DNA from: Deltaproteobacteria bacterium | Lineage (GTDB): Bacteria > Desulfobacterota > DSM-4660 > Desulfatiglandales > HGW-15 | Reading direction: 5' to 3' | Assembly (NCBI GenBank): GCA_016930835.1 | Contig: JAFGGA010000136.1 | Coordinates: 8,960 to 72,959, forward strand | Length of the DNA: 64,000 nt | In this document: piece by piece, positions 1 to 64,000 of the stretch | Position numbering within the stretch: position 1 is the first letter of the stretch | Layout: the number at the start of each line of letters is the position of its first letter | Made by a program: the position numbers and the translations under genes | Notes under the pieces: model-generated | Told to the model about the DNA's origin: nothing | Seen by the model: the letters and a program-made list of their open reading frames with translations, nothing else | Database searches by the model: none

Positions 1-5
1 CCTTA

Positions 6-28
6 TCCCCTCCCATCAAGGGAGGGGA
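6..28. repeat. GC-rich hairpin CCCCTCCC-N5-GGGAGGGG
   Basis: Perfect 8-bp stem (7-14 / 20-27) with a 5-nt loop. The same CCCCTCCC...GGGAGG(GG) motif recurs at 5433-5503 and 31208-31225. Confidence 0.5.
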
Positions 29-210
29 AAGGAATTGGCTGAATTTATAAACTCTTTCAATATCGATGCATCATAGGATGCCTGATCAAAATGGTCGCCC
101 CCCTGTATCCAGCAAATGACTTATGGGGCATGATCAGCCCGTAAAAGGGGAAGGGATTTCGGGTATTTTTGGATGATCTCTAGGAAAACTTATAGCAATA
201 GGAGGCAACC

Positions 211-813
211 ATGAAATTGAGTCAAAAACAAAAGGAATTTTTGGGCTATATCTCCCGTTATGTGGATGAATGGGGGCATTCCCCCAGTTTTGACGAAATA
301 TGCGCCCATTTTGGTTTTAACTCCTATAACACGGTCACCACCTATCTCAAGATCCTGGAACGAAAAGGTTATGTTCGGCTTCCCGGTAAAAACCGAAAGC
401 GGGCCATCGAGGTCATCAGCCCTGTGGAAACACGGCGGTTTGAGTTCCCTCTCCTGGGAAAGGTGGCCGGCGGAAAACCCATTGAGGCCATCGAAGACGT
501 GAACGTGATCGAGGTCCCGCCCTCCATGATCGGAAAAGGGGACCACTTTGTCCTGCAGGTCAAGGGATCATCCATGGAGGATGACGGGATCCTGGACGGT
601 GATTTTGTGGTGATCCGCAGGCAGGCCACCGCGGAAAACGGCGAGACCGTCGTGGCCCTCCTCAACAACGAGGCCACGGTCAAGCGATATTACAAGACCA
701 ATGGCCGCGTGGAACTCCGCCCCGCACACAAGGGTATGGAATCCATATGGGTTGATGAAGGTGATCTCCACATTCAAGGTAAGGTGGTGGGGGTGATGAG
801 GCATTATAGATAA
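211..813 (+). CDS. lexA: LexA repressor (S24 peptidase)
   Basis: 200-aa ORF. N-terminal winged helix (YNTVTTYLKILERKGYV), cleavage region VAGG, catalytic Ser context GSSMEDDGI, Lys in ATVKRYY. GGAGG SD upstream of the ATG. Confidence 0.95.
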   Translation: MKLSQKQKEFLGYISRYVDEWGHSPSFDEICAHFGFNSYNTVTTYLKILERKGYVRLPGKNRKRAIEVISPVETRRFEFPLLGKVAGGKPIEAIEDVNVIEVPPSMIGKGDHFVLQVKGSSMEDDGILDGDFVVIRRQATAENGETVVALLNNEATVKRYYKTNGRVELRPAHKGMESIWVDEGDLHIQGKVVGVMRHYR

Positions 814-820
814 GGCGCAG

Positions 821-857
821 GGTATAAGGTGTACGGTTTACGGTATAAGGTTTAAGG
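821..857 (+). repeat. Tandem heptamer array, left arm (TATAAGG TGTACGG TTTACGG TATAAGG TTTAAGG)
   Basis: Five consecutive 7-mers of pattern TNTAMGG read directly at 823-857. Complementary to the array at 1242-1269. The last unit forms the AAGGAGG SD of the next ORF. Confidence 0.85.
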
Positions 858-867
858 AGGAAGAATA

Positions 868-1224
868 ATGGGGGATTTTCAAAAGCTTAAGGTTTGGAAG
901 CGTGCGAAGGACCTAGCTGTTTCAATTTATAAAGCGACCGGGAAAGGTTCATTCCTTAAAGATTATAACCTCAAAGATCAGATTCGGCGGGCTGCCATTT
1001 CGATCCCAAGCAATATAGCAGAGAGGGATGAATTGGGAACCAACAGACAATCCATAAAGTTTTTTCGTATTGCAAAAGGCTCTGCTGCCGAACTATTCAA
1101 TCAAACTATTATAGCCTTTGAAATTGGTTATTTTACACAACCTCAATTTGAGCAAGTTAAAGAGGAATGCCAGGCGATTTCAAGCATGTTGCCAAGGCTA
1201 ATTCATGTAAGAGCAAAATATTAA
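868..1224 (+). CDS. Four-helix-bundle protein (23S rRNA intervening-sequence protein family)
   Basis: 118-aa ORF with family-typical motifs: FQKLKVWKRAKDLAVSIY, IRRAAISIPSNIAE, AKGSAAEL. Strong SD. Confidence 0.85.
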   Translation: MGDFQKLKVWKRAKDLAVSIYKATGKGSFLKDYNLKDQIRRAAISIPSNIAERDELGTNRQSIKFFRIAKGSAAELFNQTIIAFEIGYFTQPQFEQVKEECQAISSMLPRLIHVRAKY

Positions 1225-1240
1225 GCATCGCTCAATACTC

Positions 1241-1271
1241 ACCGTATACCTTATACCGTACACCGTGAACC
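1241..1271 (+). repeat. Tandem heptamer array, right arm (CCGTATA CCTTATA CCGTACA CCGTGAA), inverse of 821-857
   Basis: Four consecutive 7-mers that are reverse complements of the TNTAMGG units, starting about 17 nt after the ORF stop. Confidence 0.85.
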
Positions 1272-1346
1272 TTTCCCCTCACGCCTTTTATCCCTCAGCA
1301 AAGAGGTTTATTTATAAATTTTATACGGAAAAAGGAAGATAAAAAC

Positions 1347-2507
1347 TTGCGTAATATCATTCATCTCCACATCCCTTCCTTCCAAATCACCTTGGAACGG
1401 GTGAATCGTCTTGAGCTTCGGGATCGGCCCGTGGTGGTGGCGCCGGCCCATTCAGAACGGGCCCTGATCCTTTCCGTATCCCGCGAGGCCCGAAGGGAAG
1501 GAATCTTCAAGGGCATGGCCCTGAACAAGGCCCTGCGGTTCTGTCCGGATCTGACGGTTTTACCCCCTAATCCCGGGCTTATGGAAAAGGGAACCCAGGC
1601 CCTTACCGAGGCCGTGGCTCATTATACCCCCCTGTGGGAACCGGCCCAGCCTGGTCACATGTACATGGATGTCACGGGAACAGAGCGTCTGTGGGGGCGG
1701 GCCAAAGACGCGGCCCGACGTATCGGCAAGGAGATGAAGGATCGCCTCTCTCTTCCAGGCGCCGTCGGCGTCGCCGGCAACAAGATGGTTTCCGGCATCG
1801 CATCGCGGCTCATGGCTACGGAAGGGGTGCTGGATGTGGATCATGGCCGGGAGTCCGCGTTTATGGCTCCGCTCAAGGTAGATTTTCTGCCTGGCATCGG
1901 CCATGTGAGAAAGAGGGTCCTCCTGGAGGAACTCCATATCACCCTGGTTAGGGAAATCGCTGTTTTGGATATGCAGCATTTGAAGATGGTTTTTGGCATG
2001 CAGGCCCTTATGATCCATCAACGGGCATGGGGAATCGACCCCACACCGGTCCACCCCCCTGAAAGAAAACCCATGGTGAGCGAGAGCATCACCCTTGCCC
2101 GTGATGAGAACGATGACTATAAACTCCTGGCAACCCTGTATGCCATGGTGGAAAAATGTGGGCAACGGCTTCGAAGCAGATCCTTGGTTCCCCGGCATGC
2201 CGGCCTGTTGATTCGATATTCCGATCAGATGGAGGTGGCGCGGCAAGTCAAATTGAACGGCGCGACCTTTTACGATATGGATCTCTATGCCCCTTTGGAG
2301 ATGATTTTTTACAAGGCTTACCAGCGCCGAGTCGGTATCCGTTTTATGCGGGTGTGGTTTCGGGATCTTATAGTCCCTTCGCCTCAACTCTCACTTTTTT
2401 CGAGGACTCCTGCATATGACGGCAAAAAAGCCCCGGTGACAAATGCCTTGGATCGCATCCGGGAGCGGTATGGAGAAAAAGCTATAAAATATGGAAGAGC
2501 GGTATAA
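1347..2507 (+). CDS. imuB: ImuB-like inactive Y-family DNA polymerase
   Basis: 386-aa ORF with overall DinB/Y-family layout. The catalytic DMDAFFASVE-type motif is replaced by HLHIPSFQITLE, as in ImuB. TTG start per ORF track with AAGGAAG upstream. Lies immediately upstream of dnaE2. Confidence 0.8.
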   Translation: MRNIIHLHIPSFQITLERVNRLELRDRPVVVAPAHSERALILSVSREARREGIFKGMALNKALRFCPDLTVLPPNPGLMEKGTQALTEAVAHYTPLWEPAQPGHMYMDVTGTERLWGRAKDAARRIGKEMKDRLSLPGAVGVAGNKMVSGIASRLMATEGVLDVDHGRESAFMAPLKVDFLPGIGHVRKRVLLEELHITLVREIAVLDMQHLKMVFGMQALMIHQRAWGIDPTPVHPPERKPMVSESITLARDENDDYKLLATLYAMVEKCGQRLRSRSLVPRHAGLLIRYSDQMEVARQVKLNGATFYDMDLYAPLEMIFYKAYQRRVGIRFMRVWFRDLIVPSPQLSLFSRTPAYDGKKAPVTNALDRIRERYGEKAIKYGRAV

Positions 2508-2605
2508 GGTTTACGGTCTACGGTTTACGGATGGAAACTATACATCTTGCCTTAACCCGTATACCGTACACCGTATATCATACACCTTATACCGTACAAC
2601 ATAAG
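2501..2605 (+). repeat. Inverted heptamer-array hairpin without cargo (4 units TNTACGG/TATAAGG, 19-nt spacer, 8 units CCKTAYA)
   Basis: TATAAGG TTTACGG TCTACGG TTTACGG at 2503-2530. CCTTAAC CCGTATA CCGTACA CCGTATA TCATACA CCTTATA CCGTACA ACATAAG at 2550-2605. The left arm overlaps the imuB stop codon (2505-2507). Confidence 0.85.
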
Positions 2606-2617
2606 CCGAGTCTAGCT

Positions 2618-5600
2618 ATGATCAATTTTATCCACCTCCATGTCCATTCTCATTTTTCCAAGGGCTGGGGCATAGGCTCCATTGAGGAACTCTGTCAATG
2701 CGCCCGGGCCTATCACATGGACCGGTTCGCCCTGACCGACACCAACGGCCTTTACGGACTGGTCTTCTTTGTTCAGAGCGCCATGGAGATGGGCATCAAG
2801 CCTATTGTGGGCAGTGAGATCGTATGCGACAATCACCGGGCCGTCCTGCTGGTGCGCGGCCATGAAGGGTATGCCAATCTCTGCCGGATTATATCCGACC
2901 GGCATTGCCATGAAGATTTCGACCTGATCCAATCGCTCAGACAGCGTCGCAATGGGCTCATCATCTTTTCCGACGACTTCCGTCTGCTCAAGGTCCTAAA
3001 GAAAGATGCCTTGGAAGATCTTTATGTGGAGATGTCGCCGGGTTACAGCATGCATTCCTGCTATGCATTCTCACGCGAGAGCGGCATCCCGCCCTTAGCC
3101 ACCAACCGGGTCTATCTGGTTCACAAAGATCAATGTCCGCTCCATCGAATACTCCGGGCCGTGGCCCTCAACAGCAAGCTGTCGCGTTTGACACCGAATG
3201 ACACGTGTAGGGAACATGGTTTTTTTAATTCTTCGCAGGCCATGATCGACCAGTTTCCCCATGCACCCCAAGCCATCCACAATACGGCTAAGGTGGCGGA
3301 CCAATGCATGATAAACTGGGATTTTAGCGGCGTCATCTTTCCGAGCTTTCAGGAGATGTCGGACAGGGAGGCCTTTGACCGTCTATATCAGGCCACGCTG
3401 GAAGGATGCAAGTGGCGGTACGGAGAGATCACCCCGGTTGTCCGGGAGCGCATAGATCATGAGATGCGGATCATCCGGGAAAAGAATTTTGCCCATTATT
3501 TTCTGGTGGTGGCCGATATCACGAAAAAGGCACAACGATCATGCGGAAGGGGGAGTGCCGCGGCGTCCATTGTTTCCTATGCCCTGGGCATCACCCACGT
3601 GGACCCCATCAAACATCATCTTTTTTTTGAACGGTTTTTAAATCCCGGACGGGTCGATCCTCCGGATATTGATGTGGACTTTGCATGGGATGAAAGAGAA
3701 CAGGTGATCGACTATGTTTTTGCACGGCATGGAAACCAACGGGCCGCCATGGTGGCCAACCATAACACCTATGGGGCCCGGTCGGCCGTTCGTGAGGTGG
3801 CCAAGGTTTTTGGCCTGACGGACGCGGAGATCGGTCGGGTGACCGACCGTATCGGATTCGGCTGGCGGCTAAAGAAGACCTGGAAAGAGCTGAAAACCCA
3901 TCCCAAGATGCGTGACGTGGAATTCAAAGAGCCATGGGATGATATCCTGGCCGCGGCCGTGCAACTGGAGGATCACCTGAATCATCTGTCCGTCCATTGC
4001 GGGGGCCTGGTGGTGGTGCCGGATGAGATACGCCGTTACTGCCCCGTGGAGATCTCCGCAAACGGGGCCCAGGTCCTTCAGTGGGAAAAGGATTCCGTGG
4101 AAGAGGCTGGCCTTGTCAAGATTGATATCCTGGGTAACCGCAGTTTGGCGGTCATTCGTGATGCATTGGCTTTGGTGGAAAAGAATTATGGTATTCGGAT
4201 CGATTACGCCACCTGGGACCCTATCCAGGACCCCGACACCGTGGAGATCTTTTATCAGGGTGATACATTCGGGGTGTTTTATTTTGAGAGCCCGGCCACC
4301 CGTCAGGTCCTGACCAAGGTAGCCAGCGGCCTGACCTTGGATACATACCGCACTCTGGATCATTTTCATCTCAACGTGGTGGTTACATCCATTATCCGTC
4401 CGGCGTCCAACCAGAGCATACGAACCTGGGTATCCAGACTCCACGGTCAGGCATGGGATGCCCCTCATCCCCTTTTACGCCCCGTGTTGGAAGAGACCCT
4501 GGGTGTCATGGTATTCCAGGAGCAATTGAGCCAGGCCGCCATCTGCATGGCTGGCTTTGACGCAGCCGAGGCCGATATGTTGCGCAAGGTGGTGAGCAAG
4601 AAGCACAGGGAGAAAAAGCTCAAGGATTTTCACACCCGGTTTATCAAGGGGGCCTCTGAGAGGGGGGTAACCACGGAGGTGATCGAAGATGTCTGGCAGA
4701 TGATGATGGGTTTTGACGGTTATAGTTTCTGCAAGCCCCATTCAGCCAGCTATACCCTGGTGGCCTACAAGTCAGCCTTTCTCCGGGCCCATTACCCGGC
4801 GGAATTTATGGCCTCGGTCATCTCAAACGGCGGCGGTTACTACTCCACCTTCGGTTATATATCCGAGGCAAAACGCATGGGTCTCCGTGTCCTTCCGCCG
4901 GACATCAATCTCAGTGAAGTCAAGTATATGGGTAAAGATCGCGACATCCGTGTGGGACTTATGCAGTTGAAAGAGCTTTCTCACGAGGCCAAGGAGGTCA
5001 TTGTGTTTGACCGTTCGCGAAACGGCCCATTCCTGTCCCTGGATGATTTTTTAAGGCGTATCGGACACCACATGCATTTTCAAGACGTCAGAATTTTAAT
5101 CAAGGCGGGCTGCTTTGATAGTATTAATCAGGGTATTGATCGGCCCGGCCTGGTGTGGAAGGCCCTGCGATTCTTTGACACCCATGCCCAAACCCTTCCC
5201 CCTCGCAGGTTATGTCGTAACGAAAAGCAGGTCATTCTCCAACAAAAGAATCAGGATCTTCGACCGAACGAGCAATGTCATGCATTGCAAGATCCGGAAT
5301 CCAGGCATGCAAAACCATTCCAAAAATATCTATTCAATTCTCATAAAGATTCGCCACCCATGGAGCCCCTTCCTTTTTTGTCGAACAACTTTCCATCCAT
5401 TTCTCCCTCATCCGGAGGGAAGAGCTCGTCACTTCTCCCCTCCCCCGGCGGGAGGAACGCGCCATTTCTCCCCTCCCCTAGCGGGAGGGGTTGGGAGAGG
5501 GGGTTGAATGAAAAACCCCCTTATCCCAAACACATCATGCTTAAGCACGAATCCGAGACCCTGGGTTTCATCCTTTCGATGCACCCTCTGGAGCTTTATC

Positions 5601-5956
5601 AAGATATCCTAAAAGAGCTGAACCTCATACACGCCAAAGATCTTGATAAGCATGTGGGTAAATATATCACCATCATCGGCTGGCTCGTGACCGGCAAGAC
5701 CGTGCTTACCAAGGCCGGTGACCCCATGAAGTTCATCTCTTTTGAAGACACCACCGGAATCTATGAGGCCGTGTTCTTCCCTAAGGTCTATAATCGATAT
5801 TGCCACATGCTTAATGCGTCACGACCTTATTTGATCAAGGGAAGGGTCGAGAAGGATTTTGGGTCTGTGAATGTGAATGTAAATTGGGTGGAGTTTTTGG
5901 ATCGACATAAAAAAAATAAAGATTATCGAAATCTGAAAATAACGGCGAAGCCTTGA
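2618..5956 (+). CDS. dnaE2: Error-prone DNA polymerase III alpha-like subunit DnaE2
   Basis: PHP motif INFIHLHVHSHFS at the N-terminus, GRGSAAASIVSYALGITHVDP, PPDIDVDF, C-terminal OB-fold region. The track ORF starts at 2531, but those 29 codons translate the heptamer array, so I prefer the ATG at 2618. Confidence 0.9.
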   Translation: MINFIHLHVHSHFSKGWGIGSIEELCQCARAYHMDRFALTDTNGLYGLVFFVQSAMEMGIKPIVGSEIVCDNHRAVLLVRGHEGYANLCRIISDRHCHEDFDLIQSLRQRRNGLIIFSDDFRLLKVLKKDALEDLYVEMSPGYSMHSCYAFSRESGIPPLATNRVYLVHKDQCPLHRILRAVALNSKLSRLTPNDTCREHGFFNSSQAMIDQFPHAPQAIHNTAKVADQCMINWDFSGVIFPSFQEMSDREAFDRLYQATLEGCKWRYGEITPVVRERIDHEMRIIREKNFAHYFLVVADITKKAQRSCGRGSAAASIVSYALGITHVDPIKHHLFFERFLNPGRVDPPDIDVDFAWDEREQVIDYVFARHGNQRAAMVANHNTYGARSAVREVAKVFGLTDAEIGRVTDRIGFGWRLKKTWKELKTHPKMRDVEFKEPWDDILAAAVQLEDHLNHLSVHCGGLVVVPDEIRRYCPVEISANGAQVLQWEKDSVEEAGLVKIDILGNRSLAVIRDALALVEKNYGIRIDYATWDPIQDPDTVEIFYQGDTFGVFYFESPATRQVLTKVASGLTLDTYRTLDHFHLNVVVTSIIRPASNQSIRTWVSRLHGQAWDAPHPLLRPVLEETLGVMVFQEQLSQAAICMAGFDAAEADMLRKVVSKKHREKKLKDFHTRFIKGASERGVTTEVIEDVWQMMMGFDGYSFCKPHSASYTLVAYKSAFLRAHYPAEFMASVISNGGGYYSTFGYISEAKRMGLRVLPPDINLSEVKYMGKDRDIRVGLMQLKELSHEAKEVIVFDRSRNGPFLSLDDFLRRIGHHMHFQDVRILIKAGCFDSINQGIDRPGLVWKALRFFDTHAQTLPPRRLCRNEKQVILQQKNQDLRPNEQCHALQDPESRHAKPFQKYLFNSHKDSPPMEPLPFLSNNFPSISPSSGGKSSSLLPSPGGRNAPFLPSPSGRGWERGLNEKPPYPKHIMLKHESETLGFILSMHPLELYQDILKELNLIHAKDLDKHVGKYITIIGWLVTGKTVLTKAGDPMKFISFEDTTGIYEAVFFPKVYNRYCHMLNASRPYLIKGRVEKDFGSVNVNVNWVEFLDRHKKNKDYRNLKITAKP
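5401..5503 (+). repeat. Three tandem ~33-bp GC-rich hairpin units embedded in frame in dnaE2
   Basis: TTCTCCCTCATCCGGAGGGAAG (5401-), TTCTCCCCTCCCCCGGCGGGAGG (5433-), TTCTCCCCTCCCCTAGCGGGAGGGG (5466-). Period about 33 nt = 11 codons. Translated as ISPSSGGKSSS / LLPSPGGRNAPF / LPSPSGRGWERG. Confidence 0.8.
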
Positions 5957-6023
5957 AATAGGTGGGCACATTTCTGGTTGATAAGTTGAGACTTTTGTAA
6001 GTCCCCATAAGTTATACTATCTT

Positions 6024-6140
6024 ATCATTCCGGTCCTGTATCTGGTAGGGGTAAAATACAGCAGGATTTTAGTGAATCCAGGGATTTTTTGGATTCCTCC
6101 AGATCGAATCCGGGACAGGTTTTGTCAATCCCGGAATGAT
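6024..6140. repeat. Nested inverted-repeat element (MITE-like or structured RNA)
   Basis: Terminal IR ATCATTCCGG (6024-6033) / CCGGAATGAT (6131-6140). Inner pairs CCTGT/ACAGG, ATCTGG/CCAGAT, GAATCCA/TGGATTC. Intergenic, about 70 nt after the dnaE2 stop. Confidence 0.5.
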
Positions 6141-6448
6141 GGACAGGGAAATTTCGCGAAGAACTCAAAATGATGGAATGCTTTTACGTGAAAAGTGCTG
6201 TTCAAATAAAACCTGTAAAGTCAATAACTTTGGCCCTTCTCTCCTAGTATTCCTTTTTTTGTATCGATCATGACATTATGTAATGATTGACTATCATTTT
6301 AAAATGTACTATACATCGAGTTGAAAAAAGATTGTTCCCTAATCATTTATACCTTATCCTCGTGCTCTGAGGATGAATCCGCAATAAAATATTTTTGGCG
6401 TATTACTGGTTGGTCCCACATTAAAATCCATCAAAAGGAGGTATTAAG

Positions 6449-7423
6449 ATGATGAATATCAAAAGAAAAATTCTAGGCGTCTTTTTAGTCATTCTGAGCG
6501 TGTTATTTTTAGGAAGTTGTGTAAGTGAGGAGGAGTATATTCAGAAATCTCAAGAAAATGATAAGCTTTATTTCCAATTAGCGGAATTGAAGTATGAACA
6601 CGGTAAATTATTGGGAGAAAAGTCCCAACTGGAAGCCGCTAAAAGGGATTTGGAATTAGCCAATGCAAACCAGGGAAAAAAGATCGATGAACTCAATCAA
6701 GATAATTCCGAATTGCAAAAAATATTAGCGGCCAGATCAGATTCATTAAGCAAGACAATCGTTTCATTAAGAAGTGATATTGATGATCTGAAAAACGAGA
6801 ACACCGGACAAAAAGCACAACTTGCTGAAAGAAATATGGAAATTGAAAAGCTTTTAAAGGAGATCAACTCTTTAAATGAGAGGAACAAAGCTCTTCAGGA
6901 CCAAGCCGCGGAATTGGAACGACAAAAGCAGCAGGAAATGGCCAATATGAAAGGCACCTATGAAGATCTTTTGCAAGACATGAAATCAGAGATCGATAAA
7001 GGCAAGATCACCATCACACAATTGGAAGGGAAATTAAAGGTGAATATGTTGGATGAGATCTTGTTTGACTCCGGCAAGGTTACCATTAAGCCTGAAGGAA
7101 TCGAGGTGCTGGAACGGGTCGGAAATATCCTGGTAAATGTCAAAGATCGATCCATAAACATAGAAGGGCATACAGATAATGTTCCCATCGGCGCCGAGCT
7201 TGCTAAAATATATCCCACAAACTGGGAGCTTTCCGCGGCGAGAGCAAGCAATGTGGCGCGATATCTGCAAGAAAAAGCGGGTATTTCCCCTGAATTACTT
7301 TCAGCTACCGGCTATGGTGAATATCAACCGGTTGCCTCCAATGACACAACCGAGGGCAAAGCCAAGAATAGACGGATCGAAATCGTGCTTGTTCCCCGCG
7401 AGATTACACCGATTGCCAGATAA
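6449..7423 (+). CDS. OmpA/MotB-domain lipoprotein with long coiled-coil
   Basis: Signal peptide with lipobox LGSC. Heptad-rich central region. C-terminal OmpA-like motif NIEGHTDNVPIG...NWELSAARASNVARYL...NRRIEIVL. AAGGAGG SD. Confidence 0.9.
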   Translation: MMNIKRKILGVFLVILSVLFLGSCVSEEEYIQKSQENDKLYFQLAELKYEHGKLLGEKSQLEAAKRDLELANANQGKKIDELNQDNSELQKILAARSDSLSKTIVSLRSDIDDLKNENTGQKAQLAERNMEIEKLLKEINSLNERNKALQDQAAELERQKQQEMANMKGTYEDLLQDMKSEIDKGKITITQLEGKLKVNMLDEILFDSGKVTIKPEGIEVLERVGNILVNVKDRSINIEGHTDNVPIGAELAKIYPTNWELSAARASNVARYLQEKAGISPELLSATGYGEYQPVASNDTTEGKAKNRRIEIVLVPREITPIAR

Positions 7424-7451
7424 CTATTAGATTAGACACAACTTGATTATT

Positions 7452-7501
7452 ATAGGGGGGTAGGTCTTATCCGGAATACAGATCTATTCCCCTATTTTTT
7501 T
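7452..7501 (+). terminator. Rho-independent terminator candidate after the OmpA-like gene
   Basis: ATAGGGG (7452-7458) pairs with CCCCTAT (7489-7495), with an inner TAGGTCT/AGATCTA stem, followed by a run of T. Confidence 0.6.
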
Positions 7502-7723
7502 GAAACCAAGTTTGTTTTATATCGGTTATGGGGAAGAACGCATATCGGTATCTATTTTTTAGGATCCATATTGAATTTCAATACCCTTATTTTAAAGATC
7601 CTAACCACTGAAGCTCGAAGGTTCCGATTTTCTATTCCGGAATCAACCGTTATCCCCTTCAGTGAGGTGAAGGATTTTAATGAGTGATCACTTGTTTTCA
7701 GATGGACAGTTCTCATAATTGTC

Positions 7724-8725
7724 ATGGTTTACGCGCAAAAAATAAAAAGGATTAAGGCCGTGGGTCTCTTATCCGGTGGATTGGATAGCACCCTTGCGGC
7801 CAAATTAATGATTGACCAGGGAATAAACGTTTACCTGATCCATTTCACGACACCTTTTGATAGCGAGAGCCCAAAAAAGACCGGTCGTTCATCCGTAAGC
7901 ACAGCCATAAGGCAGTTGGGCAATATTCCACTTATGCGGATAACCATGAAACATGATTTTTTGGAGATGTTGATCCATCCCAAATATGGATATGGGAAAG
8001 GGATGAATCCTTGCATTGACTGCAGAATTATATCTCTAAAAAAGGCGGGGCAATATATGGAACAGATCGGGGCCTCATTTATTTTTATTGGTGAAGTAGT
8101 TGGACAACGCCCCATGTCCCAACACAAAAAAGCGATGAATATTATTGATCAAGATTCGGGTTTACAAGGCTATATACTGCGGCCTCTTTCGGCCGCCCTT
8201 CTTGAACCGACGACCCCGGAGAAAAAAGGGTGGATAGATCGAAATGCCTTGCTTAGTCTTTCAGGCCGATCCAGGAAGGGGCAGATTGCCCTTGCAAGAC
8301 AAAAAGGTATCACAGATTATCCCAGCCCGGCAGGAGGCTGCCTCTTAACGGATAAGAATTTTTCCGAACGTTTTCGCGATTATCTTGCCTTTACCCGGAG
8401 ACCAAGTCTGGATGATATACCCCTACTAAAGGTGGGAAGACATTTCCGATTGGAAAACGGTGATAAGATCATTGTGGCTCGAGATGAACAAGAAGGAGAG
8501 TTTTTAATCAGTCAATATCATGAAAAGAATCATCTCTTTTTCCCTGAGGATTTCTCCGGCCCCGTAGTCATGCTCAAAGGGGATTCCCTTGATAAGGCTG
8601 TTGAGAAGATGATGCAATATACAAATAAGGCACTACCCGTTGGGGCTCGAATCAATTATTGGCATAATGGAATAAAGCGGATTCTCTTTTTAGGTGAGAT
8701 GCCAGGGGCGGGGATAAAGGGTTAG
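7724..8725 (+). CDS. PP-loop ATP pyrophosphatase, ThiI/MnmA-related (no THUMP domain)
   Basis: 333 aa. PP-loop SGGLDS near the N-terminus, PCIDCR cysteine motif, ThiI-like GEVVGQRPMSQ...ILRPL segment. Confidence 0.75.
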   Translation: MVYAQKIKRIKAVGLLSGGLDSTLAAKLMIDQGINVYLIHFTTPFDSESPKKTGRSSVSTAIRQLGNIPLMRITMKHDFLEMLIHPKYGYGKGMNPCIDCRIISLKKAGQYMEQIGASFIFIGEVVGQRPMSQHKKAMNIIDQDSGLQGYILRPLSAALLEPTTPEKKGWIDRNALLSLSGRSRKGQIALARQKGITDYPSPAGGCLLTDKNFSERFRDYLAFTRRPSLDDIPLLKVGRHFRLENGDKIIVARDEQEGEFLISQYHEKNHLFFPEDFSGPVVMLKGDSLDKAVEKMMQYTNKALPVGARINYWHNGIKRILFLGEMPGAGIKG

Positions 8726-8791
8726 GGGAGGATTTATTCTGCTTTGAGTTGGGTTCTAACATGCTATTATGTATAAAATAAAAGAACACAA

Positions 8792-9889
8792 ATGAATATT
8801 ACAAAAAAGCCAAGAGTCGCTGTAGGATTAAGCGGCGGGGTTGATTCTTCAGTAGCCGCCGCGCTCCTTAAGAGACAAGGATACGATGTTATTGGTATCA
8901 CCATGGCGGTGTATGCCGGTTCGGCGAGGCCTATCCATAAAGGGATGAAACATGCGTGCTATGGGCCTGATGAACAAGAAGATTTAGACAGGGCCGAGTC
9001 AATCTGCAAAAGGCTTGATATTCCATTTTACGTTATTGATCTTAAAGGGGAATTTCAAAACTATGTGATCGCCTACTTTAGAAAAGAGTATCTAAAAGGA
9101 AGAACCCCCAACCCTTGCGTGGTTTGTAACCGTGAACTCAAATTCGGCTTTCTTTGGGAAAAGGCCAAAAAGGCCGGGATTGACTTCGACTATTTTGCGA
9201 CCGGTCATTATGCGCGCGTTGTTCAATCCAATAATCGTTATTTATTAAAAAGACCTATAGATTTATTAAAAGATCAGACCTATTTTTTGTATTCGCTTAC
9301 CCAGAAGCAACTTTCTCGGACTTTCTTTCCCATAGGAGAATACCGGAAAAAACAGATACGGGAGATAGCCCTTTTACTGGACCTTGAGTCTGCCGATCAC
9401 CCAGAAAGCCAGGATTTTATTTCGGGGAATGACTACACGCCGCTTTTCCATAGTGGCGAAATAAAAGAAGGTGATATTACTGATGAACGCGGACAGATCA
9501 TAGGAAGACATAAGGGTATTGTTCACTACACCATGGGCCAACGCCGAGGGCTTGGCATTGCGTCTGATCAGCCCCTTTATGTATCAAAGATCGATGCGGA
9601 AAATAATCGGATTATCGTATCTCGCAAGGAAAAGCTCTTTTCAAAATCCCTCATTGCCTCAGACCTTAATCTCATCTCTGTGAATGCTATGGATCGGTCT
9701 TATAACGTACAGGTCAAGATCAGGCTGAATCACAAGGCCGCCCAAGCAATTGTCTCACCTTATAGCGCCAATAAAGCAAAAGTCATATTTGATGAACCAC
9801 AACTGGCCATAACGCCGGGACAGTCCGCTGTATTTTATTTGGATGATATCGTATTGGGTGGGGGAATTATTGAAGAAATTTTGGATTAA
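8792..9889 (+). CDS. mnmA: tRNA 2-thiouridine(34) synthase MnmA
   Basis: 365 aa. VAVGLSGGVDSSVAA PP-loop, NPCVVCNRELKFG, ATGHYAR, C-terminal beta-barrel region. Confidence 0.92.
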   Translation: MNITKKPRVAVGLSGGVDSSVAAALLKRQGYDVIGITMAVYAGSARPIHKGMKHACYGPDEQEDLDRAESICKRLDIPFYVIDLKGEFQNYVIAYFRKEYLKGRTPNPCVVCNRELKFGFLWEKAKKAGIDFDYFATGHYARVVQSNNRYLLKRPIDLLKDQTYFLYSLTQKQLSRTFFPIGEYRKKQIREIALLLDLESADHPESQDFISGNDYTPLFHSGEIKEGDITDERGQIIGRHKGIVHYTMGQRRGLGIASDQPLYVSKIDAENNRIIVSRKEKLFSKSLIASDLNLISVNAMDRSYNVQVKIRLNHKAAQAIVSPYSANKAKVIFDEPQLAITPGQSAVFYLDDIVLGGGIIEEILD

Positions 9890-9938
9890 TTGTTTGTAAC
9901 ATTTCATTAACATTCTCTGAAAAGGAAGGGTACTTGCG

Positions 9939-10253
9939 ATGTTTATCGTCCATGTCTATGTCCATGTGAAGGAAGAGCATATTGAAGCATTTAAACAAGC
10001 CACTATTGAAAACGCAAGGAATAGTATTTGTGAGCCCGGAATTGCCAGGTTTTATGTGGCGCAACAACGGGATGATCCAACTCATTTCATACTTATGGAA
10101 GTTTATCGTACATCAAATGATCCGGCTAAACACAAGGAAACAAGGCATTATCGGGTTTGGCGAGACAGGGTAGAGCCTATGATGGCGGCGCCTCGTTCCA
10201 GTATCAAGCTTTCAAATATCTTTCCGGATGAGAAAGGGTGGGACACTCCATGA
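9939..10253 (+). CDS. Antibiotic-biosynthesis-monooxygenase (ABM) domain protein
   Basis: 104 aa. Ferredoxin-like ABM pattern ([15 protein letters not shown]...[22 protein letters not shown]). Confidence 0.8.
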
Positions 10254-11404
10254 ATTTTGAATTCGCGACAGCCGGCCGGATCATCTTCGGTAATGGCACG
10301 ATCAAAAAAATTCCATCACTGATTCCCGAGATGGGACGACGTGCCCTGCTGGTCACAGGGCAACATAAGGATCGTGCTGAATCACTCATTCAAACGATTC
10401 AAGGTGCCGGTGTAGTGATGAAAATTTTGAGCATTCCCGGAGAACCCACCATCCATATGATCATGGATGGTGTCACCTATGCGCGACGCAATAAGATGGA
10501 CATCGTGATCGGGATAGGCGGCGGTAGCGTAATCGACAGTGCAAAAGCCATTGCCGCGCTTTTGACCAATACAGATGATATTATGGAATATCTAGAAGTG
10601 ATCGGGAAAGGTAAGCCTTTGGTCCAACAGCCTGCCCCCTGTATTGCCATACCCACTACAGCCGGGACCGGTGCGGAAGTGACAAAAAATGCAGTCCTGA
10701 GTTCTTCCGAGCATAAGGTGAAGGTCAGCCTGCGGAGTCCTTCCATGATCCCTGATTTGGCCCTTATAGACCCGGAGTTAACCTATTCCATGACACCTTC
10801 ACTCACTGCAGCCACCGGGCTGGATGCCATGACCCAACTCCTCGAATCTTTCGTGTCCACGAAATCAAATCCACTCACCGATGCGTTATGTCTGGAAGGC
10901 CTTAAGAGGGCTGCCCGGTCTCTAGGCAAGGCATACAAAGACGGCACCGATTCCTTCGCAAGAGAAGATATGGCCATTGCCAGCCTTTTTAGTGGGTTGG
11001 CGCTTGCCAACTCAGGTCTGGGTGCGGTTCATGGCATGGCCGCTCCGATGGGAGGAATGTTCCAGACCCCTCATGGTGTCATCTGTGCTCGATTACTCCC
11101 TTTTGTCATGGAAGCCAATATCAAGGCGCTAAAACGGGAAGGGGCTTGGGAATATCTGTCTCGATATGATCAAGTCGCAAAGGTTTTGCTTGGAAAGGCC
11201 AATGCAAAGGCAAAAGACGGTACTGCTTGGGTTGAATCATTATGTGCTTTATTTGACCTGCCAAAGCTTTCCGATTTTGATATTGCTGAAGATTCTTTCA
11301 AAGAGATTGTGTCAAGATCCAAGATGGCCGGCAGCATGAAAGGCAATCCAATTCGTTTACATGATGAAGATTTTATGCAAATCCTTCAAAAAGCCATTTT
11401 GTAA
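10238..11404 (+). CDS. Iron-containing alcohol dehydrogenase
   Basis: 388 aa. [15 protein letters not shown] and downstream His-rich metal site ([12 protein letters not shown]...PHG). The ATG at 10250 is an alternative start. Confidence 0.9.
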
Positions 11405-11471
11405 AAATGTTTTTTGATTTGGATCGAGGCAGGCTCGCTAACTGCTTATCACTCTACTCATTTCAATATGA

Positions 11472-11837
11472 TTAATGCGTGGTTATTTCATTTTTTCCAT
11501 TTGTCACGGATAAACCTACAATATAATGACCTTTGAATTTACCACCGTCCGCTTTCGTGATGCGAGAAATCTCCGTATCCATTTGCATTACGGGACATGA
11601 CATGTCATCAGAATAATATTTACTGATAAAACGATTCCCGGTCCGGATCTTGTTTATCAGGGCAGAATCCTCTTTGATAATGATATTCATAGCCTCTGAA
11701 TCAATGTTCCATAGTTTGAATTGATAGGCAAACTCAAGACCATCGATAGAGAATTCGATGCTATGAAATTGAGGAGTTTGAGCCCGGGCATCAGGCATAC
11801 TCTCAAATGATTTGGATGATATGGCTAAATTTTCCAT
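11472..11837 (-). CDS. Hypothetical protein
   Basis: 121-aa ORF with no overlapping better ORF and an AT-rich upstream region. No family recognised. Confidence 0.5.
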   Translation of the reverse strand: MENLAISSKSFESMPDARAQTPQFHSIEFSIDGLEFAYQFKLWNIDSEAMNIIIKEDSALINKIRTGNRFISKYYSDDMSCPVMQMDTEISRITKADGGKFKGHYIVGLSVTNGKNEITTH

Positions 11838-12167
11838 TTTTTTGTCCTCATTTTAGACTGCCGTTTGATTATTTTTCTTGTTTTCTACGTATAATCAACG
11901 TGTTATGAATAATTTTTTTGCAATAGCCGTGCCAATGGTTTCCGGGAGTAACAGTACTGGGTTCCATAATAAAATATTTGTAATATCAAAGGGTTGTAAC
12001 CATTTATTGGATCAATGAAAACCAATCAACCCATAAAAAAGGATCTTTCCTGTAATATTAAAGATAAACCATTTTATGTGCAGTACACATTTTTATACCT
12101 TGTATTTTTTGAATGGATTTCGATAGACAAACCATCCAAAACCCCTAAGATACCAATCGGTACATGA

Positions 12168-12362
12168 ATGAAAAATATAAAAGAAAAATTTACTATTCAA
12201 ATCACTGATAAAGGTGTTCAGATCATTGCAGAGGATCAAAAAGCGCTTCATCTAACATTCTTGGAGTCTCTCATGTTGCTTGACATACTTCGAAATGAGG
12301 AAAGGACATTAAGAAAAATGGCAGAAAGCGCCTCACCCATTCCTATTAAGATACATATATAA
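12168..12362 (+). CDS. Hypothetical small protein
   Basis: 64-aa ORF only; no motif recognised. Confidence 0.3.
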   Translation: MKNIKEKFTIQITDKGVQIIAEDQKALHLTFLESLMLLDILRNEERTLRKMAESASPIPIKIHI

Positions 12363-12408
12363 TGAAAGCGCCTCAAAAGTTTTCCGGGAAACAAAATCCC
12401 CTAATGAT

Positions 12409-12513
12409 ATGAATCGAGACGAATGGGAATCTTTATGCGATAGGTGCGGAATTTGTTGCTTGCAGAAGATAGAAGATGCGGGTACAGGCAAAATTCGATC
12501 AACAATCGTATAG
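12409..12513 (+). pseudogene. N-terminal remnant of a YcgN/UPF0260-type cysteine-cluster protein
   Basis: Translates MNRDEWESLCDRCGICCLQKIEDAGTGKIRSTIV then stop. This matches the WESLCDGCG.CCL.K.ED..TGEI start of the YcgN family, which is normally about 150 aa. Confidence 0.5.
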
Positions 12514-12570
12514 GATTAAAGTTTTGCTCATCATATACCGATGACATAGTTGAAAAATAAAATTTTATTA

Positions 12571-12652
12571 TGCAAAAGGGCAAACCATCCGAAAGGTTGG
12601 GACGCAAAGCCTCCGGTCTAAGTCCTAAATAGGATAGGGTAGCGGGGTTGCA
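12571..12652 (+). promoter_or_regulatory. c-di-GMP-I (GEMM-I) riboswitch aptamer
   Basis: GGGCAAACCAUCCGAAAGGUUGGGACGCAAAGCCUCCGG...GUAGCGGGGUUGCA is near-identical in the conserved positions to the V. cholerae Vc2 aptamer (GGGCAAACC..GAAAG..GGGACGCAAAGCCUCCGG..UAGCGGGGUU). P1 is UGCAA/UUGCA. Confidence 0.85.
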
Positions 12653-12677
12653 ATGCTTAAGCGTATGCTGCATTTAG

Positions 12678-12712
12678 ACCCGCTTTCCTTTTAGGAAGCG
12701 GGTTTTCCTTTT
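12678..12712 (+). terminator. Intrinsic terminator (riboswitch expression platform)
   Basis: ACCCGCTTTCC / GGAAGCGGGT stem with TTTTA loop, followed by TTTCCTTTT. Lies 26 nt after the aptamer and 19 nt before the next start codon. Confidence 0.75.
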
Positions 12713-12730
12713 GTGGAAAGGAAGGCAAAC

Positions 12731-13021
12731 ATGAATATTGATTTTCTAGGAGGAATGCCACTACCACAGGCGATCGACATCAAGACCGAAAAGAATTCCG
12801 AACGTGAAGTCACACGATCTATAGAAGAATCCGGCAAAGGAAATGATCTAGGATTGAATGTTGAAAAGAAGACTGTTGTGGGAAAATCGGGTGTAAAAAA
12901 TAGAGCAAAAAAAGATAAGATAAATCATGATATTTACGACGTAAGGGGTGATTTATCACCAAAAAAGATCTTAGACGATGATACAGACGATCATCAAAAA
13001 CCGGTTCATGTTATCGTATAG
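12731..13021 (+). CDS. Hypothetical charged small protein (riboswitch-controlled)
   Basis: The ORF track starts at 12713 (GTG); the ATG at 12731 (MNIDFLGG...) has AGGAAGG upstream. No family recognised. Confidence 0.55.
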   Translation: MNIDFLGGMPLPQAIDIKTEKNSEREVTRSIEESGKGNDLGLNVEKKTVVGKSGVKNRAKKDKINHDIYDVRGDLSPKKILDDDTDDHQKPVHVIV

Positions 13022-13065
13022 GTTTGTTTTAATATAACCAATGGATTTGAGGAGGAATCAATAGC

Positions 13066-13599
13066 ATGGAGATAGGAAATAGTCTACAACAGAGCATTGC
13101 TGAAAGGTTTCTTTCAGGGGGTAATATGGGAGGCGAACAGACCGCTCGGGATGATCTACCCTTTATGAACTTACCAAAGGATGAGGCTGCAGTTATTGTT
13201 GATCTCTCATCAGACAATAAAGACCGCAGGGTTGAGTTAAAGGAAAAAGCCACTGAAATGCTGGCGGGACAGCAAAAAATGGGTGAATTTAAGGACAAAA
13301 AAGGCTTGGAAGAGACAACCGATCTTCAGATCGGACCTGATATCCGGTATGCTTTAAAAACCGATAATGTAAATTTTTTAAAGAGGATAAGCTGGGGACC
13401 TCTCACCGTTGCAGAGTATCGAGAGGTCAAACACAGAATCAGTGAAATCCAACGAACCCGCGCGATTAATCATAATATTTTGGAAGGAAAGATTATTGAT
13501 TTGGATGATAAGAGGGCAGAAAGGACGAGGCATCCGGTCAGTGCCGACAACAAGGGCATCACCAGATCTCCTCAAACGAGTCTGAGTATAGACGTTTAG
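13066..13599 (+). CDS. Hypothetical protein (second gene of the riboswitch unit)
   Basis: 177-aa ORF with a strong GAGGAGG SD about 10 nt upstream. No family recognised. Confidence 0.65.
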   Translation: MEIGNSLQQSIAERFLSGGNMGGEQTARDDLPFMNLPKDEAAVIVDLSSDNKDRRVELKEKATEMLAGQQKMGEFKDKKGLEETTDLQIGPDIRYALKTDNVNFLKRISWGPLTVAEYREVKHRISEIQRTRAINHNILEGKIIDLDDKRAERTRHPVSADNKGITRSPQTSLSIDV

Positions 13600-13659
13600 T
13601 TTTGGATTCCCCCCTTTTCATCGGGGTTAACCGGTAGTTGTGATCGTCATCTTTTGATT

Positions 13660-14877
13660 CTATGATGTGGCTGAATTCGGCGTGGCCAGCCTGATTAGCG
13701 TAATCTCCGAGGGGACCCCCAATCGTATGGGCGGTCCCCAGTATCCCGCGCCATGACTCACGTATATCCAGGTCTTTCCATGTTTATGAAGATTTGAGGT
13801 ATAAGGGTGAGCCTTTTTTACAATGTAGATCCAGGGGAAAAATTGTCCCCCATGTGTGTGCCCTGAGATTTGAAGATCAAACCCTGCTTTGGCCGCATCC
13901 AATATACTTCGCGGTTGATGCGCCAGAAGAATCTTAACAGGGTGCTGTTTTGCCCCCAGAAGGGCTTTTTCCGCATCAGGTGAGGGATGCCCCGCAAAAC
14001 GGCTTGCATGTAAATCCGGGATCCCTGCCATCACAAGTGTTCCATTTCCCTTCATTATTACTTTATTCTCGTTCATGAGAACGGTAAATCCCATTCGTTT
14101 CATCTCCGCAACCCAGGCTTCCGCGTCAGAGTAGTACTCATGATTTCCGGTTACAAAAAAGATCCCATGAGGGGCCGATAGATCACCGAGCGGCGCTACA
14201 TCGTCTTTCAATCGTTTTACAGAGCCGTCCGCAATATCCCCTGTCAAGGCAATCACATCTGGTTTTAATCCATGGACTCGCTCTACGACTTTCTTTACAA
14301 ATCCCTGTTTTATGGTAGGTCCAACATGGATATCGGTGATCTGTGCAATCGTAAATCCATCCAGATCCTTATGCAGTCCCTGGATGGGAATGGAGATCTC
14401 TTTTACGGATGGACGTCGATTGGCCTCAAACAAACCATAAATGGTCAATAACACGGCCAGACCCATAATGCCCGAGTTGATTATATGCACCATGAATTGA
14501 CGCTTAACGGGATCTACGGTGCCGCCCAACATAGGATTCGAGAGATGAGAAAATGAGAAAAGTGATAATATTTTTTTGCCCAAAAAGATAACCAGCCATA
14601 TGGAATCACGTGCGATGAGAAGAGTAAAAAGTATGGAGAAAAAACCGAGACTCAGGTAGGCGATCCAAGAAAGCAGATCCGTCCAATTATTTTCAATCCC
14701 CCGGAATCGAAAGAAAAACGGGACAAACGGCATGAATATGAAAAAGGGGATGGTTGCCCATGCAATCCTTTTCCATACAGGATTCATCATAGCCGGAGAG
14801 ATTAGACGCCAACCAATATAAGAGTAGATAATGGATAAGACACCAACCGTGATGGTTAAAAAATGAATGTACCGCAT
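13660..14877 (-). CDS. Membrane-anchored metallophosphoesterase (YkuE-like)
   Basis: 405 aa. About 4 N-terminal TM helices, then calcineurin-like motifs ITDIHVG, GDIADG, VTGNHEYY, SGHTHGGQ. Confidence 0.9.
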   Translation of the reverse strand: MRYIHFLTITVGVLSIIYSYIGWRLISPAMMNPVWKRIAWATIPFFIFMPFVPFFFRFRGIENNWTDLLSWIAYLSLGFFSILFTLLIARDSIWLVIFLGKKILSLFSFSHLSNPMLGGTVDPVKRQFMVHIINSGIMGLAVLLTIYGLFEANRRPSVKEISIPIQGLHKDLDGFTIAQITDIHVGPTIKQGFVKKVVERVHGLKPDVIALTGDIADGSVKRLKDDVAPLGDLSAPHGIFFVTGNHEYYSDAEAWVAEMKRMGFTVLMNENKVIMKGNGTLVMAGIPDLHASRFAGHPSPDAEKALLGAKQHPVKILLAHQPRSILDAAKAGFDLQISGHTHGGQFFPWIYIVKKAHPYTSNLHKHGKTWIYVSHGAGYWGPPIRLGVPSEITLIRLATPNSATS

Positions 14878-15029
14878 TCATTATCCTCATGATGAGAGAT
14901 AAAACAGATTTAAAAAACCTTGCGAGGAAATCATAATATGGAGATATTGGACGATAACCTAATACGTTTTTTTGAAAATACAATGAATAAAACAACTCCG
15001 ATTTTTTGGATATAAACGTTTTCCGAGAA

Positions 15030-15130
15030 GTTAGCATGATCCATGGCGTCCAAAAAAGATTGAATTCGGTTTTTGGGCGGCGAACTTGAGAAGAGATCCC
15101 CGTACCCCAGGAAACCTTTTTTCGACAAAA
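15030..15130 (-). repeat. Dispersed repeat family, copy 1 (reverse orientation)
   Basis: The reverse complement reads TTGTCGAAAAAAGGTTTCCTGGGGTACGGGGATCTCTTCTCAAGTTCGCCGCCCAAAAACCGAAT..TTGGACGCC, alignable to the copies at 28951, 37617, 42053 and 44870. Confidence 0.85.
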
Positions 15131-15224
15131 ATGATTCTCATCCTCGAACGATTTGATCGACCCAAAATGCCCTATCTTATTAAAATCATGATTGCTTAAT
15201 ATCAAAATCTATGTTAGGCCGTAT

Positions 15225-15253
15225 TTGACACAAGGCATTTATTTTCAGATAAT
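15225..15253 (+). promoter_or_regulatory. Sigma-70-type promoter candidate for moeA
   Basis: TTGACA (15225-15230), 17-nt spacer, GATAAT (15248-15253), about 50 nt upstream of the moeA start. Confidence 0.45.
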
Positions 15254-15303
15254 CATTCAAAAACCATAAAGCTCTCTTGCTTACAATAAAAAGGTAGAAA
15301 GCA

Positions 15304-16539
15304 GTGTTCTTTAAAGTCAAAACTTCCGAGGAGGTCTTTCAAATCCTCAAAGATTTTCATCCGACCGAGGATGAAGTCCTTTCAATCGATAAGGCCCTAT
15401 ATCGAATCCTAAACAAGGACATAATAGCCCCGGAAGACCTTCCCGGGTTTCCCCGATCATCCATGGACGGATATGCTGTTCAGGCTAGAGATACTTTCGG
15501 AGCCACCGAGAGTCTACCGGTCTTACTTGAAGTTGTGGGTGAAGTTCTTATGGGGCAACCCTCGAATGTCTCAGTCAGACCGGGACAGGCCGTTCGCATC
15601 TCCACCGGCGGTATGTTGCCTCAAGGAGCTGATGGGGTTGTCATGCTGGAATATTGTCATTCCCTAGATGAAAGGAATATTGAGGTCGGCCGTGCTGTAT
15701 CGCCGTTGGAAAATGTGCTGAGATTCGATGATGATTACAAGGCCGGAACAGTGGTATTGCGAAGTCACCACTCCATAAGATCTCAGGATGTTGGGATTCT
15801 AGCGGGTCTTGGGATAACTGAAATTTCTGTATTTAAACAACCTCGAGTCGCCATCATATCAACAGGAGATGAGGTTGTCCCTATTGATCAAAGGCCATTG
15901 CCAGGTCAAATCAGGGATATCAATTCTTACACTTTGAATGCCTTTTGCCTGCAGCAAAGGGCCGAGCCCATTATGCTCGGACTGTGCAGGGATGATTTTA
16001 AAAAACTCAGGCAACTGGTCGAAAATGGTTTACACATAGCGGACACGGTTTGGATATCAGGCGGGAGTTCCGTGGGTACAAGAGACATGACCTTGAAGGT
16101 ATTTGAATCCTTTGATAAAATGGAACTGCTTGTCCATGGCATATCCATCAGTCCCGGCAAGCCTACCATAATCGCAAGGATCGGTCAAAAGGCCGTATTC
16201 GGTTTGCCAGGACATGTGGCATCCGCCATGGTGGTGGCCGAGGTCTTTTTATCCCCTTTCCTGGCCCGATTATCAGGTAAAAAAGATATGACCAAGGAGG
16301 CGTTATTTGAGGTCGACGCTGAACTGAGCCGGAATCTCGAATCGGCAAGCGGCCGGGATGATTATGTCCGTGTTCGATTGATTGAAAAGCAGGAGCGACT
16401 TATTGCAGAACCTATTTTCGGTAAATCCGGACTGATATCCACGCTCGTGGAGGCCCATGGATTGATAAAAATCGATCGCAACACAGAAGGTCTGTACCAG
16501 GGACAACATGTGAAAGTAATGGTATTTGACAGGGTATAA
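15304..16539 (+). CDS. moeA: Molybdopterin molybdenumtransferase MoeA
   Basis: 411 aa. MoeA N, MoCF-binding and C-terminal domain layout (PGFPRSSMDGYAV, ISTGGMLP, STGDEV, ISGGSSVG, PGKP). GTG start. Confidence 0.9.
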   Translation: MFFKVKTSEEVFQILKDFHPTEDEVLSIDKALYRILNKDIIAPEDLPGFPRSSMDGYAVQARDTFGATESLPVLLEVVGEVLMGQPSNVSVRPGQAVRISTGGMLPQGADGVVMLEYCHSLDERNIEVGRAVSPLENVLRFDDDYKAGTVVLRSHHSIRSQDVGILAGLGITEISVFKQPRVAIISTGDEVVPIDQRPLPGQIRDINSYTLNAFCLQQRAEPIMLGLCRDDFKKLRQLVENGLHIADTVWISGGSSVGTRDMTLKVFESFDKMELLVHGISISPGKPTIIARIGQKAVFGLPGHVASAMVVAEVFLSPFLARLSGKKDMTKEALFEVDAELSRNLESASGRDDYVRVRLIEKQERLIAEPIFGKSGLISTLVEAHGLIKIDRNTEGLYQGQHVKVMVFDRV

Positions 16540-18487
16540 GGAGAATTTTTTATTGAAAAGACATGTATATTTGGCCATGAAGAGCCTTGAAGAGGCTCAA
16601 GAAATATTTATTTCCCGATTTGGGCAAGATAAAAAGACCCTGCCCGAAGGGATCTCCGTTGAAGAAGCTTTGGGACGCGTTACGGCGGAACCTGTATTTG
16701 CAAGGATATCCGCACCTTCTTATCATTCAGCAGCCATGGATGGTATTGTTGTGCGGGCGGAAGAGACTTTTGGAATCAGCGAAAAAGAACCGATGTCTCT
16801 TCAAATCGACGCAAACGCTCTATGGATCAATACAGGGCAGGCTATTCCCGAAGGTTACAATGCCGTCATCATGATAGAAAAGGTTCATCAAATCGATGAC
16901 CATTTCATTGAGATTCGTTCTCCGGCTTATCCTTGGCAGCATATCCGAAAGGTGGGAGAAGATATCGTCGCCACCCAACTCCTTTTTCCTCAAAACCATA
17001 GAATCCGGCCGTATGACCTGGGGGCATTGATAGCGAGCGGGGTCTTTACACTTCAGGTTTGGGCTAAACCCAAGGTAGCCATCATCCCCACCGGGTCGGA
17101 ACTTATTTATTTCAAGAATATACGAGATCCGAACCAATTACCAAAAAATCAGATTATTGAGTTCAACTCCGTCATCCTGTCCGGACTCATCACCGAATGT
17201 CATGGTATCCCAATTGTATTCGATATTGTGCCCGATTCCGAGAATGAGATTCGCACTTCCATTATGGAGGCCGTGTCATCGGATGCGGATCTGATTATGA
17301 TCAATGCGGGGTCATCAGCGGGAAGCAAGGATTATACGGCCAACATCATCGAAGAGATGGGGACGGTGCTGGTTCATGGCGTGGCGATGATGCCCGGTAA
17401 ACCCATTATTTTGGGTGTGATAAAGGATAAACCTGTTGTGGGTATTCCCGGATACACGGTATCCGCCACATTATCCTTTGAGCAATTTGTTAAGCCCATT
17501 CTTTACAGCCTCCAAGGTCAGCCAGTACCGAAGCCCAAGACCATTCAGGTTCAACCGTCCAGGGACATTCCTTCCAAACTCGGGACTGAAGAATTCATCC
17601 GGGTAAACATTGGAGAGGTGGATGGGAGAGCTATTGCAACACCTCTTCCACGTGCCGCCGGATCTATTACGACCTTGACGCGAGCGGAAGGTATCATTCG
17701 CATCCCCGCCCTTTCAGAAGGTATTGCCCAAACAGAAGTCATTGATGCGGAACTCCTGGTGGATGAGGATGAAATTCGAAACACCATGGTGATCATCGGA
17801 AGCCATGATATGACCATTGATTTGCTTGGGGATGAAATCCGACGGAGGGGTCACAATATTCGTATTTCATCAGGCAATGTAGGTAGCCTGGGTGGGCTCA
17901 TAGCCCTTCGTAAAAAGACCTCTCACATGGCCGGAGCCCATCTCTTGGATACGAAGACCCAAGAATATAATATCTCCTATATCAAACAGTACCTCAAAGG
18001 CCTCCCAGTGCACGTCTTCCACCTGGTCCTTCGAGATCAGGGCCTGATGGTCGGCAAGGGCAATCCCAAGAGCATCAAAGACTTGAATGACCTTGAACGC
18101 GAGGACATTACTTTCGTGAATCGACAAGCCGGATCAGGCACCCGTATCCTCTTGGATTATCGTTTAAACCAGAAGGCCATAAAGCCTGAATCGATAAACG
18201 GATACAATAACGAAGAGTTTACCCACATGGCCGTGGCTGTTGATGTCTTGAGCGGGGCGGCGGATTGCGGGATGGGAATCTTTGCCGCAGCCCAGGCCTT
18301 GGGCCTTGATTTTATCCCCGTTGTACAGGAACAATATGATCTCATTATTCCATCTCCCCTCGTTAATACACCAAATATTCAAACAATCATGGATATTATT
18401 CAATCAAAATCATTTAAAACGCGGGTCACTCAATTAGGGGGCTATGACCCGTCTCACAGCGGTCAACTTTGGATGGAGGTCGGATAA
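16526..18487 (+). CDS. MoeA fused to a C-terminal periplasmic-binding-protein-like (PBP) domain
   Basis: 653 aa. The N-terminal ~410 aa are a MoeA paralog (SYHSAAMDGI, PTGSEL, NAGSSAGSKD, PGKP). The C-terminal ~230 aa are PBP-like (IGSHDMTIDLL...VNRQAGSGTRILLD). The true start is probably TTG 16553 or ATG 16577. Confidence 0.85.
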   Translation: MTGYKENFLLKRHVYLAMKSLEEAQEIFISRFGQDKKTLPEGISVEEALGRVTAEPVFARISAPSYHSAAMDGIVVRAEETFGISEKEPMSLQIDANALWINTGQAIPEGYNAVIMIEKVHQIDDHFIEIRSPAYPWQHIRKVGEDIVATQLLFPQNHRIRPYDLGALIASGVFTLQVWAKPKVAIIPTGSELIYFKNIRDPNQLPKNQIIEFNSVILSGLITECHGIPIVFDIVPDSENEIRTSIMEAVSSDADLIMINAGSSAGSKDYTANIIEEMGTVLVHGVAMMPGKPIILGVIKDKPVVGIPGYTVSATLSFEQFVKPILYSLQGQPVPKPKTIQVQPSRDIPSKLGTEEFIRVNIGEVDGRAIATPLPRAAGSITTLTRAEGIIRIPALSEGIAQTEVIDAELLVDEDEIRNTMVIIGSHDMTIDLLGDEIRRRGHNIRISSGNVGSLGGLIALRKKTSHMAGAHLLDTKTQEYNISYIKQYLKGLPVHVFHLVLRDQGLMVGKGNPKSIKDLNDLEREDITFVNRQAGSGTRILLDYRLNQKAIKPESINGYNNEEFTHMAVAVDVLSGAADCGMGIFAAAQALGLDFIPVVQEQYDLIIPSPLVNTPNIQTIMDIIQSKSFKTRVTQLGGYDPSHSGQLWMEVG

Positions 18488-18488
18488 G

Positions 18489-19355
18489 ATGGCAGCATTA
18501 CGATTGCAATCAAAGCAATGGCTTGTAGATGACGATGATCATATCATCATGGGTGAGGGCCGTCAGGAGATCCTGGAGACCATTGAAAGAACCGGATCGC
18601 TGAACCAGACCGCCAAGATAATGAAGATGTCCTATAAAGCGGTTTGGGGCAAAGTCAAGGCAACGGAAAAGGCCTTGAATATGACGATTGTTAAGACGGA
18701 TAGAAAGCTGGGTTCCCATCTCACAACGGAAGGTAAAAAACTCCTTGAGAAATATACGCGTTTAAAAAAGGAATGTCTTGAGGTGGATGATCGGATTTTT
18801 AATGCTCTTTTTACGCACTCCAAGAACGACTCCATAAACCCGGTAAAAAAGCCGGTAATGGTTTCTATTGTAGGGAAATCAGGCTCTGGTAAGACCACAT
18901 TGATCGAAAAATTGATCCCGGAATTGATAAAGGTAGGACTCCATGTGGGTACTATCAAACATCACCTTCATGATATTGAAATGGATTCACCGGGGAAAGA
19001 TAGTTGGCGGCACAAACACGCAGGCGCCGAAACCGCTATTATCGCCACGGCCCATCAAATTGGTATCGTCATGGACACGGATCATGATTTATCCCCGGAT
19101 GAGCTTCTCTCTTTTTTCCCGGATAAAGATATTGTCTTGATAGAAGGATATAAATACGGAAAGCAGCTCAAAGTAGAGATATTTCGACCCCAAGTTCATA
19201 AAGAGCCCATCTCCACCAAGGATAAAAGCTTGATCGCAATGGTTTCAGATGCAGACCTGGATCTTCAAGTGCCACGATTCAGGCTTGACGATGTAAGTAA
19301 CTTGGCAGGGTTCTTGTTGGAATACTTTGGATTGGAAAGGGATCAGAGGATCTGA
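18489..19355 (+). CDS. mobB: ModE-type N-terminal HTH fused to MobB (MGD biosynthesis adapter, P-loop)
   Basis: HTH region GEGRQEILETIERTGSLNQTAKIMKMSYKAVWGKV. MobB region VSIVGKSGSGKTTLIEKLI...GTIKHH.H......PGKDSWRH..AGA. ATG at 18489 directly after the upstream stop (track start 18444). Confidence 0.8.
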   Translation: MAALRLQSKQWLVDDDDHIIMGEGRQEILETIERTGSLNQTAKIMKMSYKAVWGKVKATEKALNMTIVKTDRKLGSHLTTEGKKLLEKYTRLKKECLEVDDRIFNALFTHSKNDSINPVKKPVMVSIVGKSGSGKTTLIEKLIPELIKVGLHVGTIKHHLHDIEMDSPGKDSWRHKHAGAETAIIATAHQIGIVMDTDHDLSPDELLSFFPDKDIVLIEGYKYGKQLKVEIFRPQVHKEPISTKDKSLIAMVSDADLDLQVPRFRLDDVSNLAGFLLEYFGLERDQRI

Positions 19356-19445
19356 GTGCTCAGGTTGTATAGCTTTTATCCAAAGATATCAAATTTTCAG
19401 GAATGATCCCGATGTATAAATTTGGGGCAGCGCGAAAGATTTTTT

Positions 19446-20174
19446 TTACTGAATGGTAACCAGCACAGCCGTTATATTATCAGCCCCTCCCGCGTTATTT
19501 GCCGTTTCGACCAATTTTTTTGCTTTTGTTTCGATATCCAAGTTGGAAAGAAGCAATTCCTCAATTTGATCATCCCCGACCATGTCCGTCAAACCATCTG
19601 AACAAAGTAAAAACAGATCTCTAGAAAATATCTTGCCGCGTAAGAGGTCTACGGCAAGCTCCCGTTTTTGACCCAGGGCGCGTAGAATGACATTGCGAAG
19701 CGGGTGGTTTTTTGCCCTGTCTGGTGAGATAATACTTTCTTCTACTTGTTGCTGAACAAGCGTATGATCTTGCGTGATCTGTCGCAAATGATTTCCTCTG
19801 AGGAGATATGTACGACTGTCTCCCACATGACCCAGGACAAAACCATCATCATAAAAGGCTAGTAATTCCGCGGTACAACCCATTCCTTCATGGTTCGGAT
19901 TTTTGTTGATATGTGCCAGGATTTTTTCATTCGCAAGGCTAAAAGCCTTTTTAACATGGAAGAGGACTTCATTTTCAGATCGTTTGAAAGGGTCTTTAAA
20001 CACCTCCAGAGCCGTCTCAACAAAAATGGAACTGGCTATTTCACCTGCCGCGGCACCCCCCATCCCATCGGCTGCAACACAAAATTCGAGCTTAGGGTGA
20101 ATAATGAATTGATCTTCATTGTTCGAGCGCTTCCGTCCGATATCGGTCTTTCCAGAAAAGATTTTCTGGTTCAT
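19446..20174 (-). CDS. PP2C-family Ser/Thr phosphatase
   Basis: 242 aa. GKTDIGRKRSNNEDQF, ADGMGG, GDSR, CSDGL, GGADNITAV motifs. Confidence 0.92.
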   Translation of the reverse strand: MNQKIFSGKTDIGRKRSNNEDQFIIHPKLEFCVAADGMGGAAAGEIASSIFVETALEVFKDPFKRSENEVLFHVKKAFSLANEKILAHINKNPNHEGMGCTAELLAFYDDGFVLGHVGDSRTYLLRGNHLRQITQDHTLVQQQVEESIISPDRAKNHPLRNVILRALGQKRELAVDLLRGKIFSRDLFLLCSDGLTDMVGDDQIEELLLSNLDIETKAKKLVETANNAGGADNITAVLVTIQ

Positions 20175-20196
20175 ATTGTGTTGTTTCCTTTAAAGA

Positions 20197-21822
20197 TTAG
20201 AGAGGGTTTGAGAAATGGCTATCTTCTTGAAAATGTTTTTTCATAAAATCCATAAGGTCGGAGCTATCCACGTTTATTTTAAGTCTTTTTTTCAACCTAA
20301 CCAGTTCTTTATAAATTTCCGAAGCGCTTTGAAACCTTAGATCTTTATCCTTCTCCAGACATTTCATGACAACATCGTTTAATTCTTGAGGAATGTCCGG
20401 TTGCTTCTGTATAACAGGTTGAATGACCATTTTCGGAATAGAGCGAATCGCCTCAATATCGCTTTCAAATTGATATACACGCCTACCGGTCAATATCTCA
20501 TAAAATACAAGGCCCAATGCGTATATATCCGCCCTGGCATCCACTGACTCTCCCAGGGCCTGCTCCGGAGATAGATAAGACATCTTTCCCTTTATAACGC
20601 CAACCTGGGTTAGACTCGGTTCTGATATTGCCTTAGAGATCCCAAAGTCACTTATTTTTACTTCACCGCGAAATGATATCAACATGTTTTGTGGGCTGAT
20701 ATCTCTATGTACGATATGGAGTGGTTCACCGGTCATGTCGTCACGCTTATTATGGGAATAATCCAGACCCTTACAGATCTCGGAGATGATGAATCCCGAC
20801 AATTCATGAGGTATGCCATGTTTTAGCGTTGAGAGAATTTCTCCCAGATTTTTTCCTTCAATATATTCCATGGCGATCAGATAGGCATTGTTGATTCGTC
20901 TATAATCAAGAATTTGAACAATATTGGGATGATGGAGTAGTGCGGCCAACCTGGCCTCACGCGTAAACATTTGAATAAAGTCCATATTTTCCGCGAGATG
21001 GGGCAAAATCCTTTTTACGGCTACTTTTTTACGAAAGCCGTCTTCGCCTACATAATCAGCTAAAAATAATTCAGCCATTCCCCCTTTGGCCACTTTTTTC
21101 AGTAAAACATACGGGCCGACCTGGTCCATGTTTTCATACTCTTTTAGAAGTTTTGCGGTTTTGGCCTTAGCCGTTCGATTTAACCAGATCAAAACGGCAA
21201 CCATCAAAACCATAGCGATTACGCACCAACCTATATAGATATATTTGAACCGGTTCAGCTCGCTATAAAGAGGAGCGGCGGAAAGTGCCACATAAACTTT
21301 CCCGATCTCGACGTTTGAAAAAACGATCTTGTTTATGAAACTAAAAATTTCCGATGCATCCGATAAAACGCCTGCCTCTATTCTGGTATCTTTAATGTTA
21401 TCCATGGGCGCTTGTCGGGATGAGATTTCAAATTTTTTATTGATCATCTCCGTATCCGTATGGGTTAGGATCATGTCATTATGATCCAATACGGCGGCTA
21501 ATTTTAGCGCCTTTATATTTTTGAGTTCTTTGATAAGCATGTGCAGTGAAAGAAATTCCTTATCTAATATTAAGGCTCCGCTTTTCAGTGCCAGATCTTG
21601 TGCTATTAAGGCGCCTTGCTGGAAAAATGTTTCATTTGTTGTCTTGAAGGTGTGGCGATATAATAAATAGGCACCGATATTTGCAGCCAGCCAGAGGGTA
21701 AGAAAGATGATAAGTCCTTTACGGTTGCGGCGAATGAACTCAATCTTTAACAATCTCTTTGAAAATGTCCCCAGTATACTCGTTGGGTTTTGTTTGTCGT
21801 TTCCTGTTGTCATGGTAGCCAT
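20197..21822 (-). CDS. Membrane Ser/Thr protein kinase with N-terminal two-TM sensor region
   Basis: 541 aa. TM helices around aa 36-55 and 195-215 flank a ~140-aa loop. Kinase motifs GGMAELF, AVKRILPHLAE, HRDISPQN, DFGISK, SPEQ. Confidence 0.9.
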   Translation of the reverse strand: MATMTTGNDKQNPTSILGTFSKRLLKIEFIRRNRKGLIIFLTLWLAANIGAYLLYRHTFKTTNETFFQQGALIAQDLALKSGALILDKEFLSLHMLIKELKNIKALKLAAVLDHNDMILTHTDTEMINKKFEISSRQAPMDNIKDTRIEAGVLSDASEIFSFINKIVFSNVEIGKVYVALSAAPLYSELNRFKYIYIGWCVIAMVLMVAVLIWLNRTAKAKTAKLLKEYENMDQVGPYVLLKKVAKGGMAELFLADYVGEDGFRKKVAVKRILPHLAENMDFIQMFTREARLAALLHHPNIVQILDYRRINNAYLIAMEYIEGKNLGEILSTLKHGIPHELSGFIISEICKGLDYSHNKRDDMTGEPLHIVHRDISPQNMLISFRGEVKISDFGISKAISEPSLTQVGVIKGKMSYLSPEQALGESVDARADIYALGLVFYEILTGRRVYQFESDIEAIRSIPKMVIQPVIQKQPDIPQELNDVVMKCLEKDKDLRFQSASEIYKELVRLKKRLKINVDSSDLMDFMKKHFQEDSHFSNPL

Positions 21823-22335
21823 TCCACCTCCAGATATGGAACACCCTGATTCATTGTGCTTTTTGGACTTAAAATGGTATTAGATAATAATATTGTATAG
21901 GTCTTATATTGATTTACGACCAATAGGTTATATGGACCACCCCGCAATCTATTCGATGTCTTGACTATGGAAGGGTCTGTCCATATCGATTAATCATATT
22001 GTGCATTTATTTTTTCAGCGAGGGTCCATCAGTCGGGTTTCAAGGTACTATGACAGGTATGGCTTGTCAAGGAAATAAGGGTATGAAATTGCAGGCAAAT
22101 TCTACTTTGGCGTGTTTGTTTATCTGCTTATTTTTTTGATCCAACTTCTATCATAACCGTCCTGGCACAAAACGGATTGCCACCCGATCGAATCACGAGT
22201 ACGTTCACATGATTGACATCATCCGGCGCTTATGTTTAAATCTGAACACTTTGTAAGGGTTGGAGGTCTTCAAGATTCCACTCAAGAAAACCATATATGG
22301 TCATTGTATCATTCAACACGGATAAGCAGGATTTT

Positions 22336-23346
22336 ATGCGTTTTATACATTTGATGGCTTCGATTTTTATATGGATATGTTGGCTGTGCTTGCTTTCTTC
22401 TTGCGCCCCGACTATCACTTCAGTGAAGCAACCTACGAAAACGGCTATTTATCAATCGGAAGACTACGTCTTATACAGGCTTGATGGATCGGAAACCCCG
22501 CAACACCTGGCTGAAAGATTTTTAGGAGACAAAAAAAGCTCCTGGAAGATCGAGGAAGCCAATCCTGATCAGCCTTTTTTAGAAGGTCAATTGATCACCA
22601 TTCCACTTAAGGACAAGAACAAGGGTGGACTAAGCGCAAACGGTTATCAGATTGTCCCTGTACTCACTTATCACCGTTTCTCCGGTGATTGCAGTTCTCA
22701 TCTATGTATTGCCGATCGTATCTTTGATCAACAGATGAGATATCTAAAAGAGAACGGTTATCATGTAATCACACCGGATGATCTTCTAGCCTTTTTAGAA
22801 TATCGTTATGCCATTCCTAAAAAGTCCGTGATGATCACCATGGACGATGGTTTTCGATCTGTTTATGAGATTGCCTATCCTATCCTGAAGACATATGGTT
22901 TCACGGCAACCCTGTTTATCTATACGGATTATATAGGTGTTTCCGATTCAGCCATCACATGGGAACAGCTTCGGGAGATGAAGGCAAGCGGCTTTACCAT
23001 AGGATCGCATACCATGACCCACGCGGACTTGACATTGAAAATGGAAGGAGAAACGGATCACGATTTTTTGGCCAGGATCAAAAGGGAACTGAGTGGATCA
23101 AAAGAGATCATTGATCAAAAATTGGGGCAGGACACCTTCCTTCTGGCATACCCCTTTGGCAAATATGATCAAAGGGCCATGGAATGTTCAAGGCAGGCAG
23201 GGTATACAGTGGCCATGACCGTCAAACGAGGGGGAAATGCCTTTTTTGTCGATCCTCTATCACTCAGAAGAGATCAGATCCTGACTGAAGACATGAATTT
23301 GTTTCTTTCAACCTTGATCACTTTTCATCAAATGTCATTGGAGTAA
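22336..23346 (+). CDS. LysM + polysaccharide deacetylase (NodB-type) lipoprotein
   Basis: Lipobox LLSSCAP. LysM-like segment YVLYRLDGSETPQHLAERFLGD...GQLITIPL. Deacetylase motifs LTYHRF, TMDDGF, HTMTHADL. Track ORF from 22297; I prefer the ATG at 22336. Confidence 0.85.
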   Translation: MRFIHLMASIFIWICWLCLLSSCAPTITSVKQPTKTAIYQSEDYVLYRLDGSETPQHLAERFLGDKKSSWKIEEANPDQPFLEGQLITIPLKDKNKGGLSANGYQIVPVLTYHRFSGDCSSHLCIADRIFDQQMRYLKENGYHVITPDDLLAFLEYRYAIPKKSVMITMDDGFRSVYEIAYPILKTYGFTATLFIYTDYIGVSDSAITWEQLREMKASGFTIGSHTMTHADLTLKMEGETDHDFLARIKRELSGSKEIIDQKLGQDTFLLAYPFGKYDQRAMECSRQAGYTVAMTVKRGGNAFFVDPLSLRRDQILTEDMNLFLSTLITFHQMSLE

Positions 23347-23353
23347 ATAGAAT

Positions 23354-24772
23354 ATGGGACGAATGGCGGGAATTATCGCGATCCTTTATTCGGCCGCATT
23401 GTTTGTCGGGTGTGCGCAGACCCCCCCACCTGCCCCTGCCCCAAAGGCTTTATCTACATCAGATCTTGCGGGGTGGTATGTCGCAAAGGCCCGTGAATTC
23501 GAAGACATGGGGGATCTGACGGCGGCGGTCGAGCAATACCGTTTGGCCTTGACGGTGGATATGCAGAATCCGACCGCGAATGAGAATATCATACGACTCC
23601 AGACAATACTTCAGAATCGATCGGAAGAGCATTATCAGCTCGGTTTGGAATTTTACCAAAAAGGTGAGTATAGCCGAGCACGGCGGGCATTTCTAACCGC
23701 CCTTCGGTATAATCCGGATCATCCAGACGCCCTGAGGATACTTAAAGAGCAGAGATTGTATGAGTTGGAGATAAAAGGCTATTTGGCCCGTACTATCCAA
23801 ACCGATGAAACCATTTCCGTGCTGGCAAAAGAATACTACGGTGATACCAAAAAATTCCAGGTTATCGCCGAGTATAATCAGATGGAGGACGCGACAAAGA
23901 TTCGACCCGGACAGGAGGTGAAGATTCCCATTATCGATGGTATCCCTTTTTTTAAGAGCACCGATGAACAGATTACTTTGTCCGGTGATGCTTCAGAGGG
24001 GGAGCTCACTAATGTGATCAATATTCAAAAAGCCATTGTTCACATCGTTCAACCTAACGAAAGCCTTTCAAAACTGGCATTGCGTTATTATGGAGATTAC
24101 AACAATTTTTCCCTTCTCGCACAATATAATCAATTGTCTGAAGACACCAGTTTGAAGGTTGGTCAGGAGATAAAAGTCCCTGAAATTATCGGTATGCCCT
24201 TTATGGAAAAGACAGCGGGGGCGGATGAAACCAAAACAAAAGAACTCCTGACAGGGGCGCCAACAGTCACACCGGAAGAAACTCAGGTTCAACATGCTGA
24301 TTTTGAGGAAGCGGCCAGATATCGAGATCTTGGCCTTGAACTTTTTGAAGAGAAGAAATTTGACAATGCCATTATTGCATTTAATAAGACGCTTGAAAAA
24401 TGTCCAGACGATTCTGTTTCACTGGAATATCTCTCAGCATCCCACTTCCAACAAGGATTAATCTATTTTGGAAAAGAAGATTACTTGGCTGCGCGGGATG
24501 AGTTCCAACGCTCACTTCAATATAATAAAGAATGTGATAAGTGTGAGGAGTTCATTGCAAAGAGCGAAGAAACCTATATGGATGTTCATTATAAAAAGGG
24601 CCTGGTTCATTTCACGGATGAAGAACTGACGAAGGCTTTTGAAGAATGGGACCTTGTATATCAAATGAATCCTGAATATAAAGATGTGGCGCAAAGTCTT
24701 AAAAAGGTCCGGATACTGATTGAACGTCTAGAAAGTATCAAGCGAAGTAAGATGGAGGAAGATAAACAATAA
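23354..24772 (+). CDS. TPR + 2x LysM lipoprotein
   Basis: 472 aa. Lipobox LFVGCAQ. Two LysM repeats (TIQTDETISVLAKEYYGD...GQEVKIPI; IVQPNESLSKLALRYYGD...GQEIKVPE) flanked by TPR-like helices. Confidence 0.85.
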   Translation: MGRMAGIIAILYSAALFVGCAQTPPPAPAPKALSTSDLAGWYVAKAREFEDMGDLTAAVEQYRLALTVDMQNPTANENIIRLQTILQNRSEEHYQLGLEFYQKGEYSRARRAFLTALRYNPDHPDALRILKEQRLYELEIKGYLARTIQTDETISVLAKEYYGDTKKFQVIAEYNQMEDATKIRPGQEVKIPIIDGIPFFKSTDEQITLSGDASEGELTNVINIQKAIVHIVQPNESLSKLALRYYGDYNNFSLLAQYNQLSEDTSLKVGQEIKVPEIIGMPFMEKTAGADETKTKELLTGAPTVTPEETQVQHADFEEAARYRDLGLELFEEKKFDNAIIAFNKTLEKCPDDSVSLEYLSASHFQQGLIYFGKEDYLAARDEFQRSLQYNKECDKCEEFIAKSEETYMDVHYKKGLVHFTDEELTKAFEEWDLVYQMNPEYKDVAQSLKKVRILIERLESIKRSKMEEDKQ

Positions 24773-24789
24773 TTTATCGCACTTGAGCT

Positions 24790-25527
24790 ATGACGACACA
24801 ATTACCAAATATTGTTGTCCAACTTGTTCATATAGAGGGGCCTTTAAAAGGCGAGATCCAAGAACTTTTTGATCCGGAGATATCTATTGGGCGCCTCCCG
24901 CATTGCCAGGTTCTGTTTCCGGTTGATTTTGCCATTGTTTCAAGAAATCACGCCCGGATCGTTAGAGAAGGCAACCGTTATAGGATTATTGATTCCAGCA
25001 CCAACGGTACATTTGTTAACGGCAAACGAGTGACGGATACCTTCCTAAAATCCGGGGATGTCATAACATTCGCTGAAGGTGGGCCGAAGGTAAGCTTTTT
25101 AACACGGATTGGGGCCGATCAATCCCAACCCCCAAAAATGTCACCCCCTGATACCGGGGCGAAGCCAAAGGTTGAATTGGGAGGCACTGTTGAGGTGCCC
25201 ATATCAAAGATCCAGATGCCCCTTGTAATTCAATACGGCCCGACCCTCCGCTCTTTTAGGGAACTCCCCATTACCATTGGGAGAGCCCCGGAGTGTGAGT
25301 TTAACCTTGATCACCCGGAGATCCGGGATCACCATGCCCAATTTTTTTTCAGCCAAGGCCGATATTGGGTGAAGGACATGACTGGCCGAAATATGATTTC
25401 CCTTGACGGCCTTCCGATTGAAACCCAGGCGCCACTTAATCCCGGTAATATTCTGACCCTATGCCCCGATGGCCCTATCTTCCGTTTTCTAGGTGGGGGG
25501 CGATTAGCTGAATATGAAGAACAATAG
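24790..25527 (+). CDS. Tandem FHA-domain protein
   Basis: 245 aa. Two FHA cores (IGRLPHCQV...VSRNHARI...IIDSSTNGTFVNGKRV and IGRAPECEF...IRDHHAQF...VKDMTGRNMISLDG). Confidence 0.9.
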   Translation: MTTQLPNIVVQLVHIEGPLKGEIQELFDPEISIGRLPHCQVLFPVDFAIVSRNHARIVREGNRYRIIDSSTNGTFVNGKRVTDTFLKSGDVITFAEGGPKVSFLTRIGADQSQPPKMSPPDTGAKPKVELGGTVEVPISKIQMPLVIQYGPTLRSFRELPITIGRAPECEFNLDHPEIRDHHAQFFFSQGRYWVKDMTGRNMISLDGLPIETQAPLNPGNILTLCPDGPIFRFLGGGRLAEYEEQ

Positions 25528-25715
25528 CGATGAAGCATTTGACATACACCAATGATAGACTTGCAACTTGAATTCATCCTCATTTGAAATGTCTTCATCA
25601 ATAGCCTCCCAATGGATTCCATGCCCTTCCCCGAAAAAGACGCCCATCGGTCTGATTTTAAGCTTTGTAAGCGTTCAACAAATTCCATCTTTTCAAGGGG
25701 GTAGTAATATGTCAA
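25520..25715 (-). pseudogene. DUF2442-like gene remnant (frameshifted)
   Basis: One minus-strand frame reads MGVFFGEGHGIHWEAIDEDISNEDEF, the G.GIHW..LDEDIS signature of DUF2442. The track ORF 25329..25715 is in a different frame and runs antisense into the FHA gene. Confidence 0.35.
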
Positions 25716-25833
25716 ACTGAAGTTATAGATTTGATTTTAGGAGTAAATTATTGAAAGGTAGAAGAGAGAAGAAAGGAATCAGGCGAAAAGGGCCGACAGC
25801 TCAGATTCCCCTGATTTTTTTAATGGTGATTAA

Positions 25834-26121
25834 ATGGAAAAAATATATGATGGTAAAAAGGAAGCAAAGTTAGGCACGAAAAAGAACCCGGTTGTTGTTC
25901 ATGTAAAAACAAAAAAGCGGATGAAAGAAGTCGCCGCTATATTTAAGGAACATGGCTGGGAGCATGAAATTGAATTGGATGAAGACAAAGAAGAAGACCT
26001 TACGGATTTGGAGATATTATTGAATACCCCCAAAACGGTGACAGTCGAGAAAAAGATCGGCCGTAACGAGCCGTGCCCATGCGGAAGCGGAAAGAAGTAT
26101 AAAAAATGTTGTGGGAAATGA
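25834..26121 (+). CDS. SEC-C metal-binding motif protein
   Basis: 95 aa ending [18 protein letters not shown]. Confidence 0.85.
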
Positions 26122-26289
26122 CTAACAAAGAACGGCCAAAGGTTCTGGGATTCATGGATTCGAGTGAAATGCTTAAGGCATTGATAAAATTGTTGGAAGA
26201 AAAACCCTTGAACCCTTGACTCCTCAGTCCCTTCTTCCCATTAGAAGAAGAACCAAATCAATTCATAACGCAACCATTTAGGCTAGAGG

Positions 26290-27111
26290 ATGAATGGAAG
26301 GAATATAAACATGACTGAAACCACATTACCTCCTATGGGGCCGCCACCTTCAAAACACAAACCGGATAAAGTCAAGGTGTATAAAAATATTGCAGGAAGA
26401 GGGCTGACAGCGCATGTTTTTTTTTCAAAGGGTATCAACATATCCGAAAGGATTCCGGGATATCTGTTTTTCCATCCAGGCGGGTGGGCCATGGGAGAGC
26501 CTGAATGGGGATACGATTTGTGTTATCACATCTCCAAGTTGGGTGTTGTGGCCATATCCTTTGAATACCGGCTTTCATCAATAGGCGGGGATTCTCCGGC
26601 GGATGCGGTTTCGGACGCCAAATCCGCTATCAGATGGACCAGAGAGCATTCGGGTGAACTGGGTATCGATCCCGGTATGATATTGGCAGGAGGGATATCC
26701 GCCGGTGGACACCTTGCCCTCTGCACAGCCATGATTCCGGGATTTGATGATCCCGGCGATAATATGGATTCCAGCGCAATGCCGCAGGCCCTCGCACTAC
26801 ATACCGCTCCAGTCAATCCCGCGATGGATAATCATTTTATCACACTACTGCAGGGAAAGACGAAGCCAGAAGACCTGTCCCCCTTTCATCACGTAAAGGG
26901 CGGCCTGCCACCCATGTGCATGATTCAGGGGACGGCCGATGAGATTGTGCCGTATGATTCCATAGAGGTGTTTTCACGAAGGATGCAGGAGGCGGGAAAT
27001 CAATGCGCTTTGTACTCCTTTGAGGGCGCGGGTCATTTTTCCATCCATGAAACAGACCAGGCAAGGGCCATCCGCTTGATCGATGAGTTTATCCTGTCGG
27101 TGATAAAGTGA
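26290..27111 (+). CDS. Alpha/beta hydrolase (esterase/lipase type)
   Basis: 273 aa. HPGGW oxyanion region, nucleophile elbow GGISAGGHLA, C-terminal GTADEIV / GAGHF. Confidence 0.85.
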   Translation: MNGRNINMTETTLPPMGPPPSKHKPDKVKVYKNIAGRGLTAHVFFSKGINISERIPGYLFFHPGGWAMGEPEWGYDLCYHISKLGVVAISFEYRLSSIGGDSPADAVSDAKSAIRWTREHSGELGIDPGMILAGGISAGGHLALCTAMIPGFDDPGDNMDSSAMPQALALHTAPVNPAMDNHFITLLQGKTKPEDLSPFHHVKGGLPPMCMIQGTADEIVPYDSIEVFSRRMQEAGNQCALYSFEGAGHFSIHETDQARAIRLIDEFILSVIK

Positions 27112-27257
27112 TATCAAAAGAATTCGATGGTTGTCGTTTCTATGTCATAGAACATCCCCAGAGCAGTTAAGCGACGATTAGGATTCCAGGATTCGAGTGA
27201 GAATTGAGAAGGGAGAAAAATCTAAAATAATTAAGGCCGGAATGAACTGGATAAAAC

Positions 27258-27797
27258 ATGAATTATTACGAATTACTGAACATCGACCCAAAGGCAGGGC
27301 CGGATGAAATCAAGCGGGCCTATCGGGAAAAACTTAAGGAGTGGCATCCTGATAAAAATCCCCACCGCAAAGAAAAGGCTGAAGAGATCACCAAGACGAT
27401 GAATATCGCATACGGCATCCTCTCCGATCCTGAGCAAAGGCAAAATTACGACAGGATACTTCGCTTTTCAAAGGGCAGAAGTTTTGATGAGTATGTGGAC
27501 GACGGGTCTTTTTCAAAAAAAATGAAAAAGGCATCTGGAGCATTAAAAGGACTTTGGCAGGATGTGCAGGATCTTTATTCTCTCTTTAAAGACGCCGTAA
27601 GAGGCCGGTATAAGCTTCACCCTGTCAACCTGGGAATCATCGGTGGCGGATTGATCTATTTTATCATACCAATGGACATTATCCCTGATATCTTCCCTCT
27701 GATAGGTTACCTAGATGATATGGCTGTATTCACAACGATCATCAATGCATTTGGGGAGGAGTTGGTAAAATACAGGAACTGGAAAGGTTCGGCTTAA
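27258..27797 (+). CDS. DnaJ (J-domain) protein with C-terminal DUF1232/YkvA membrane domain
   Basis: NYYELLNIDPKAGPDEIKRAYREKLKEWHPDKN J-domain. IPDIFPLIGYLDDMAVF is a DUF1232 signature. Confidence 0.85.
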   Translation: MNYYELLNIDPKAGPDEIKRAYREKLKEWHPDKNPHRKEKAEEITKTMNIAYGILSDPEQRQNYDRILRFSKGRSFDEYVDDGSFSKKMKKASGALKGLWQDVQDLYSLFKDAVRGRYKLHPVNLGIIGGGLIYFIIPMDIIPDIFPLIGYLDDMAVFTTIINAFGEELVKYRNWKGSA

Positions 27798-28074
27798 TTT
27801 CCAATAAATCCCTTTAAATAATAGAACCGAAAAATTGGATGATCCCGATATAAGATTCGCCGAGGCAGTTCTTGGGCAAGCTGTACGAAAGACGCATGAA
27901 CGGGCCAAACGCTTCGGCCATGGCATCATTATCTATTAAAACGGCAGATTGTGGAGAAAACGCAGAATAAGGATACCTGAAAAACAGGAGGGTTACGGGT
28001 CATTTGCAACCCTTTTGATCCACGGGCCATTTTTACCATCGACCATTCCAACCATGGTATGGAGAAATTCTTAA

Positions 28075-28227
28075 GGTTTCAAAAACCGTCCCGTATTTTT
28101 AGAAGATCGGATAAGGTTATTCAAACCTCATTTTATCGTGGCCATGGGCGGTAAGGCAAAGCAGGCCCTTGGATTCGACCGTATCATCAAGGCGTTGGAT
28201 GGATTGGAAATCCCCGAAAAGAACTAG
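28075..28227 (+). pseudogene. Uracil-DNA glycosylase superfamily fragment
   Basis: An open frame after a stop reads NRPVFLEDRIRLFKPHFIVAMGGKAKQALGF..., resembling the C.PYL..QI.LI.PK.IV.LG..A central block of family-4 UDGs. It has no start codon and no N- or C-terminal motifs. Confidence 0.3.
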
Positions 28228-28347
28228 ATACAAACATCCTTACCCCTTCGCACACCTAATGAAACCGAATATCATAGGGTTAAGAAACTGAGAGACATTG
28301 TTGTCATCTTTTCATGCGTTGATAACCGAAAAATAAAGGAGATAAAA

Positions 28348-28941
28348 ATGGAAAGCAAGATCGTTTATTTTGAAGATATTGGGTCTCAGAATACCGAGAT
28401 CACATTTCAAGCGGTCAAGGAAAGGTTGAATGACTCAGGTATTCAAAGGATCGTGATGGCGTCCACAACCGGCGCCACGGCAAGGCTGGCCATGGATTTT
28501 TTTAAGGACAGCGGAACCCGATTAATCGTGATACCACATCAGTATGACTTTCGCAAAGATGTCAATCCGTTCCCATGGGAGTTGGTCAAAGAGATGAGAG
28601 ACGCGGGTCATGAGGTCCACTTCGGGACCATGTTGTTCCACACGGATCAACTCTACGAGTCGAATATTCCGACATTAATGGCCAATCTTTTGCGCTGCTT
28701 TTGCCAAGGCGTAAAGGTCTGTTTTGAGATCGTGATGATGGCGACGGATGCGGGTCTCCTTTCAAAAGGAGAAAAAATCATCGCCATTGCCGGAACCGGC
28801 CGCGGGGCGGACACCGCGTTGGTCATGCAGGCGTCCTCTTCCCGGAACATGAAGAGGCTTCGTGTGAATGAGATCATCTGCAAGCCGCTCTATCCCCTGA
28901 ATATTGATGAGCTTTTATCAAAAGCACCGCCGGAAAAATAG
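28348..28941 (+). CDS. Pyruvate-kinase C-terminal (alpha/beta) domain-like protein
   Basis: 197 aa. Pattern IVMASTTGATA...VIPH...KVCFEIVMMATDAGL...IIAIAGTGRGADTALVM. AAGGAG SD. Confidence 0.65.
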   Translation: MESKIVYFEDIGSQNTEITFQAVKERLNDSGIQRIVMASTTGATARLAMDFFKDSGTRLIVIPHQYDFRKDVNPFPWELVKEMRDAGHEVHFGTMLFHTDQLYESNIPTLMANLLRCFCQGVKVCFEIVMMATDAGLLSKGEKIIAIAGTGRGADTALVMQASSSRNMKRLRVNEIICKPLYPLNIDELLSKAPPEK

Positions 28942-28950
28942 ATGGGCATC

Positions 28951-29070
28951 ATCCTTAAATGAGCTTATGGATGCGGGCTTGTCAAAAAACGGTTTTTGGG
29001 GGCACGAGGATCTCCTTTCAAGTTCACCACCCAAAAGCCAAATGCCATTTATTCTGGACGCGAATATGAT
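28951..29070 (+). repeat. Dispersed repeat family, copy 2
   Basis: ATCCTTAAA..GCTTGTCAAAAAACGGTTTTTGGGGGCACGAGGATCTCCTTTCAAGTTCACCACCCAAAAGCCAAAT..CTGGACGCG. Confidence 0.85.
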
Positions 29071-29127
29071 GAATGATCAAGATTCGGGGGATTGGAATTC
29101 TCCTTTTTCATGTTTGTGGGGGGGTTG

Positions 29128-29580
29128 ATGCAAAAAGTATTATACGTGGATATGGACAATGTCCTGGTGGATTTTTCAAGCGGTGTGGATCGTCTGGATC
29201 AGGAGACAAGGCAGGCATATGAAGGCCGCCTGGATGAGGCCCCCGGGATCTTTTATTTCATGGACCCTATTGAAGGGGCTGTCAAAGCCTATGAAAGTTT
29301 GTGCACTAGGTTTGATACCTATATCCTGTCCACGGCTCCCTGGGAAAACCCTTCCGCCTGGATGGACAAGCTCCTCTGGGTGAAAAAACACCTGGGTGAT
29401 CTTGCATACAAGCGGCTGATACTGACCCATCACAAGGACCTGAACCTGGGTGATTACCTGATAGACGACCGCGCGAAGAATGGAGCAGACCATTTTACAG
29501 GGGAGCTGATCCTTTTTGGTTCCGATCGATTTCCGGACTGGCCTGCGGTTCTTGATTATCTGATGGGCGAAAAGGAATAA
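29128..29580 (+). CDS. 5'(3')-deoxyribonucleotidase (HAD, NT5C family)
   Basis: VLYVDMDNVLVDF catalytic DxD motif, STAPWENP, YLIDDRAKNG. Track ORF from 29092; I prefer the ATG at 29128. Confidence 0.8.
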   Translation: MQKVLYVDMDNVLVDFSSGVDRLDQETRQAYEGRLDEAPGIFYFMDPIEGAVKAYESLCTRFDTYILSTAPWENPSAWMDKLLWVKKHLGDLAYKRLILTHHKDLNLGDYLIDDRAKNGADHFTGELILFGSDRFPDWPAVLDYLMGEKE

Positions 29581-29732
29581 AAATCATTTGAAAACTAACC
29601 CCCGCGGGCCATTGGAAGCCATATCTTATGAATCTACTGTAAAAGCTTGACTGGACACAACTGATACCTGGCTGAGACATAGAGAAAAATATCCTTGTGT
29701 ATGGGAAGGACTTTGGAGTAGGGTGTAAAATC

Positions 29733-30290
29733 ATGCCAATAATTTCCATACCTAATACATTATCCCTATCAAGGATCATACTCTTACCCTTTTTGTTTCT
29801 TATATTATTTCTCGAATTACGATTAACGATGTTCATTTCCTACGCCTTGATCGGGGCAACGGACTACTTTGACGGCAAGATCGCGAGGCGATTAAATCAA
29901 GCCACTGATCTGGGAAAGACCCTGGATTCGGTGGCGGATCTCCTTTTTTACCTCTCTACGGCCTACTTCCTGTATAAACTGTTTCCCGACGTGATCAGGA
30001 CGAATTTTACCCTCTTGATGGTATTCTTCGGAGAGCTTGCCCTTTCATTTGTGATCTCCGCCATCAGATGTAAAAAACCTCTTTTGATGCACACGGCCCT
30101 TCTCCGGGTCAGCGCGGTGATGGTCTATTTTTTGTTTGTTTCGTCATTCCTTTTTGATACCACTTTTTTGGCGATGATCATCATTATCTTATATATGATC
30201 GCCTTCCTTGAGGAGATCCTCATATTCATCATTTATGGAAAAATCGATCCGGATACCCGATCCATATTTGATGCCGAAAAACAGTTATGA
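29733..30290 (+). CDS. CDP-alcohol phosphatidyltransferase family protein
   Basis: IPNTLSLSRI, signature DYFDGKIARRLNQATDLGKTLDSVADL, multiple TM helices. Track ORF from 29697. Confidence 0.85.
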   Translation: MPIISIPNTLSLSRIILLPFLFLILFLELRLTMFISYALIGATDYFDGKIARRLNQATDLGKTLDSVADLLFYLSTAYFLYKLFPDVIRTNFTLLMVFFGELALSFVISAIRCKKPLLMHTALLRVSAVMVYFLFVSSFLFDTTFLAMIIIILYMIAFLEEILIFIIYGKIDPDTRSIFDAEKQL

Positions 30291-30348
30291 TAGCTTGAAC
30301 ATTCCTCTGCTTTGAGGAGGATATTAAGGCTCGACCAGGGGCTAGATA

Positions 30349-31188
30349 ATGAATAAACCGATAAAACTGGAAGACACATTAAGGCATTTCAGGGATATCA
30401 ATGGGCGCTTGACGGTTTTAACCGGGGCGGGTATTTCGGCTGAAAGCGGCATTCCCACCTTTCGGGGGCCGGAAGGTTATTGGACGGTGGGTTCAAGGGA
30501 ATATCGACCAGAAGAAATGGCCACATATGCCATGTTTTCAAGAGATCCATGGGAGGTTTGGGCCTGGTATCTTTATCGCCGAACAGTCTGTAAAAACGCG
30601 AAGCCGAATGCGGGTCATATGGCCATTGCCGAGATGGAAAGGATCTTTGAAGATCATTTTCGCTTGATCACCCAAAATGTGGATGGCCTTCACCTAAAGG
30701 CGGGTAATACCGAAGGACGAACCTTTCAGATACATGGCAATCTCCATGTGCTACGTTGTGGCAAAGACTGTTCCCGGCAACTGTTCCCTTTCCCCGACCG
30801 TATTGGAAACAAAGAAAAAAATGAGCCGGTCACTGAAGAGGAGAAAGAACTATTAAGATGTCCTGTATGTCAAAGTATTGCTCGTCCCCATGTGTTATGG
30901 TTTGATGAATATTATGATGAACAATATTTCCGTGCGGAAAGTGCGCTGCATTGGGCCGGAAGGACCGATCTGCTTATGGTGGTGGGTACGGCTGGGGCCA
31001 CCAACCTGCCCATGCAGATCGGAGGTCTGGTTTCACGGAATCCCGGGGCCATATTCATGGACATTAACATCCAGGATAATTCCTTTCGGCGTTTGGCGAA
31101 AAACCATCCAAGGGGTTTTGTCCTGGATGGCGGAAGTGGTGAGAACCTGATGAAAATCTTGTCAATATGGAAAAGTATTCCAATTTAA
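30349..31188 (+). CDS. SIR2-family NAD-dependent protein deacylase
   Basis: 279 aa. GAGISAESGIPTFRG, ITQNVDGLH, Zn ribbon C..C...C..C, VVGTAG. Confidence 0.9.
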   Translation: MNKPIKLEDTLRHFRDINGRLTVLTGAGISAESGIPTFRGPEGYWTVGSREYRPEEMATYAMFSRDPWEVWAWYLYRRTVCKNAKPNAGHMAIAEMERIFEDHFRLITQNVDGLHLKAGNTEGRTFQIHGNLHVLRCGKDCSRQLFPFPDRIGNKEKNEPVTEEEKELLRCPVCQSIARPHVLWFDEYYDEQYFRAESALHWAGRTDLLMVVGTAGATNLPMQIGGLVSRNPGAIFMDINIQDNSFRRLAKNHPRGFVLDGGSGENLMKILSIWKSIPI

Positions 31189-31207
31189 TGAGCGATTATC
31201 CAGGAAT

Positions 31208-31364
31208 ATCCCCTCCCCTCCAGGGTTTTGTCGTAATGTCATTTCGTGGCGAGAGCCGAAAAATCGTATTTGATAACCATTCGATGTTGAAAGATTTCTC
31301 CTTTCAGTCGAAATGACCAATCACACTAAAAACCCATTACTTTACAGTCTCTGGTGGGAGAGGG
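31208..31364. repeat. Nested inverted-repeat element (MITE-like)
   Basis: Outer imperfect IR CCCTCCCCTCCAG (31211-31223) / CTGGTGGGAGAGGG (31351-31364). Inner IR AATGTCATTTCG (31235-31246) / CGAAATGACC (31309-31318). Intergenic. Confidence 0.5.
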
Positions 31365-31449
31365 TTAGGAAAAACAAATGATGTTCTTTTCTGTGGGAAA
31401 TAAACGGGAATTTTTACCACCATTTTAATCTATTTGGAGGAGACGGATC

Positions 31450-32706
31450 GTGTTTTACGGTTGGTATATGGTAATGGCCTGTGTGATGATCTCCATGTAC
31501 TTCAGTGGAACCATCTACATGGGCTTTACCACTATCTTTACACCCATTGCCAATGAGATGGGCTGGAGTTATACGCAGGTATCATTCGCCGCGTCTTTGC
31601 GCGGTTTTGAGGCTGGATTGTTGGTCCCCATCTCAGGCATGATCATGGATCGATGGGGTCCTAGAAGAGTGCTGTTTGGAGGGGCCTTCATGACGGGATT
31701 GGGCCTTCTTTTGCTCAGCCGGATACAGTCGTTGTTCATGTTTTACGTGGCGTTTGGTCTGGTGTGTATGGGAATGAGCACCGCGCCGACGGGTCTATTG
31801 ATGTCGGCGGTGGCAAACTGGTTTAGGAGAAACGAGGGGCTGGCCATGGGGATCACGGCCAGCGGGGTCTCGTTGGGCGGCCTATTGATCCCGGTTGTGA
31901 CCTACCTCGTGGATACCTTCGGGTGGCGCCAGGCCATGGTCATTGTGGGGTTCGGCGTTTTTGCCATTCCCCTACCCCTGTCCCTTGTTCTTCGCCATAG
32001 GCCTGAAAAATACGGATATCTACCCGATGGTGCGAAGAAGGGAACGTCCTCCGAGCAGATCGCCCGACCCATGGGTAAAGAGAGAGCCGTTGATCCGGAT
32101 TTCAGCACTAAACAGGCACTATGCAGCTGGGTCTTTTGGACGGTAGCCATCGCCTTTTCATTTCATGTCATGGCCGTAAACGCCATTGCAACACACATCA
32201 TGCCATTTTTTAGCAGTATCGGGGTGAAACGGTCCATATCGGGATTTATCATCAGCGCGGTCCCGCTCATCGGGATCGTGGGTCGAATCGGTTTTGGTTG
32301 GATGGGGGATCGGATGGACAAGATGAGGATCGCCACCCTAGCCTTGGCCTTAACCGGATTGGGAACCCTAACTTTTATGTTTGTAACGGCGGATCATGCC
32401 TGGCTGATCATCACATTTATTGTCATCTATGGTATCGGATGGGGCGGTATCGTCCCCATGTTATCCGGCCTAGTGATCAAATACTTTGGCCGCAATCGTA
32501 TGGGGACCATTGTGGGATGCATCAATAGCATCATGATGTTGGGCACGATAACAGGCGCCCCATTGGCCGGTTGGATATTTGATATGAAAGGTTCCTACCA
32601 TTTAGCGTGGCTGATTATGGGTTCTTTGCTTATGATCGCGGCCGTCATCTTTTTCTTTTTATTACGTCAATACAAAGGGTATAACACGGCCGACAATGAA
32701 GCGTGA
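31450..32706 (+). CDS. MFS transporter
   Basis: 418 aa, about 12 TM helices, MDRWGPRR loop 2-3 motif, GTG start with GGAGGAG SD. Confidence 0.88.
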   Translation: MFYGWYMVMACVMISMYFSGTIYMGFTTIFTPIANEMGWSYTQVSFAASLRGFEAGLLVPISGMIMDRWGPRRVLFGGAFMTGLGLLLLSRIQSLFMFYVAFGLVCMGMSTAPTGLLMSAVANWFRRNEGLAMGITASGVSLGGLLIPVVTYLVDTFGWRQAMVIVGFGVFAIPLPLSLVLRHRPEKYGYLPDGAKKGTSSEQIARPMGKERAVDPDFSTKQALCSWVFWTVAIAFSFHVMAVNAIATHIMPFFSSIGVKRSISGFIISAVPLIGIVGRIGFGWMGDRMDKMRIATLALALTGLGTLTFMFVTADHAWLIITFIVIYGIGWGGIVPMLSGLVIKYFGRNRMGTIVGCINSIMMLGTITGAPLAGWIFDMKGSYHLAWLIMGSLLMIAAVIFFFLLRQYKGYNTADNEA

Positions 32707-32744
32707 TATTACCACAAAGCTTTTCGAGGGTATGAAAAGAATAT

Positions 32745-33635
32745 CTATCTGGGTTTGAAAAAGTCTTGCAGTTGAATGACATTATCGTATTTTGGGGCCG
32801 ATTCCAAAACGCCCTGGATCTTGGCCTTGCGAATATCATTCACCATGTTTTGTAGTTCGGGATTCTTGTCAATTTCGTCCTGGATCTGTTTGCTGATACT
32901 TTTCCAAGAAACGGCCAAATCATCCGTGTCCAAAGAAAATCCCGCCCAATCCGCTAAAAAATCCCCCGCATAGGATAATAATCCAAAATGCGTTGTGCCC
33001 TGAAGGTAATAGGGACAATGGCAATACATGGCCACGCACCGAAAGCCCTGTTTTTTGGCTTCGGCATGCAAGGTGGAGTGAATGGAACTTAGGCCTTTAT
33101 AGGTAATGGTATATGCCTTTTTTTCCTTCAATGATTCTAGGAGATTTTCATCCGAGGCCACCACGGAGATGATGGTGTCGGTATGAAGGATATGATCGTA
33201 CATCCCACCGATGCTGACAAGGGTTTGAACGCCCAATTTTTTACACAAAGAAAGGATGCAATCGGTATATTGAAACCATTGCATACTTGGCTCGATACCC
33301 TTTAGAAGGATCAGGTCCCGCCCCGCCTGTTCCTTTCCAATCACATACAAAAAAGTACTGGGATGCGCGATCCCTTTAACGATCCCATCTTTAATCTCCA
33401 CGGTGGGACGTTTTGATTCAAAACTGTAAAAAGGCTCTGCTTTGATCCTGCCGAATTCCTTGGCCTCGAGTTTCTGGATAAGATAGTTAATCATTCCCCG
33501 GGAGACCTCCAATGCGTTTCCCCATCCTTCGAATCCGGCGATAAGCAAGGGGGCTTCCAGTTCCGGAAGGTATTTTAATTCAATGTTTTCCATTTCCATG
33601 GTGTTTAGTGTGTCATTCTGATAGATGGTTGTCAA
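32745..33635 (-). CDS. PAC2 (proteasome assembly chaperone 2-like) family protein
   Basis: 296 aa. LEAPLLIAGFEGWGNA...EPFYSF...RPTV pattern typical of bacterial PAC2 proteins. Confidence 0.7.
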   Translation of the reverse strand: MTTIYQNDTLNTMEMENIELKYLPELEAPLLIAGFEGWGNALEVSRGMINYLIQKLEAKEFGRIKAEPFYSFESKRPTVEIKDGIVKGIAHPSTFLYVIGKEQAGRDLILLKGIEPSMQWFQYTDCILSLCKKLGVQTLVSIGGMYDHILHTDTIISVVASDENLLESLKEKKAYTITYKGLSSIHSTLHAEAKKQGFRCVAMYCHCPYYLQGTTHFGLLSYAGDFLADWAGFSLDTDDLAVSWKSISKQIQDEIDKNPELQNMVNDIRKAKIQGVLESAPKYDNVIQLQDFFKPR

Positions 33636-33663
33636 GGGGGTGGCTACATCGATTTTTCATGAT

Positions 33664-34488
33664 CTAATATTTCATGATGAGGCAGTTATTGATCAGGCGG
33701 CCGATGTGTTCAATCTCAACAATGATCTCATCACCATGCTTCATGTAAATGGAAGGATCACGAAAGGCACCGACTCCGCTGGGGGTACCGGTCAGAATAA
33801 CGTCACCGGGCATGAGTGTGAAATGGTTGGAGAGGAAGCTGATGAGTTGAGGCAATTTGAAAATCATCTGGTTGGTATTGCCGGCCTGCATGGTCATGCC
33901 GTTTAAACGGCAGGTAATGGCCAATTCGTGTGGATCGGGGATTTCATTACCGGGAACAATCCATGGACCCAATGGACAAAAGGTGTCCAAGGATTTTCCC
34001 CTGACCCATTGCTTGTCACCGAATTGCAGGTCCCTGGCGCTCACATCATTGGCGCATGTATAGCCGAAAATCATTTGCATGGCATCGGATTCATGGCAGT
34101 GAACGGTCTTTTGACCCATCACCACGGCCAGTTCCGCCTCAAAATCCACTTTTTTTGTAACCGCATCATCCCATATGATCGGCTCGCCATGTCCGATCAG
34201 ACTGTTTGGGAACTTGGCAAATATCAGGGGGGTGCCGGGGACACGGCCCTTGCTCTCAATCACATGATCCATGTAATTGAGACCAAGGGCTATGATCTTT
34301 GATGGCCTGCTGACGACCGGGGCAAAGTGGACATGTTCCAGAGGAATGGATTCGGCAGTTGTTGCGTATTCAGGGTGGTTGGTTATGAAATCGATCATGT
34401 CCCCATGAAAATCCAAAGGGACGAGGGATTCGCCCTCAATCAGTCCTAAACGGATTTGGTGATGATCATAGAATTGTGCGATTTTCAT
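33664..34488 (-). CDS. Fumarylacetoacetate hydrolase family protein
   Basis: 274 aa. GLNYMDH, DFEAELAVVMG, GYTCANDVSARD, KSLDTFCPLGPW, PGDVILTGTPSGVG. Confidence 0.92.
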   Translation of the reverse strand: MKIAQFYDHHQIRLGLIEGESLVPLDFHGDMIDFITNHPEYATTAESIPLEHVHFAPVVSRPSKIIALGLNYMDHVIESKGRVPGTPLIFAKFPNSLIGHGEPIIWDDAVTKKVDFEAELAVVMGQKTVHCHESDAMQMIFGYTCANDVSARDLQFGDKQWVRGKSLDTFCPLGPWIVPGNEIPDPHELAITCRLNGMTMQAGNTNQMIFKLPQLISFLSNHFTLMPGDVILTGTPSGVGAFRDPSIYMKHGDEIIVEIEHIGRLINNCLIMKY

Positions 34489-34582
34489 AAGACTAATGGT
34501 AAATTTTGGCGATTTTTGTCAATTTAGCCCTTTTGAAAATTTCTCTACGTCAATATCGAAGCTGTTATCTAACGTCTTGCAC

Positions 34583-35455
34583 TCAGCGTAATTTATGCCT
34601 CACTGCCCAATCAGCCGCATCAATGGGTGAGTTGAGGATCTCCACACCGGCCTTGCGAAGGATGTCGCGCTTGCCTTCCACTGTGCCCGCCGATCCTCGA
34701 ATAATGGCGCCGGCATGACCCATGCGTTTGTCCTTTGGGGAGTATTTCCCCGCGATATAAGCGGCCACGGGTTTTGTCATGTGTTTCTCAACAAACTCGG
34801 CAGCCCGCTCTTCCTGCTCACCGCCGACCTCTCCTACGATGATCACTGCATCGGTGTCATCATCTTCCTCAAACTTTTGAAGGATGCTCGACAGATTGGA
34901 AAGGACCACTGGATCGGCACCCATCCCAACAACAGTGCTTTGACCCACATTTTTTTCCGACAGAATGCCGGCAAATTCATAAGAAAGGGTCCCACTTCGT
35001 GAGATGATCCCCACCCTGCCCGGCGCAAAAAGTGATGCAGGCATAATGCCCATCTTGCCCTTGCCGGGAACCAAGATTCCCGGGGTGGTGGGTCCCAAGG
35101 CGAATACGTTGTTTTGAATGGCATAATCGCGCATCTTCATGGCATCATGCACCGGAATATGTTCCGGGACCACCACTATCAACTTGATCCCTGCATCTAT
35201 GGTCTCATAAAAGGCATCCAGAACAAATGCTGCCGGCACAAAAAACACAGAGGCATTGGCGCCTGTTTCCTGAACAGCATCCTCAACACTGTCGAATACT
35301 GGGAGTTCTTCCACTTTGGTACCGCCCTTGCCGGGAGTAACTCCTCCCACGACATTCGTATCATAATCGAGCATCCACTTTGTCTGGACGCTTCCTATCT
35401 TTCCGGTAATACCCTGAACAATAACGCGCGTTTTTTCATCAAGAAGAATACTCAT
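34583..35455 (-). CDS. Succinyl-CoA synthetase alpha-subunit-like CoA ligase subunit
   Basis: 290 aa. VIVQGITGKIGS, IISRSGTLSYE, phosphohistidine loop GHAGAII. Confidence 0.88.
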   Translation of the reverse strand: MSILLDEKTRVIVQGITGKIGSVQTKWMLDYDTNVVGGVTPGKGGTKVEELPVFDSVEDAVQETGANASVFFVPAAFVLDAFYETIDAGIKLIVVVPEHIPVHDAMKMRDYAIQNNVFALGPTTPGILVPGKGKMGIMPASLFAPGRVGIISRSGTLSYEFAGILSEKNVGQSTVVGMGADPVVLSNLSSILQKFEEDDDTDAVIIVGEVGGEQEERAAEFVEKHMTKPVAAYIAGKYSPKDKRMGHAGAIIRGSAGTVEGKRDILRKAGVEILNSPIDAADWAVRHKLR

Positions 35456-35466
35456 ATCAATGCCCC

Positions 35467-36603
35467 TTATTTGCTCAATAATTCAAACAGACGATCAATG
35501 GCCTTTTCCGTGGCCGCCTCCGTGACCACATGGACACCTCCGGATTTGAAGATCTCCCACGTCTCCTCCTGTCGATTACCAAGTGCCTTGGCCACTATCG
35601 GTATCTTTACATTATGCTCCTGAATATATCGCACAACCCCTTTGGCCCCCTCATGGATGGGATTAATTCCTCCATATATATTGATAAATATCCCCCGAAG
35701 GCCTTCCTTCATCATAAGGAGTTCCATGCATTTATACAGGAGTTTGTCGGTAATACCTCCGCCGGTCTCGAGAAAATTGGCAGGACGCATACGTTGTCCA
35801 ATAATATCCATGCTCGCCATTCCAAGGCCTGCACCTGAAGAGATAAGGCCTATATCTCCGTCGAGATCCACATATGTGACACCGATCTCTTTACCTTTAC
35901 GTTCGAGCGGATTTTCGATACGCCCTATTAGATCGGTTCCGGAATATTGAATCCGAGAGACAGCCGAATCATCGATCTCAAGGACCGCGTCCAGGGCCAT
36001 TACACCGCTGTTTGAAAGCACGGCAAGGGGATTGATCTCAGCTATCAGCGCTTCATGCGATTTAAATATCTTATAAAGACGCTCAATTACAACCGAACAT
36101 CCCAGACGCAGGCGCTTGGACATATCGAGTCCTTTAAGCATATTCCTGGCCTGGTAGGGATGCAAGTCCGCGCCCGGCTCAACATAAAAAGATACAATTT
36201 TTTCAGGGTTGGTCCTGGCTGTTTCCTCTATGCTGACGCCCCCCTTGGTGCTCACAATGATTACGGGCTTTCCGTTAAAACCATCAACCGTAATGCCTAC
36301 ATAAAGTTCTCTAATCACTTCCGCTTTACCGCACACCATTATCTTTTTTACGGGAAGTCCTTTTATTTCAGAGTCAAAAAGCTCTCCGCAAAAAACTTCC
36401 AATTCATCAATGGTCGTGGCTGTTTTGATACCGCCGGCGAGACCTCTTCCGCCTACAAGGACCTGTGCCTTAAGCATTACAGGAAACCCTATCCTATCAG
36501 CTATATCCAGGGCCCCTTCCGTAGTCTCCGCGACACCTCTTCTTGGGACCGCGATTCCTTCCTTATAAAAGATATCCGCTGCTTCATATTCATGGAGTCT
36601 CAT
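35467..36603 (-). CDS. Succinyl-CoA synthetase beta-subunit-like (ATP-grasp) ligase subunit
   Basis: 378 aa. MRLHEYEAADIF, MLKAQVLVGGRG, EINPL, NIYGGI. Confidence 0.88.
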   Translation of the reverse strand: MRLHEYEAADIFYKEGIAVPRRGVAETTEGALDIADRIGFPVMLKAQVLVGGRGLAGGIKTATTIDELEVFCGELFDSEIKGLPVKKIMVCGKAEVIRELYVGITVDGFNGKPVIIVSTKGGVSIEETARTNPEKIVSFYVEPGADLHPYQARNMLKGLDMSKRLRLGCSVVIERLYKIFKSHEALIAEINPLAVLSNSGVMALDAVLEIDDSAVSRIQYSGTDLIGRIENPLERKGKEIGVTYVDLDGDIGLISSGAGLGMASMDIIGQRMRPANFLETGGGITDKLLYKCMELLMMKEGLRGIFINIYGGINPIHEGAKGVVRYIQEHNVKIPIVAKALGNRQEETWEIFKSGGVHVVTEAATEKAIDRLFELLSK

Positions 36604-36877
36604 GGTAAACGCTTCCTTTTTAAATAATTTTAATGAGGTGCGAGTATAAAAAAAGAGGGACTATGTGTCAACCTTGAAATAAAAAAATGGCCGTATAACA
36701 AAATCAATCGATAAAAACATTAGAAACGGGAACAGCGATAAGCTTGCAATATCAAGATGTTATCAAATGGCAGCCATTATGTTTAGCGGCCAAATAAAAA
36801 AATGCCTTGACAAAATAGATTAAAAATTTAATTAAAAATGTAATTTAAAAAACAATTTTTAATTTTGATACGGGGAT

Positions 36878-37579
36878 ATGGCAAAAAACAAAACCGACAA
36901 TGGGGCAAACCAACATATCGATCATAGCCAGAAGGCCTACACAGGCCTTCGTCGTATGCTGTATTATAAGGATCTTGTCCCCGGACAAAAGATCGCCTAT
37001 CGGGAACTGGCTGAGCGCCTAAACATGAGCTTTACACCTATTATCCAGGCACTTAAGTGGCTGGAAATGGAGGGCTTTGTTAGTCATGAGCCCAATCGGG
37101 GTTATTACATGACCCCTTTTAGCCTTGACGAGATTGAGGAGATCTATCAGTTGCGTCAACTTCTGGAACCTTCACTCCTGCCCGAAACCATAGCAAATCT
37201 GGATAAAGCCAAGATCAAAATATTAAAAAAATCCTTGGATGCCCATTTGTCGGCGGGGCGAGAGTCATTTCTAAAAGAAAGACTCTTTAAAAACACGGAA
37301 TTTCATCTAACTCTGGCATCGCTGTCCGGAAGGAAGACTCAACTGCGTGTTCTTCAAACGATTTTTGATCTTCTGCTCTTGAAATACGGCGGCAACTACC
37401 TGCCCATCCAATCCATGGAAACATCGGATCAAGAACATCAGATGATCTTTGATTGCATGGTCTCAGGAGACGTCAAAGGGGCCAAGGCGGCGCTCTTAAA
37501 ACATATCAGCAATGTAAAAAAACAGGTACTGAAGAATTTAAAGCGTATACTGGAAGAGAGGGAAGTACCGATTTATTAA
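36878..37579 (+). CDS. GntR-family transcriptional regulator (FadR/FCD type)
   Basis: 233 aa. N-terminal wHTH (GQKIAYRELAERLNMSFTPIIQALKWLEMEGFV) and C-terminal all-helical FCD-like domain. Confidence 0.88.
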   Translation: MAKNKTDNGANQHIDHSQKAYTGLRRMLYYKDLVPGQKIAYRELAERLNMSFTPIIQALKWLEMEGFVSHEPNRGYYMTPFSLDEIEEIYQLRQLLEPSLLPETIANLDKAKIKILKKSLDAHLSAGRESFLKERLFKNTEFHLTLASLSGRKTQLRVLQTIFDLLLLKYGGNYLPIQSMETSDQEHQMIFDCMVSGDVKGAKAALLKHISNVKKQVLKNLKRILEEREVPIY

Positions 37580-37616
37580 TAAGGATTATCAATGGTGTCC
37601 GGTTAGGATTTTGTGC

Positions 37617-37680
37617 TAATGGTGGATTGCTTGGTCCATGGGGATCTCTTGTCAAAGGCGAATCCCAGCCTACTTTTTCC
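37617..37680 (+). repeat. Dispersed repeat family, degenerate copy 5
   Basis: TTGGTCCATGGGGATCTCTTGTCAAAGGCGAATCCCAGCC aligns to the core TGGGGGCACGGGGATCTCTTTTCCAGTTCACCACCCAAAAGCC. Confidence 0.55.
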
Positions 37681-37753
37681 TAACGGATTGGGAAATAATC
37701 AAAAAACAATTCTTAATTAACTGTTTAAAATCACAATATAAGGAGGAGACTAA

Positions 37754-39190
37754 ATGGCTATCAAAACGGCTGAACAATATTATGAATCTTTAAAGGAGCT
37801 TAAACCGACAGCATACATTCTTGGAGAAAAATTTGATAATCCGACGGAACATCCGCTTTTAAAGCATATGGCCGCTGCTGTTGCAAAAACATACGAACTG
37901 GAGAATGATCCGGAAGGGAAAAAGCTGCTTACCACCAAATCCAATCTAATTGATGAAGATGTTTGCAGGTTTCTGAGTTTCTATAACAGTCCTGAAGATT
38001 TAATGACTAAAGTGCATATGTTAAAATTTTTATCGCAGAATATCGGCGGGTGTTATATGAGATGCACAGGCATGGACGCTATCAACGCAGTCGGAATCGA
38101 AGCATATAACTGCGACCAGAAGCACGGTACCGAATACTGGCCGAGATTGCAGGAATTTGTTAAATTGATGCAGAGGAATGATTTTGTTGTCTTCAGCGGA
38201 GTGACAGATGTAAAGGGAGATAGGATTTTAAGGCCGTCTCAACAGAAAGATCCCGACATGTATCTTCATATAGTTGACAAAAACAAAGATGGCATTATTG
38301 TTCGTGGAGCTAAGATCCACCAGACAGGTTCTATGTGCGCACATTGGGCACTTGTAGTACCTACAAGGAATATGCAGGAGGACGATAAAGATTACGCTGT
38401 CTGCTTTGCAGTTCCAAATGATGCTGAAGGAGTGATCCATGTTTACGGAAGAGGCACTCTGGAAGCCCAGCCGCTGCAGGGCTGTGACCTTGGAAATGCG
38501 GAATTCAGCAAGGCTTCACCTATGGTTATTTTTAATGATGTATTTGTGCCATGGGACAAAGTTTTTCTTTGCGGTGAGTATGAATATGCAGGCCCTATGG
38601 TTATTAATTTCGGCAATTTCCACCGTCATTCTCATGGTGGATGCAAATGCGGAGTCGGCGATATTTACATCGGCGCTGCTGCCGCTGCGGCCGAATACAG
38701 CGGCTTGTCCAAAGTATCACACATAAAAACCAAATACGCGGAAATGCTGAAAGTCACTAAAGCCATCTATGGCTGTTCAATAGCCGCTTCTATAGAATCA
38801 ACCAAAACGCCGTCCGGAATTTATTCTGTTGATCCCGTGCTTTCCAATACCTCGAAACTTTATGAAGGAAAAGAACTGGCCGAGGTAATCAGGATGATGA
38901 TAGAGATAGCCGGCGGTATGACTACTGACCTTCCGTCAGACAAGGATTTTGAAAACCCGGAAATCGGTCCTATGCTTAAAAAATACCTGAAGGGAGTTGA
39001 AGGTGTTGACACAATGGACAGGATTAAGATTTTCAGGCTTATTGAAAAATTGGCTTTTGAAAGCCGCGATATAGTTTCAAATATTCACGGTGCGGGATCG
39101 CCGGAAACCCACCGCATGACAATTTTGAGAAATTATGACCTGAATTCGGCAAAACAAATGGCTAAAAAACTTGCCGGAATTGATAATTGA
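37754..39190 (+). CDS. abfD: 4-hydroxybutyryl-CoA dehydratase / vinylacetyl-CoA isomerase
   Basis: 478 aa, collinear with Clostridium aminobutyricum AbfD. [4Fe-4S] ligand contexts GGCYMRCTGMD and HRHSHGGCKCGVGD. AAGGAGGAG SD. Confidence 0.9.
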   Translation: MAIKTAEQYYESLKELKPTAYILGEKFDNPTEHPLLKHMAAAVAKTYELENDPEGKKLLTTKSNLIDEDVCRFLSFYNSPEDLMTKVHMLKFLSQNIGGCYMRCTGMDAINAVGIEAYNCDQKHGTEYWPRLQEFVKLMQRNDFVVFSGVTDVKGDRILRPSQQKDPDMYLHIVDKNKDGIIVRGAKIHQTGSMCAHWALVVPTRNMQEDDKDYAVCFAVPNDAEGVIHVYGRGTLEAQPLQGCDLGNAEFSKASPMVIFNDVFVPWDKVFLCGEYEYAGPMVINFGNFHRHSHGGCKCGVGDIYIGAAAAAAEYSGLSKVSHIKTKYAEMLKVTKAIYGCSIAASIESTKTPSGIYSVDPVLSNTSKLYEGKELAEVIRMMIEIAGGMTTDLPSDKDFENPEIGPMLKKYLKGVEGVDTMDRIKIFRLIEKLAFESRDIVSNIHGAGSPETHRMTILRNYDLNSAKQMAKKLAGIDN

Positions 39191-39405
39191 TAAAATAGGT
39201 TGGAGGGCATCCTTTTTTATATCCTTTTATTCTTCAGCCAAGACGATGAACGTAAAGCAATTGGTAAAATTTTTAAAATGGCATTTTATGCGTAAGATAA
39301 TCAGTAATAAAGGTTGATTTATGAGCAATTTTTTATTACATGGAAACGATATTGTTTAAATGTATTCATATTAGATAACCTTATACGCTTGATGTGGAGA
39401 ATAAA

Positions 39406-39766
39406 ATGGATATTAAAAACTACAATATCTATCTGCGTAACCTTGTTTTGTTTTTAGCGATATCTACTATTTTTACTATCTTCCTAAAAGTAATGGGTTG
39501 TTCAAAAAAAGATTGACGTTACGAATCCTAATAATTTTTCACTAATTGAAGGCGTTTTTGCTCATAAGATTAAAAAATTTATTATGATTGAAACTTCAGA
39601 CAGTCAAAAATACTGGTTCAAGTTCGGTACAAATACCACTTTTATACCAAAGGAATGGCCACCTATTGAGAATCGAGTAAAAGTCCGATATCTTAATGAG
39701 CCTATTGTTGATAACGATCTCGGGAAATATTTTATTGCTTACGAAGTTAGAAATTTGGACACATAG
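39406..39766 (+). pseudogene. Small lipoprotein gene split by a frameshift at an A7 tract
   Basis: 39406-39516 encodes MDIKNYNIYLRNLVLFLAISTIFTIFLKVMGCSKKD-stop (signal peptide plus Cys). The +1 frame is open from 39515 to 39766 (DVTNPNNF...YEVRNLDT) and contains track ORF 39584..39766. The junction is AAAAAAA at 39504-39510. Confidence 0.5.
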
Positions 39767-39978
39767 ACATATTTGAATTAAAAACCTTGCTAAGATGTTG
39801 TAGAGTCCGATACCGGAAATTAAAGACGGTGGGTTGGAAGTTAAGCACTCTGCTCTGGCTATCCTTATTTTTTACGAGGCTGTATAATACGAGAGCAGCA
39901 TGAGACGCAAAGCATAAAGATACAAAACTCACGAATAGAAAAGATTCTGATTAAAAAATCATAGGCCTTGCGCCTTGA

Positions 39979-41499
39979 TTATTCCGTTGGCAGCCCTTTT
40001 GCCTTATCGAGGTTTTTCACTCCTTGAAAATTTTTAATCAACTTGATATTGACTCCTGAAAAATCAGCGCCTTTCACGTCGGCTCCGCTCAAATCAGCGT
40101 CATTCAACAATGCGTTCACCAGGATGGTGTCTCTGAGGTCGGCGCGGCGCAGATCGGCGCCGCGTAGATCGGCATCAGCCATGTTTGCCTCGGAGAGGTC
40201 ACACATTTTAAGATCTGCGCCAGCTAATTCGGCATGGGTCAGGTTAGCCTTGCTGAGATTCGTTTCAGCCAACAAGGCCTTACCCATTTTCAGGCCGCTT
40301 AAATTGAAACCCCGTAGATCAGCCTTTTGAAGCCGGACACCGCTAAGTATAGCATTTTGTAGTTTGATATTTTTTAGAATGGTGCGATCGAAAATCGCAT
40401 TGGTCAAGTCCGCATTGGACAGGTCCGCGTTTTCCAGATTGGCCAGCGTCAAATCCACATTTTGCATTTTTGCCCCGTTCAGGGAGGCCGCCCTTAAATC
40501 CGCTTTATTCAGGATGGCCATGGCCATGGTCGTGCGACTGAGATCCGTGTAACGAAAGTCGACACCGCTCAGATTGGTTTTGCCCAAATCAACATCATCA
40601 AAGATTGAATGGACTGCGACCGCATATCTCAAATCCGCCCCGCTCATGTCCGAATGGGAAATACATGCATTATTGATGTTTGCGCTGATCAGGATTGCGT
40701 CGCTCATACCCACCCTATTTATATAAATGCCATTCAAATATGCCCCGTTAAGATCCGCTGAATCCATTCTTGAAGACTCTATAACCGCATAATTCAGATT
40801 GACTTTGGCAAGAATGGCGTGCTTGGTCCGCGTACCCCGCATCACAACACCCTCCATCCGCGCGCCACTCAGGTTGGCCCCACTCAAATCGGCACCTTCC
40901 ATCTGTACATCCAATAAGTAAGCCCCATGCATGTTGGCATTTTTAAGGTCAGTGGCGTTCAAATTACTTTGGATAAAAGAGAAACTTAGATTGGCGCCTT
41001 TCAGATTCGCCCGATTCAGATTCGTATGGCGGATGACTCCGTAACGAATTGTAGAATCCGCCAAATTCGCATCCATCATATTATTGGATATCATGATGAT
41101 ACACGTTAAACAGGCGCCGCGCAAATCCACCTTGGGCAAGTCGGTGTCGAATATCTTTGCACCGGTCAAGTTTGCATGATTCAGCCTTGCTTCGCCCATA
41201 TTTGAAGACGTAATAATTGAATCCGTCAAATTCGCATGATTGAGCCTTATCCGGGACAGGTCGATCACCTTTAAAAAAACCTTGGCCAGGTCGAACCCGG
41301 ACAAATCCAATCGACTCATATCCATATGTTGAAAACGTCGATCGCTCTCAAGAATGCCTTTGATTTCCTCTGGCGTTAACTTGGGTTGAACGGTTTCGGA
41401 GGCCGAAGATACAAGAGGATAAAGCGAAAACATGATAAAGATGAGATAGGACATGGGTCGATGAAACCTTGTGAAGATTTTCATGGTCATTTTCTCCAT
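39979..41499 (-). CDS. Secreted pentapeptide-repeat protein
   Basis: 506 aa. N-terminal signal peptide, then about 400 aa of uninterrupted A(D/N)LxG-type pentapeptide repeats. Confidence 0.92.
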   Translation of the reverse strand: MEKMTMKIFTRFHRPMSYLIFIMFSLYPLVSSASETVQPKLTPEEIKGILESDRRFQHMDMSRLDLSGFDLAKVFLKVIDLSRIRLNHANLTDSIITSSNMGEARLNHANLTGAKIFDTDLPKVDLRGACLTCIIMISNNMMDANLADSTIRYGVIRHTNLNRANLKGANLSFSFIQSNLNATDLKNANMHGAYLLDVQMEGADLSGANLSGARMEGVVMRGTRTKHAILAKVNLNYAVIESSRMDSADLNGAYLNGIYINRVGMSDAILISANINNACISHSDMSGADLRYAVAVHSIFDDVDLGKTNLSGVDFRYTDLSRTTMAMAILNKADLRAASLNGAKMQNVDLTLANLENADLSNADLTNAIFDRTILKNIKLQNAILSGVRLQKADLRGFNLSGLKMGKALLAETNLSKANLTHAELAGADLKMCDLSEANMADADLRGADLRRADLRDTILVNALLNDADLSGADVKGADFSGVNIKLIKNFQGVKNLDKAKGLPTE

Positions 41500-41546
41500 A
41501 GGGATATTTTTCGGGCTTTTGAGTGGTTCAGGATGAACGGGGTCAT

Positions 41547-42008
41547 TTACTTCGGGCCGAATAATTCAAAATCATCCTGCCCTTTTTTATCTTCCTTATT
41601 GGGCTTCGGAGCAGGGGCAGGTTTTTCCGTTGATTTCCGAAGTTTTATAGAAGGCCGTGGTGATGGTTTTGTTTTTTGATTGTAGGAGGACATAAAGGAT
41701 TCAGGAAGGGGTTTTGTATTTTTCAGCAGATGGCCGGGTATATAAATAATATTCCCCTTCAGGAGGTTATCTTGATTGATTTGGGGATTGGCATCCACCA
41801 GGCAAGACCAATTCTCAGCATCATGGGTATACCATTCGGCTATGATCTTTAAGGTCTCACCTGGCCATTTGACGATATGTTCGAAATGATTCTCCTGAGG
41901 AACAGCCGGTTTCCAGACATTGTGTTTTCCGCTTACGAATGGACATCCGGCATTGAACAGGATCATGGACCCCATAATGAAAACAGCAAAAATCATTTTT
42001 TTGATCAT
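41547..42008 (-). CDS. Secreted LysM-like domain protein
   Basis: 153 aa. Signal peptide, LysM-like HIVKWPGETLKIIAEWYT...NLLKGNIIYIPG, Pro/Lys-rich tail. Confidence 0.7.
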   Translation of the reverse strand: MIKKMIFAVFIMGSMILFNAGCPFVSGKHNVWKPAVPQENHFEHIVKWPGETLKIIAEWYTHDAENWSCLVDANPQINQDNLLKGNIIYIPGHLLKNTKPLPESFMSSYNQKTKPSPRPSIKLRKSTEKPAPAPKPNKEDKKGQDDFELFGPK

Positions 42009-42052
42009 AATGCCTATCCTTTGGGATCCCCTATTCCTTTTTGTTCCCGGAA

Positions 42053-42150
42053 CCAGGCCTGTTTAAAAACGGTTTTTGGGGGCACGGGGATCTCTTTTCC
42101 AGTTCACCACCCAAAAGCCGAATCTCATCTGTTTTGAACACCGATGTCCC
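42053..42150 (+). repeat. Dispersed repeat family, copy 3
   Basis: GGCCTGTTTAAAAACGGTTTTTGGGGGCACGGGGATCTCTTTTCCAGTTCACCACCCAAAAGCCGAATCTCATCTGTTTTGAACACCGATG. The 3' part overlaps the last codons of the kinase gene on the opposite strand. Confidence 0.85.
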
Positions 42151-44026
42151 TGAACAATCGTTTCGCATGTTCGTTGTCGGGATTAATGCTAATCGCTCGT
42201 TCCAGATGATTTATGCACGCTTGGTGTTTGCCTAGCTTCCTCTGTACCAGTGCCAGGTTATAAAGGGCTTCATCAAGGAATTGGGGGGACAGTTCAACCG
42301 CACGACCGAACATGGCCTCGGCATGGATGTATTCTTTTTTGCTGGCATAGATGTAACCGAGATTAAAATAAGCGCCGGGCATCTGGGGATCCAATTCGAG
42401 GGCTGTTTGGTAAGAAGCAATGGCGCTCGTGTAATCCTTTTGTCGTGTATAAATACGACCCAGGTGAAAATGGCCTTGAGGGTTTCCGGGGACGAGCTTG
42501 ACGGCCTTGAGCAATAAAGCCTTGGCCTTTTCAGGATCGGAACCGAACAGTGTTACCGCCTGCCCGACCAAGGCATTGGAATACAGGACATAGACCCTAT
42601 CCTCAACGGATGGTCCTGTCATTAGTATATCCTCGAATATTACGGCCGCCTCGATATATCTTTCTTCTTTTAACAACCGGATACCCTCCTTCATTGCAGG
42701 TGAATCATGAACGGGGGATGGATCTTGTATCGGTTTAAAAGTACTATAGGATTCATTCACACCGGATATTTCATCATGATTCTTTTGAACGGTTGGATCG
42801 GTATCTTGCTTATGAGAAAGTTTTTTCTGCCAAAACAGAAAAGCGGCGTTTTGCTGGAGCTTGTCAACCAGGATGGATGGGTCATTGGAGTAGATGAGGG
42901 TCGCACTCGTTCCTCCTATTAAAAGAACCAGCACAAGGGCTGCATACGGAAACAGGCGCTTTTTTTTCTTCAACGGTTCGATCGTTTCCGTCAAAAGCAA
43001 GGTCTTTTCCAATCGGGTCGATCTTGTTTCGTCCTGTCCTGTTACAGCCGATAAATCAAAATCTTCGGCTTCTTCCATGACGTGAACGTCGGATTCGGCT
43101 TCCTTTTTGAATAGCTCATTCATGTATTGTGAAAGCCCTCGAAATGATGAGCTGAATGAGAGTTGCTGTATGCATACTTCCAGATCCGCGAGCATCTCTT
43201 CTGCGGATTGATATCGCTGTTCACGGTCTTTTTTAAGGGCTTTTTCTAGAATCCGGTAAACCTGCATGGGAAGATCACTCTTTACAACCTCCGGCGGGGT
43301 ATAATCGGCTTCACGAACCTTAGCAAACACTTGAAAGGCATCTCCTTCGAACATCTTCTTTCGGGTTGCCATTTCATATAAAAGAATACCCATGGCAAAA
43401 AGATCCGAACGGTGATCAATGACCTTTCCCTGGGCCTGTTCGGGTGACATGTAGGCGACTTTCCCTTTGATGGAACCTTCCTGGGTGGTTGTATCCTGAA
43501 TGGCGGCCTTTGCTATGCCGAAATCGATGATCTTCACCTGTCCGTCATACGTCACAAAGACATTCTGGGGACCAATATCCCTGTGAATAATATTCAGCGG
43601 TCTGCCTTGAAAATCCTTGAGTTTATGGGCATACGCCAGCCCGGCACAGACCTGCGTGGCGATATAAAGGACCATCTCAAGACTCAGGGGAGCCTTTTTT
43701 TCTTTGGCTCTTTTGATAACCAGTTTGAGGTCTTTTCCATAGAGGTACTCCATGGCGATGTAATAGGCGCCATCCACACTCCCGAAATCATAAATCTGGA
43801 CAATGTTTTGATGTTGCAAATAGGCGGCAAGTTTGGCTTCCTCGATAAATGATTTGATCAGGTTTTCTTCTTCGGCAAGGTGAGGGAGGATCATCTTGAT
43901 GGCAATCAGCTTCTCAAAGCCTTCCGCCCCAATCAGCTTGGCACGATAAAGCTCGGCCATACCGCCATGGGCAAGACGTCCTAAAAGGAGATATTTTCCA
44001 AATCGTCTTGGTTCAAATTCGGACAT
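42125..44026 (-). CDS. Ser/Thr protein kinase with TM helix and C-terminal TPR domain
   Basis: 633 aa. GGMAELY, AIKMILPHLAE, HRDIGPQN, DFGIAK, SPEQ. TM around aa 355-375. About 5 TPR motifs. Confidence 0.92.
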   Translation of the reverse strand: MSEFEPRRFGKYLLLGRLAHGGMAELYRAKLIGAEGFEKLIAIKMILPHLAEEENLIKSFIEEAKLAAYLQHQNIVQIYDFGSVDGAYYIAMEYLYGKDLKLVIKRAKEKKAPLSLEMVLYIATQVCAGLAYAHKLKDFQGRPLNIIHRDIGPQNVFVTYDGQVKIIDFGIAKAAIQDTTTQEGSIKGKVAYMSPEQAQGKVIDHRSDLFAMGILLYEMATRKKMFEGDAFQVFAKVREADYTPPEVVKSDLPMQVYRILEKALKKDREQRYQSAEEMLADLEVCIQQLSFSSSFRGLSQYMNELFKKEAESDVHVMEEAEDFDLSAVTGQDETRSTRLEKTLLLTETIEPLKKKKRLFPYAALVLVLLIGGTSATLIYSNDPSILVDKLQQNAAFLFWQKKLSHKQDTDPTVQKNHDEISGVNESYSTFKPIQDPSPVHDSPAMKEGIRLLKEERYIEAAVIFEDILMTGPSVEDRVYVLYSNALVGQAVTLFGSDPEKAKALLLKAVKLVPGNPQGHFHLGRIYTRQKDYTSAIASYQTALELDPQMPGAYFNLGYIYASKKEYIHAEAMFGRAVELSPQFLDEALYNLALVQRKLGKHQACINHLERAISINPDNEHAKRLFRDIGVQNR

Positions 44027-44181
44027 TCAGACAGCCTTCTGTTCTTTAATGCCTTTTTGTCGACTATTTGCTGAATTGAACGATACTTCAGGGAGGTTCC
44101 GCAAGGGGACCCAAAAAAATGTCGGAAGGTCTCCTTGAACATACCTCACCGCGGTCGAAAAGAATCGCTCGATTTAGGTCT

Positions 44182-44607
44182 TTATAAATTCTTTAAATAG
44201 GTGCTTATGATCCTGTTGACGTTCTCATCCATATCGATAAAACGCACGCCAGCTCCTGAATAATTGGCAGCAGGGTCTTTGTAATTATCAATCACCTCTC
44301 CCTTGACGGGGATCTTTTCCGGACCCAGTTCCAACTCAAGATGAACCACCGTCCCAATCGGGAACGGCAGTCTTTTTTCAATAAAAAAGCCGTTCGTGCT
44401 GAGATTTTTCAATAAATGGAAGGAGGTTGAGTTTCCTGAGCGCTCCACAGCCCAGATTTGAATGTCGGACCGGGGGGATTTCCTTCTTTCCTCTTGAATG
44501 TGTTTATCATTGTCTTTCATGGCCATTACAATCCTTTTCTTTGCCTTCTCATTCCACGCGAAATCCGTCCGCCTCATACCGTAGTAGACATTTTCAGATA
44601 AACACAC
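44182..44607 (-). CDS. PilZ-domain protein (c-di-GMP receptor type)
   Basis: RRKSPR (RxxxR) followed by NLSTNGFF (D/NxSxxG). A start at M28 (44526) is possible. Confidence 0.8.
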   Translation of the reverse strand: MCLSENVYYGMRRTDFAWNEKAKKRIVMAMKDNDKHIQEERRKSPRSDIQIWAVERSGNSTSFHLLKNLSTNGFFIEKRLPFPIGTVVHLELELGPEKIPVKGEVIDNYKDPAANYSGAGVRFIDMDENVNRIISTYLKNL

Positions 44608-44652
44608 ATCATTGTTACGTATTGTTATTGAAAATAGAGAGATGTGTCAAGA

Positions 44653-44859
44653 TCAATTGAATGGCCTTAACGTCAGAACAACGCCCTTCCCTTCAATATT
44701 CCGGAAAGAAGCGTGCAAAATATATCGAAGGTGTGTTCGGCAAACGACACCTTTTCCATGTCTAACCATTCGCCATACATCCAGGAAAAGATCTTTAAAA
44801 TACTGGAAGAGTATGACCTTGCCGATGTCATGTAGAAGCCCCCCAATCAAAAAACTCAT
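44653..44859 (-). pseudogene. HDOD/HD-domain fragment
   Basis: The 68-aa ORF begins SFLIGGLLHDIGKVILFQYF (HD-type signature) then degenerates. There is no N- or C-terminal remainder. Abuts repeat copy 4. Confidence 0.45.
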
Positions 44860-44869
44860 CCGGTAAATG

Positions 44870-44950
44870 ATCCTTAAAAGTCACGCTTGTCTAAAAACGG
44901 TTTTCGGGGGTATGGGGATCTCTTTTCAAGTTCACACCCAAAAGCCTTTG
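44870..44950 (+). repeat. Dispersed repeat family, copy 4
   Basis: ATCCTTAAAAGTCACGCTTGTCTAAAAACGGTTTTCGGGGGTATGGGGATCTCTTTTCAAGTTCACACCCAAAAGCC, with a 1-nt deletion relative to copies 2 and 3. Confidence 0.85.
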
Positions 44951-45228
44951 CGGTTATTTGAAAAAGGGCAAAAAGACTCATGGCACGATGATACGTACAC
45001 AACAAATAGGCCAGGATTTTTTAGAACCTAGTGGTATCTTTTAGCGGCTATTTTTGTTCATTGATTTGATTTGTTTTTCATCATGTTCTGCCTGCATTGC
45101 GGGTTCGGATTGTTTAAGGGTTTCCCGGAAATGCCACAATGTTGACGACCAATACGTAACCACGTATGGAAAGGCAACCTGACCGGTATGAATAAACTAT
45201 CTGGGTATTTGGATATCCCTGTTTATCC

Positions 45229-45257
45229 TTGACATCATTTATCCCTCCTCATATATT
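45229..45257 (+). promoter_or_regulatory. Sigma-70-type promoter candidate upstream of the hdrC-like gene
   Basis: TTGACA (45229-45234), 17-nt spacer, TATATT (45252-45257). Confidence 0.4.
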
Positions 45258-45374
45258 TTTGAAGTTTCACGGGGTTGTGAAGTATTCAGGAGAGGGGCCG
45301 GTCGGATCGGATACGATTAAATCTTTCATTTTTCACACTTTTTTGCCTTTTTATAGAATTATCTGTCAGTTAAG

Positions 45375-45836
45375 ATGATCCATAACACATTGAAGACCAG
45401 CGATATCCATCCTTTTTTACTCAAAAAAATGACTATCAGGCTGTCAACGAACATCGCAAAACGAGAATTTTTTGATAAACTTGCCAAGATAAGCGGGCAG
45501 AATATCCAGCAATGTTTTCAATGTGGAACCTGCACCGGTGCGTGTCCCATGTTGGATAAAATGGATACCAACCCCCGGAAAATCATGCGTATGGCCCAGG
45601 CGGGGATGTATGAGAAACTGGAAAATGTAAATACTTGCTGGGTTTGCGCCTCTTGTCATTCCTGCAACGTCATGTGCCCCAGAGGGGTTGACTTGCCAAA
45701 GATTATGGAGGCGTTAAGGCAAATGAGACTCCGTAAAAATCAAAACATGATTGAACCTTCCCGCTTACCTGTCGAAACCATTAAAGAATGTCCACAGATC
45801 GCCATGGTGGCCGGATTTCGGAAATTAACGAGTTAA
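45375..45836 (+). CDS. HdrC-like 4Fe-4S dicluster protein
   Basis: 153 aa. CFQCGTCTGACP and CWVCASCHSCNVMCPRGV cluster motifs. Confidence 0.8.
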   Translation: MIHNTLKTSDIHPFLLKKMTIRLSTNIAKREFFDKLAKISGQNIQQCFQCGTCTGACPMLDKMDTNPRKIMRMAQAGMYEKLENVNTCWVCASCHSCNVMCPRGVDLPKIMEALRQMRLRKNQNMIEPSRLPVETIKECPQIAMVAGFRKLTS

Positions 45837-45843
45837 CCACAAC

Positions 45844-46150
45844 ATGAAGATGATCTACTACCCGGGGTGGACACTCAAGACAAAGTTTCGTAATCTTGGT
45901 GATACGGCTATTGCCGCCATGGCCAGGTTGGGTGTTGATTTGGAAGAGCTCTCCCGCTGGAATTGCTAAGGCATTGGGCGCGGATGCGGTTTCATTATCA
46001 ACCGCTGATCTTTGCTGCGGGTCCTATCAGACACTTGGGAATCTTGTCCACCCGGCTTATCAACAGGAGGAACGGCGTACCCTTAGGGTCGGGCCTAACA
46101 AAGGTGAGTTTTTTCAGAAAGTAGTGGCCGCGTTATTGGAATCACATTCC
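45844..46150 (+). pseudogene. HdrB-like (CCG-domain) gene, truncated and internally deleted
   Basis: MKMIYYPGWTLKTKFRNLGDTAIAAMARLGVDLEELSRWNC-stop matches an HdrB N-terminus ending at the WNCCG motif. Another frame continues KALGADAVSLSTADLCCGSYQ (second CCG motif). The roughly 200 aa in between are missing. Confidence 0.7.
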
Positions 46151-46918
46151 ATGAGACGGCCTGAAAAAGTGGATCTGTCAAACCCTGAATATGATACCGA
46201 TGTCCTCATTATCGGCGGCGGCGCAGGGGCTTCCGCGGCCTTAGCGGCATCGGATGGCGGCGCCAATGTGATCATAACCACAAAATTTCGACATGGCGAT
46301 GCCAATACCATTATGGCGCCACCATGGACGGTGTTAACCTGGCTTTCAGGACCGGGGTAGGGGAATAAATATCTATATTCCACTTAATATCATCCCACTG
46401 GCGCGGTTTATCCGGAGCAAAATGTCGGGCTCCTTATTACCGGGAAGGTTCAAGGTCTGGGTGCCCATGTATTGAATGTCGATGGTGAACAGTTTTGTTT
46501 TCCATTGGAGCTCAGGGATGTTGAATCCGAATTAGTCAAGAACCATTACTGGTCTATCCGACCCTTTATGATCAAAACGGCGGCATCAACATTGATGCCG
46601 AAACTCGAACAAACATTTCGGGACTATACGGTGCCGGGAAGTGGTGGGTGGTATCCACGCCGCGAGAATCGCATGATGGGTAACAGCCTTCAAGATATTA
46701 TTACCTTCGGGCACCACGCGGGCAAAAATGCGGCCGAGTATATGAATAAGGGTGTGGACCTGAAAAAGCCGACCTTCGGTCATGTAATCCGTTTTGAGAG
46801 TGAACTCAAGGAGTCCGGAGTTGAAAATCCTGTCACCGCCCCGATTCTTCTTCCCGATTATTCAACTGAAGAAGTGATTTCCAAGCGATGGATGGAGGGG
46901 CTCATGGAAAATGAATAA
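46151..46918 (+). pseudogene. FAD flavoprotein (SdhA/FrdA/TfrA-like), multiply frameshifted and deleted
   Basis: Fragments in three frames: DVLIIGGGAGASAALAASDGGANVIITTK (FAD fold), GAHVLNVDGEQFCFPLELRDVES, GGINIDAETRTNISGLYGAGEVVGGIHAA, MGNSLQDIITFGHHAGKNAAEY. Total length is far below the ~550-600 aa of intact homologs. Confidence 0.75.
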
Positions 46919-46930
46919 AGGAGGCAAAAT

Positions 46931-47656
46931 ATGCAAAAGGTATTGGATGGGATCTATTTTATTTCCGGCCAGGATGAGATGATCCCGGATGCCCATGTTT
47001 ATATTATCGGGAAGCCGGAATCAGAAGACCTGTCTATGATAGACGCGGGACTTATGGGAAAGGCCGGTTATAAAATCAATGCGATTCAGGAACTTGGTAT
47101 TCAGTTAGAAGATATCCAGCGTGTCATCATGACCCATACACACCTGGACCATATAGGTTGTCTTGCTGAAATGAGAGAAAAAATGCCTTGGGCCGAATTG
47201 TGGGTCCAAACGGTTGAGGCCGAACCTTTGGAGCACGGGGATGAGCGGACCGTTTATGGAATGGATATGTTTAAAAGTATGTGTCAAATGCAATATGGCC
47301 TAAAAGACGGGGCCTTCACCTTTCAGGTTGATCAAAAATTAATTGGAAATGAACAATTGGAGATCGGTGGAATGATATGGGAGGTGATGCATGTTCCCGG
47401 CCACTCTGCCGGGAGCATCGCTCTTTACGATCCGGAGAGAAAAGTTCTTATCCCCGGCGATGTGGTCTATGCGGATTATGCCATCGGCCGATTTGATCTT
47501 TATGGAGCGAATCCTCATCATCACAGGGAATCATTGCTGAGGCTCGCAGACCTGGATGTAGATATCCTGCTACCCGGACATAACCAAATATTGGAGCGGG
47601 TCCCGAGGGGATATCTAAGGGAGACGGTCGAACGATGGGAGGCTTATTTGGTTTGA
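46931..47656 (+). CDS. MBL-fold metallo-hydrolase
   Basis: 241 aa. THTHLDHIG motif, later HVPGHS and D/H ligands. AAGGAGG SD. Confidence 0.9.
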   Translation: MQKVLDGIYFISGQDEMIPDAHVYIIGKPESEDLSMIDAGLMGKAGYKINAIQELGIQLEDIQRVIMTHTHLDHIGCLAEMREKMPWAELWVQTVEAEPLEHGDERTVYGMDMFKSMCQMQYGLKDGAFTFQVDQKLIGNEQLEIGGMIWEVMHVPGHSAGSIALYDPERKVLIPGDVVYADYAIGRFDLYGANPHHHRESLLRLADLDVDILLPGHNQILERVPRGYLRETVERWEAYLV

Positions 47657-47684
47657 AATCGAATTCTTTACAAAGGAAAATACC

Positions 47685-48185
47685 ATGAAAAATGTGGATT
47701 ATATGCAAGTCGCTGAAAAAGCGATCACTCAAATAAGGAAAGGGGCCTTTTTAACGGTGAAATCCGGTGATTTCTTGAATACCATGACCATTGGTTGGGC
47801 AACCGTGGGGTTTATTTGGCGAAAACCCATCTTCATGGTCGCCGTCAGGAACTCGCGATATACATTCGGGATTATTGAAAAAGCTGCAGATTTTACCGTA
47901 TCCGTGCCATCAACGGATATTCATGAAGCAATCCATTTTTGCGGTACCCAGTCAGGCCGGGATGTGGATAAATTTAAGGAATGTGATCTTCATACCATTG
48001 ATAGCCGTAAGGCAAGTTCTCCCATTATCAATACGCCAGGGCTGCATTTTGAATGCAGAATCGTTTTTAAAGCGCCCATGGACCCAGAATATTTTATTGC
48101 GGAATATGATGAGGAACTATACCCGCAAAAGGATTATCATACATTATATTTTGGTGAAATATTGGCCTGCTACGAGATAGAATAA
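47685..48185 (+). CDS. Flavin reductase-like (FMN-binding split-barrel) protein
   Basis: 166 aa. NTMTIGWATVG...MVAVRNSRYTFGII pattern. Confidence 0.8.
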   Translation: MKNVDYMQVAEKAITQIRKGAFLTVKSGDFLNTMTIGWATVGFIWRKPIFMVAVRNSRYTFGIIEKAADFTVSVPSTDIHEAIHFCGTQSGRDVDKFKECDLHTIDSRKASSPIINTPGLHFECRIVFKAPMDPEYFIAEYDEELYPQKDYHTLYFGEILACYEIE

Positions 48186-48188
48186 TCA

Positions 48189-51100
48189 TCAAAAATTTAC
48201 TGTTGTTTTAAGACTAATGTAGATCTGGAGTTTACTTGTATCCTCTTCATCATCTTGTCCAGCTCGCGTTCTATCTTCATAGTCAAAGGCATAAGCCATA
48301 CCAATTCCCGGGGCCACAGGCAGAAAGCGAAACAAGGTGGTGGACAGGTTGACTTCCACACCGGCCGCATCGATCCACTCATTCTTCGCACTGGCCATCC
48401 CACCCTTTGCCTTGCCACCTTCATAGAAAACCTCCCCAAAAATTTGGTGGAGATAAAATGGACTGGTGGCGTTGATATTCTTATATCGTTGAAAGATGGT
48501 GAATCTATAGGCCACACCGCCCTTTTCAACCTCATCCCCAACCTGATAATTGGAAGGGTAGCCCCGGAGACCCACGTTTCGATTAAGTCCCTGATCCAGT
48601 GAAAGTGTGGGGAAATAACCGCCAAGCCCGAACAGGCCTTGCGCTGTTTCATCGCCACTGCCTTTACCATACACACCCTCCAATTTTAAGGTATGATTCT
48701 CGAACCATGGCATGCGAATATACTCATGCCAGTCTCCTCGAGTGCGTCTCCGGTTGATATCACTTCCCAGGCTTTCATCCGTCCATTCAAAGGTGGCCTT
48801 TATATAACGACCATCTTCATAGCTATGGCTTCGGCCAAAGGCTGTGGCATTGAAGAAATCAAATTGTGCCCAAAGAGAACCTTCTTGTCCTTCAAAAAGA
48901 TTGCGAGTGCGGATTGTTTTCGTTTCATATTCTTCTTGACTTTTTTTGATTACTGCCCGGTCTGACGCCTGATATCCAAAGGTCAGGGTGGATTGGCGGT
49001 CCACGCGCAACCAAGGCAAGGATACCGCCATACCGGCCGTGTCCACCTCCTCATCATAATGATAATAAATATGATCACTGTCTTGAATAAGATCGGTATA
49101 GTACTCAGGCAAGGTGGCACCATAAAGCGTCAATATGGGATAAAACCCTGAATATTGATAAACCAATGTACCGACGGGAGATCCGTAATGGCTTTCAGCT
49201 CCCCCCAAGACATATAGGTTTTGAAATTGTGTGGGATCCGAAAAAGCCGCGGAAAGCCCTCCCATGACCCCATCCCTGCTTGTGGTCATCCAGGGGGACC
49301 AGAAGTCCATACCTATATTGCGGAAGGAATGATAAGGTTTTGAAGGCGTCTTTTCCGGATCCGATTTTGATTTAAACCTCTCTATCACGGCCTGATTCGC
49401 TTCCAGGCTTTTCCAAGCCGTTTCAACGACGGGCAATGGCCCCATTGGTTGAAGTCTGCCATAGTCTAAGATCGTTAGATAATATCCATGAGAATCGTAT
49501 GCCACAGCGGTTATCAGTTTCCCATCCGGAGAAAAATCTGGACTGAATAAGCCACCTAAGGTGTGGGTTATGGCCATGGGTTCGGGATTTAATCCGAACG
49601 CCATTTGATAGAGATTATACACCCCGTTTTTATCCGATACAAAAATCAGATTACCATCTGATGGGTGAAAAACAGGGGATAAAATCATACAAGGCCACTG
49701 AAGCAGAATTTCATCGTTCCCTGATTTTTTACAAATTTTTCTAAGCTGAGATCCCTTTTCATCCGCCATTACGTAAACAATATATTCGCCGTCCGGTGAA
49801 TAGGCGGGATCCACTATTGTATGGTACCGCGGCGCCCCGACAAGCGTATCTTCAAACTGCTTTTTGCCTGCATTCTCAATGGCCACTTCTAGCAATGATT
49901 GGCTACCACCGATATTTTGAACGGCCGCCAGGTTTCTGCCGTCGGGGCTGATGGCTGGATAACGATATCGACCTTTTTTGGATATCAGGCGTGCTTGATC
50001 CTTATGTGTGTCGAGGCAATAAAGTTCGTTTCTGAGTTGGTCCCTTCCTTGTATATCCAATCGCGTATAGTAGATATCACGACGATCGGGTGACGAGGCA
50101 AGATCCGTAAAAAGGGGGATGGATGTCCGAATGGAGGACAATTTTGAAAGCCCTCTCGACTCCATATCATAACGAAATAAGGTATTGCGATCCGCCTCTT
50201 CCCAGCCGCTGAAGTAAATGGCTTTCCCGTCGAAGCCGAATTTGGGTTCAGTTACGATGAGCCGTTTGGGGGTAAATCGTTCGAGGTTGGTCGGGGTCCT
50301 TGTCAAAAGGGTTTCAACACGTCTATTTTGCCTGGATGTTTCCGCGTCCATGGCTTCACGCGCCAGTGTCTGGAAGGTCTTTCCGGTTGCTGCTACGGAA
50401 CGTTTATTGAATGCGAACATAAACGAGTGTGCGACCGAATTGGAAACATCCCCCGGGACGTTTTTTTCATATTCTTGGAAGCCGTATTGATCATGGATGT
50501 ACTGCATGACTTTCAACCCGTATAGATAAGCGGCATTTTCATAAGGCCATTCAGGCAATTCAAAAAACCAATCGTTTCCCCGCAGTAATCGGTTATCCGA
50601 AACGGCCATACGCAGGATCATGTCCACCCGGGTGCTACGTCCCCTCCCTGGACCGACGAATTCGGTTTCCGCCCATGTGGACAGGCCTTCCTTATACCAG
50701 GGAGGGGCTAGAAGACCTGGAGGTGCGGAAAGCAACATTAATACCAAAGACAGGGGGTCTCCACTTACGGGAAAGACACGACCGAAGATATCGGTCAGTG
50801 TTGCATCCGTACCATATTGGGCGTCCATACTCAAAATGTGGGTATATTCATGAAATATGGTTCGGCGCATGTAATCCCCCGGCTCATAGATGGTACTCTC
50901 GGGGGGGGCATCTGAGGCATAGAGCATAATCATAGGACGAGGATAAACCGTAGCCCAGCCGTTATGGATGTCTTGAACATCCGAATACATGATAACGGTC
51001 TTTTCTTTGGGGACCCAGTTAAATACCGGGGAAAGAATCGAGTGGGCGTCCTCACAACTTCGCATAATACTCGGTATCTGATCTTCCAGGGAGGTCTCAT

Positions 51101-51245
51101 AGATATAAATAAAATGAGCACTTTCCGTTTGCCTTAATGGGACATGTACCGGCATGACGTTCGAGGCTTGGGCATAGCCTCTTATGAAAGCACCTTGAAG
51201 AAAGGAAAAAAATATAAGGCCAAGAATCAATCTTTTCGTATACAT
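48189..51245 (-). CDS. Large secreted / outer-membrane protein: HExxH region + PD40 (TolB-like) beta-propeller repeats + C-terminal beta-barrel
   Basis: 1018 aa. Signal peptide. FHEYTHIL (HExxH). Repeated SPDG motifs (ISPDGRNLAAV, YSPDGEYIVYV, FSPDGKLITAV). C-terminal alternating-hydrophobic strands ending ...SLKTTVNF (terminal Phe). Confidence 0.8.
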   Translation of the reverse strand: MYTKRLILGLIFFSFLQGAFIRGYAQASNVMPVHVPLRQTESAHFIYIYETSLEDQIPSIMRSCEDAHSILSPVFNWVPKEKTVIMYSDVQDIHNGWATVYPRPMIMLYASDAPPESTIYEPGDYMRRTIFHEYTHILSMDAQYGTDATLTDIFGRVFPVSGDPLSLVLMLLSAPPGLLAPPWYKEGLSTWAETEFVGPGRGRSTRVDMILRMAVSDNRLLRGNDWFFELPEWPYENAAYLYGLKVMQYIHDQYGFQEYEKNVPGDVSNSVAHSFMFAFNKRSVAATGKTFQTLAREAMDAETSRQNRRVETLLTRTPTNLERFTPKRLIVTEPKFGFDGKAIYFSGWEEADRNTLFRYDMESRGLSKLSSIRTSIPLFTDLASSPDRRDIYYTRLDIQGRDQLRNELYCLDTHKDQARLISKKGRYRYPAISPDGRNLAAVQNIGGSQSLLEVAIENAGKKQFEDTLVGAPRYHTIVDPAYSPDGEYIVYVMADEKGSQLRKICKKSGNDEILLQWPCMILSPVFHPSDGNLIFVSDKNGVYNLYQMAFGLNPEPMAITHTLGGLFSPDFSPDGKLITAVAYDSHGYYLTILDYGRLQPMGPLPVVETAWKSLEANQAVIERFKSKSDPEKTPSKPYHSFRNIGMDFWSPWMTTSRDGVMGGLSAAFSDPTQFQNLYVLGGAESHYGSPVGTLVYQYSGFYPILTLYGATLPEYYTDLIQDSDHIYYHYDEEVDTAGMAVSLPWLRVDRQSTLTFGYQASDRAVIKKSQEEYETKTIRTRNLFEGQEGSLWAQFDFFNATAFGRSHSYEDGRYIKATFEWTDESLGSDINRRRTRGDWHEYIRMPWFENHTLKLEGVYGKGSGDETAQGLFGLGGYFPTLSLDQGLNRNVGLRGYPSNYQVGDEVEKGGVAYRFTIFQRYKNINATSPFYLHQIFGEVFYEGGKAKGGMASAKNEWIDAAGVEVNLSTTLFRFLPVAPGIGMAYAFDYEDRTRAGQDDEEDTSKLQIYISLKTTVNF

Positions 51246-51404
51246 AGAGTGTCCTTTTTGATCTGAAGCAAGGTTACTTTGTTACTTGTTTTACTCGTGT
51301 CCTATTTTTATGTCATCCCCAATAGGTTGGGATGTCATTCGACTATTCTTTCTTAAGACGGGACGCCCCCTGATAAGCGAGAATATAGGTAATTCCCGGG
51401 TAAT

Positions 51405-51444
51405 ATGTCAATGTCGAAACATCATACCCATTTCGAATTGACAT
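51405..51444. promoter_or_regulatory. 14-bp inverted repeat (operator candidate) in a divergent promoter region
   Basis: ATGTCAATGTCGAAA ... TTTCGAATTGACAT with an 11-nt spacer, between the divergent genes 48189..51245(-) and 51573..52340(+). Confidence 0.35.
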
Positions 51445-51572
51445 GATATGGCTGATAGGATACAACAAATACATTATGATATTGATAAATCAAAGATGGT
51501 CTCTATACCATCTGACATGACATTATTTTATTTTTTATATACATTGATTCTAAATGAGGAAGGAGAAAAATC

Positions 51573-52340
51573 ATGAAACCATTCATTTTAGCAACCATTT
51601 GTATAACCTATATATTTATTGCGAGCATGGTATCCGCCCAAGGAAAAACTTACGATGATGTCCGTTTGTTCCAGGCTTTTTTTAGAGATACACCCATTTC
51701 CTTAACACCCTATGGAGAGGCTATCGCAAGCTATGATGATTATGATCAAAGTTCAAGCTCTTTTATAGGGATTCAAGGGGGGTTCCCATTACTGGATAAA
51801 CTCGAAATAGGAACCAAGGTGGGAATGATATATTTGGACCCTGATAATCGGGGAAGTGAAACCGACTTGTCTGATTGCATGATCTCAGGCCGATATAATA
51901 TCTCAGAATACATGACTTTTTTACCCGATGGAACAAAGACATCGGCAGGCGCCTATGTCACCCTTCCGGTAGGCAGTGAGGATGTGGGGGAAGACAATAC
52001 CGATTATGGTGCCTTTGCCGCGATACGTCATCCCATTGCCAGGAATACAGCCTTAACGGGTGTGGTGGGATTCGACTGGCTTGAGACCGCTAATATAAGG
52101 GGAGAGAAAGATCGAGACTTTTCTCTCCTATTGGGTGTCGGCGCCATATATTCCTTTAGTGATCAAATCCATGTCGTCGGTGAAATCAATCACCGATCTG
52201 AAGATGATTATATGCTTCTTACCGGCGGTGTTGATTATGAATTAAAGATTGATCATCATCTGAGAACCGCTATCGGGGCCGGTCTGGATGACGGCGCGCC
52301 TGATTTTACCCTTACAGTGAGCTATTTAATTGGTTTTTAA
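51573..52340 (+). CDS. Outer-membrane beta-barrel protein (uncharacterised)
   Basis: 255 aa. Signal peptide, alternating beta-strand pattern, C-terminal YLIGF. GGAAGGAG SD. Confidence 0.7.
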   Translation: MKPFILATICITYIFIASMVSAQGKTYDDVRLFQAFFRDTPISLTPYGEAIASYDDYDQSSSSFIGIQGGFPLLDKLEIGTKVGMIYLDPDNRGSETDLSDCMISGRYNISEYMTFLPDGTKTSAGAYVTLPVGSEDVGEDNTDYGAFAAIRHPIARNTALTGVVGFDWLETANIRGEKDRDFSLLLGVGAIYSFSDQIHVVGEINHRSEDDYMLLTGGVDYELKIDHHLRTAIGAGLDDGAPDFTLTVSYLIGF

Positions 52341-52414
52341 ACCAGGGGGCGCATAGCCGACGGAAAAAGGGTTCCCTGATTTTCAGCGAACATCTGAACA
52401 GTGATGAGGGTTCT

Positions 52415-52882
52415 ATGTCGGATTTTGATCAAGACCTATCGGCCATGCTCCAAATTCTCGGGCAGATGCATGAAACTCTTGCATTTAACAAGGTACTCGG
52501 ATTAAGAATAGTCCACTTGAGACCGGACAGTACGGAATGCCGTTTCCCCATGAAGGATGAATTTATTGGAAATCCTATCCTGGGAATCCTGCATGGCGGG
52601 GTTATCTCAGCGGTGCTGGATGCCACGGGTGGTATAAATGCGAGTGTCTCAGCACTGGAAAGAATGAAAGACCTTTCAAAACAGGAGATCGGAGATCGAC
52701 TTTCCCGTATGGGGACCATCGACCTCCGTATCGATTATCTGAGACCAGGCAAGGGAAACCAATTTCGAGCCACCAGTGCGGTCATGCGAACAGGGAGAAA
52801 AGTCGCCGTGACGAGAATGGAGCTGAAGAACCAAGATGATGTGCTTATTGCGGTCGGCACGGGAGCCTATCTTATCGGGTAG
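52415..52882 (+). CDS. PaaI-family hotdog thioesterase
   Basis: 155 aa. GILHGGVISAVLDATGG motif. Confidence 0.85.
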   Translation: MSDFDQDLSAMLQILGQMHETLAFNKVLGLRIVHLRPDSTECRFPMKDEFIGNPILGILHGGVISAVLDATGGINASVSALERMKDLSKQEIGDRLSRMGTIDLRIDYLRPGKGNQFRATSAVMRTGRKVAVTRMELKNQDDVLIAVGTGAYLIG

Positions 52883-53435
52883 CAGGAAAACGATTTTCAG
52901 ATACAAATATTTTTCGTTTCTTTTTTTGACGCAGGTATGCCCGCAACACAATAATCAGGATGGGCAAAATGATAAAAACGATATCATCAAATCTTCCTAC
53001 TGAAAAATCCGGCATAAAATAGTAAGAGATTCCACCTAGCAGCAGGCTCACCCTGATAGCCCGTCCATATCCCATAAATGTAAATACCCTTATAAAGGTC
53101 ATGAACACAAATGACCAGAAGAAGAATAAAAAGAGATCGGCCAGATAACGGTATTTCGATGGGAAGAGTTGGGAAAAGGCAAGGAGCATTTTTTCAAAGG
53201 GCGTTGCTTTTTGACCCACTCGGATCTCCAGTACCTCCCTGATCGTCATTTGTTCATTGATATGCGTACACGAGGGGATTAAAAAATCAAGATTGATGAA
53301 GGCGTCATTTTTATGGAGGGCGTCGTTGGTCGCCCGAAAAGGAAGATTCAGGGCGTATTTCACCATCAGGCATCCGCTTAATAAAAAAATAATGAAAAGG
53401 GCCAGCAGAATGATCTGTTGGTACCATTTTTTCAT
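52872..53435 (-). CDS. Hypothetical membrane protein
   Basis: 187 aa, 4-5 predicted TM helices. 4-nt overlap with the upstream fabZ-like gene suggests co-translation. Confidence 0.6.
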   Translation of the reverse strand: MKKWYQQIILLALFIIFLLSGCLMVKYALNLPFRATNDALHKNDAFINLDFLIPSCTHINEQMTIREVLEIRVGQKATPFEKMLLAFSQLFPSKYRYLADLFLFFFWSFVFMTFIRVFTFMGYGRAIRVSLLLGGISYYFMPDFSVGRFDDIVFIILPILIIVLRAYLRQKKKRKIFVSENRFPATR

Positions 53436-53896
53436 CGTTTTTCCTCCTGGGCCAATGTTAGGGAACCTTTTGCTGTCTGGTGACCTTTGACAAAAGCGGT
53501 CACATCAAAAGAAAACAATCTTCCAAATGCCTTTCTGACGGCGGCTTGTAACCGGAGGGTGTCACCGGGTCCTGATGTGCTGATGAACTTGACATTCACA
53601 TTTGCCAGGAACATCTCTTTATCGGGTCGATAAAAGGGCTTTCTGCTTTGTCTCCAGGTGAGACCTAAAAGAAGACCACTTGCCTGGGCTAAGGCTTCAA
53701 CCACAAGGACCCCCGGCATAACGGGCCTGCCAGGGAAGTGGCCGGTGAAAAAAAAAGCGTCTGGAGTAAGATCTTTTTCCGCAATGATTCGTTTGCCGAA
53801 TTCGATTTCCAACACTCGATCGACAAACAAAAATGGTGAGCGATGAGGAAGTATGTCTTGAATGACTGAAAGATTATATTCCGGGCGCGGGGCCAT
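53432..53896 (-). CDS. FabZ/FabA-like 3-hydroxyacyl-ACP dehydratase
   Basis: 154 aa. LPHRSPFLFVDRV and GHFPGRPVMPGVLVVEALAQ. Confidence 0.88.
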   Translation of the reverse strand: MAPRPEYNLSVIQDILPHRSPFLFVDRVLEIEFGKRIIAEKDLTPDAFFFTGHFPGRPVMPGVLVVEALAQASGLLLGLTWRQSRKPFYRPDKEMFLANVNVKFISTSGPGDTLRLQAAVRKAFGRLFSFDVTAFVKGHQTAKGSLTLAQEEKR

Positions 53897-53910
53897 TGAA
53901 AAGATCCCTT

Positions 53911-54822
53911 TTATTTCTCAAGAACATTCATTAATCTATCTTTATTGGAAATATTATGGATCTGAATGTTTCGATCGATCCAGCGAACAGTTCTGGATAT
54001 TACGGCTCCAGGTCCTACTTCATATAGAAATCCATTCATGCCATTAGCAAGTTGCGTGATGAGGTCCGACCAAAATACCGGGTGGCTTAATTGAATGGCC
54101 AGGGCCTGTTTCAGGGCTTTTTCTTCTTTGATCGGATCAAGAGAGCTATATGAAATCAAACGAATTTGAGGGTCATTGAACGCCTTTTCTTGAAGCATAT
54201 CTAAGAAGCGATTTGTTGCTTCCGCCATATATCTTGAGTGATACGCCGTGGAAACCGGTAAAAAATAGGTGTCCAAGGCATCTTGTTCAAGGGACATATC
54301 CAATGCCTTTTTCACTGAAGTCCAGAGACCTGAAATGACCGTTTGACGCGGTGTATTCATGATGGCTAGATCCACATCGCCGATCTGGCGGCATATCTTT
54401 CCGACCTTTTCAGCAGAAATTCCAAAAATAACAGCCATGCTGCCGTCAATCTTTTTCCCTTCATCCAGAAGGATCTCCCCTGCCTGTTTGACGATATCAA
54501 GGCCGATCATGAAATCATAACACCCTGCCGCATAGGCCGCCGCGTAAAAACCGGAACTATACCCTGAAGCGCAATCGGGCAGGATCTTGTTTTTTTTCAA
54601 CAAGTCACATAGGATGCAGCTAACAGTATAAATGGCCAATTGAGCGTTAAGATCACTGTTAAGATCCTCTTCAGGGCCTTCAAAACATAGCCGACTCAGG
54701 GAAAATTCCAATGCTTGGTCTGCTTGCTCAAATAAGTCCCTGGCTTCCGGATAGGTTTCATATAAATCCAACCCCATACCTACATGCTGGGATCCTTGGC
54801 CGGGACATAAGAAAGTATTCAT
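53911..54822 (-). CDS. FabD-like acyltransferase (malonyl-CoA:ACP transacylase family, atypical nucleophile elbow)
   Basis: 303 aa. FLCPGQGSQHVGMG. The elbow is GYSSGFY instead of the usual GHSLGEY. A Q/H-containing C-terminal half is present. Confidence 0.75.
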   Translation of the reverse strand: MNTFLCPGQGSQHVGMGLDLYETYPEARDLFEQADQALEFSLSRLCFEGPEEDLNSDLNAQLAIYTVSCILCDLLKKNKILPDCASGYSSGFYAAAYAAGCYDFMIGLDIVKQAGEILLDEGKKIDGSMAVIFGISAEKVGKICRQIGDVDLAIMNTPRQTVISGLWTSVKKALDMSLEQDALDTYFLPVSTAYHSRYMAEATNRFLDMLQEKAFNDPQIRLISYSSLDPIKEEKALKQALAIQLSHPVFWSDLITQLANGMNGFLYEVGPGAVISRTVRWIDRNIQIHNISNKDRLMNVLEK

Positions 54823-54845
54823 ATGGTAGAAATGATCCTTATCAA

Positions 54846-56222
54846 TTACTGCGCGGTCCTTCCCCCCGCCAATTGAGCAGCTTCGCTGTATGGGGCCGTG
54901 CTGACGGCGGATTGCCAGTACTGATTGGCCTTTGTTTTATCGTTTAATAATTCGGAATGAACATCGCCGATCTTGAGGTACATCATGGCCTGGAAACCTT
55001 TGTCCTGATTCAGGTTAATGGCCTTTTCATACTGCTGCTGGGCCAACGTGGCCAATTTTATTCTGTTACGATGTCCCTGCGGATAGTCCTTTCCGTAAAT
55101 ATAGCACAATTCGCCTTGATAGACCGTGGCCTCCAAGTTCTGCGGTTCATATTTTAACGCTCCCGCGACGGATTTATACGCCCCCTTAAAGTTACCCGCT
55201 GCATCATACGCCTTTCCATAATAGATATAAACGTCCGCTGAAGTGGGATTTTGACGCAAGATCCCTTCTAAGGTCACCAGAAGTTCCTTAAATTTAATCT
55301 CCCATTGAGCGTTTCCGGAAGTCCTGAGCTGCCTGATCGCTTCTACATTGGGATCCAGCCCCTGCAATTGGGCTCGTAATGTACTGACCGGCTGTTGGGT
55401 TTCAAGATCGGCTACCGGGGCCTTGTATTGTTGGATACTTTTAGAGGCCATTAGGACGCTCCTGACCATCTGGCCGTATTGGATGCTATCCGGGGATGAT
55501 TCTTCGATAATTCGACCTTTGGCAATGCTTTTACTGGCGTTCTCGATCTCAATCATACCTGTATCAATCTTTTCAACCTCTAAAATCTCTCCCGTCTTGG
55601 GATGTTTAATGGGGTCTCCTTCTCTATAAACAATAAATCGCATCCCGCTCTTAACGCCCACTTGTCGCCCGAGATCAATGGAAACCTCATTTGCATCTCT
55701 TTTAATAATATAACCTTCCAGAGGGAAATCTTTGATGATGATATCGGCCATCTGGATGACCAGGTCCTCAAGCCTTGTGGCTGTGCTGCTTCTAACGCTC
55801 TCAGCGGCGATGATGGAGGCACTTTCAACATCAATGATTCTGGCATTGGCTTCCATGGTATTTTGAAATTTTACAACGGAGCCGGATATGATAATCTTTA
55901 CTCCCAGTAGCTTGCCGACCTTCGCGGCACTATTCTGGTCCACCATACCGCTCATATGAAGACGTTGTTCTCCCAGGATCTTTTCCAGCAATCGTCGTTC
56001 CACCACATCAAAACGCCCATTTTTCACAAGGGCTGTGATGAGCCATTCAGCCACGACCTTCCCCATGTCCGATTCATTAAAGCCCTCACCCTGAGTTTCA
56101 AAATCGAGAATGGCTATCTTGGTCCTTTTGAACTCCGCATCTGCCGTTGCACAAAAGGTCAAGACAAAGATAAAAAGCAAGACTGCCAATAAGATTATTT
56201 TTTTCATAACTAGATACCTCAT
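54846..56222 (-). CDS. CsgG/LpoB-like periplasmic domain + TPR protein
   Basis: 458 aa. Signal peptide. IAILDFETQG...VVERRLLEKILGEQ...GVKIIISGSVVKF (CsgG-like fold pattern). Central beta-rich segment. C-terminal TPRs. Confidence 0.7.
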   Translation of the reverse strand: MRYLVMKKIILLAVLLFIFVLTFCATADAEFKRTKIAILDFETQGEGFNESDMGKVVAEWLITALVKNGRFDVVERRLLEKILGEQRLHMSGMVDQNSAAKVGKLLGVKIIISGSVVKFQNTMEANARIIDVESASIIAAESVRSSTATRLEDLVIQMADIIIKDFPLEGYIIKRDANEVSIDLGRQVGVKSGMRFIVYREGDPIKHPKTGEILEVEKIDTGMIEIENASKSIAKGRIIEESSPDSIQYGQMVRSVLMASKSIQQYKAPVADLETQQPVSTLRAQLQGLDPNVEAIRQLRTSGNAQWEIKFKELLVTLEGILRQNPTSADVYIYYGKAYDAAGNFKGAYKSVAGALKYEPQNLEATVYQGELCYIYGKDYPQGHRNRIKLATLAQQQYEKAINLNQDKGFQAMMYLKIGDVHSELLNDKTKANQYWQSAVSTAPYSEAAQLAGGRTAQ

Positions 56223-56322
56223 TCATTTTGATGAACACCTTTGATAAAAGCGGAAAAAATATTTCATTTATGGATTTATTGATAAAATCAGCGATCTGAA
56301 TATATCCTGCCGTTGGCTAGTA

Positions 56323-56865
56323 TTAGATGGATATCTGCTCCAGTAAGTTGTAACAGCCTTCCGGCGTATAAAAAGAGATATTTACTTGCTTTCCAAATGA
56401 AATAATATCACCATCATATAATATTTTTTTTTCATTAGGTGTTAATTTAACATCATTTACATAGGTTCCGTTTGTAGAATCAGCGTCAGTGATGTAATAG
56501 AATCCACTTTTGATATCCTTAGACACAAATGCGTGAAACTTGGATATCTCGGTACTATTAATAACCAGATCGCAATTGGAGGCACGTCCGATATTAATAT
56601 TCCCCGAAAAGGAATCGGTTCCTTTTTTGACCAACTTGAGTATTTTAGATGAAACAGTCCTCAGGAGGGTCTTTTTTATAAAGTTTTCAAGTTGATCAGG
56701 ATCAATCCTTTTGGTATTAAAACCGTGCTTAATCGTTTGCCCGTTACCTTGTTCCTTATTAAAGATCAGAAAAGGATGATTAAATCGTTTGACAAAATCG
56801 CTCTTGCTCAACTGCACCTGAAATTTTTTATAGTCTTGTAATGTCTCTTCTTTTTGGCTGGTCAT
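56323..56865 (-). CDS. FHA-domain protein
   Basis: 180 aa. IGRASNCDLVI...ISKFHAFV...ITDADSTNGTYVNDVKL. Confidence 0.88.
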   Translation of the reverse strand: MTSQKEETLQDYKKFQVQLSKSDFVKRFNHPFLIFNKEQGNGQTIKHGFNTKRIDPDQLENFIKKTLLRTVSSKILKLVKKGTDSFSGNINIGRASNCDLVINSTEISKFHAFVSKDIKSGFYYITDADSTNGTYVNDVKLTPNEKKILYDGDIISFGKQVNISFYTPEGCYNLLEQISI

Positions 56866-57027
56866 TGCCCTTTTTCCTCCTTAGGTAAGGAGCAATATTT
56901 GCAGAAGGCTTGCTCCTCTTTCCCTGTGAATCATGTGCTCTTTTCAGGTGCGAGAGTATATGGAATTTTCACTAGAGTGTCAAGAAACCTGGAGGTTATA
57001 CGGATAAACGGTCGAGAGACCAATGTA

Positions 57028-59235
57028 CTAGGCCAAACCATGGATGTTTTTGATCCGATTAACCATCTCTGAGAGCTCATTGGAGAGGTTTTCTAAAAAC
57101 ACCTTGGTGTTTGGTGTTTTTTTGCCATCAAAATTCGTCACCGTCCCTGCCACTTGAACGGTCACAAGAATACCGTTTATATCAAAGGGGTCTTTGTTGA
57201 TGAGTCTGAGATGCCTGCGCAGGGCCAATTTTGCCTCATCTGGTGTGGTCATGGGCAAAACAGCGACCAATTTGTTTTTCCCCAGAAGAGCAGCCATATC
57301 CGCACTTCGCAACTCGGATGTAAATCTCTGCAGCACGGACTCCAATAAGACATCATGGGTGATCGTCCCCTCCGGTGGTTTGGTTTTCGGTTTGGCGGAC
57401 ACAATTGAGAAAGATAATGTGGCGAAGGGGAGATCATAGCGCAAGGATCGGGATATTTCTTTATCCAGAAAAAACGCCAACCCGTCGGCATCCAATGCTT
57501 CATCAATTGACCATTTTTTCGCCTTTCGTTTTTGCCTATTCTCTTTTTGCTGGGCGATTTCATCAAGAATATTTTTCAGATCATTTTCATCGAGGCCTTT
57601 GGTTTGAACCTCATGACGAACCATTCTTAGGATATTCGTGAGTTCATCATTTTCACTAACGCTCTTCTCAAGAATCTGGAGTACGCTTAATTCGCCCGCC
57701 TCCCTCTTTAGCTCCGGCTCAGTCGTTGGTATGCGGCTCCACTTCTCTTTAATGGTTTCAAACAATTCATCCATTCGGCCGTTCAATCTCTCTTCCAGCC
57801 TCATGACAACTTCGTCTTTAATGTCCATTTTTTTCAGGCGCCCCAGGATTTGAGACTCAACACGGTTCATCACCTGTTGCAGATGCGCTTCACCTTCCAC
57901 ATTTTCTTCTTTAGCAATATCGAGCGTCAGTTTGGATCCGATCTTTTCCACATAATCCACCAGCAGTTCGGTCAATACCTTTTCATCACCGGCACCTTTC
58001 CGGATCTCAGCCGCCAAGAAAATCAGTTCAGCCGCTTGTACCGGATTGTTCTTCACTTCCTGTATCAATTCCAGTCCATCAAGACCCACTGTCTCCGCGC
58101 TTTGCTGGAGGATCTTGGATAACTCCTCACTCTGAATCTCGTTGGAAAGTTCCTGCACCAGTTTGAGATAATCAGCGAGCGGCATCCCCTCTTCGAGAAG
58201 GGCATCTTTGATTTTCGGCAAAAGCCGCTTAAGCTCATTGGGTTCAGGGATCAACCGTTTTAATATCTGGGCGAGGCGTACTGTTGAGATCTTACCGGAT
58301 TGATATTCAGTCTTTACCAGTTGGAGAATCACCTTGTCCGTAATCTCATTGGCCTTATCAAGAATTTCGGCCTCATTGGTATAGTCGATCCCCAAGGATT
58401 TCTGGATTTGAATACCTTTGATCAATTGCCGTTTCATGTCGAAAACGGCCTCAGCCAACGCCGGTAAATCTTCACTTCCTTGCCCGGAGAGATTTTTTTC
58501 CACTTCCTGTTCCAAGATGTTGAGCTGGTGAACAAGAATCGGGCCGTGGCTTCTATCCGGTACGCCATTTTGGTTATAGACTTTTAAATCCGCATCAATC
58601 ATCTGATCTGAGACGTTGATCGGGTTTGCCAGGACGCGCTCGACGGTCAATGTCTTTTCAAATTCTTCGGCGAGCACGCTTTCGAGGATCGAGTCCATGA
58701 ACAATTTTTTTGTCTTAGAAGAACCATCCGCGTCCCCCTCGATGGACATCTTTTTAAATGCCTCGCGCGAAATGATCTCCTCGTCGCTTGATACCTTTTT
58801 AAAGTAGACGTGATTGAGCTTAATATGGCCGACCCCCTTGGCCTCCAACGCCCTTTTCATGGCAACCACATTCGGATACTTTTTTAGCCCCGTAAATATT
58901 TCCACAAACGCAGCAAGTTCCTTTCGCTCAATACCTTGATAGAATGAGATGGATTGAATCTCGGTCTTTTTAAAATGGGCGACCATTTTACCGGTATTAA
59001 TGCGTTGGTCAACCGGTTCTTCATCTACAAAAAGCTGTTCCTGATTCATAATAAAGACAAGGGGGGAATGGGTCTTAAGGATCGTTTGGAGTATCGGTAA
59101 AAGTTCGTCAATGGCCTGAATACAGTAGGGATGATTGGCGTCATACATGGTTGAACGATTAAAAAGCAAAAGAAATGCACGGCCAAATATAAAAAGTTTT
59201 TGCGGATCGATTTTGGCTTCCGTCATGGCTTTCAC
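57028..59235 (-). CDS. Large cytoplasmic protein with coiled-coil middle and degenerate GGDEF-like C-terminal domain
   Basis: 735 aa. The C-terminal ~160 aa follow the GGDEF-domain pattern (FLDKEISRSLRYDLPFATLSFSI...LRSADMAALLGKNKLVAVLPMTTPDEA), but the GGDEF position reads GKNKL. 4-nt overlap with the upstream kinase gene. Confidence 0.6.
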   Translation of the reverse strand: MKAMTEAKIDPQKLFIFGRAFLLLFNRSTMYDANHPYCIQAIDELLPILQTILKTHSPLVFIMNQEQLFVDEEPVDQRINTGKMVAHFKKTEIQSISFYQGIERKELAAFVEIFTGLKKYPNVVAMKRALEAKGVGHIKLNHVYFKKVSSDEEIISREAFKKMSIEGDADGSSKTKKLFMDSILESVLAEEFEKTLTVERVLANPINVSDQMIDADLKVYNQNGVPDRSHGPILVHQLNILEQEVEKNLSGQGSEDLPALAEAVFDMKRQLIKGIQIQKSLGIDYTNEAEILDKANEITDKVILQLVKTEYQSGKISTVRLAQILKRLIPEPNELKRLLPKIKDALLEEGMPLADYLKLVQELSNEIQSEELSKILQQSAETVGLDGLELIQEVKNNPVQAAELIFLAAEIRKGAGDEKVLTELLVDYVEKIGSKLTLDIAKEENVEGEAHLQQVMNRVESQILGRLKKMDIKDEVVMRLEERLNGRMDELFETIKEKWSRIPTTEPELKREAGELSVLQILEKSVSENDELTNILRMVRHEVQTKGLDENDLKNILDEIAQQKENRQKRKAKKWSIDEALDADGLAFFLDKEISRSLRYDLPFATLSFSIVSAKPKTKPPEGTITHDVLLESVLQRFTSELRSADMAALLGKNKLVAVLPMTTPDEAKLALRRHLRLINKDPFDINGILVTVQVAGTVTNFDGKKTPNTKVFLENLSNELSEMVNRIKNIHGLA

Positions 59236-60134
59236 CTATCTTTTTTGGGGATGTGGCGGGCTTTATAATCTTCCAGACGCTCTAAAAATTCTCGACAAGA
59301 GGCAAATCGATTATTCGGATCAAACGATATGGCCTTCGAGACGATTTCATCCATCTCGGGATCCACCATTGGATTCATTTCAGAAGGCCTTTTCTGAAAT
59401 AGATGATCCTTTTTCTGCAATTTCAGCAATAAAAGTTCCATGGAATGCATTTTGGGTAATGGAAGATTGGCCACCAGCATTTCAAAAAGCATCACCCCGC
59501 TTGCATAGATATCCGCTCGGCCATCAACTTTTTCGTTTCGGATCTGTTCCGGGGGCATATAAATGGGTGTTCCCTGGATCATGGAGGACTCCTGGTCGAG
59601 ACCGTGTGAGACCTTTGCGATTCCGAAATCCAAAATAATGGGCCGTTTGGAATGGCTTTCAATCAAAACATTACCGGGTTTGATATCACGATGGATAATA
59701 TCTTGACTGTGGGCGTAATCAAGGGCATCAAGAACTTTGGACATGATCGAGATGCTCGCTCCAACAGGGAAAATCCGTCGGGTGGGTAATACATGTTTTT
59801 GGGCCGCTTCAATATGATGTGAAAGGGATCGTCCTTGTATCAGTTGCATGGCGAAGAATAAAAAGTCATCGGTTTCACCGACTTCATATATGGGTATGAT
59901 ATTAGGGTGTGAGAGTATGGCCGCGGCTTCCGCCTCCATCTGGAAGCGCTCCGCGGTTTCGGGTGTGATGAGGGATTTGGGTAAAATTTTTAACGCTATC
60001 TGACGTTTTAATGTCCGCTGAAAAGCAATAAACACAATAGCGGAGCCACCCCGGGCCAGTTCTTTTAAAATGGTGGCGGTACCGACTTCTTGGCCGATGA
60101 GATGCTCCAGATTCAAGTCTTCAAGAGATTTCAT
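59232..60134 (-). CDS. Soluble Ser/Thr protein kinase
   Basis: 300 aa. GGSAIVF, ALKIL, HRDIKPGN, DFGIAK, PPEQ. Confidence 0.9.
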   Translation of the reverse strand: MKSLEDLNLEHLIGQEVGTATILKELARGGSAIVFIAFQRTLKRQIALKILPKSLITPETAERFQMEAEAAAILSHPNIIPIYEVGETDDFLFFAMQLIQGRSLSHHIEAAQKHVLPTRRIFPVGASISIMSKVLDALDYAHSQDIIHRDIKPGNVLIESHSKRPIILDFGIAKVSHGLDQESSMIQGTPIYMPPEQIRNEKVDGRADIYASGVMLFEMLVANLPLPKMHSMELLLLKLQKKDHLFQKRPSEMNPMVDPEMDEIVSKAISFDPNNRFASCREFLERLEDYKARHIPKKDR

Positions 60135-60252
60135 AATATCTGTTTATTCAGGATACGGAGTTATTATCCTATCTGGCGACGATATTAATAGAATTTAAGT
60201 TCCATGTCAATTTGAATAGCCTTACCGATACAACCGCCTTTTCCCGAATTGA

Positions 60253-60404
60253 GCGATTTCCAATTGTGAAATGATCTGCCCTGAGGTCTTTAAGCTTGAT
60301 CATGAGGCTGAAAAATCAAAGTCATTAAACCCGAAGGAGGGCCTGAAGATCTCATTGAAGAAGCCATCCTGGAATGCCCCATGTCTTCTATTTATTGGGA
60401 ATAG
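60253..60404 (+). pseudogene. Small [4Fe-4S] ferredoxin remnant (5'-truncated and frameshifted)
   Basis: One frame gives AISNCEMICPEVFKLDHEAEKSKSLNPKEG; the next gives PEDLIEEAILECPMSSIYWE-stop. Together these make the C..CPEVF....(E)A...CP..AI pattern of single-cluster ferredoxins, lacking the first Cys region. Confidence 0.55.
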
Positions 60405-60629
60405 GGGCTCATCATCGGAAATAAAGCTTTTAAAGCTTGATCTTTCGGTATTAGGCTGCTAAAACAAAAATCGTGATGGTTCCTAAGGTTCTTTGTAAAA
60501 AATATAGCACTACTCTTTGATGACATGCATAAGATGCATCCCGCCTTTTGATTAACTCTATCATTTAGGCGATCATCCTATTATCGCCAATGCCATTATT
60601 CCATTTAAGTTTTCATGGCCTTAAGGTCC

Positions 60630-61023
60630 TCATTGAGAATCACCCTCCAGAGATAGCCGCTTACAGCGCCACTATACCCCCTTTCACTCTCCTTTTGATT
60701 TTTTGGTTGGAGAAGGTCAAGTTATGCCGGCGGTTGAAAAAGGGTCGGCGGGATGGATGTTGATGAAACCAAAACAATTACCTTGGAGCCAGAGGAAGCC
60801 TTTAGGCCTCGACATGAAGAGCTAGTTGTAAAGGTCCATAAAGACATCTTTCCACCGGATATTACACCTGAAATCGGATTAAGATGATTGATTCAACAGC
60901 CGGAAGGAGATCCAATGGTTGGGGTGATTACGGGCATGGATGATAATAGCATAACCCTTGATGCAAACCATCCTTTGGCAGGAGATGGGTTTTTACTGGA
61001 TATAGAACTAATCGAGATCGTTT
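60630..61023 (+). pseudogene. SlyD/FKBP-type peptidyl-prolyl isomerase, multiply frameshifted
   Basis: Fragments in different frames: LVGEGQVMPAVEKGSAG, GMDVDETKTITLEPEEAFGPRHEELVVKVHKDIFPPDITPEIGL-stop, GDPMVGVITGMDDNSITLDANHPLAGDGFLLDIELIEIV-stop (the NHPLAG motif is diagnostic). Confidence 0.7.
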
Positions 61024-61151
61024 AGGACTCCTCCATCATTTCTTGCATATATAACATGACACCACGGCGAGTACTTCTTCAGCGATCATGATGATTACGG
61101 TGATAGAGGAAACGCTTCAATAGAAAAGGGATTGTCCATTTTGGAGTTACG

Positions 61152-61820
61152 ATGCTTTGGAAAGGAACTCGAAAATCTAAAAACGGGACTGCTAAAGTAG
61201 AAATTTTTGCTTACGGTATTTATGCTCTCTATGCGCGCCATAAAGTGATAAGAGATTTAAAAAGCCTTCATTCTCCGGTCTATCACGGGTTTAGGATATG
61301 GCCGTCGAGTTGGCTTTTGATGGATTTTCTGGAACATCGGGGATTACCACAAAGTTCTCAAGTCCTGGATGTTGGGTGTGGTTGGGGGTTAGGGGGAATC
61401 TATTGCGCGAAAAATTATCATGCATCGGTAACGGCTGTTGATATTGATTCAGAGGTATTTCCCTACTTGAAATTACATGCGAAAATTAATCATGTTAAAA
61501 TCAATGTGATGGAAAAAAGATTGGAACAAATCACCGTCAATCAACTAAAGCCTTTTAATATTTTGATTGGTGCGGATATCTGTTTTTGGGATACGCTGGT
61601 AGAACCCTTGATCGGGTTGATCAATAGATCCCTGGAAGCCGGCGTTCACTCGGTGTTTATTACCGATCCTGGCCGACCTACTTTCAAAATGCTTGCGGAG
61701 CATTTCATAAAAAACGAGTATGGAGAAGTATGGGATTGGGCCGTCAAAGTTCCGCAAAAATTTAATGGACAGATTTTGAAAATTGCTTTACCGCATACTC
61801 ATTTAGTTGGTCAATCGTAA
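61152..61820 (+). CDS. Class I SAM-dependent methyltransferase
   Basis: 222 aa. VLDVGCGWGLGG motif I, AVDID motif II, LIGADICF. Confidence 0.85.
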   Translation: MLWKGTRKSKNGTAKVEIFAYGIYALYARHKVIRDLKSLHSPVYHGFRIWPSSWLLMDFLEHRGLPQSSQVLDVGCGWGLGGIYCAKNYHASVTAVDIDSEVFPYLKLHAKINHVKINVMEKRLEQITVNQLKPFNILIGADICFWDTLVEPLIGLINRSLEAGVHSVFITDPGRPTFKMLAEHFIKNEYGEVWDWAVKVPQKFNGQILKIALPHTHLVGQS

Positions 61821-61884
61821 CGGGCGATGGATTTGAGAGATATGTTAAAAAACAGAATTAATCATTTTAGTAAAGGAGAATAGA

Positions 61885-62199
61885 ATGAATATCTATGTCG
61901 GTAATCTATCATATGATGTCACTGAAGAGGATTTGAAACAGGCATTTGAGGCTTTTGGTCAGGTCGAATCGGCCAAGATCATAGTGGATATGTACAGCAA
62001 CCGGTCAAAAGGATTCGGATTCGTAGAGATGTCTAACAATTCCGAGGCGGAGTCCGCTATCCACGGTCTAAATGGAAAGGAGTTCAAAGGACGAACGCTT
62101 AATGTTAATGAGGCTCGCCCTCGCTCCGAAGGACGTCGTGGTGGGACGGGTGGTAGACGGGGAGGCGGTCGTCAAGGAGGAAGACGTAACTCCTATTAA
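61885..62199 (+). CDS. RRM-type RNA-binding protein with RGG tail
   Basis: NIYVGNLSY (RNP2), KGFGFVEM (RNP1), C-terminal GRRGGTGGRRGGGRQGGRR. AAGGAG SD. Confidence 0.92.
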   Translation: MNIYVGNLSYDVTEEDLKQAFEAFGQVESAKIIVDMYSNRSKGFGFVEMSNNSEAESAIHGLNGKEFKGRTLNVNEARPRSEGRRGGTGGRRGGGRQGGRRNSY

Positions 62200-62266
62200 G
62201 TAATGATAACTTAGCGGTAAAGCAAGGCAGTCCCGAGAACGATCATGTTGACTCAATGATCTGAGG

Positions 62267-64000
62267 CTATTTTAATAATTTCAACATTTCTTCAATATTC
62301 GTTGTAGGTGCCTTGCATGTCTGGTTTAGGCACACGTACGCCGTTGCCTGGCCGTTCATGCTTTTATATTGCTTAATGCATTCCATCAACCCATTGATAT
62401 GAGGAGAGGCGGGATTCACCGGCCTGAAAAGGACCGCTTTATTGGGGAGAAACCGTTTTTGAATCGCACGCAACATCGCCCTTGTATCTTCCATATCCGT
62501 ATCCCCAGCTATGATGATTCGATAAGCCGGCCCTTCCATGAAGTCCATTGCCGACATAAAATGGATGTATGCGGAAGGATGTTGTCTTAGGATTTCGGAA
62601 AAGGCCTTTTCGATCTCCGTTGCCTTTCCTTCTAATTCGATATCTCCAGTCAATAGGGCCAGCCAAAGCAGGTTCAACATGGCCAAAGCGTTCCCGGACG
62701 GAATCGCACCATCGTTGATCTCTTTTTTCCGAATAATCAGCTCTTCTCCGTTATCCGGTGTAAAAAAAAGCCCACCGTTAAGTTTATCCCAGAAGTGCTC
62801 GATCATATAGTCATTCAATTCAATGGCATTTTGAAGATATTCAAAATTAAACGTGACTTCATATAGTTCGATCAGACCCCATACCAGCAAGGCATAGTCA
62901 TCCAGATTGGCGATAATGCCTGCATCCCCGTCCCTATATCGATGGAAAAGGCCGCCGTCCGACCGGCGTAATCGCGTTAAAACAAAACGTGCAGCATTTT
63001 CAGCAGCCACCCGGTAGGAGCGATCACCGAAGACCTGAGCCCCCTTGGCAAGGGCGGCAATCATGAGGCCGTTCCAGTCCGTTAGGATTTTATCGTCTTT
63101 ATGGGGATGGATCCTGTTTTCACGGGCTTTGAAAAGCTTTTGCCTAGCAGCCTCGAGCCGGTCTCGAAGCTCCGAAAACGACAAATCCAGCCGGGCGGCT
63201 AATTCGGACATATCTTTCTGGAGATGAAATATGTTGGTCCCGGATCTTTCTCCGGTTGATTCATCTCGATAATTTCCATTGCTCTGGATATCGTACACCG
63301 TCATGAATAGATCAGCTTCATCATGATCAAGGGTATTTCGCAGTTCTTCATCAGTCCAGACATAGAACTTTCCCTCTTTGCCTTCACTGTCCGCATCTTC
63401 AGCCGAAAAAAAACCCCCTTGTGAAGATTTCATATCCCTTAAAACATATGTGAAGATTTCCTTGGCCGTATCTCCGTAGAACTCATCCCCGGTTGCTTGA
63501 AAGGTCTCCATGTAGGCCAAGGCCAAAAGCGCTTGGTCGTATAGCATCTTTTCAAAATGGGGGACCCGCCACTCCTTATCGGTTGCGTAGCGATGGAAAC
63601 CGAAGCCGATGTGATCATAAATACCGCCCTGTCTTATCTTATGGAGTGTCTTTTCCACCATTTGGAGGGCTTTTCGATCATTGGTGCGTTTCCAGTATCG
63701 CAGCAGAAAAAAGAGATTATGGGGCGTGGGGAATTTGGGTGCGGAACCAAAGCCGCCATACATCGTATCAAAACGTTCGGCCAGCTTATGATAAGCTTGA
63801 TGGAAAACATCTTGATCCAGCTTCGTCCTGGGATGACTTGTTTCCAGGCTATAAAGCGCTTCCAGAATCTTCTCGGTCGAGGCCTTTATCTCATCACGAC
63901 GATTTTCCCACACGTCTCGGATCCGCGGAATCAGTTCCATCATACCGATTCTTCCGAATCGTGTTTGTTTGGGAATATAGGTTGCCGCGAAAAAGGGATG
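62267..64000 (-). CDS. Thioredoxin-domain / six-hairpin glycosidase-like protein (DUF255, YyaL family), 5' end outside the window
   Basis: The reading frame stays open upstream of the track Met to the window edge (PFFAATYIPKQTRFGRIGMMELIPRI). Family-typical GGFGSAPKFP, DHIGFGFHRY, GKFYVW and FEYL motifs. Confidence 0.85.
   Translation of the reverse strand, partial: HPFFAATYIPKQTRFGRIGMMELIPRIRDVWENRRDEIKASTEKILEALYSLETSHPRTKLDQDVFHQAYHKLAERFDTMYGGFGSAPKFPTPHNLFFLLRYWKRTNDRKALQMVEKTLHKIRQGGIYDHIGFGFHRYATDKEWRVPHFEKMLYDQALLALAYMETFQATGDEFYGDTAKEIFTYVLRDMKSSQGGFFSAEDADSEGKEGKFYVWTDEELRNTLDHDEADLFMTVYDIQSNGNYRDESTGERSGTNIFHLQKDMSELAARLDLSFSELRDRLEAARQKLFKARENRIHPHKDDKILTDWNGLMIAALAKGAQVFGDRSYRVAAENAARFVLTRLRRSDGGLFHRYRDGDAGIIANLDDYALLVWGLIELYEVTFNFEYLQNAIELNDYMIEHFWDKLNGGLFFTPDNGEELIIRKKEINDGAIPSGNALAMLNLLWLALLTGDIELEGKATEIEKAFSEILRQHPSAYIHFMSAMDFMEGPAYRIIIAGDTDMEDTRAMLRAIQKRFLPNKAVLFRPVNPASPHINGLMECIKQYKSMNGQATAYVCLNQTCKAPTTNIEEMLKLLK

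Follow-up and report, generated by a model that had tools for sequence, protein, structure and literature searches.

Four genes follow one another on the minus strand of the window, the 64,000-nucleotide stretch of Desulfobacterota DNA that was analysed here, and encode, in this order, a PilZ protein, a Ser/Thr kinase, a predicted lipoprotein and a pentapeptide-repeat protein (PRP); translation confirmed all four as real ORFs in the order given by the original prediction. The genes are separated by 155 bp (PilZ and kinase), 116 bp (kinase and lipoprotein) and 47 bp (lipoprotein and PRP), and the array is flanked by metabolic genes, HpaB-like and GntR on one side and genes for a ferredoxin-type and a metallo-β-lactamase-fold protein on the other. 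A promoter-like site located 5′ of the PilZ gene (44621..44650, minus strand), in which TTGACA and AACAAT are separated by 18 nt, agrees with the consensus at 10 of 12 positions. Both the motif and its surroundings are kept in an independent metagenome relative (locus L005), where they directly follow the upstream gene's stop codon, and the site is likely to be the array's promoter, as a putative assignment. Scanning positions 39500–45400 for terminators yielded no minus-strand candidates, the hairpin loop of an inserted repeat, described below, being too large for the scanner. With its genes on one strand, their order kept in relatives and internal terminators absent from the scan, the array has the sequence characteristics of an operon.

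Also 5′ of the PilZ gene lies a gene remnant (44653..44859, minus strand), consisting of an HD-type fragment, GGLLHDIGKVIL, and the last ~90 nt of a response-regulator/PAS gene. The remnant gives a weak HDIG match; at its 3′ end it shows homology to L005, where the response-regulator/PAS gene is intact, and its junction coincides with the third copy of the repeat (44877–44967).

The stand-alone PilZ protein (44182..44526, minus strand) is 114 aa long if translation starts at the ATG at 44526. A GTG at 44607 opens the longest ORF (44182–44607), and the ATG is the probable start on account of an AAGGA Shine-Dalgarno sequence and the match to the 119-aa orthologue in L005, to which the protein is 72% identical. 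It matches Pfam PilZ (PF07238) with E=2.4e-12 and 47.5 bits against a cut-off of 22.5, and the canonical motifs that had been claimed for it, RRKSPR (RxxxR) and NLSTNG ((D/N)xSxxG), can be read from the translation and are both kept in L005. Having both c-di-GMP binding motifs, the protein is a candidate c-di-GMP receptor; Myxococcus PlpA, a PilZ protein that also bears the motifs, has nevertheless been reported not to bind c-di-GMP (PMC8316039).

The second gene (42125..44026, minus strand) encodes a 633-aa kinase that combines a PknB-like catalytic domain, one transmembrane (TM) helix and a TPR domain, with Pkinase and TPR matches and one hydrophobic helix bearing out the predicted kinase with a TM segment and a TPR ectodomain. 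The catalytic domain (residues ~10–290; 43157..43999, minus strand; Pfam Pkinase E=3.5e-40 over residues 20–279) contains IAIK, HRDIGPQN, DFG and YMSPE, and its activation loop bears the run TTT; judged by its catalytic Lys, HRD...N, DFG and (A/S)PE motifs, the protein is a Hanks-type kinase with its catalytic motifs intact. Residues 358–381 (42884..42955, minus strand) form the sole TM-type segment, with a peak of 1.93 in a 19-residue Kyte-Doolittle window, and the KKKKR on the N-terminal side of this helix fits an N-in/C-out orientation, which places the TPR domain in the predicted periplasmic position. The TPR repeats occupy residues ~446–625 (42152..42691, minus strand), with Pfam matches to TPR_1, TPR_2, TPR_8 and TPR_11 over ~496–620. 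The closest curated NCBIfam model was PknB_PASTA_kin, which scored 291 bits over residues 10–378 against a cut-off of 450; the match ends at residue 378, and Pfam detected no PASTA domain in the window kinase. Orthologues in nine loci are full-length, ectodomain included, and are kept through to the C-terminus at 45–76% identity.

The third gene (41547..42008, minus strand) encodes a 153-aa protein in which a single divergent LysM domain is followed by a Lys/Pro-rich linker and a C-terminal ELFGPK tail. Its description as LysM-like is supported by family homology and predicted fold, but the window protein itself gave no match to Pfam LysM (PF01476), even at E=10. Most homologues at 35–47% identity carry PF01476 and PF23457, a profile search retrieved 422 relatives, most of them with PF01476, and a full HMM search returned 2821 matches at E≤1e-3, 1146 of these at E≤1e-10. 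The AlphaFold model has a β-α-α-β core with pLDDT ~90, in which the predicted LysM fold spans residues 41–91 (41736..41888, minus strand; strand 41–45, helix 53–61, helix 64–73, strand 87–91). Foldseek matches were essentially all LysM structures down to rank ~46, including, in the PDB, OsCERK1, CEBiP, Ecp6 and isolated chitinase LysM domains, with rmsd values of 1.5–2.1 Å; TM-target values against isolated LysM domains were 0.75–0.79, and the E-values, modest owing to the small size of the domain, were 5.9e-3 and weaker. A weak match to YneA, a LysM-containing division suppressor, was also seen.

All orthologues in a 10-sequence alignment share a Cys after the hydrophobic N-terminus, and the protein is predicted to be lipid-anchored, with a window lipobox, LFNAG|C, whose residues −3 to −1 are N-A-G as against the canonical L-[AS]-[GA] and are thus non-canonical at −3. 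At the other end, the ELFGPK motif (residues 148–153; 41550..41567, minus strand) is invariant in a 6-sequence alignment, and in the 10-sequence alignment the G-P pair is invariant and the final residue is K or R. A tail of this type occurs within the last 16 residues in 118 of the 120 top family members (at the very C-terminus in 93) and in all 36 distant representatives inspected.

The fourth gene (39979..41499, minus strand) encodes the 506-aa PRP, which has a signal-like N-terminus (residues 1–34), repeats over residues ~56–490 and a conserved C-terminal cap, NxxxxKNLDKAKGL. The claim that the protein consists almost wholly of pentapeptide repeats was borne out by the Pfam Pentapeptide match (PF00805, E=6.4e-75), by a period-5 register that shifts once near 176–180 and comprises ~86 repeats between ~56 and 490, where at least eight contiguous repeats define the class, and by structure prediction. 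The single-sequence AlphaFold model is a β-solenoid with a moderate pLDDT of 67, its best Foldseek matches were HetL, Np275/276, QnrB1 and MfpA, and the PRP is predicted with moderate confidence to be a right-handed quadrilateral β-helix. Inspection of the N-terminus showed a charged n-region followed by 15 hydrophobic core residues and an SSA|SE site; a hydrophobic N-terminus following charge and a small-residue cleavage-type site are kept in every orthologue, and we predict that the protein is exported. The mature protein is near neutral (52 K+R versus 55 D+E) and has four cysteines, at 130, 133, 279 and 433. Orthologues of 515–531 aa occupy the same position in L005, L006, L016 and L017, and the length stays within 506–531 aa while identity falls as low as 31% among lineages. 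The term 'giant' used in the original prediction suits the size of 506 aa in a relative sense only, as PRPs of 500–880 aa are abundant in databases. Its view that exported PRPs are mainly cyanobacterial and functionally obscure is dated; in Caulobacter crescentus the envelope-stress kinases ChvGI and UzcRS are silenced by an exported PRP, YjbI (PMC12864828).

Between the kinase and lipoprotein genes lies a dispersed 90–105-nt element (42049..42139, minus strand), inserted at the 3′ end of the kinase gene. That it is a dispersed repeat, as had been proposed, was upheld by three copies in the same orientation (28969–29059, 42049–42139 and 44877–44967), where none is expected by chance. The inserted copy contributes the final ~7 codons and the stop of the kinase and parts the kinase gene from that of the lipoprotein; in L002, L005 and L017, which lack it, the two genes are 5 bp apart or overlap by 4 bp, a comparison indicating that the insertion broke the coupling of the two genes in the window. 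Every copy is predicted to form a hairpin followed by GUUUUU, with a stability not above that of shuffled sequences, and this structure might act as a transcription terminator after the kinase.

We compared 13 distinct loci with an identifiable upstream gene, from Desulfobacterota genomes and metagenomes. The kinase gene lies directly 5′ of the lipoprotein gene in 12 of them (the window, L002, L005, L006/7, L008/18, L010, L011, L012/13, L014/15, L017, L020 and L021), mostly with stop and start codons that overlap or with 5 bp between the genes; L016 has the lipoprotein and PRP genes with no kinase gene upstream. The pair, widespread among relatives of sulfate reducers, also occurs in loci without a PRP and without an adjacent PilZ gene, and this pattern of conservation identifies the kinase and LysM lipoprotein together as the unit under selection. 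The PRP gene follows the lipoprotein gene in seven of the eight single-LysM loci and in none of the multi-LysM loci, whose lipoproteins have two or three LysM repeats; its seven lineages are the window, L003, L005, L006/7, L009, L016 and L017. The eighth single-LysM locus, L018, has no PRP, and its absence there and from all multi-LysM loci makes the PRP dispensable for the core function. Kinase, lipoprotein and PRP also retain their order in more distant Desulfobacteraceae, at a PRP identity of 31–43%.

The full four-gene order recurs in L005, as the original prediction required, with gaps of 0, 5 and 23 bp. Direct adjacency of the PilZ gene was seen in the window and L005 only, and in two such close relatives could reflect mere shared descent. 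In other loci the connection to c-di-GMP is looser: in L011 and L020, PilZ genes of 23–25% identity lie 3–4 kb upstream with other genes between them and the kinase, and in L021 an HD_5 gene adjoins the pair. By their distribution, the PRP and PilZ are lineage-specific additions to a conserved pair. The proposed c-di-GMP/phospho-signalling envelope module stands in part, as a conserved envelope-linked signalling cluster, but with a kinase-lipoprotein core and lineage-restricted PilZ and PRP genes.

A second kinase in the window (20197–21822) had been taken as evidence of a duplicated system, which our comparison does not support: its 40% identity to the array kinase covers the kinase domain only, its architecture is reversed, with a Cache-like periplasmic domain and a TM helix preceding the kinase, and its neighbours differ, so that the catalytic domains alone are paralogous. 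LysM-type neighbours are indeed present there, but they are divergently transcribed and form no array. Among the members of this second kinase hub are a polysaccharide deacetylase, a TPR-LysM lipoprotein, FHA and PP2C; the fusion of TPR and LysM in one lipoprotein of the same window (23354–24772) sets a precedent for combining these two modules.

From the observed domain identities, topology signals, conserved gene order and coupling, we infer peptidoglycan binding, docking of the tail to the TPR domain, a role for the PRP and an interaction between PilZ and the kinase, and we propose, with a probability of about one half, that the array is an envelope-sensing Ser/Thr phospho-signalling module with the kinase and LysM lipoprotein as its core and the PRP and PilZ as additions. 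The Hanks-type kinase would sit in the inner membrane, with its PknB-like catalytic domain in the cytoplasm and its TPR domain in the periplasm, and the lipid-anchored LysM protein would be made from a gene translationally coupled to it. The LysM domain would hold glycan strands of peptidoglycan while the flexible or extended Lys/Pro-rich linker offers the ELFGPK C-terminal peptide to the TPR groove, and the state of the cell wall could be passed through this contact to kinase activity in the cytoplasm. The β-helical PRP, by prediction exported and ~10 nm long, may act in the periplasm on the lipoprotein-TPR sensor, as its partner or modulator, comparable to YjbI in Caulobacter, and the stand-alone PilZ protein may supply a cytoplasmic c-di-GMP input or output for the kinase.

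A particular trans-periplasm geometry for such a wall sensor seems to us quite improbable. Here, the LysM lipoprotein would be anchored in the outer membrane, grip peptidoglycan and cross the periplasm by a TonB-like Lys/Pro spacer, its ELFGPK tail plugging the TPR groove of the Hanks kinase in the inner membrane; the PRP, a rigid rod of conserved length (506–531 aa, ~10 nm), would set the contact distance as a spacer or competitor, and PilZ would gate kinase output through c-di-GMP.

It is possible, if rather unlikely, that only the kinase and LysM lipoprotein cooperate and that the PRP and PilZ are independent co-directional neighbours in this lineage. The absence of the PRP from L018 and from every locus with two or three LysM repeats, the PilZ adjacency in just two closely related loci, the long gaps in the window and the repeat with its hairpin and U-run between the kinase and lipoprotein genes are all consistent with such independence. 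However, the PRP gene remains directly 3′ of the lipoprotein gene in seven lineages despite identity down to 31%, which is hard to explain without selection, and the L005 gaps are short across all four genes. Moreover, both modules are found fused to kinases elsewhere, as in SpkB and other cyanobacterial Ser/Thr kinases that carry pentapeptide repeats C-terminally (PMC2176072, PMC1262709), and in Myxococcus Pkn1, a fusion of kinase and PilZ (PMC8316039), which supports a functional link. We also regard as unlikely that the pair regulates wall remodelling or division instead of detecting damage, with the lipoprotein as an NlpD/DipM-like adaptor or activator of hydrolases or PBPs and the kinase phosphorylating division or elongation factors. 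PBP5 near the pair in L011 and L020, an Amidase_3 gene adjoining it in L020, the composition of the second kinase hub and the weak YneA match point in this direction, but the lipoprotein contains no catalytic or LytM domain, and the neighbouring peptidoglycan enzymes vary among loci; this explanation also overlaps with an envelope-sensing module and does not exclude it.

Matches to PADLOC PD-T4-6 models (best E=1.2e-80), to mad6 and to NCBIfam MAD6 suggest a kinase for anti-phage defence, of PD-T4-6 or MADS type, with accessory neighbours, but these matches span the generic Hanks catalytic domain only, and the MAD6 score of 134 bits falls well short of the 460-bit cut-off. As PADLOC matched neither the PRP nor the lipoprotein nor PilZ, the flanking genes are metabolic and the pair behaves as a set of orthologues conserved by vertical descent, with periplasmic domains, we consider this very improbable. 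Still harder to credit is a PRP that acts as a cytoplasmic DNA mimic of the Qnr/MfpA type, its N-terminus being no signal peptide. The pentapeptide fold is common to the PRP, QnrB1 and MfpA, but Qnr and MfpA models scored well under their cut-offs, the charged-then-hydrophobic N-terminus with its cleavage-type site is present in every orthologue, the near-neutral mature protein is without strong acidity, its length is ~2.5 times that of Qnr or MfpA, and it is paired with a lipoprotein.

Cell-wall sensing in diderms outside the enterobacteria is poorly understood, and we know of no input for most bacterial Hanks kinases. The LysM lipoproteins that carry a near-invariant tail of the ELFGPK type make up a large, apparently undescribed family, and their almost constant translational coupling to a PknB-like TPR kinase provides a concrete candidate ligand-sensor pair with candidate contacts, between the tail peptide and the TPR groove and between LysM and peptidoglycan. 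Roles of extracytoplasmic PRPs are only starting to emerge, with Caulobacter YjbI in 2026, and the subclade with a predicted exported PRP in the same operon offers a genetic handle on such proteins. Adjacency to a PilZ or HD-type gene points tentatively to an exchange between c-di-GMP signalling and Ser/Thr phosphorylation. The trans-periplasm geometry, if true, would give a long exported PRP its first mechanistic role and would constitute a Gram-negative counterpart of PASTA kinases and plant LysM co-receptor pairs. Resting on comparative genomics of uncultured organisms, the proposal generates hypotheses and introduces no new principle.

Periplasmic or lipid-anchored accessory proteins that report the state of the envelope to an inner-membrane kinase, the logic also proposed for the array, are found in the enterobacterial RcsF-IgaA-Rcs and NlpE-CpxA systems and in ExoR-ExoS/ChvG with the lipoprotein LppA. 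ExoR is itself a TPR/Sel1-type repeat protein. These systems use histidine kinases or phosphorelays and have no sequence relationship to the array, whose kinase itself contains the repeat domain. The kinase fusions SpkB and Pkn1 unite the same pairs of modules that the array encodes as separate genes; the PRPs fused to cyanobacterial kinases are short (2–5 Pfam units), and the PilZ domain of Pkn1 is a predicted c-di-GMP non-binder, whereas the window PilZ has both binding motifs. YjbI and, by prediction, the window PRP are exported pentapeptide β-helices of diderms that are tied to the control of membrane sensor kinases. YjbI, however, is an outer-membrane protein of 183 aa whose helix lies between cysteine pairs (PMC12864828), whereas the window PRP has 506 aa and differently arranged cysteines, departing from this short-helix, cysteine-pair form; its link is to a Hanks kinase and is made by gene order, that of YjbI is to histidine kinases and is genetic.

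In the plant pairs of CEBiP or LYM1/LYM3 with CERK1, as by prediction in the array, a kinase-less lipid-anchored LysM protein is combined with a single-pass Ser/Thr kinase. The predicted fold of the array lipoprotein resembles the LysM domains of OsCERK1 and CEBiP, and family members match Pfam NFP/CERK1 LysM2 models; the likeness of the pairs is a functional analogy alone and does not imply their common descent. In contrast to the plant pairs, the array kinase has a TPR rather than a LysM ectodomain, the lipoprotein would carry an N-terminal lipid in place of GPI, and the proposed ligand is the cell's own peptidoglycan. With respect to the Gram-positive PASTA kinases (PknB, PrkC, StkP and Stk1), the array kinase differs in having a TPR ectodomain without PASTA, a wall-binding LysM domain placed on a separate lipoprotein and a diderm host of the Desulfobacterota, but it is like them in its catalytic domain, juxtamembrane region and single TM helix, shares their topology of a kinase inside and a sensor outside, and has a proposed input that is likewise the state of the cell wall.

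The original prediction of four genes arranged on one strand in the order PilZ, kinase, LysM-like protein and pentapeptide-repeat protein (PRP) proved correct, with four minus-strand ORFs found in that order (39979–44607). Pfam confirmed three of the four labels, namely PilZ (E=2.4e-12), the kinase (Pkinase, E=3.5e-40, plus multiple TPR families) and the PRP (Pentapeptide, E=6.4e-75), all on the minus strand. Because the neighbours on both sides are metabolic and encoded on the opposite strand (an HpaB-like enzyme and a GntR regulator on one side, a ferredoxin-type protein and a metallo-beta-lactamase-fold protein on the other), the array is an isolated directon. A promoter-like TTGACA-N18-AACAAT lies at 44650–44621 and is conserved in L005, an independent metagenome relative with the full four-gene order. 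No terminator-like sites were found on the minus strand of the array (39500–45400), and Rfam at gathering thresholds gave no match within it.

The 153-aa product of the third gene (41547–42008) has no Pfam match, even at E=10. A profile built from six of its orthologues, however, retrieved 422 relatives, most of which match PF01476 and PF23457, and the family HMM gave 2821 matches at E<=1e-3, including 1146 at E<=1e-10, against 1.84 billion representatives. An AlphaFold model from a 10-sequence alignment shows a beta-alpha-alpha-beta core (pLDDT about 90). When it was compared with the PDB by Foldseek, essentially every hit as far as about rank 46 was a LysM structure, among them OsCERK1, CEBiP, Ecp6 and isolated LysM domains of chitinases (TM-target 0.75–0.79). 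Profile and predicted fold thus identify a divergent LysM protein, and the LysM-like label stands despite the lack of a Pfam match of its own. Family members begin with a hydrophobic segment closed by an invariant Cys, pointing to a lipoprotein. After it come between one and four LysM-type repeats, a linker rich in Lys and Pro, and a near-invariant tail, [ED]-x-E-L-F-G-P-[KR] (ELFGPK motif). Among 120 close members, 118 have this motif within their last 16 residues, and each of the 36 distant representatives that were read has it too. It is unlikely that the C-terminal Lys of this motif links the protein covalently to peptidoglycan in the manner of Lpp, since further residues follow the motif in 25 of the 118 close members that have it, and some members end in Arg.

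The kinase (42125–44026, 633 aa) retains all catalytic motifs (IAIK, HRD..N, DFG and SPE), and in its catalytic half it most resembles PASTA kinases. A single hydrophobic helix at residues 358–381, immediately preceded by KKKKR, places the kinase domain in the cytoplasm and the TPR domain in the periplasm. We compared the array with related loci retrieved through the lipoprotein; scans of genome contigs and metagenomes, which both depend on exact peptide patterns, yielded only one locus (L006) and four loci, respectively, and wider context came from exact-protein look-ups. Of 13 distinct loci, 12 have a TPR kinase directly upstream of the lipoprotein; in the other, L016, a glycosyltransferase occupies this position. 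The two genes are tightly coupled, usually through a stop/start overlap or a 5-bp gap, and the kinases are full-length orthologues with 45–76% identity.

Downstream of the lipoprotein, the conservation is narrower. A homologue search with the single PRP sequence was dominated by generic long PRPs, did not list the query's own cluster and gave no orthologue set, and PRP orthologues were therefore drawn from the lipoprotein-derived loci. Both the position and the length of the PRP are conserved: proteins of 515–531 aa with a predicted signal peptide are encoded 3′ of the lipoprotein in L005, L006/7, L016 and L017, compared with 506 aa in the window (39979–41499), and partial PRPs occupy this position in L003 and L009. 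All seven PRP-bearing loci belong to the subclade with a single LysM repeat, with PRP identity falling to 31%; L018, although a single-LysM locus, lacks the PRP, as does every multi-LysM locus (L011, L012, L014, L020 and L021). The window PRP contains about 86 repeats, in a period-5 register that begins near residue 56, shifts once and continues to about residue 490, and has an estimated length of about 10 nm, assuming a rise of about 4.8 Å per four-repeat coil. Outside the window, a 616-aa cytoplasmic PRP with a C-terminal PilZ domain (P0192, a cluster of 11 member sequences) is a fusion unrelated to the putatively exported PRP described here.

The linkage to c-di-GMP genes is looser still. 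The window PilZ protein has both c-di-GMP-binding motifs, RKSPR and NLSTNG. Its start is probably the ATG at 44526, for a product of 114 aa, and not the GTG at 44607, as a Shine-Dalgarno sequence and the length of the L005 orthologue (119 aa) suggest. Only in the window and L005 does PilZ directly adjoin the kinase, its stop codon abutting the kinase ATG in L005. L011 and L020 carry a different PilZ (23–25% identical) 3–4 kb upstream, beside PBP5; L021 has an HD_5 (HD-GYP-type) gene immediately upstream, and the window has an HD-type gene fragment 5′ of PilZ. A search for PilZ remnants upstream of the kinase in L007, L008 and L010 yielded a short ORF ending ‘...FFDDVAGLRNLYIKLLQ’, whose resemblance to a PilZ C-terminus was loose and which we did not count. 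In the distant loci L011 (352–1984) and L020 (1–1314), the PilZ gene and that of the PBP5-type D,D-carboxypeptidase lie together, preceded in L011 by an FHA gene, possibly forming a wider cell-wall and c-di-GMP neighbourhood. Elsewhere in the window, a c-di-GMP-I riboswitch (12569–12655, plus strand; RF01051, 81.7 bits against a 35-bit threshold) indicates that this genome uses c-di-GMP signalling; it is predicted to control an uncharacterised gene about 400 nt 3′ of it, a 177-aa ORF (13066–13599) with no Pfam match.

From these distributions, we therefore conclude that the array is layered, comprising an old and widespread kinase-lipoprotein pair, a younger PRP, and a PilZ or other c-di-GMP gene that is loosely and variably linked. 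Outside the window, synteny holds for the pair, in some loci for the PRP, and for an adjacent PilZ in L005 only, and the envelope signalling module originally envisaged is retained in part, re-centred on the pair.

The dispersed repeat noted within the array is genuine, with three copies observed versus none expected by chance (28969–29059, 42049–42139 and 44877–44967, all minus strand). It is a MITE/REP-like element of about 90–105 nt with a conserved ~65-nt core. In relatives, the kinase ends in ‘...KKG*’ with the lipoprotein ATG within 5 bp; in the window, copy 2 (~105 nt) is inserted in the kinase 3′ end and supplies its stop codon together with the ~7 codons before it, and the ancestral ‘AAAAAGGAATAGGG’ Shine-Dalgarno region is still discernible after it. 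Copy 3 coincides with the breakpoint where the upstream response-regulator/PAS gene, still whole in L005, was destroyed. The last ~90 nt of that gene are fused to the HD-type fragment GGLLHDIGKVIL (a weak HDIG match) in a 68-aa minus-strand ORF (44653–44859), a gene remnant that indicates a rearrangement just upstream of PilZ. The same long hairpin, with GUUUUU after it, is predicted for each of the three copies; as its stability is no better than that of shuffled sequences (z-scores −0.33 to +0.68), we rejected the element as a terminator or small RNA, the former being possible but unsupported. IS1-family transposase fragments just upstream of the kinase in L018/L019 (5398–5742) and L008 (6748–7098), a lineage with the pair and without the PRP, suggest local rearrangement there too.

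The second kinase (20197–21822), previously considered part of a duplicated system, does not fit that description, sharing 40% identity over the catalytic domain only and having the opposite topology, with an N-terminal Cache-like periplasmic domain, and different partners. It adjoins a PP2C phosphatase gene, and the nearby deacetylase, TPR-LysM and FHA genes are divergently transcribed. The region 19446–25527 (PP2C phosphatase, Cache-like-TM-kinase, polysaccharide deacetylase, TPR-LysM lipoprotein and double-FHA protein) is a second wall-related Ser/Thr signalling hub and not a copy of the four-gene array. Its lipoprotein at 23354–24772 fuses TPR repeats with two LysM domains, hinting that these modules cooperate in the source organism. 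Separately, a 1018-aa ORF (48189–51245, minus strand) has a PD40 (WD40-like beta-propeller) repeat as its sole Pfam match.

We propose that the lipoprotein would bind peptidoglycan through LysM and offer its tail to the kinase TPR ectodomain, a suggestion based on the short peptides that TPR domains typically bind and on the TPR-LysM fusion. The kinase would then pass wall state into the cytoplasm, with the PRP perhaps acting as a periplasmic modulator or scaffold and PilZ bringing c-di-GMP control. That the PRP and PilZ are instead independent neighbours of the pair is unlikely, though it carries appreciable weight. We also regard it as rather improbable that the pair regulates wall remodelling or division and not damage sensing, a reading that overlaps with our own model. 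An anti-phage defence kinase is a very remote prospect and was rejected, because the PADLOC matches reflect generic kinase-domain similarity. A cytoplasmic DNA mimic is scarcely credible for the PRP; its N-terminus resembles a Sec signal peptide, kept in all orthologues, and the mature protein is near neutral (52 K+R vs 55 D+E).

Every domain of the array is known and each pairing has precedents; we found no description of the ELFGPK motif or the kinase-lipoprotein gene pair in the literature, and the split conserved architecture and this lipoprotein family appear undescribed. The proposed mechanism is supported by known biology: cyanobacterial kinases with fused pentapeptide repeats (PMC2176072, PMC1262709), the Myxococcus kinase-PilZ fusion Pkn1 (PMC8316039) and, in Caulobacter, the exported PRP YjbI, which silences envelope-stress kinases (PMC12864828). 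The window PRP would resemble YjbI in being exported, as its signal-like N-terminus suggests. The cyanobacterial and Pkn1 fusions join the same module pairs as the array, but in the window these modules are encoded by separate genes.

Follow-up and report, generated by a model that had tools for sequence, protein, structure and literature searches.

The locus discussed here raises a simple question: what is the short sequence that returns several times, mostly between unrelated genes, in the window, by which we mean the whole analysed stretch of 64,000 nucleotides? The original prediction offered two answers, either a MITE or small-RNA family derived from a coding sequence, or the remnants of a repeatedly inserted mini-ORF. 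According to our analysis the mobile-element part of this proposal stands, as an empty insertion site, 9-bp duplications and inverted repeats all point to it, while its small-RNA, coding and mini-ORF parts do not. We consider the repeat, with a probability of about 0.85, to be a family of miniature non-coding and non-autonomous DNA transposons of the MITE type, because it unites the features of one: it is small and non-coding, its ends are inverted, its duplication has a constant 9 bp, an empty site exists, and there are many copies. It appears to be an ordinary kind of element which belongs to an undescribed family.

That the repeat is real, and that its copies lie where they had been placed originally, within ~10-20 nt, is confirmed by several searches (Table 1). 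Allowing up to 3 mismatches, we counted 3 matches to the pattern of the 24-nt core in the window against 0.00 expected from 100 shuffles, and a repeat search of the window returned a 91-nt direct family (copies B, D and E), to which A and C were matched in inverted orientation. An nhmmer profile of four copies recovered A, B, D and E with E-values of 1e-29 to 1e-34 and the degenerate copy C at 37632-37665 with an E-value of 0.033, and it had no further match in the 64 kb; copy C agrees with the core at 18 of 19 positions. Our comparisons concern these four clear copies and one core remnant, all from the 64-kb window, and such a number (4 + 1 in 64 kb) represents the multiple dispersed copies by which a MITE family is recognised. 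The source is an uncultured Desulfobacterota bacterium of sulfate-reducer type: kinase, PK_C-like protein and phosphoesterase of the window are all 100% identical to proteins of an NCBI MAG ('Deltaproteobacteria bacterium', locus tags JW932_*, contig of 80.5 kb). In L032, an independent Logan assembly of this organism, copy A has exactly the same bases and is therefore not an assembly artefact. The window copies are only 71-81% identical to one another, which suggests that they are old and probably no longer moving. All of them lie between ORFs except D, which overlaps the last codons of a kinase gene. The neighbours (a phosphoesterase, MoeA, a nucleotidase, a GntR regulator with HpaB, the kinase, a ferredoxin-like protein) have no function in common, and among the window copies we found no rule of orientation relative to genes, copy D being antisense to both of its neighbours.

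Table 1. Copies of the element in the window, their target-site duplications and the displaced end of the kinase gene.
Feature	Position	Strand	Description
Copy A	15041-15133	minus	complete 93-bp element; divergent region, metallophosphoesterase / MoeA genes
Copy B	28974-29066	plus	complete 93-bp element; PK_C-like gene / NT5C nucleotidase gene
Copy B, putative target-site duplication, left	28965-28973	plus	TTATGGATG
Copy B, putative target-site duplication, right	29067-29075	plus	TGATGAATG
Copy C	~37620-37665	plus	decayed, mainly core (CATGGGGATCTCTTGTCAA); GntR-family gene / hpaB
Copy D	42054-42146	plus	complete 93-bp element; 3' end of Ser/Thr kinase-TPR gene (minus strand)
Copy D, target-site duplication, left	42045-42053	plus	TCCCGGAAC on plus, GTTCCGGGA on minus
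Copy D, target-site duplication, right	42147-42155	plus	TCCCTGAAC on plus, GTTCAGGGA on minus
Displaced former kinase end (EQKGIGDPKG, TAG 42016-42014)	42014-42044	minus	now untranslated
Copy E	44882 to ~44948	plus	left end, core and inner 3' arm; right end missing

Copy D is a demonstrable insertion. In one relative with an 81% identical kinase (L001-L003) only 5 nt separate the stop codon of the kinase gene from the ATG of the next gene, and this arrangement of stop, 5 nt and ATG is also present in the more distant L026, where the kinase is 68% identical; the empty site reads gga taa atatc atg in L001 and gga tag gaata atg in L026. Compared with these relatives the window carries 102 extra bp at the kinase end, and on the minus strand GTTCAGGGA (42155-42147) and GTTCCGGGA (42053-42045) flank this additional stretch. 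When the 93-bp element and one 9-bp repeat are excised in silico, the remaining sequence aligns to L001 without a gap through the gene end, the stop codon, the 5-nt spacer and the next start, and the 633-aa kinase (...RLFRDIGVQNR*) becomes a protein of 636 aa (...RLFREQKGIGDPKG*), which is the length of P0002 and P0003 and has the KG ending of P0002 and P0004. Since two outgroups are without the element, an insertion in the lineage of the window is the parsimonious reading, and a site that is empty in L001-L003 and L026 and filled in the window is the insertion polymorphism to be expected of a MITE.

The consequences for the gene can be followed to the base. The last 7 codons of the present kinase (DIGVQNR) and its TGA stop at 42127-42125 are supplied by the element, so that 10 original codons were lost and 7 element-encoded ones with a stop were gained. 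Behind the displaced former end the original 5-nt spacer is still in place, followed by the ATG of a 153-aa gene at 42008, and the kinase now ends 116 nt from this gene, formerly 5 nt. At the other copies the surroundings are less favourable for such a comparison: copy A is absent from the relatives L029-L031, with the surrounding DNA too diverged for a base-exact empty site, and the region of copy B is present in relatives without the element but is rearranged, so that it has no base-exact empty site either.

The duplications themselves are consistent from copy to copy. At D the left and the right one agree at 8 of 9 positions (chance of at least 8/9, 1e-4), and at B at 7 of 9 in the register of D (p = 1.3e-3 for at least 7/9). 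Among longer forms of the element from metagenomes, to which we return below, the match is perfect in L011 (GTTCGCGAC/GTTCGCGAC, 9/9) and L010 (GAGGGGATT/GAGGGGATT, 9/9), the binomial chance of a 9/9 duplication being 4e-6 in each case, and it is 7/9 in L007 (TGATCATAT/TGATCAGTT). In all five (L011, L010, D, B and L007) the duplications stand directly outside the ends and in one fixed register, as those of a MITE do. The flanks of copy A agree at 5/9 only, after a shift of 1 nt, and the duplication has decayed there; copy E has no target duplication at its flanks, because it is truncated at a deletion junction.

In its window form the element measures 93 bp and in its long-form relatives 357-395 bp, in both cases below the ~500 bp that are usual for a MITE and without coding capacity. 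It is bounded by imperfect terminal inverted repeats, 5'-CAnnC YTGTCCAAAA ... TTTTGGACAG YAATG-3', and these termini are common to the window copies and the long forms. The window form begins with 5'-CA(c/t)(g/t)C-YTGTCNAAAAA and finishes with TTTTGGAC(A/G)(G/C)-YRATG-3'. In the long forms the left end, CAnnC-YTGTCCAAAA, is identical at ~12 of 17 positions to the reverse complement of the right end, CATTR-CTGTCCAAAA; in the window copies the inverted repeats, another mark of MITEs, are present in a weaker form. An outer helix, in which 77% of cells pair, shows in folds because both ends are imperfect inverted repeats of the CAnnC-YTGTCCAAAA type. Inside it lies a hairpin of GGTTTTTGGGGG and CCACCCAAAAGCC with the conserved core GGGGYAYGGGGATCTCTTTTCMAG in its loop. 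The complementarity of GGTTTTTGGG and CCCAAAAGCC, which was noticed in the original prediction, does exist, as 83% of cells pair in the proposed hairpin against 33-60% in slid controls.

Conservation is distributed along the element in a peculiar manner. Pairwise identity is 0.86 in the core, 0.69-0.74 at the left end and 0.51-0.63 at the right end, which is the least conserved part, and the terminal 5 nt vary among the window copies (CAGGC, CGGGC, CATTT, CACGC). The ends of MITEs are normally their best-conserved part, and a better-conserved interior is unusual. It had also been suggested that the flanks on the left are shared; indeed the 9-mer ATCCTTAAA is present to the left of B and E (28951-28959 and 44870-44878) and, taken with its neighbours, matches at 11 of 12 positions between the two flanks, but it does not belong to the element and is not in register, its distance from the element end being 15 nt in B and 4 nt in E. 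It could reflect a target preference or chance.

Long-form relatives came from a relaxed core scan of JGI metagenomes, which gave 11 loci; a single metagenome (Ga0209536) accounts for most of these. The loci carry a repeat of 357-395 bp, whose first ~55 nt (left end and core) and last ~25 nt are common to the window element; the two ends and the core are all that short and long forms have in common, the 3' arm of the inner stem being absent from the long ones. Similarity between long-form copies ends at 5'-CACKC-YTGTCCAAAAAC on the left and at ...TTTTGGACAGYAATG-3' on the right. The long form is found on at least 9 contigs of metagenome Ga0209536/Ga0209427, and the Ga0209536 copies are 77-95% identical to one another and fragment the assembly. 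Relatives of the source organism are annotated as Desulfobacteraceae, Desulfatiglans or Thermodesulfobacteriota. Elsewhere the searches gave little: a strict right-half pattern had 0 matches in GTDB representative genomes and JGI metagenomes, a relaxed left-end pattern only 2 chance matches in GTDB representatives, core and right-end patterns none or chance matches only in IMG/VR, the long form no blastn match among plasmids, and ~40 kb from the closest sampled relatives (L001, L027-L031) contained no copy. Such a patchy and lineage-specific distribution is typical of mobile elements. A literature search found no relevant link between MITEs and Desulfobacter-type bacteria. As a separate observation, a palindrome of 39-41 bp forming a perfect hairpin, GCCCTTCGACAGGCTCAGGGCCCTGAGTAACATCGAAGGGC, is nested in the long form at L007 940-985 and also in L009, L012 and L015, and is absent from L010 and L011; it represents a second, smaller insertion-like repeat.

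The feature that is most difficult to fit into a common scheme is the internal core, 24 nt of GGGGYAYGGGGATCTCTTTTCMAG conserved across lineages and extended by TTCRCCACC, ~24-34 nt in all. In L013, L026 and copy C it is found alone, and inverted pairs of the 34-bp core bound segments of 219-259 bp in L006, L007, L010, L011 and L014, and inside every long form. When L008 3512-3830 is compared with L011 552-884, the segment between the inverted 34-bp cores is reversed relative to the outer arm, which could be due to recombination between the cores or to misassembly. From the paired cores of these five loci, from the solitary ones and from the inverted segment of L008 one might suggest that the mobile unit is in fact another element of ~220 bp, Tn3-derived and TIME-like or ISL3-like with GGGG... 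ends, which has the core as its inverted repeat, and that what we see in the window are its chimeras or solo ends; the core also starts with GGGG, as Tn3-family ends do. We regard this as quite improbable. Conservation between copies extends beyond the cores, by 25 nt in one direction and by ~115 nt in the other. It is the outer ends, and not the cores, that the perfect 9-bp duplications adjoin, the 5-bp flanks of the core pairs match unconvincingly (GTTTC/GTTTT, TTTTC/TTCTC, CGAAA/TTTTC), and the copies in the window, in spite of having only one core, were integrated as 93-bp units with a duplication of their own. Members of the Tn3 family and TIMEs carry 38-bp GGGG...TAAG repeats at their very ends and make 5-bp duplications. 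Here the GGGG core is internal, 25 and ~115 nt from the ends, and the duplications are of 9 bp, which does not agree with a TIME, and the core lacks the inner ...TAAG motif of the 38-bp Tn3-family repeats. For the same misfit of spacing and duplication length we no longer read the core and the A5/T5 palindrome as Tn3/TIME or as Hin-type hix sequences, and altogether none of the sigma-54, Tn3-end, ISL3-end or hix-like readings of the core fits, as far as we can judge. A promoter, for which the core was compared by eye with the sigma-54 and sigma-70 consensus, was rejected too, since key positions vary between copies and no consistent signal came from the scans. A somewhat different suggestion would be that the core is a functional module itself, a binding or recombination site for a protein of the host or of the element, which MITEs carry around Desulfobacterota genomes. 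It is compatible with the better conservation of the core than of the ends and its survival alone in decayed copies, with its presence in different contexts in at least 4 lineages, and with an inverted pair that brackets a segment seen in both orientations (L008 and L011); we would call it unlikely. If it were true, the core pair could be an invertible switch, and the conserved core is the only feature here that possibly holds something new.

The remaining alternatives have to deal with the same hairpin and the same insertions. A family of cis-regulatory RNAs or small-RNA genes, having a hairpin with a conserved loop and located in 5' leaders or intergenic regions, would be in line with the intergenic position of all the copies, with a hairpin that is real (83% of cells paired) and has its best-conserved part in the loop, and with the core standing alone upstream of genes (copy C before hpaB; L026 1318-1353 before a PD40 gene). 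Against it, no copy matches an Rfam family, whether at gathering score or with E allowed up to 10, nor do the long forms at E up to 1, and the folding energies stay within those of shuffled sequences on either strand (z from -1.4 to +0.45). The percentage of paired positions, the compensatory pairs and the covariation equal those of column-shuffled controls, a comparison of four sequences and of low power, and the 3' arm of the inner stem is missing from the long forms. Promoter and terminator scans revealed nothing common to the copies, which have unrelated neighbours (D is antisense to both of its own) and which behave as insertions with target duplications. We hold such an RNA family to be very improbable; a riboswitch or leader RNA was rejected on the same grounds (no Rfam match, no extra stability, unrelated neighbours, no covariation), and the small-RNA family which had been proposed earlier finds no compensatory changes beyond those of shuffles to lean on. 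As to remnants of a coding sequence, or a mini-ORF repeatedly inserted and possibly translated in frame like the Rickettsia palindromic elements (RPE), it is true that frame +2 is open in A, B and D, that the insertion with its duplication makes 102 bp, i.e. 34 codons, and that 7 element codons of D are now the C-terminus of a kinase. The codon-like substitution pattern noted in the original prediction disappears when all columns are counted: variable columns are distributed over the three phases as 10/15/13 (93 columns, p = 0.60), and within the originally proposed core as 4/8/4 (p = 0.34), with none of 6 copy pairs biased. Substitutions even across the phases and no compensatory changes, which the prediction itself had set against both its coding and its RNA versions, are what we observe. 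Moreover, copy E has 1-nt and 3-nt indels and stops in frame +2, no frame is open in all four copies, six translated frames from A, B and D, including both peptides named earlier, have no Pfam match even at E = 10, start or stop context is not conserved, the frame actually used in D stops after 7 codons, and the lengths of the long forms (357, 359 and 395 bp) are not all multiples of three. A reverse-strand mini-ORF (AAGGAG...GTG) was rejected as well, being not conserved between copies. A coding origin seems to us extremely unlikely, and we would say the same of an element of REP/BIME type or a palindromic IS200/IS605 derivative (PATE) moved as single-stranded DNA by a Y1 transposase (RAYT/TnpA). 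The latter would explain a short, imperfectly palindromic, intergenic and dispersed repeat with a hairpin; however, such elements insert without duplication, whereas 9-bp duplications in a fixed register accompany five independent copies here, the unit is 93 bp and not 20-40 bp, the window contains no clustered inverted pairs, and no Y1 transposase domain was found among the window ORFs scanned.

Taking the repeat as a MITE, one may ask which enzyme would have moved it. We propose that the element would be mobilised in trans by a transposase whose gene lies elsewhere in the genome and which would attach to both ends, that insertion would proceed via a 9-bp staggered cut, and that repair would leave the 9-bp direct duplication of the target. 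Both ends of the element have CA at positions 1-2 and T at position 9, which together with the 9-bp duplication corresponds to IS4-type ends, yet is too unspecific to prove membership. From these CA termini and the duplication length it may tentatively be suggested that the enzyme is an IS4-family DDE transposase, of the kind that carries the YREK motif, with ends like those of IS4Sa or IS50, or one of ISAs1. ISAs1 has CAGGG ends and a duplication of 8-10 bp, and the ends of our element fit it too. In the IS4 family, IS4Sa has the ends CA------T with direct repeats of 8-10 bp, and IS50 the ends CW------Y with direct repeats of 8-9 bp, those of IS10 being 9 bp (PMC2266710, Table 1). No transposase domain was found in the ~50 larger window ORFs scanned, and no autonomous IS with matching ends in the window, in the loci from relatives and metagenomes or in the scanned collections. 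With IS4-family elements (IS4Sa/IS50/IS10) and cassettes such as MIC231 our element shares the 5'-CA termini, the T at position 9 and the 9-bp duplication; it differs in that no transposase gene was found with it in the window or in the loci from relatives and metagenomes. The ends and the duplication are now defined, and they give a handle for finding the transposase.

The closest parallels in organisation are the bacterial MITEs such as Correia/NEMIS of Neisseria, RUP of Streptococcus pneumoniae and Nezha of cyanobacteria. Like these, the element is of ~100 bp (its long form of up to ~400 bp), non-coding, with inverted ends, hairpin potential and a fixed-length duplication; its dispersed copies are mostly intergenic, occasionally inserted into gene ends and lineage-specific, and in-trans mobilisation is presumed. 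The sequence is unrelated to them as far as checked (Rfam, plasmids and GTDB representatives without a match), the core is here better conserved than the ends, and short and long forms exist side by side. The duplication of Correia elements is TA, and in our case it is 9 bp. The RPEs are similar as palindromic repeats of ~100 bp which are able to join a protein, just as 7 residues became the new C-terminus of the kinase; but RPEs are read through in frame and mostly sit inside genes, whereas 4 of the 5 copies here are intergenic, the genic one brings a stop, and the substitution pattern is not of the coding type. REP/BIME sequences with their RAYT are short, intergenic, hairpin-forming and dispersed too, but REPs have 20-40 nt, no target duplications and clustered inverted pairs, while the elements described here have 9-bp duplications and are single.

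Copy E belongs to a place where DNA was lost. Exactly at its position 2.2 kb of L001 (357-2576) are missing from the window, namely a histidine kinase/response-regulator gene and the N-terminal half of an HDOD gene. Across E, window 44773-44869 aligns to L001 2672-2577 and window 44954-45013 to L001 356-297, and what looks like the right end of E is native sequence, whose homologue in L001 lies immediately before the histidine-kinase gene. To the left of E, at 44656-44869, tblastn and blastn against L001 detect remnants of HDOD residues 160-190 and response-regulator residues 240-274, and a second deletion relative to L001, of 1.09 kb, lies at window 44757-44772. The element is linked with the rearrangement at E, and that it also caused it we only infer.

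Gene content differs from that of relatives at other places too. Decay of genes around copy E is also seen at 45896-46918, where there are two fragments (154 and 148 aa) in place of the intact 555-aa FAD-binding oxidoreductase of L026, and the CCG and ferredoxin genes of L026 at that locus are absent from the window. Behind the PK_C-like gene L027/L028 have 2.8 kb with a 64-aa ORF, SUI1 and an ABC-F ATPase (28928-29494 of the window versus L027 5516-8322), where the window instead has copy B and the NT5C nucleotidase gene. At 27784-28073 the window misses 2.1 kb of L027, comprising a 323-aa ORF, DUF488 and a 5' part of the UDG gene of ~370 nt.

For annotation it would be logical to mask these repeats as copies of a mobile element and not to enter them as small RNAs or mini-ORFs, and to read the odd C-terminus of the kinase and the remnants at 44656-44869 as insertion and deletion scars. 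The window offers a clean and datable case in uncultured Desulfobacterota, in which a MITE rewrites the end of a signalling kinase and uncouples the kinase from its downstream gene, and a truncated copy marks a deletion junction.

Several further features of the window deserve a mention. A c-di-GMP-I riboswitch aptamer (RF01051, 81.7 bits, E = 1.5e-14) is present at 12569-12655 on the plus strand, just upstream of a 102-aa ORF (12713-13021) without a Pfam domain. At 211-5956 a LexA / ImuB-like / DnaE2 mutagenesis cassette is split by a member of the '23S rRNA intervening sequence protein' gene family (868-1224). Inverted arrays of 7-nt repeats (GGTATAA / ACCGTAT types) flank this gene at 812-867 and 1241-1287, and a further pair of 7-nt repeat arrays occupies the ImuB-like/DnaE2 junction (2500-2615); the arrangement resembles a small cassette that was inserted, or else a group of binding-site arrays. 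In the 3' part of the DnaE2-like gene, at 5397-5488, there is a 33-nt tandem repeat of 2.8 copies with 78% matches. Finally, an AT-rich 12-nt tandem repeat, ATTAAAAATGTA, stands in 2.7 copies at 36817-36858, just upstream of the GntR-family gene (36878-37579) which precedes hpaB, and may be an operator array.
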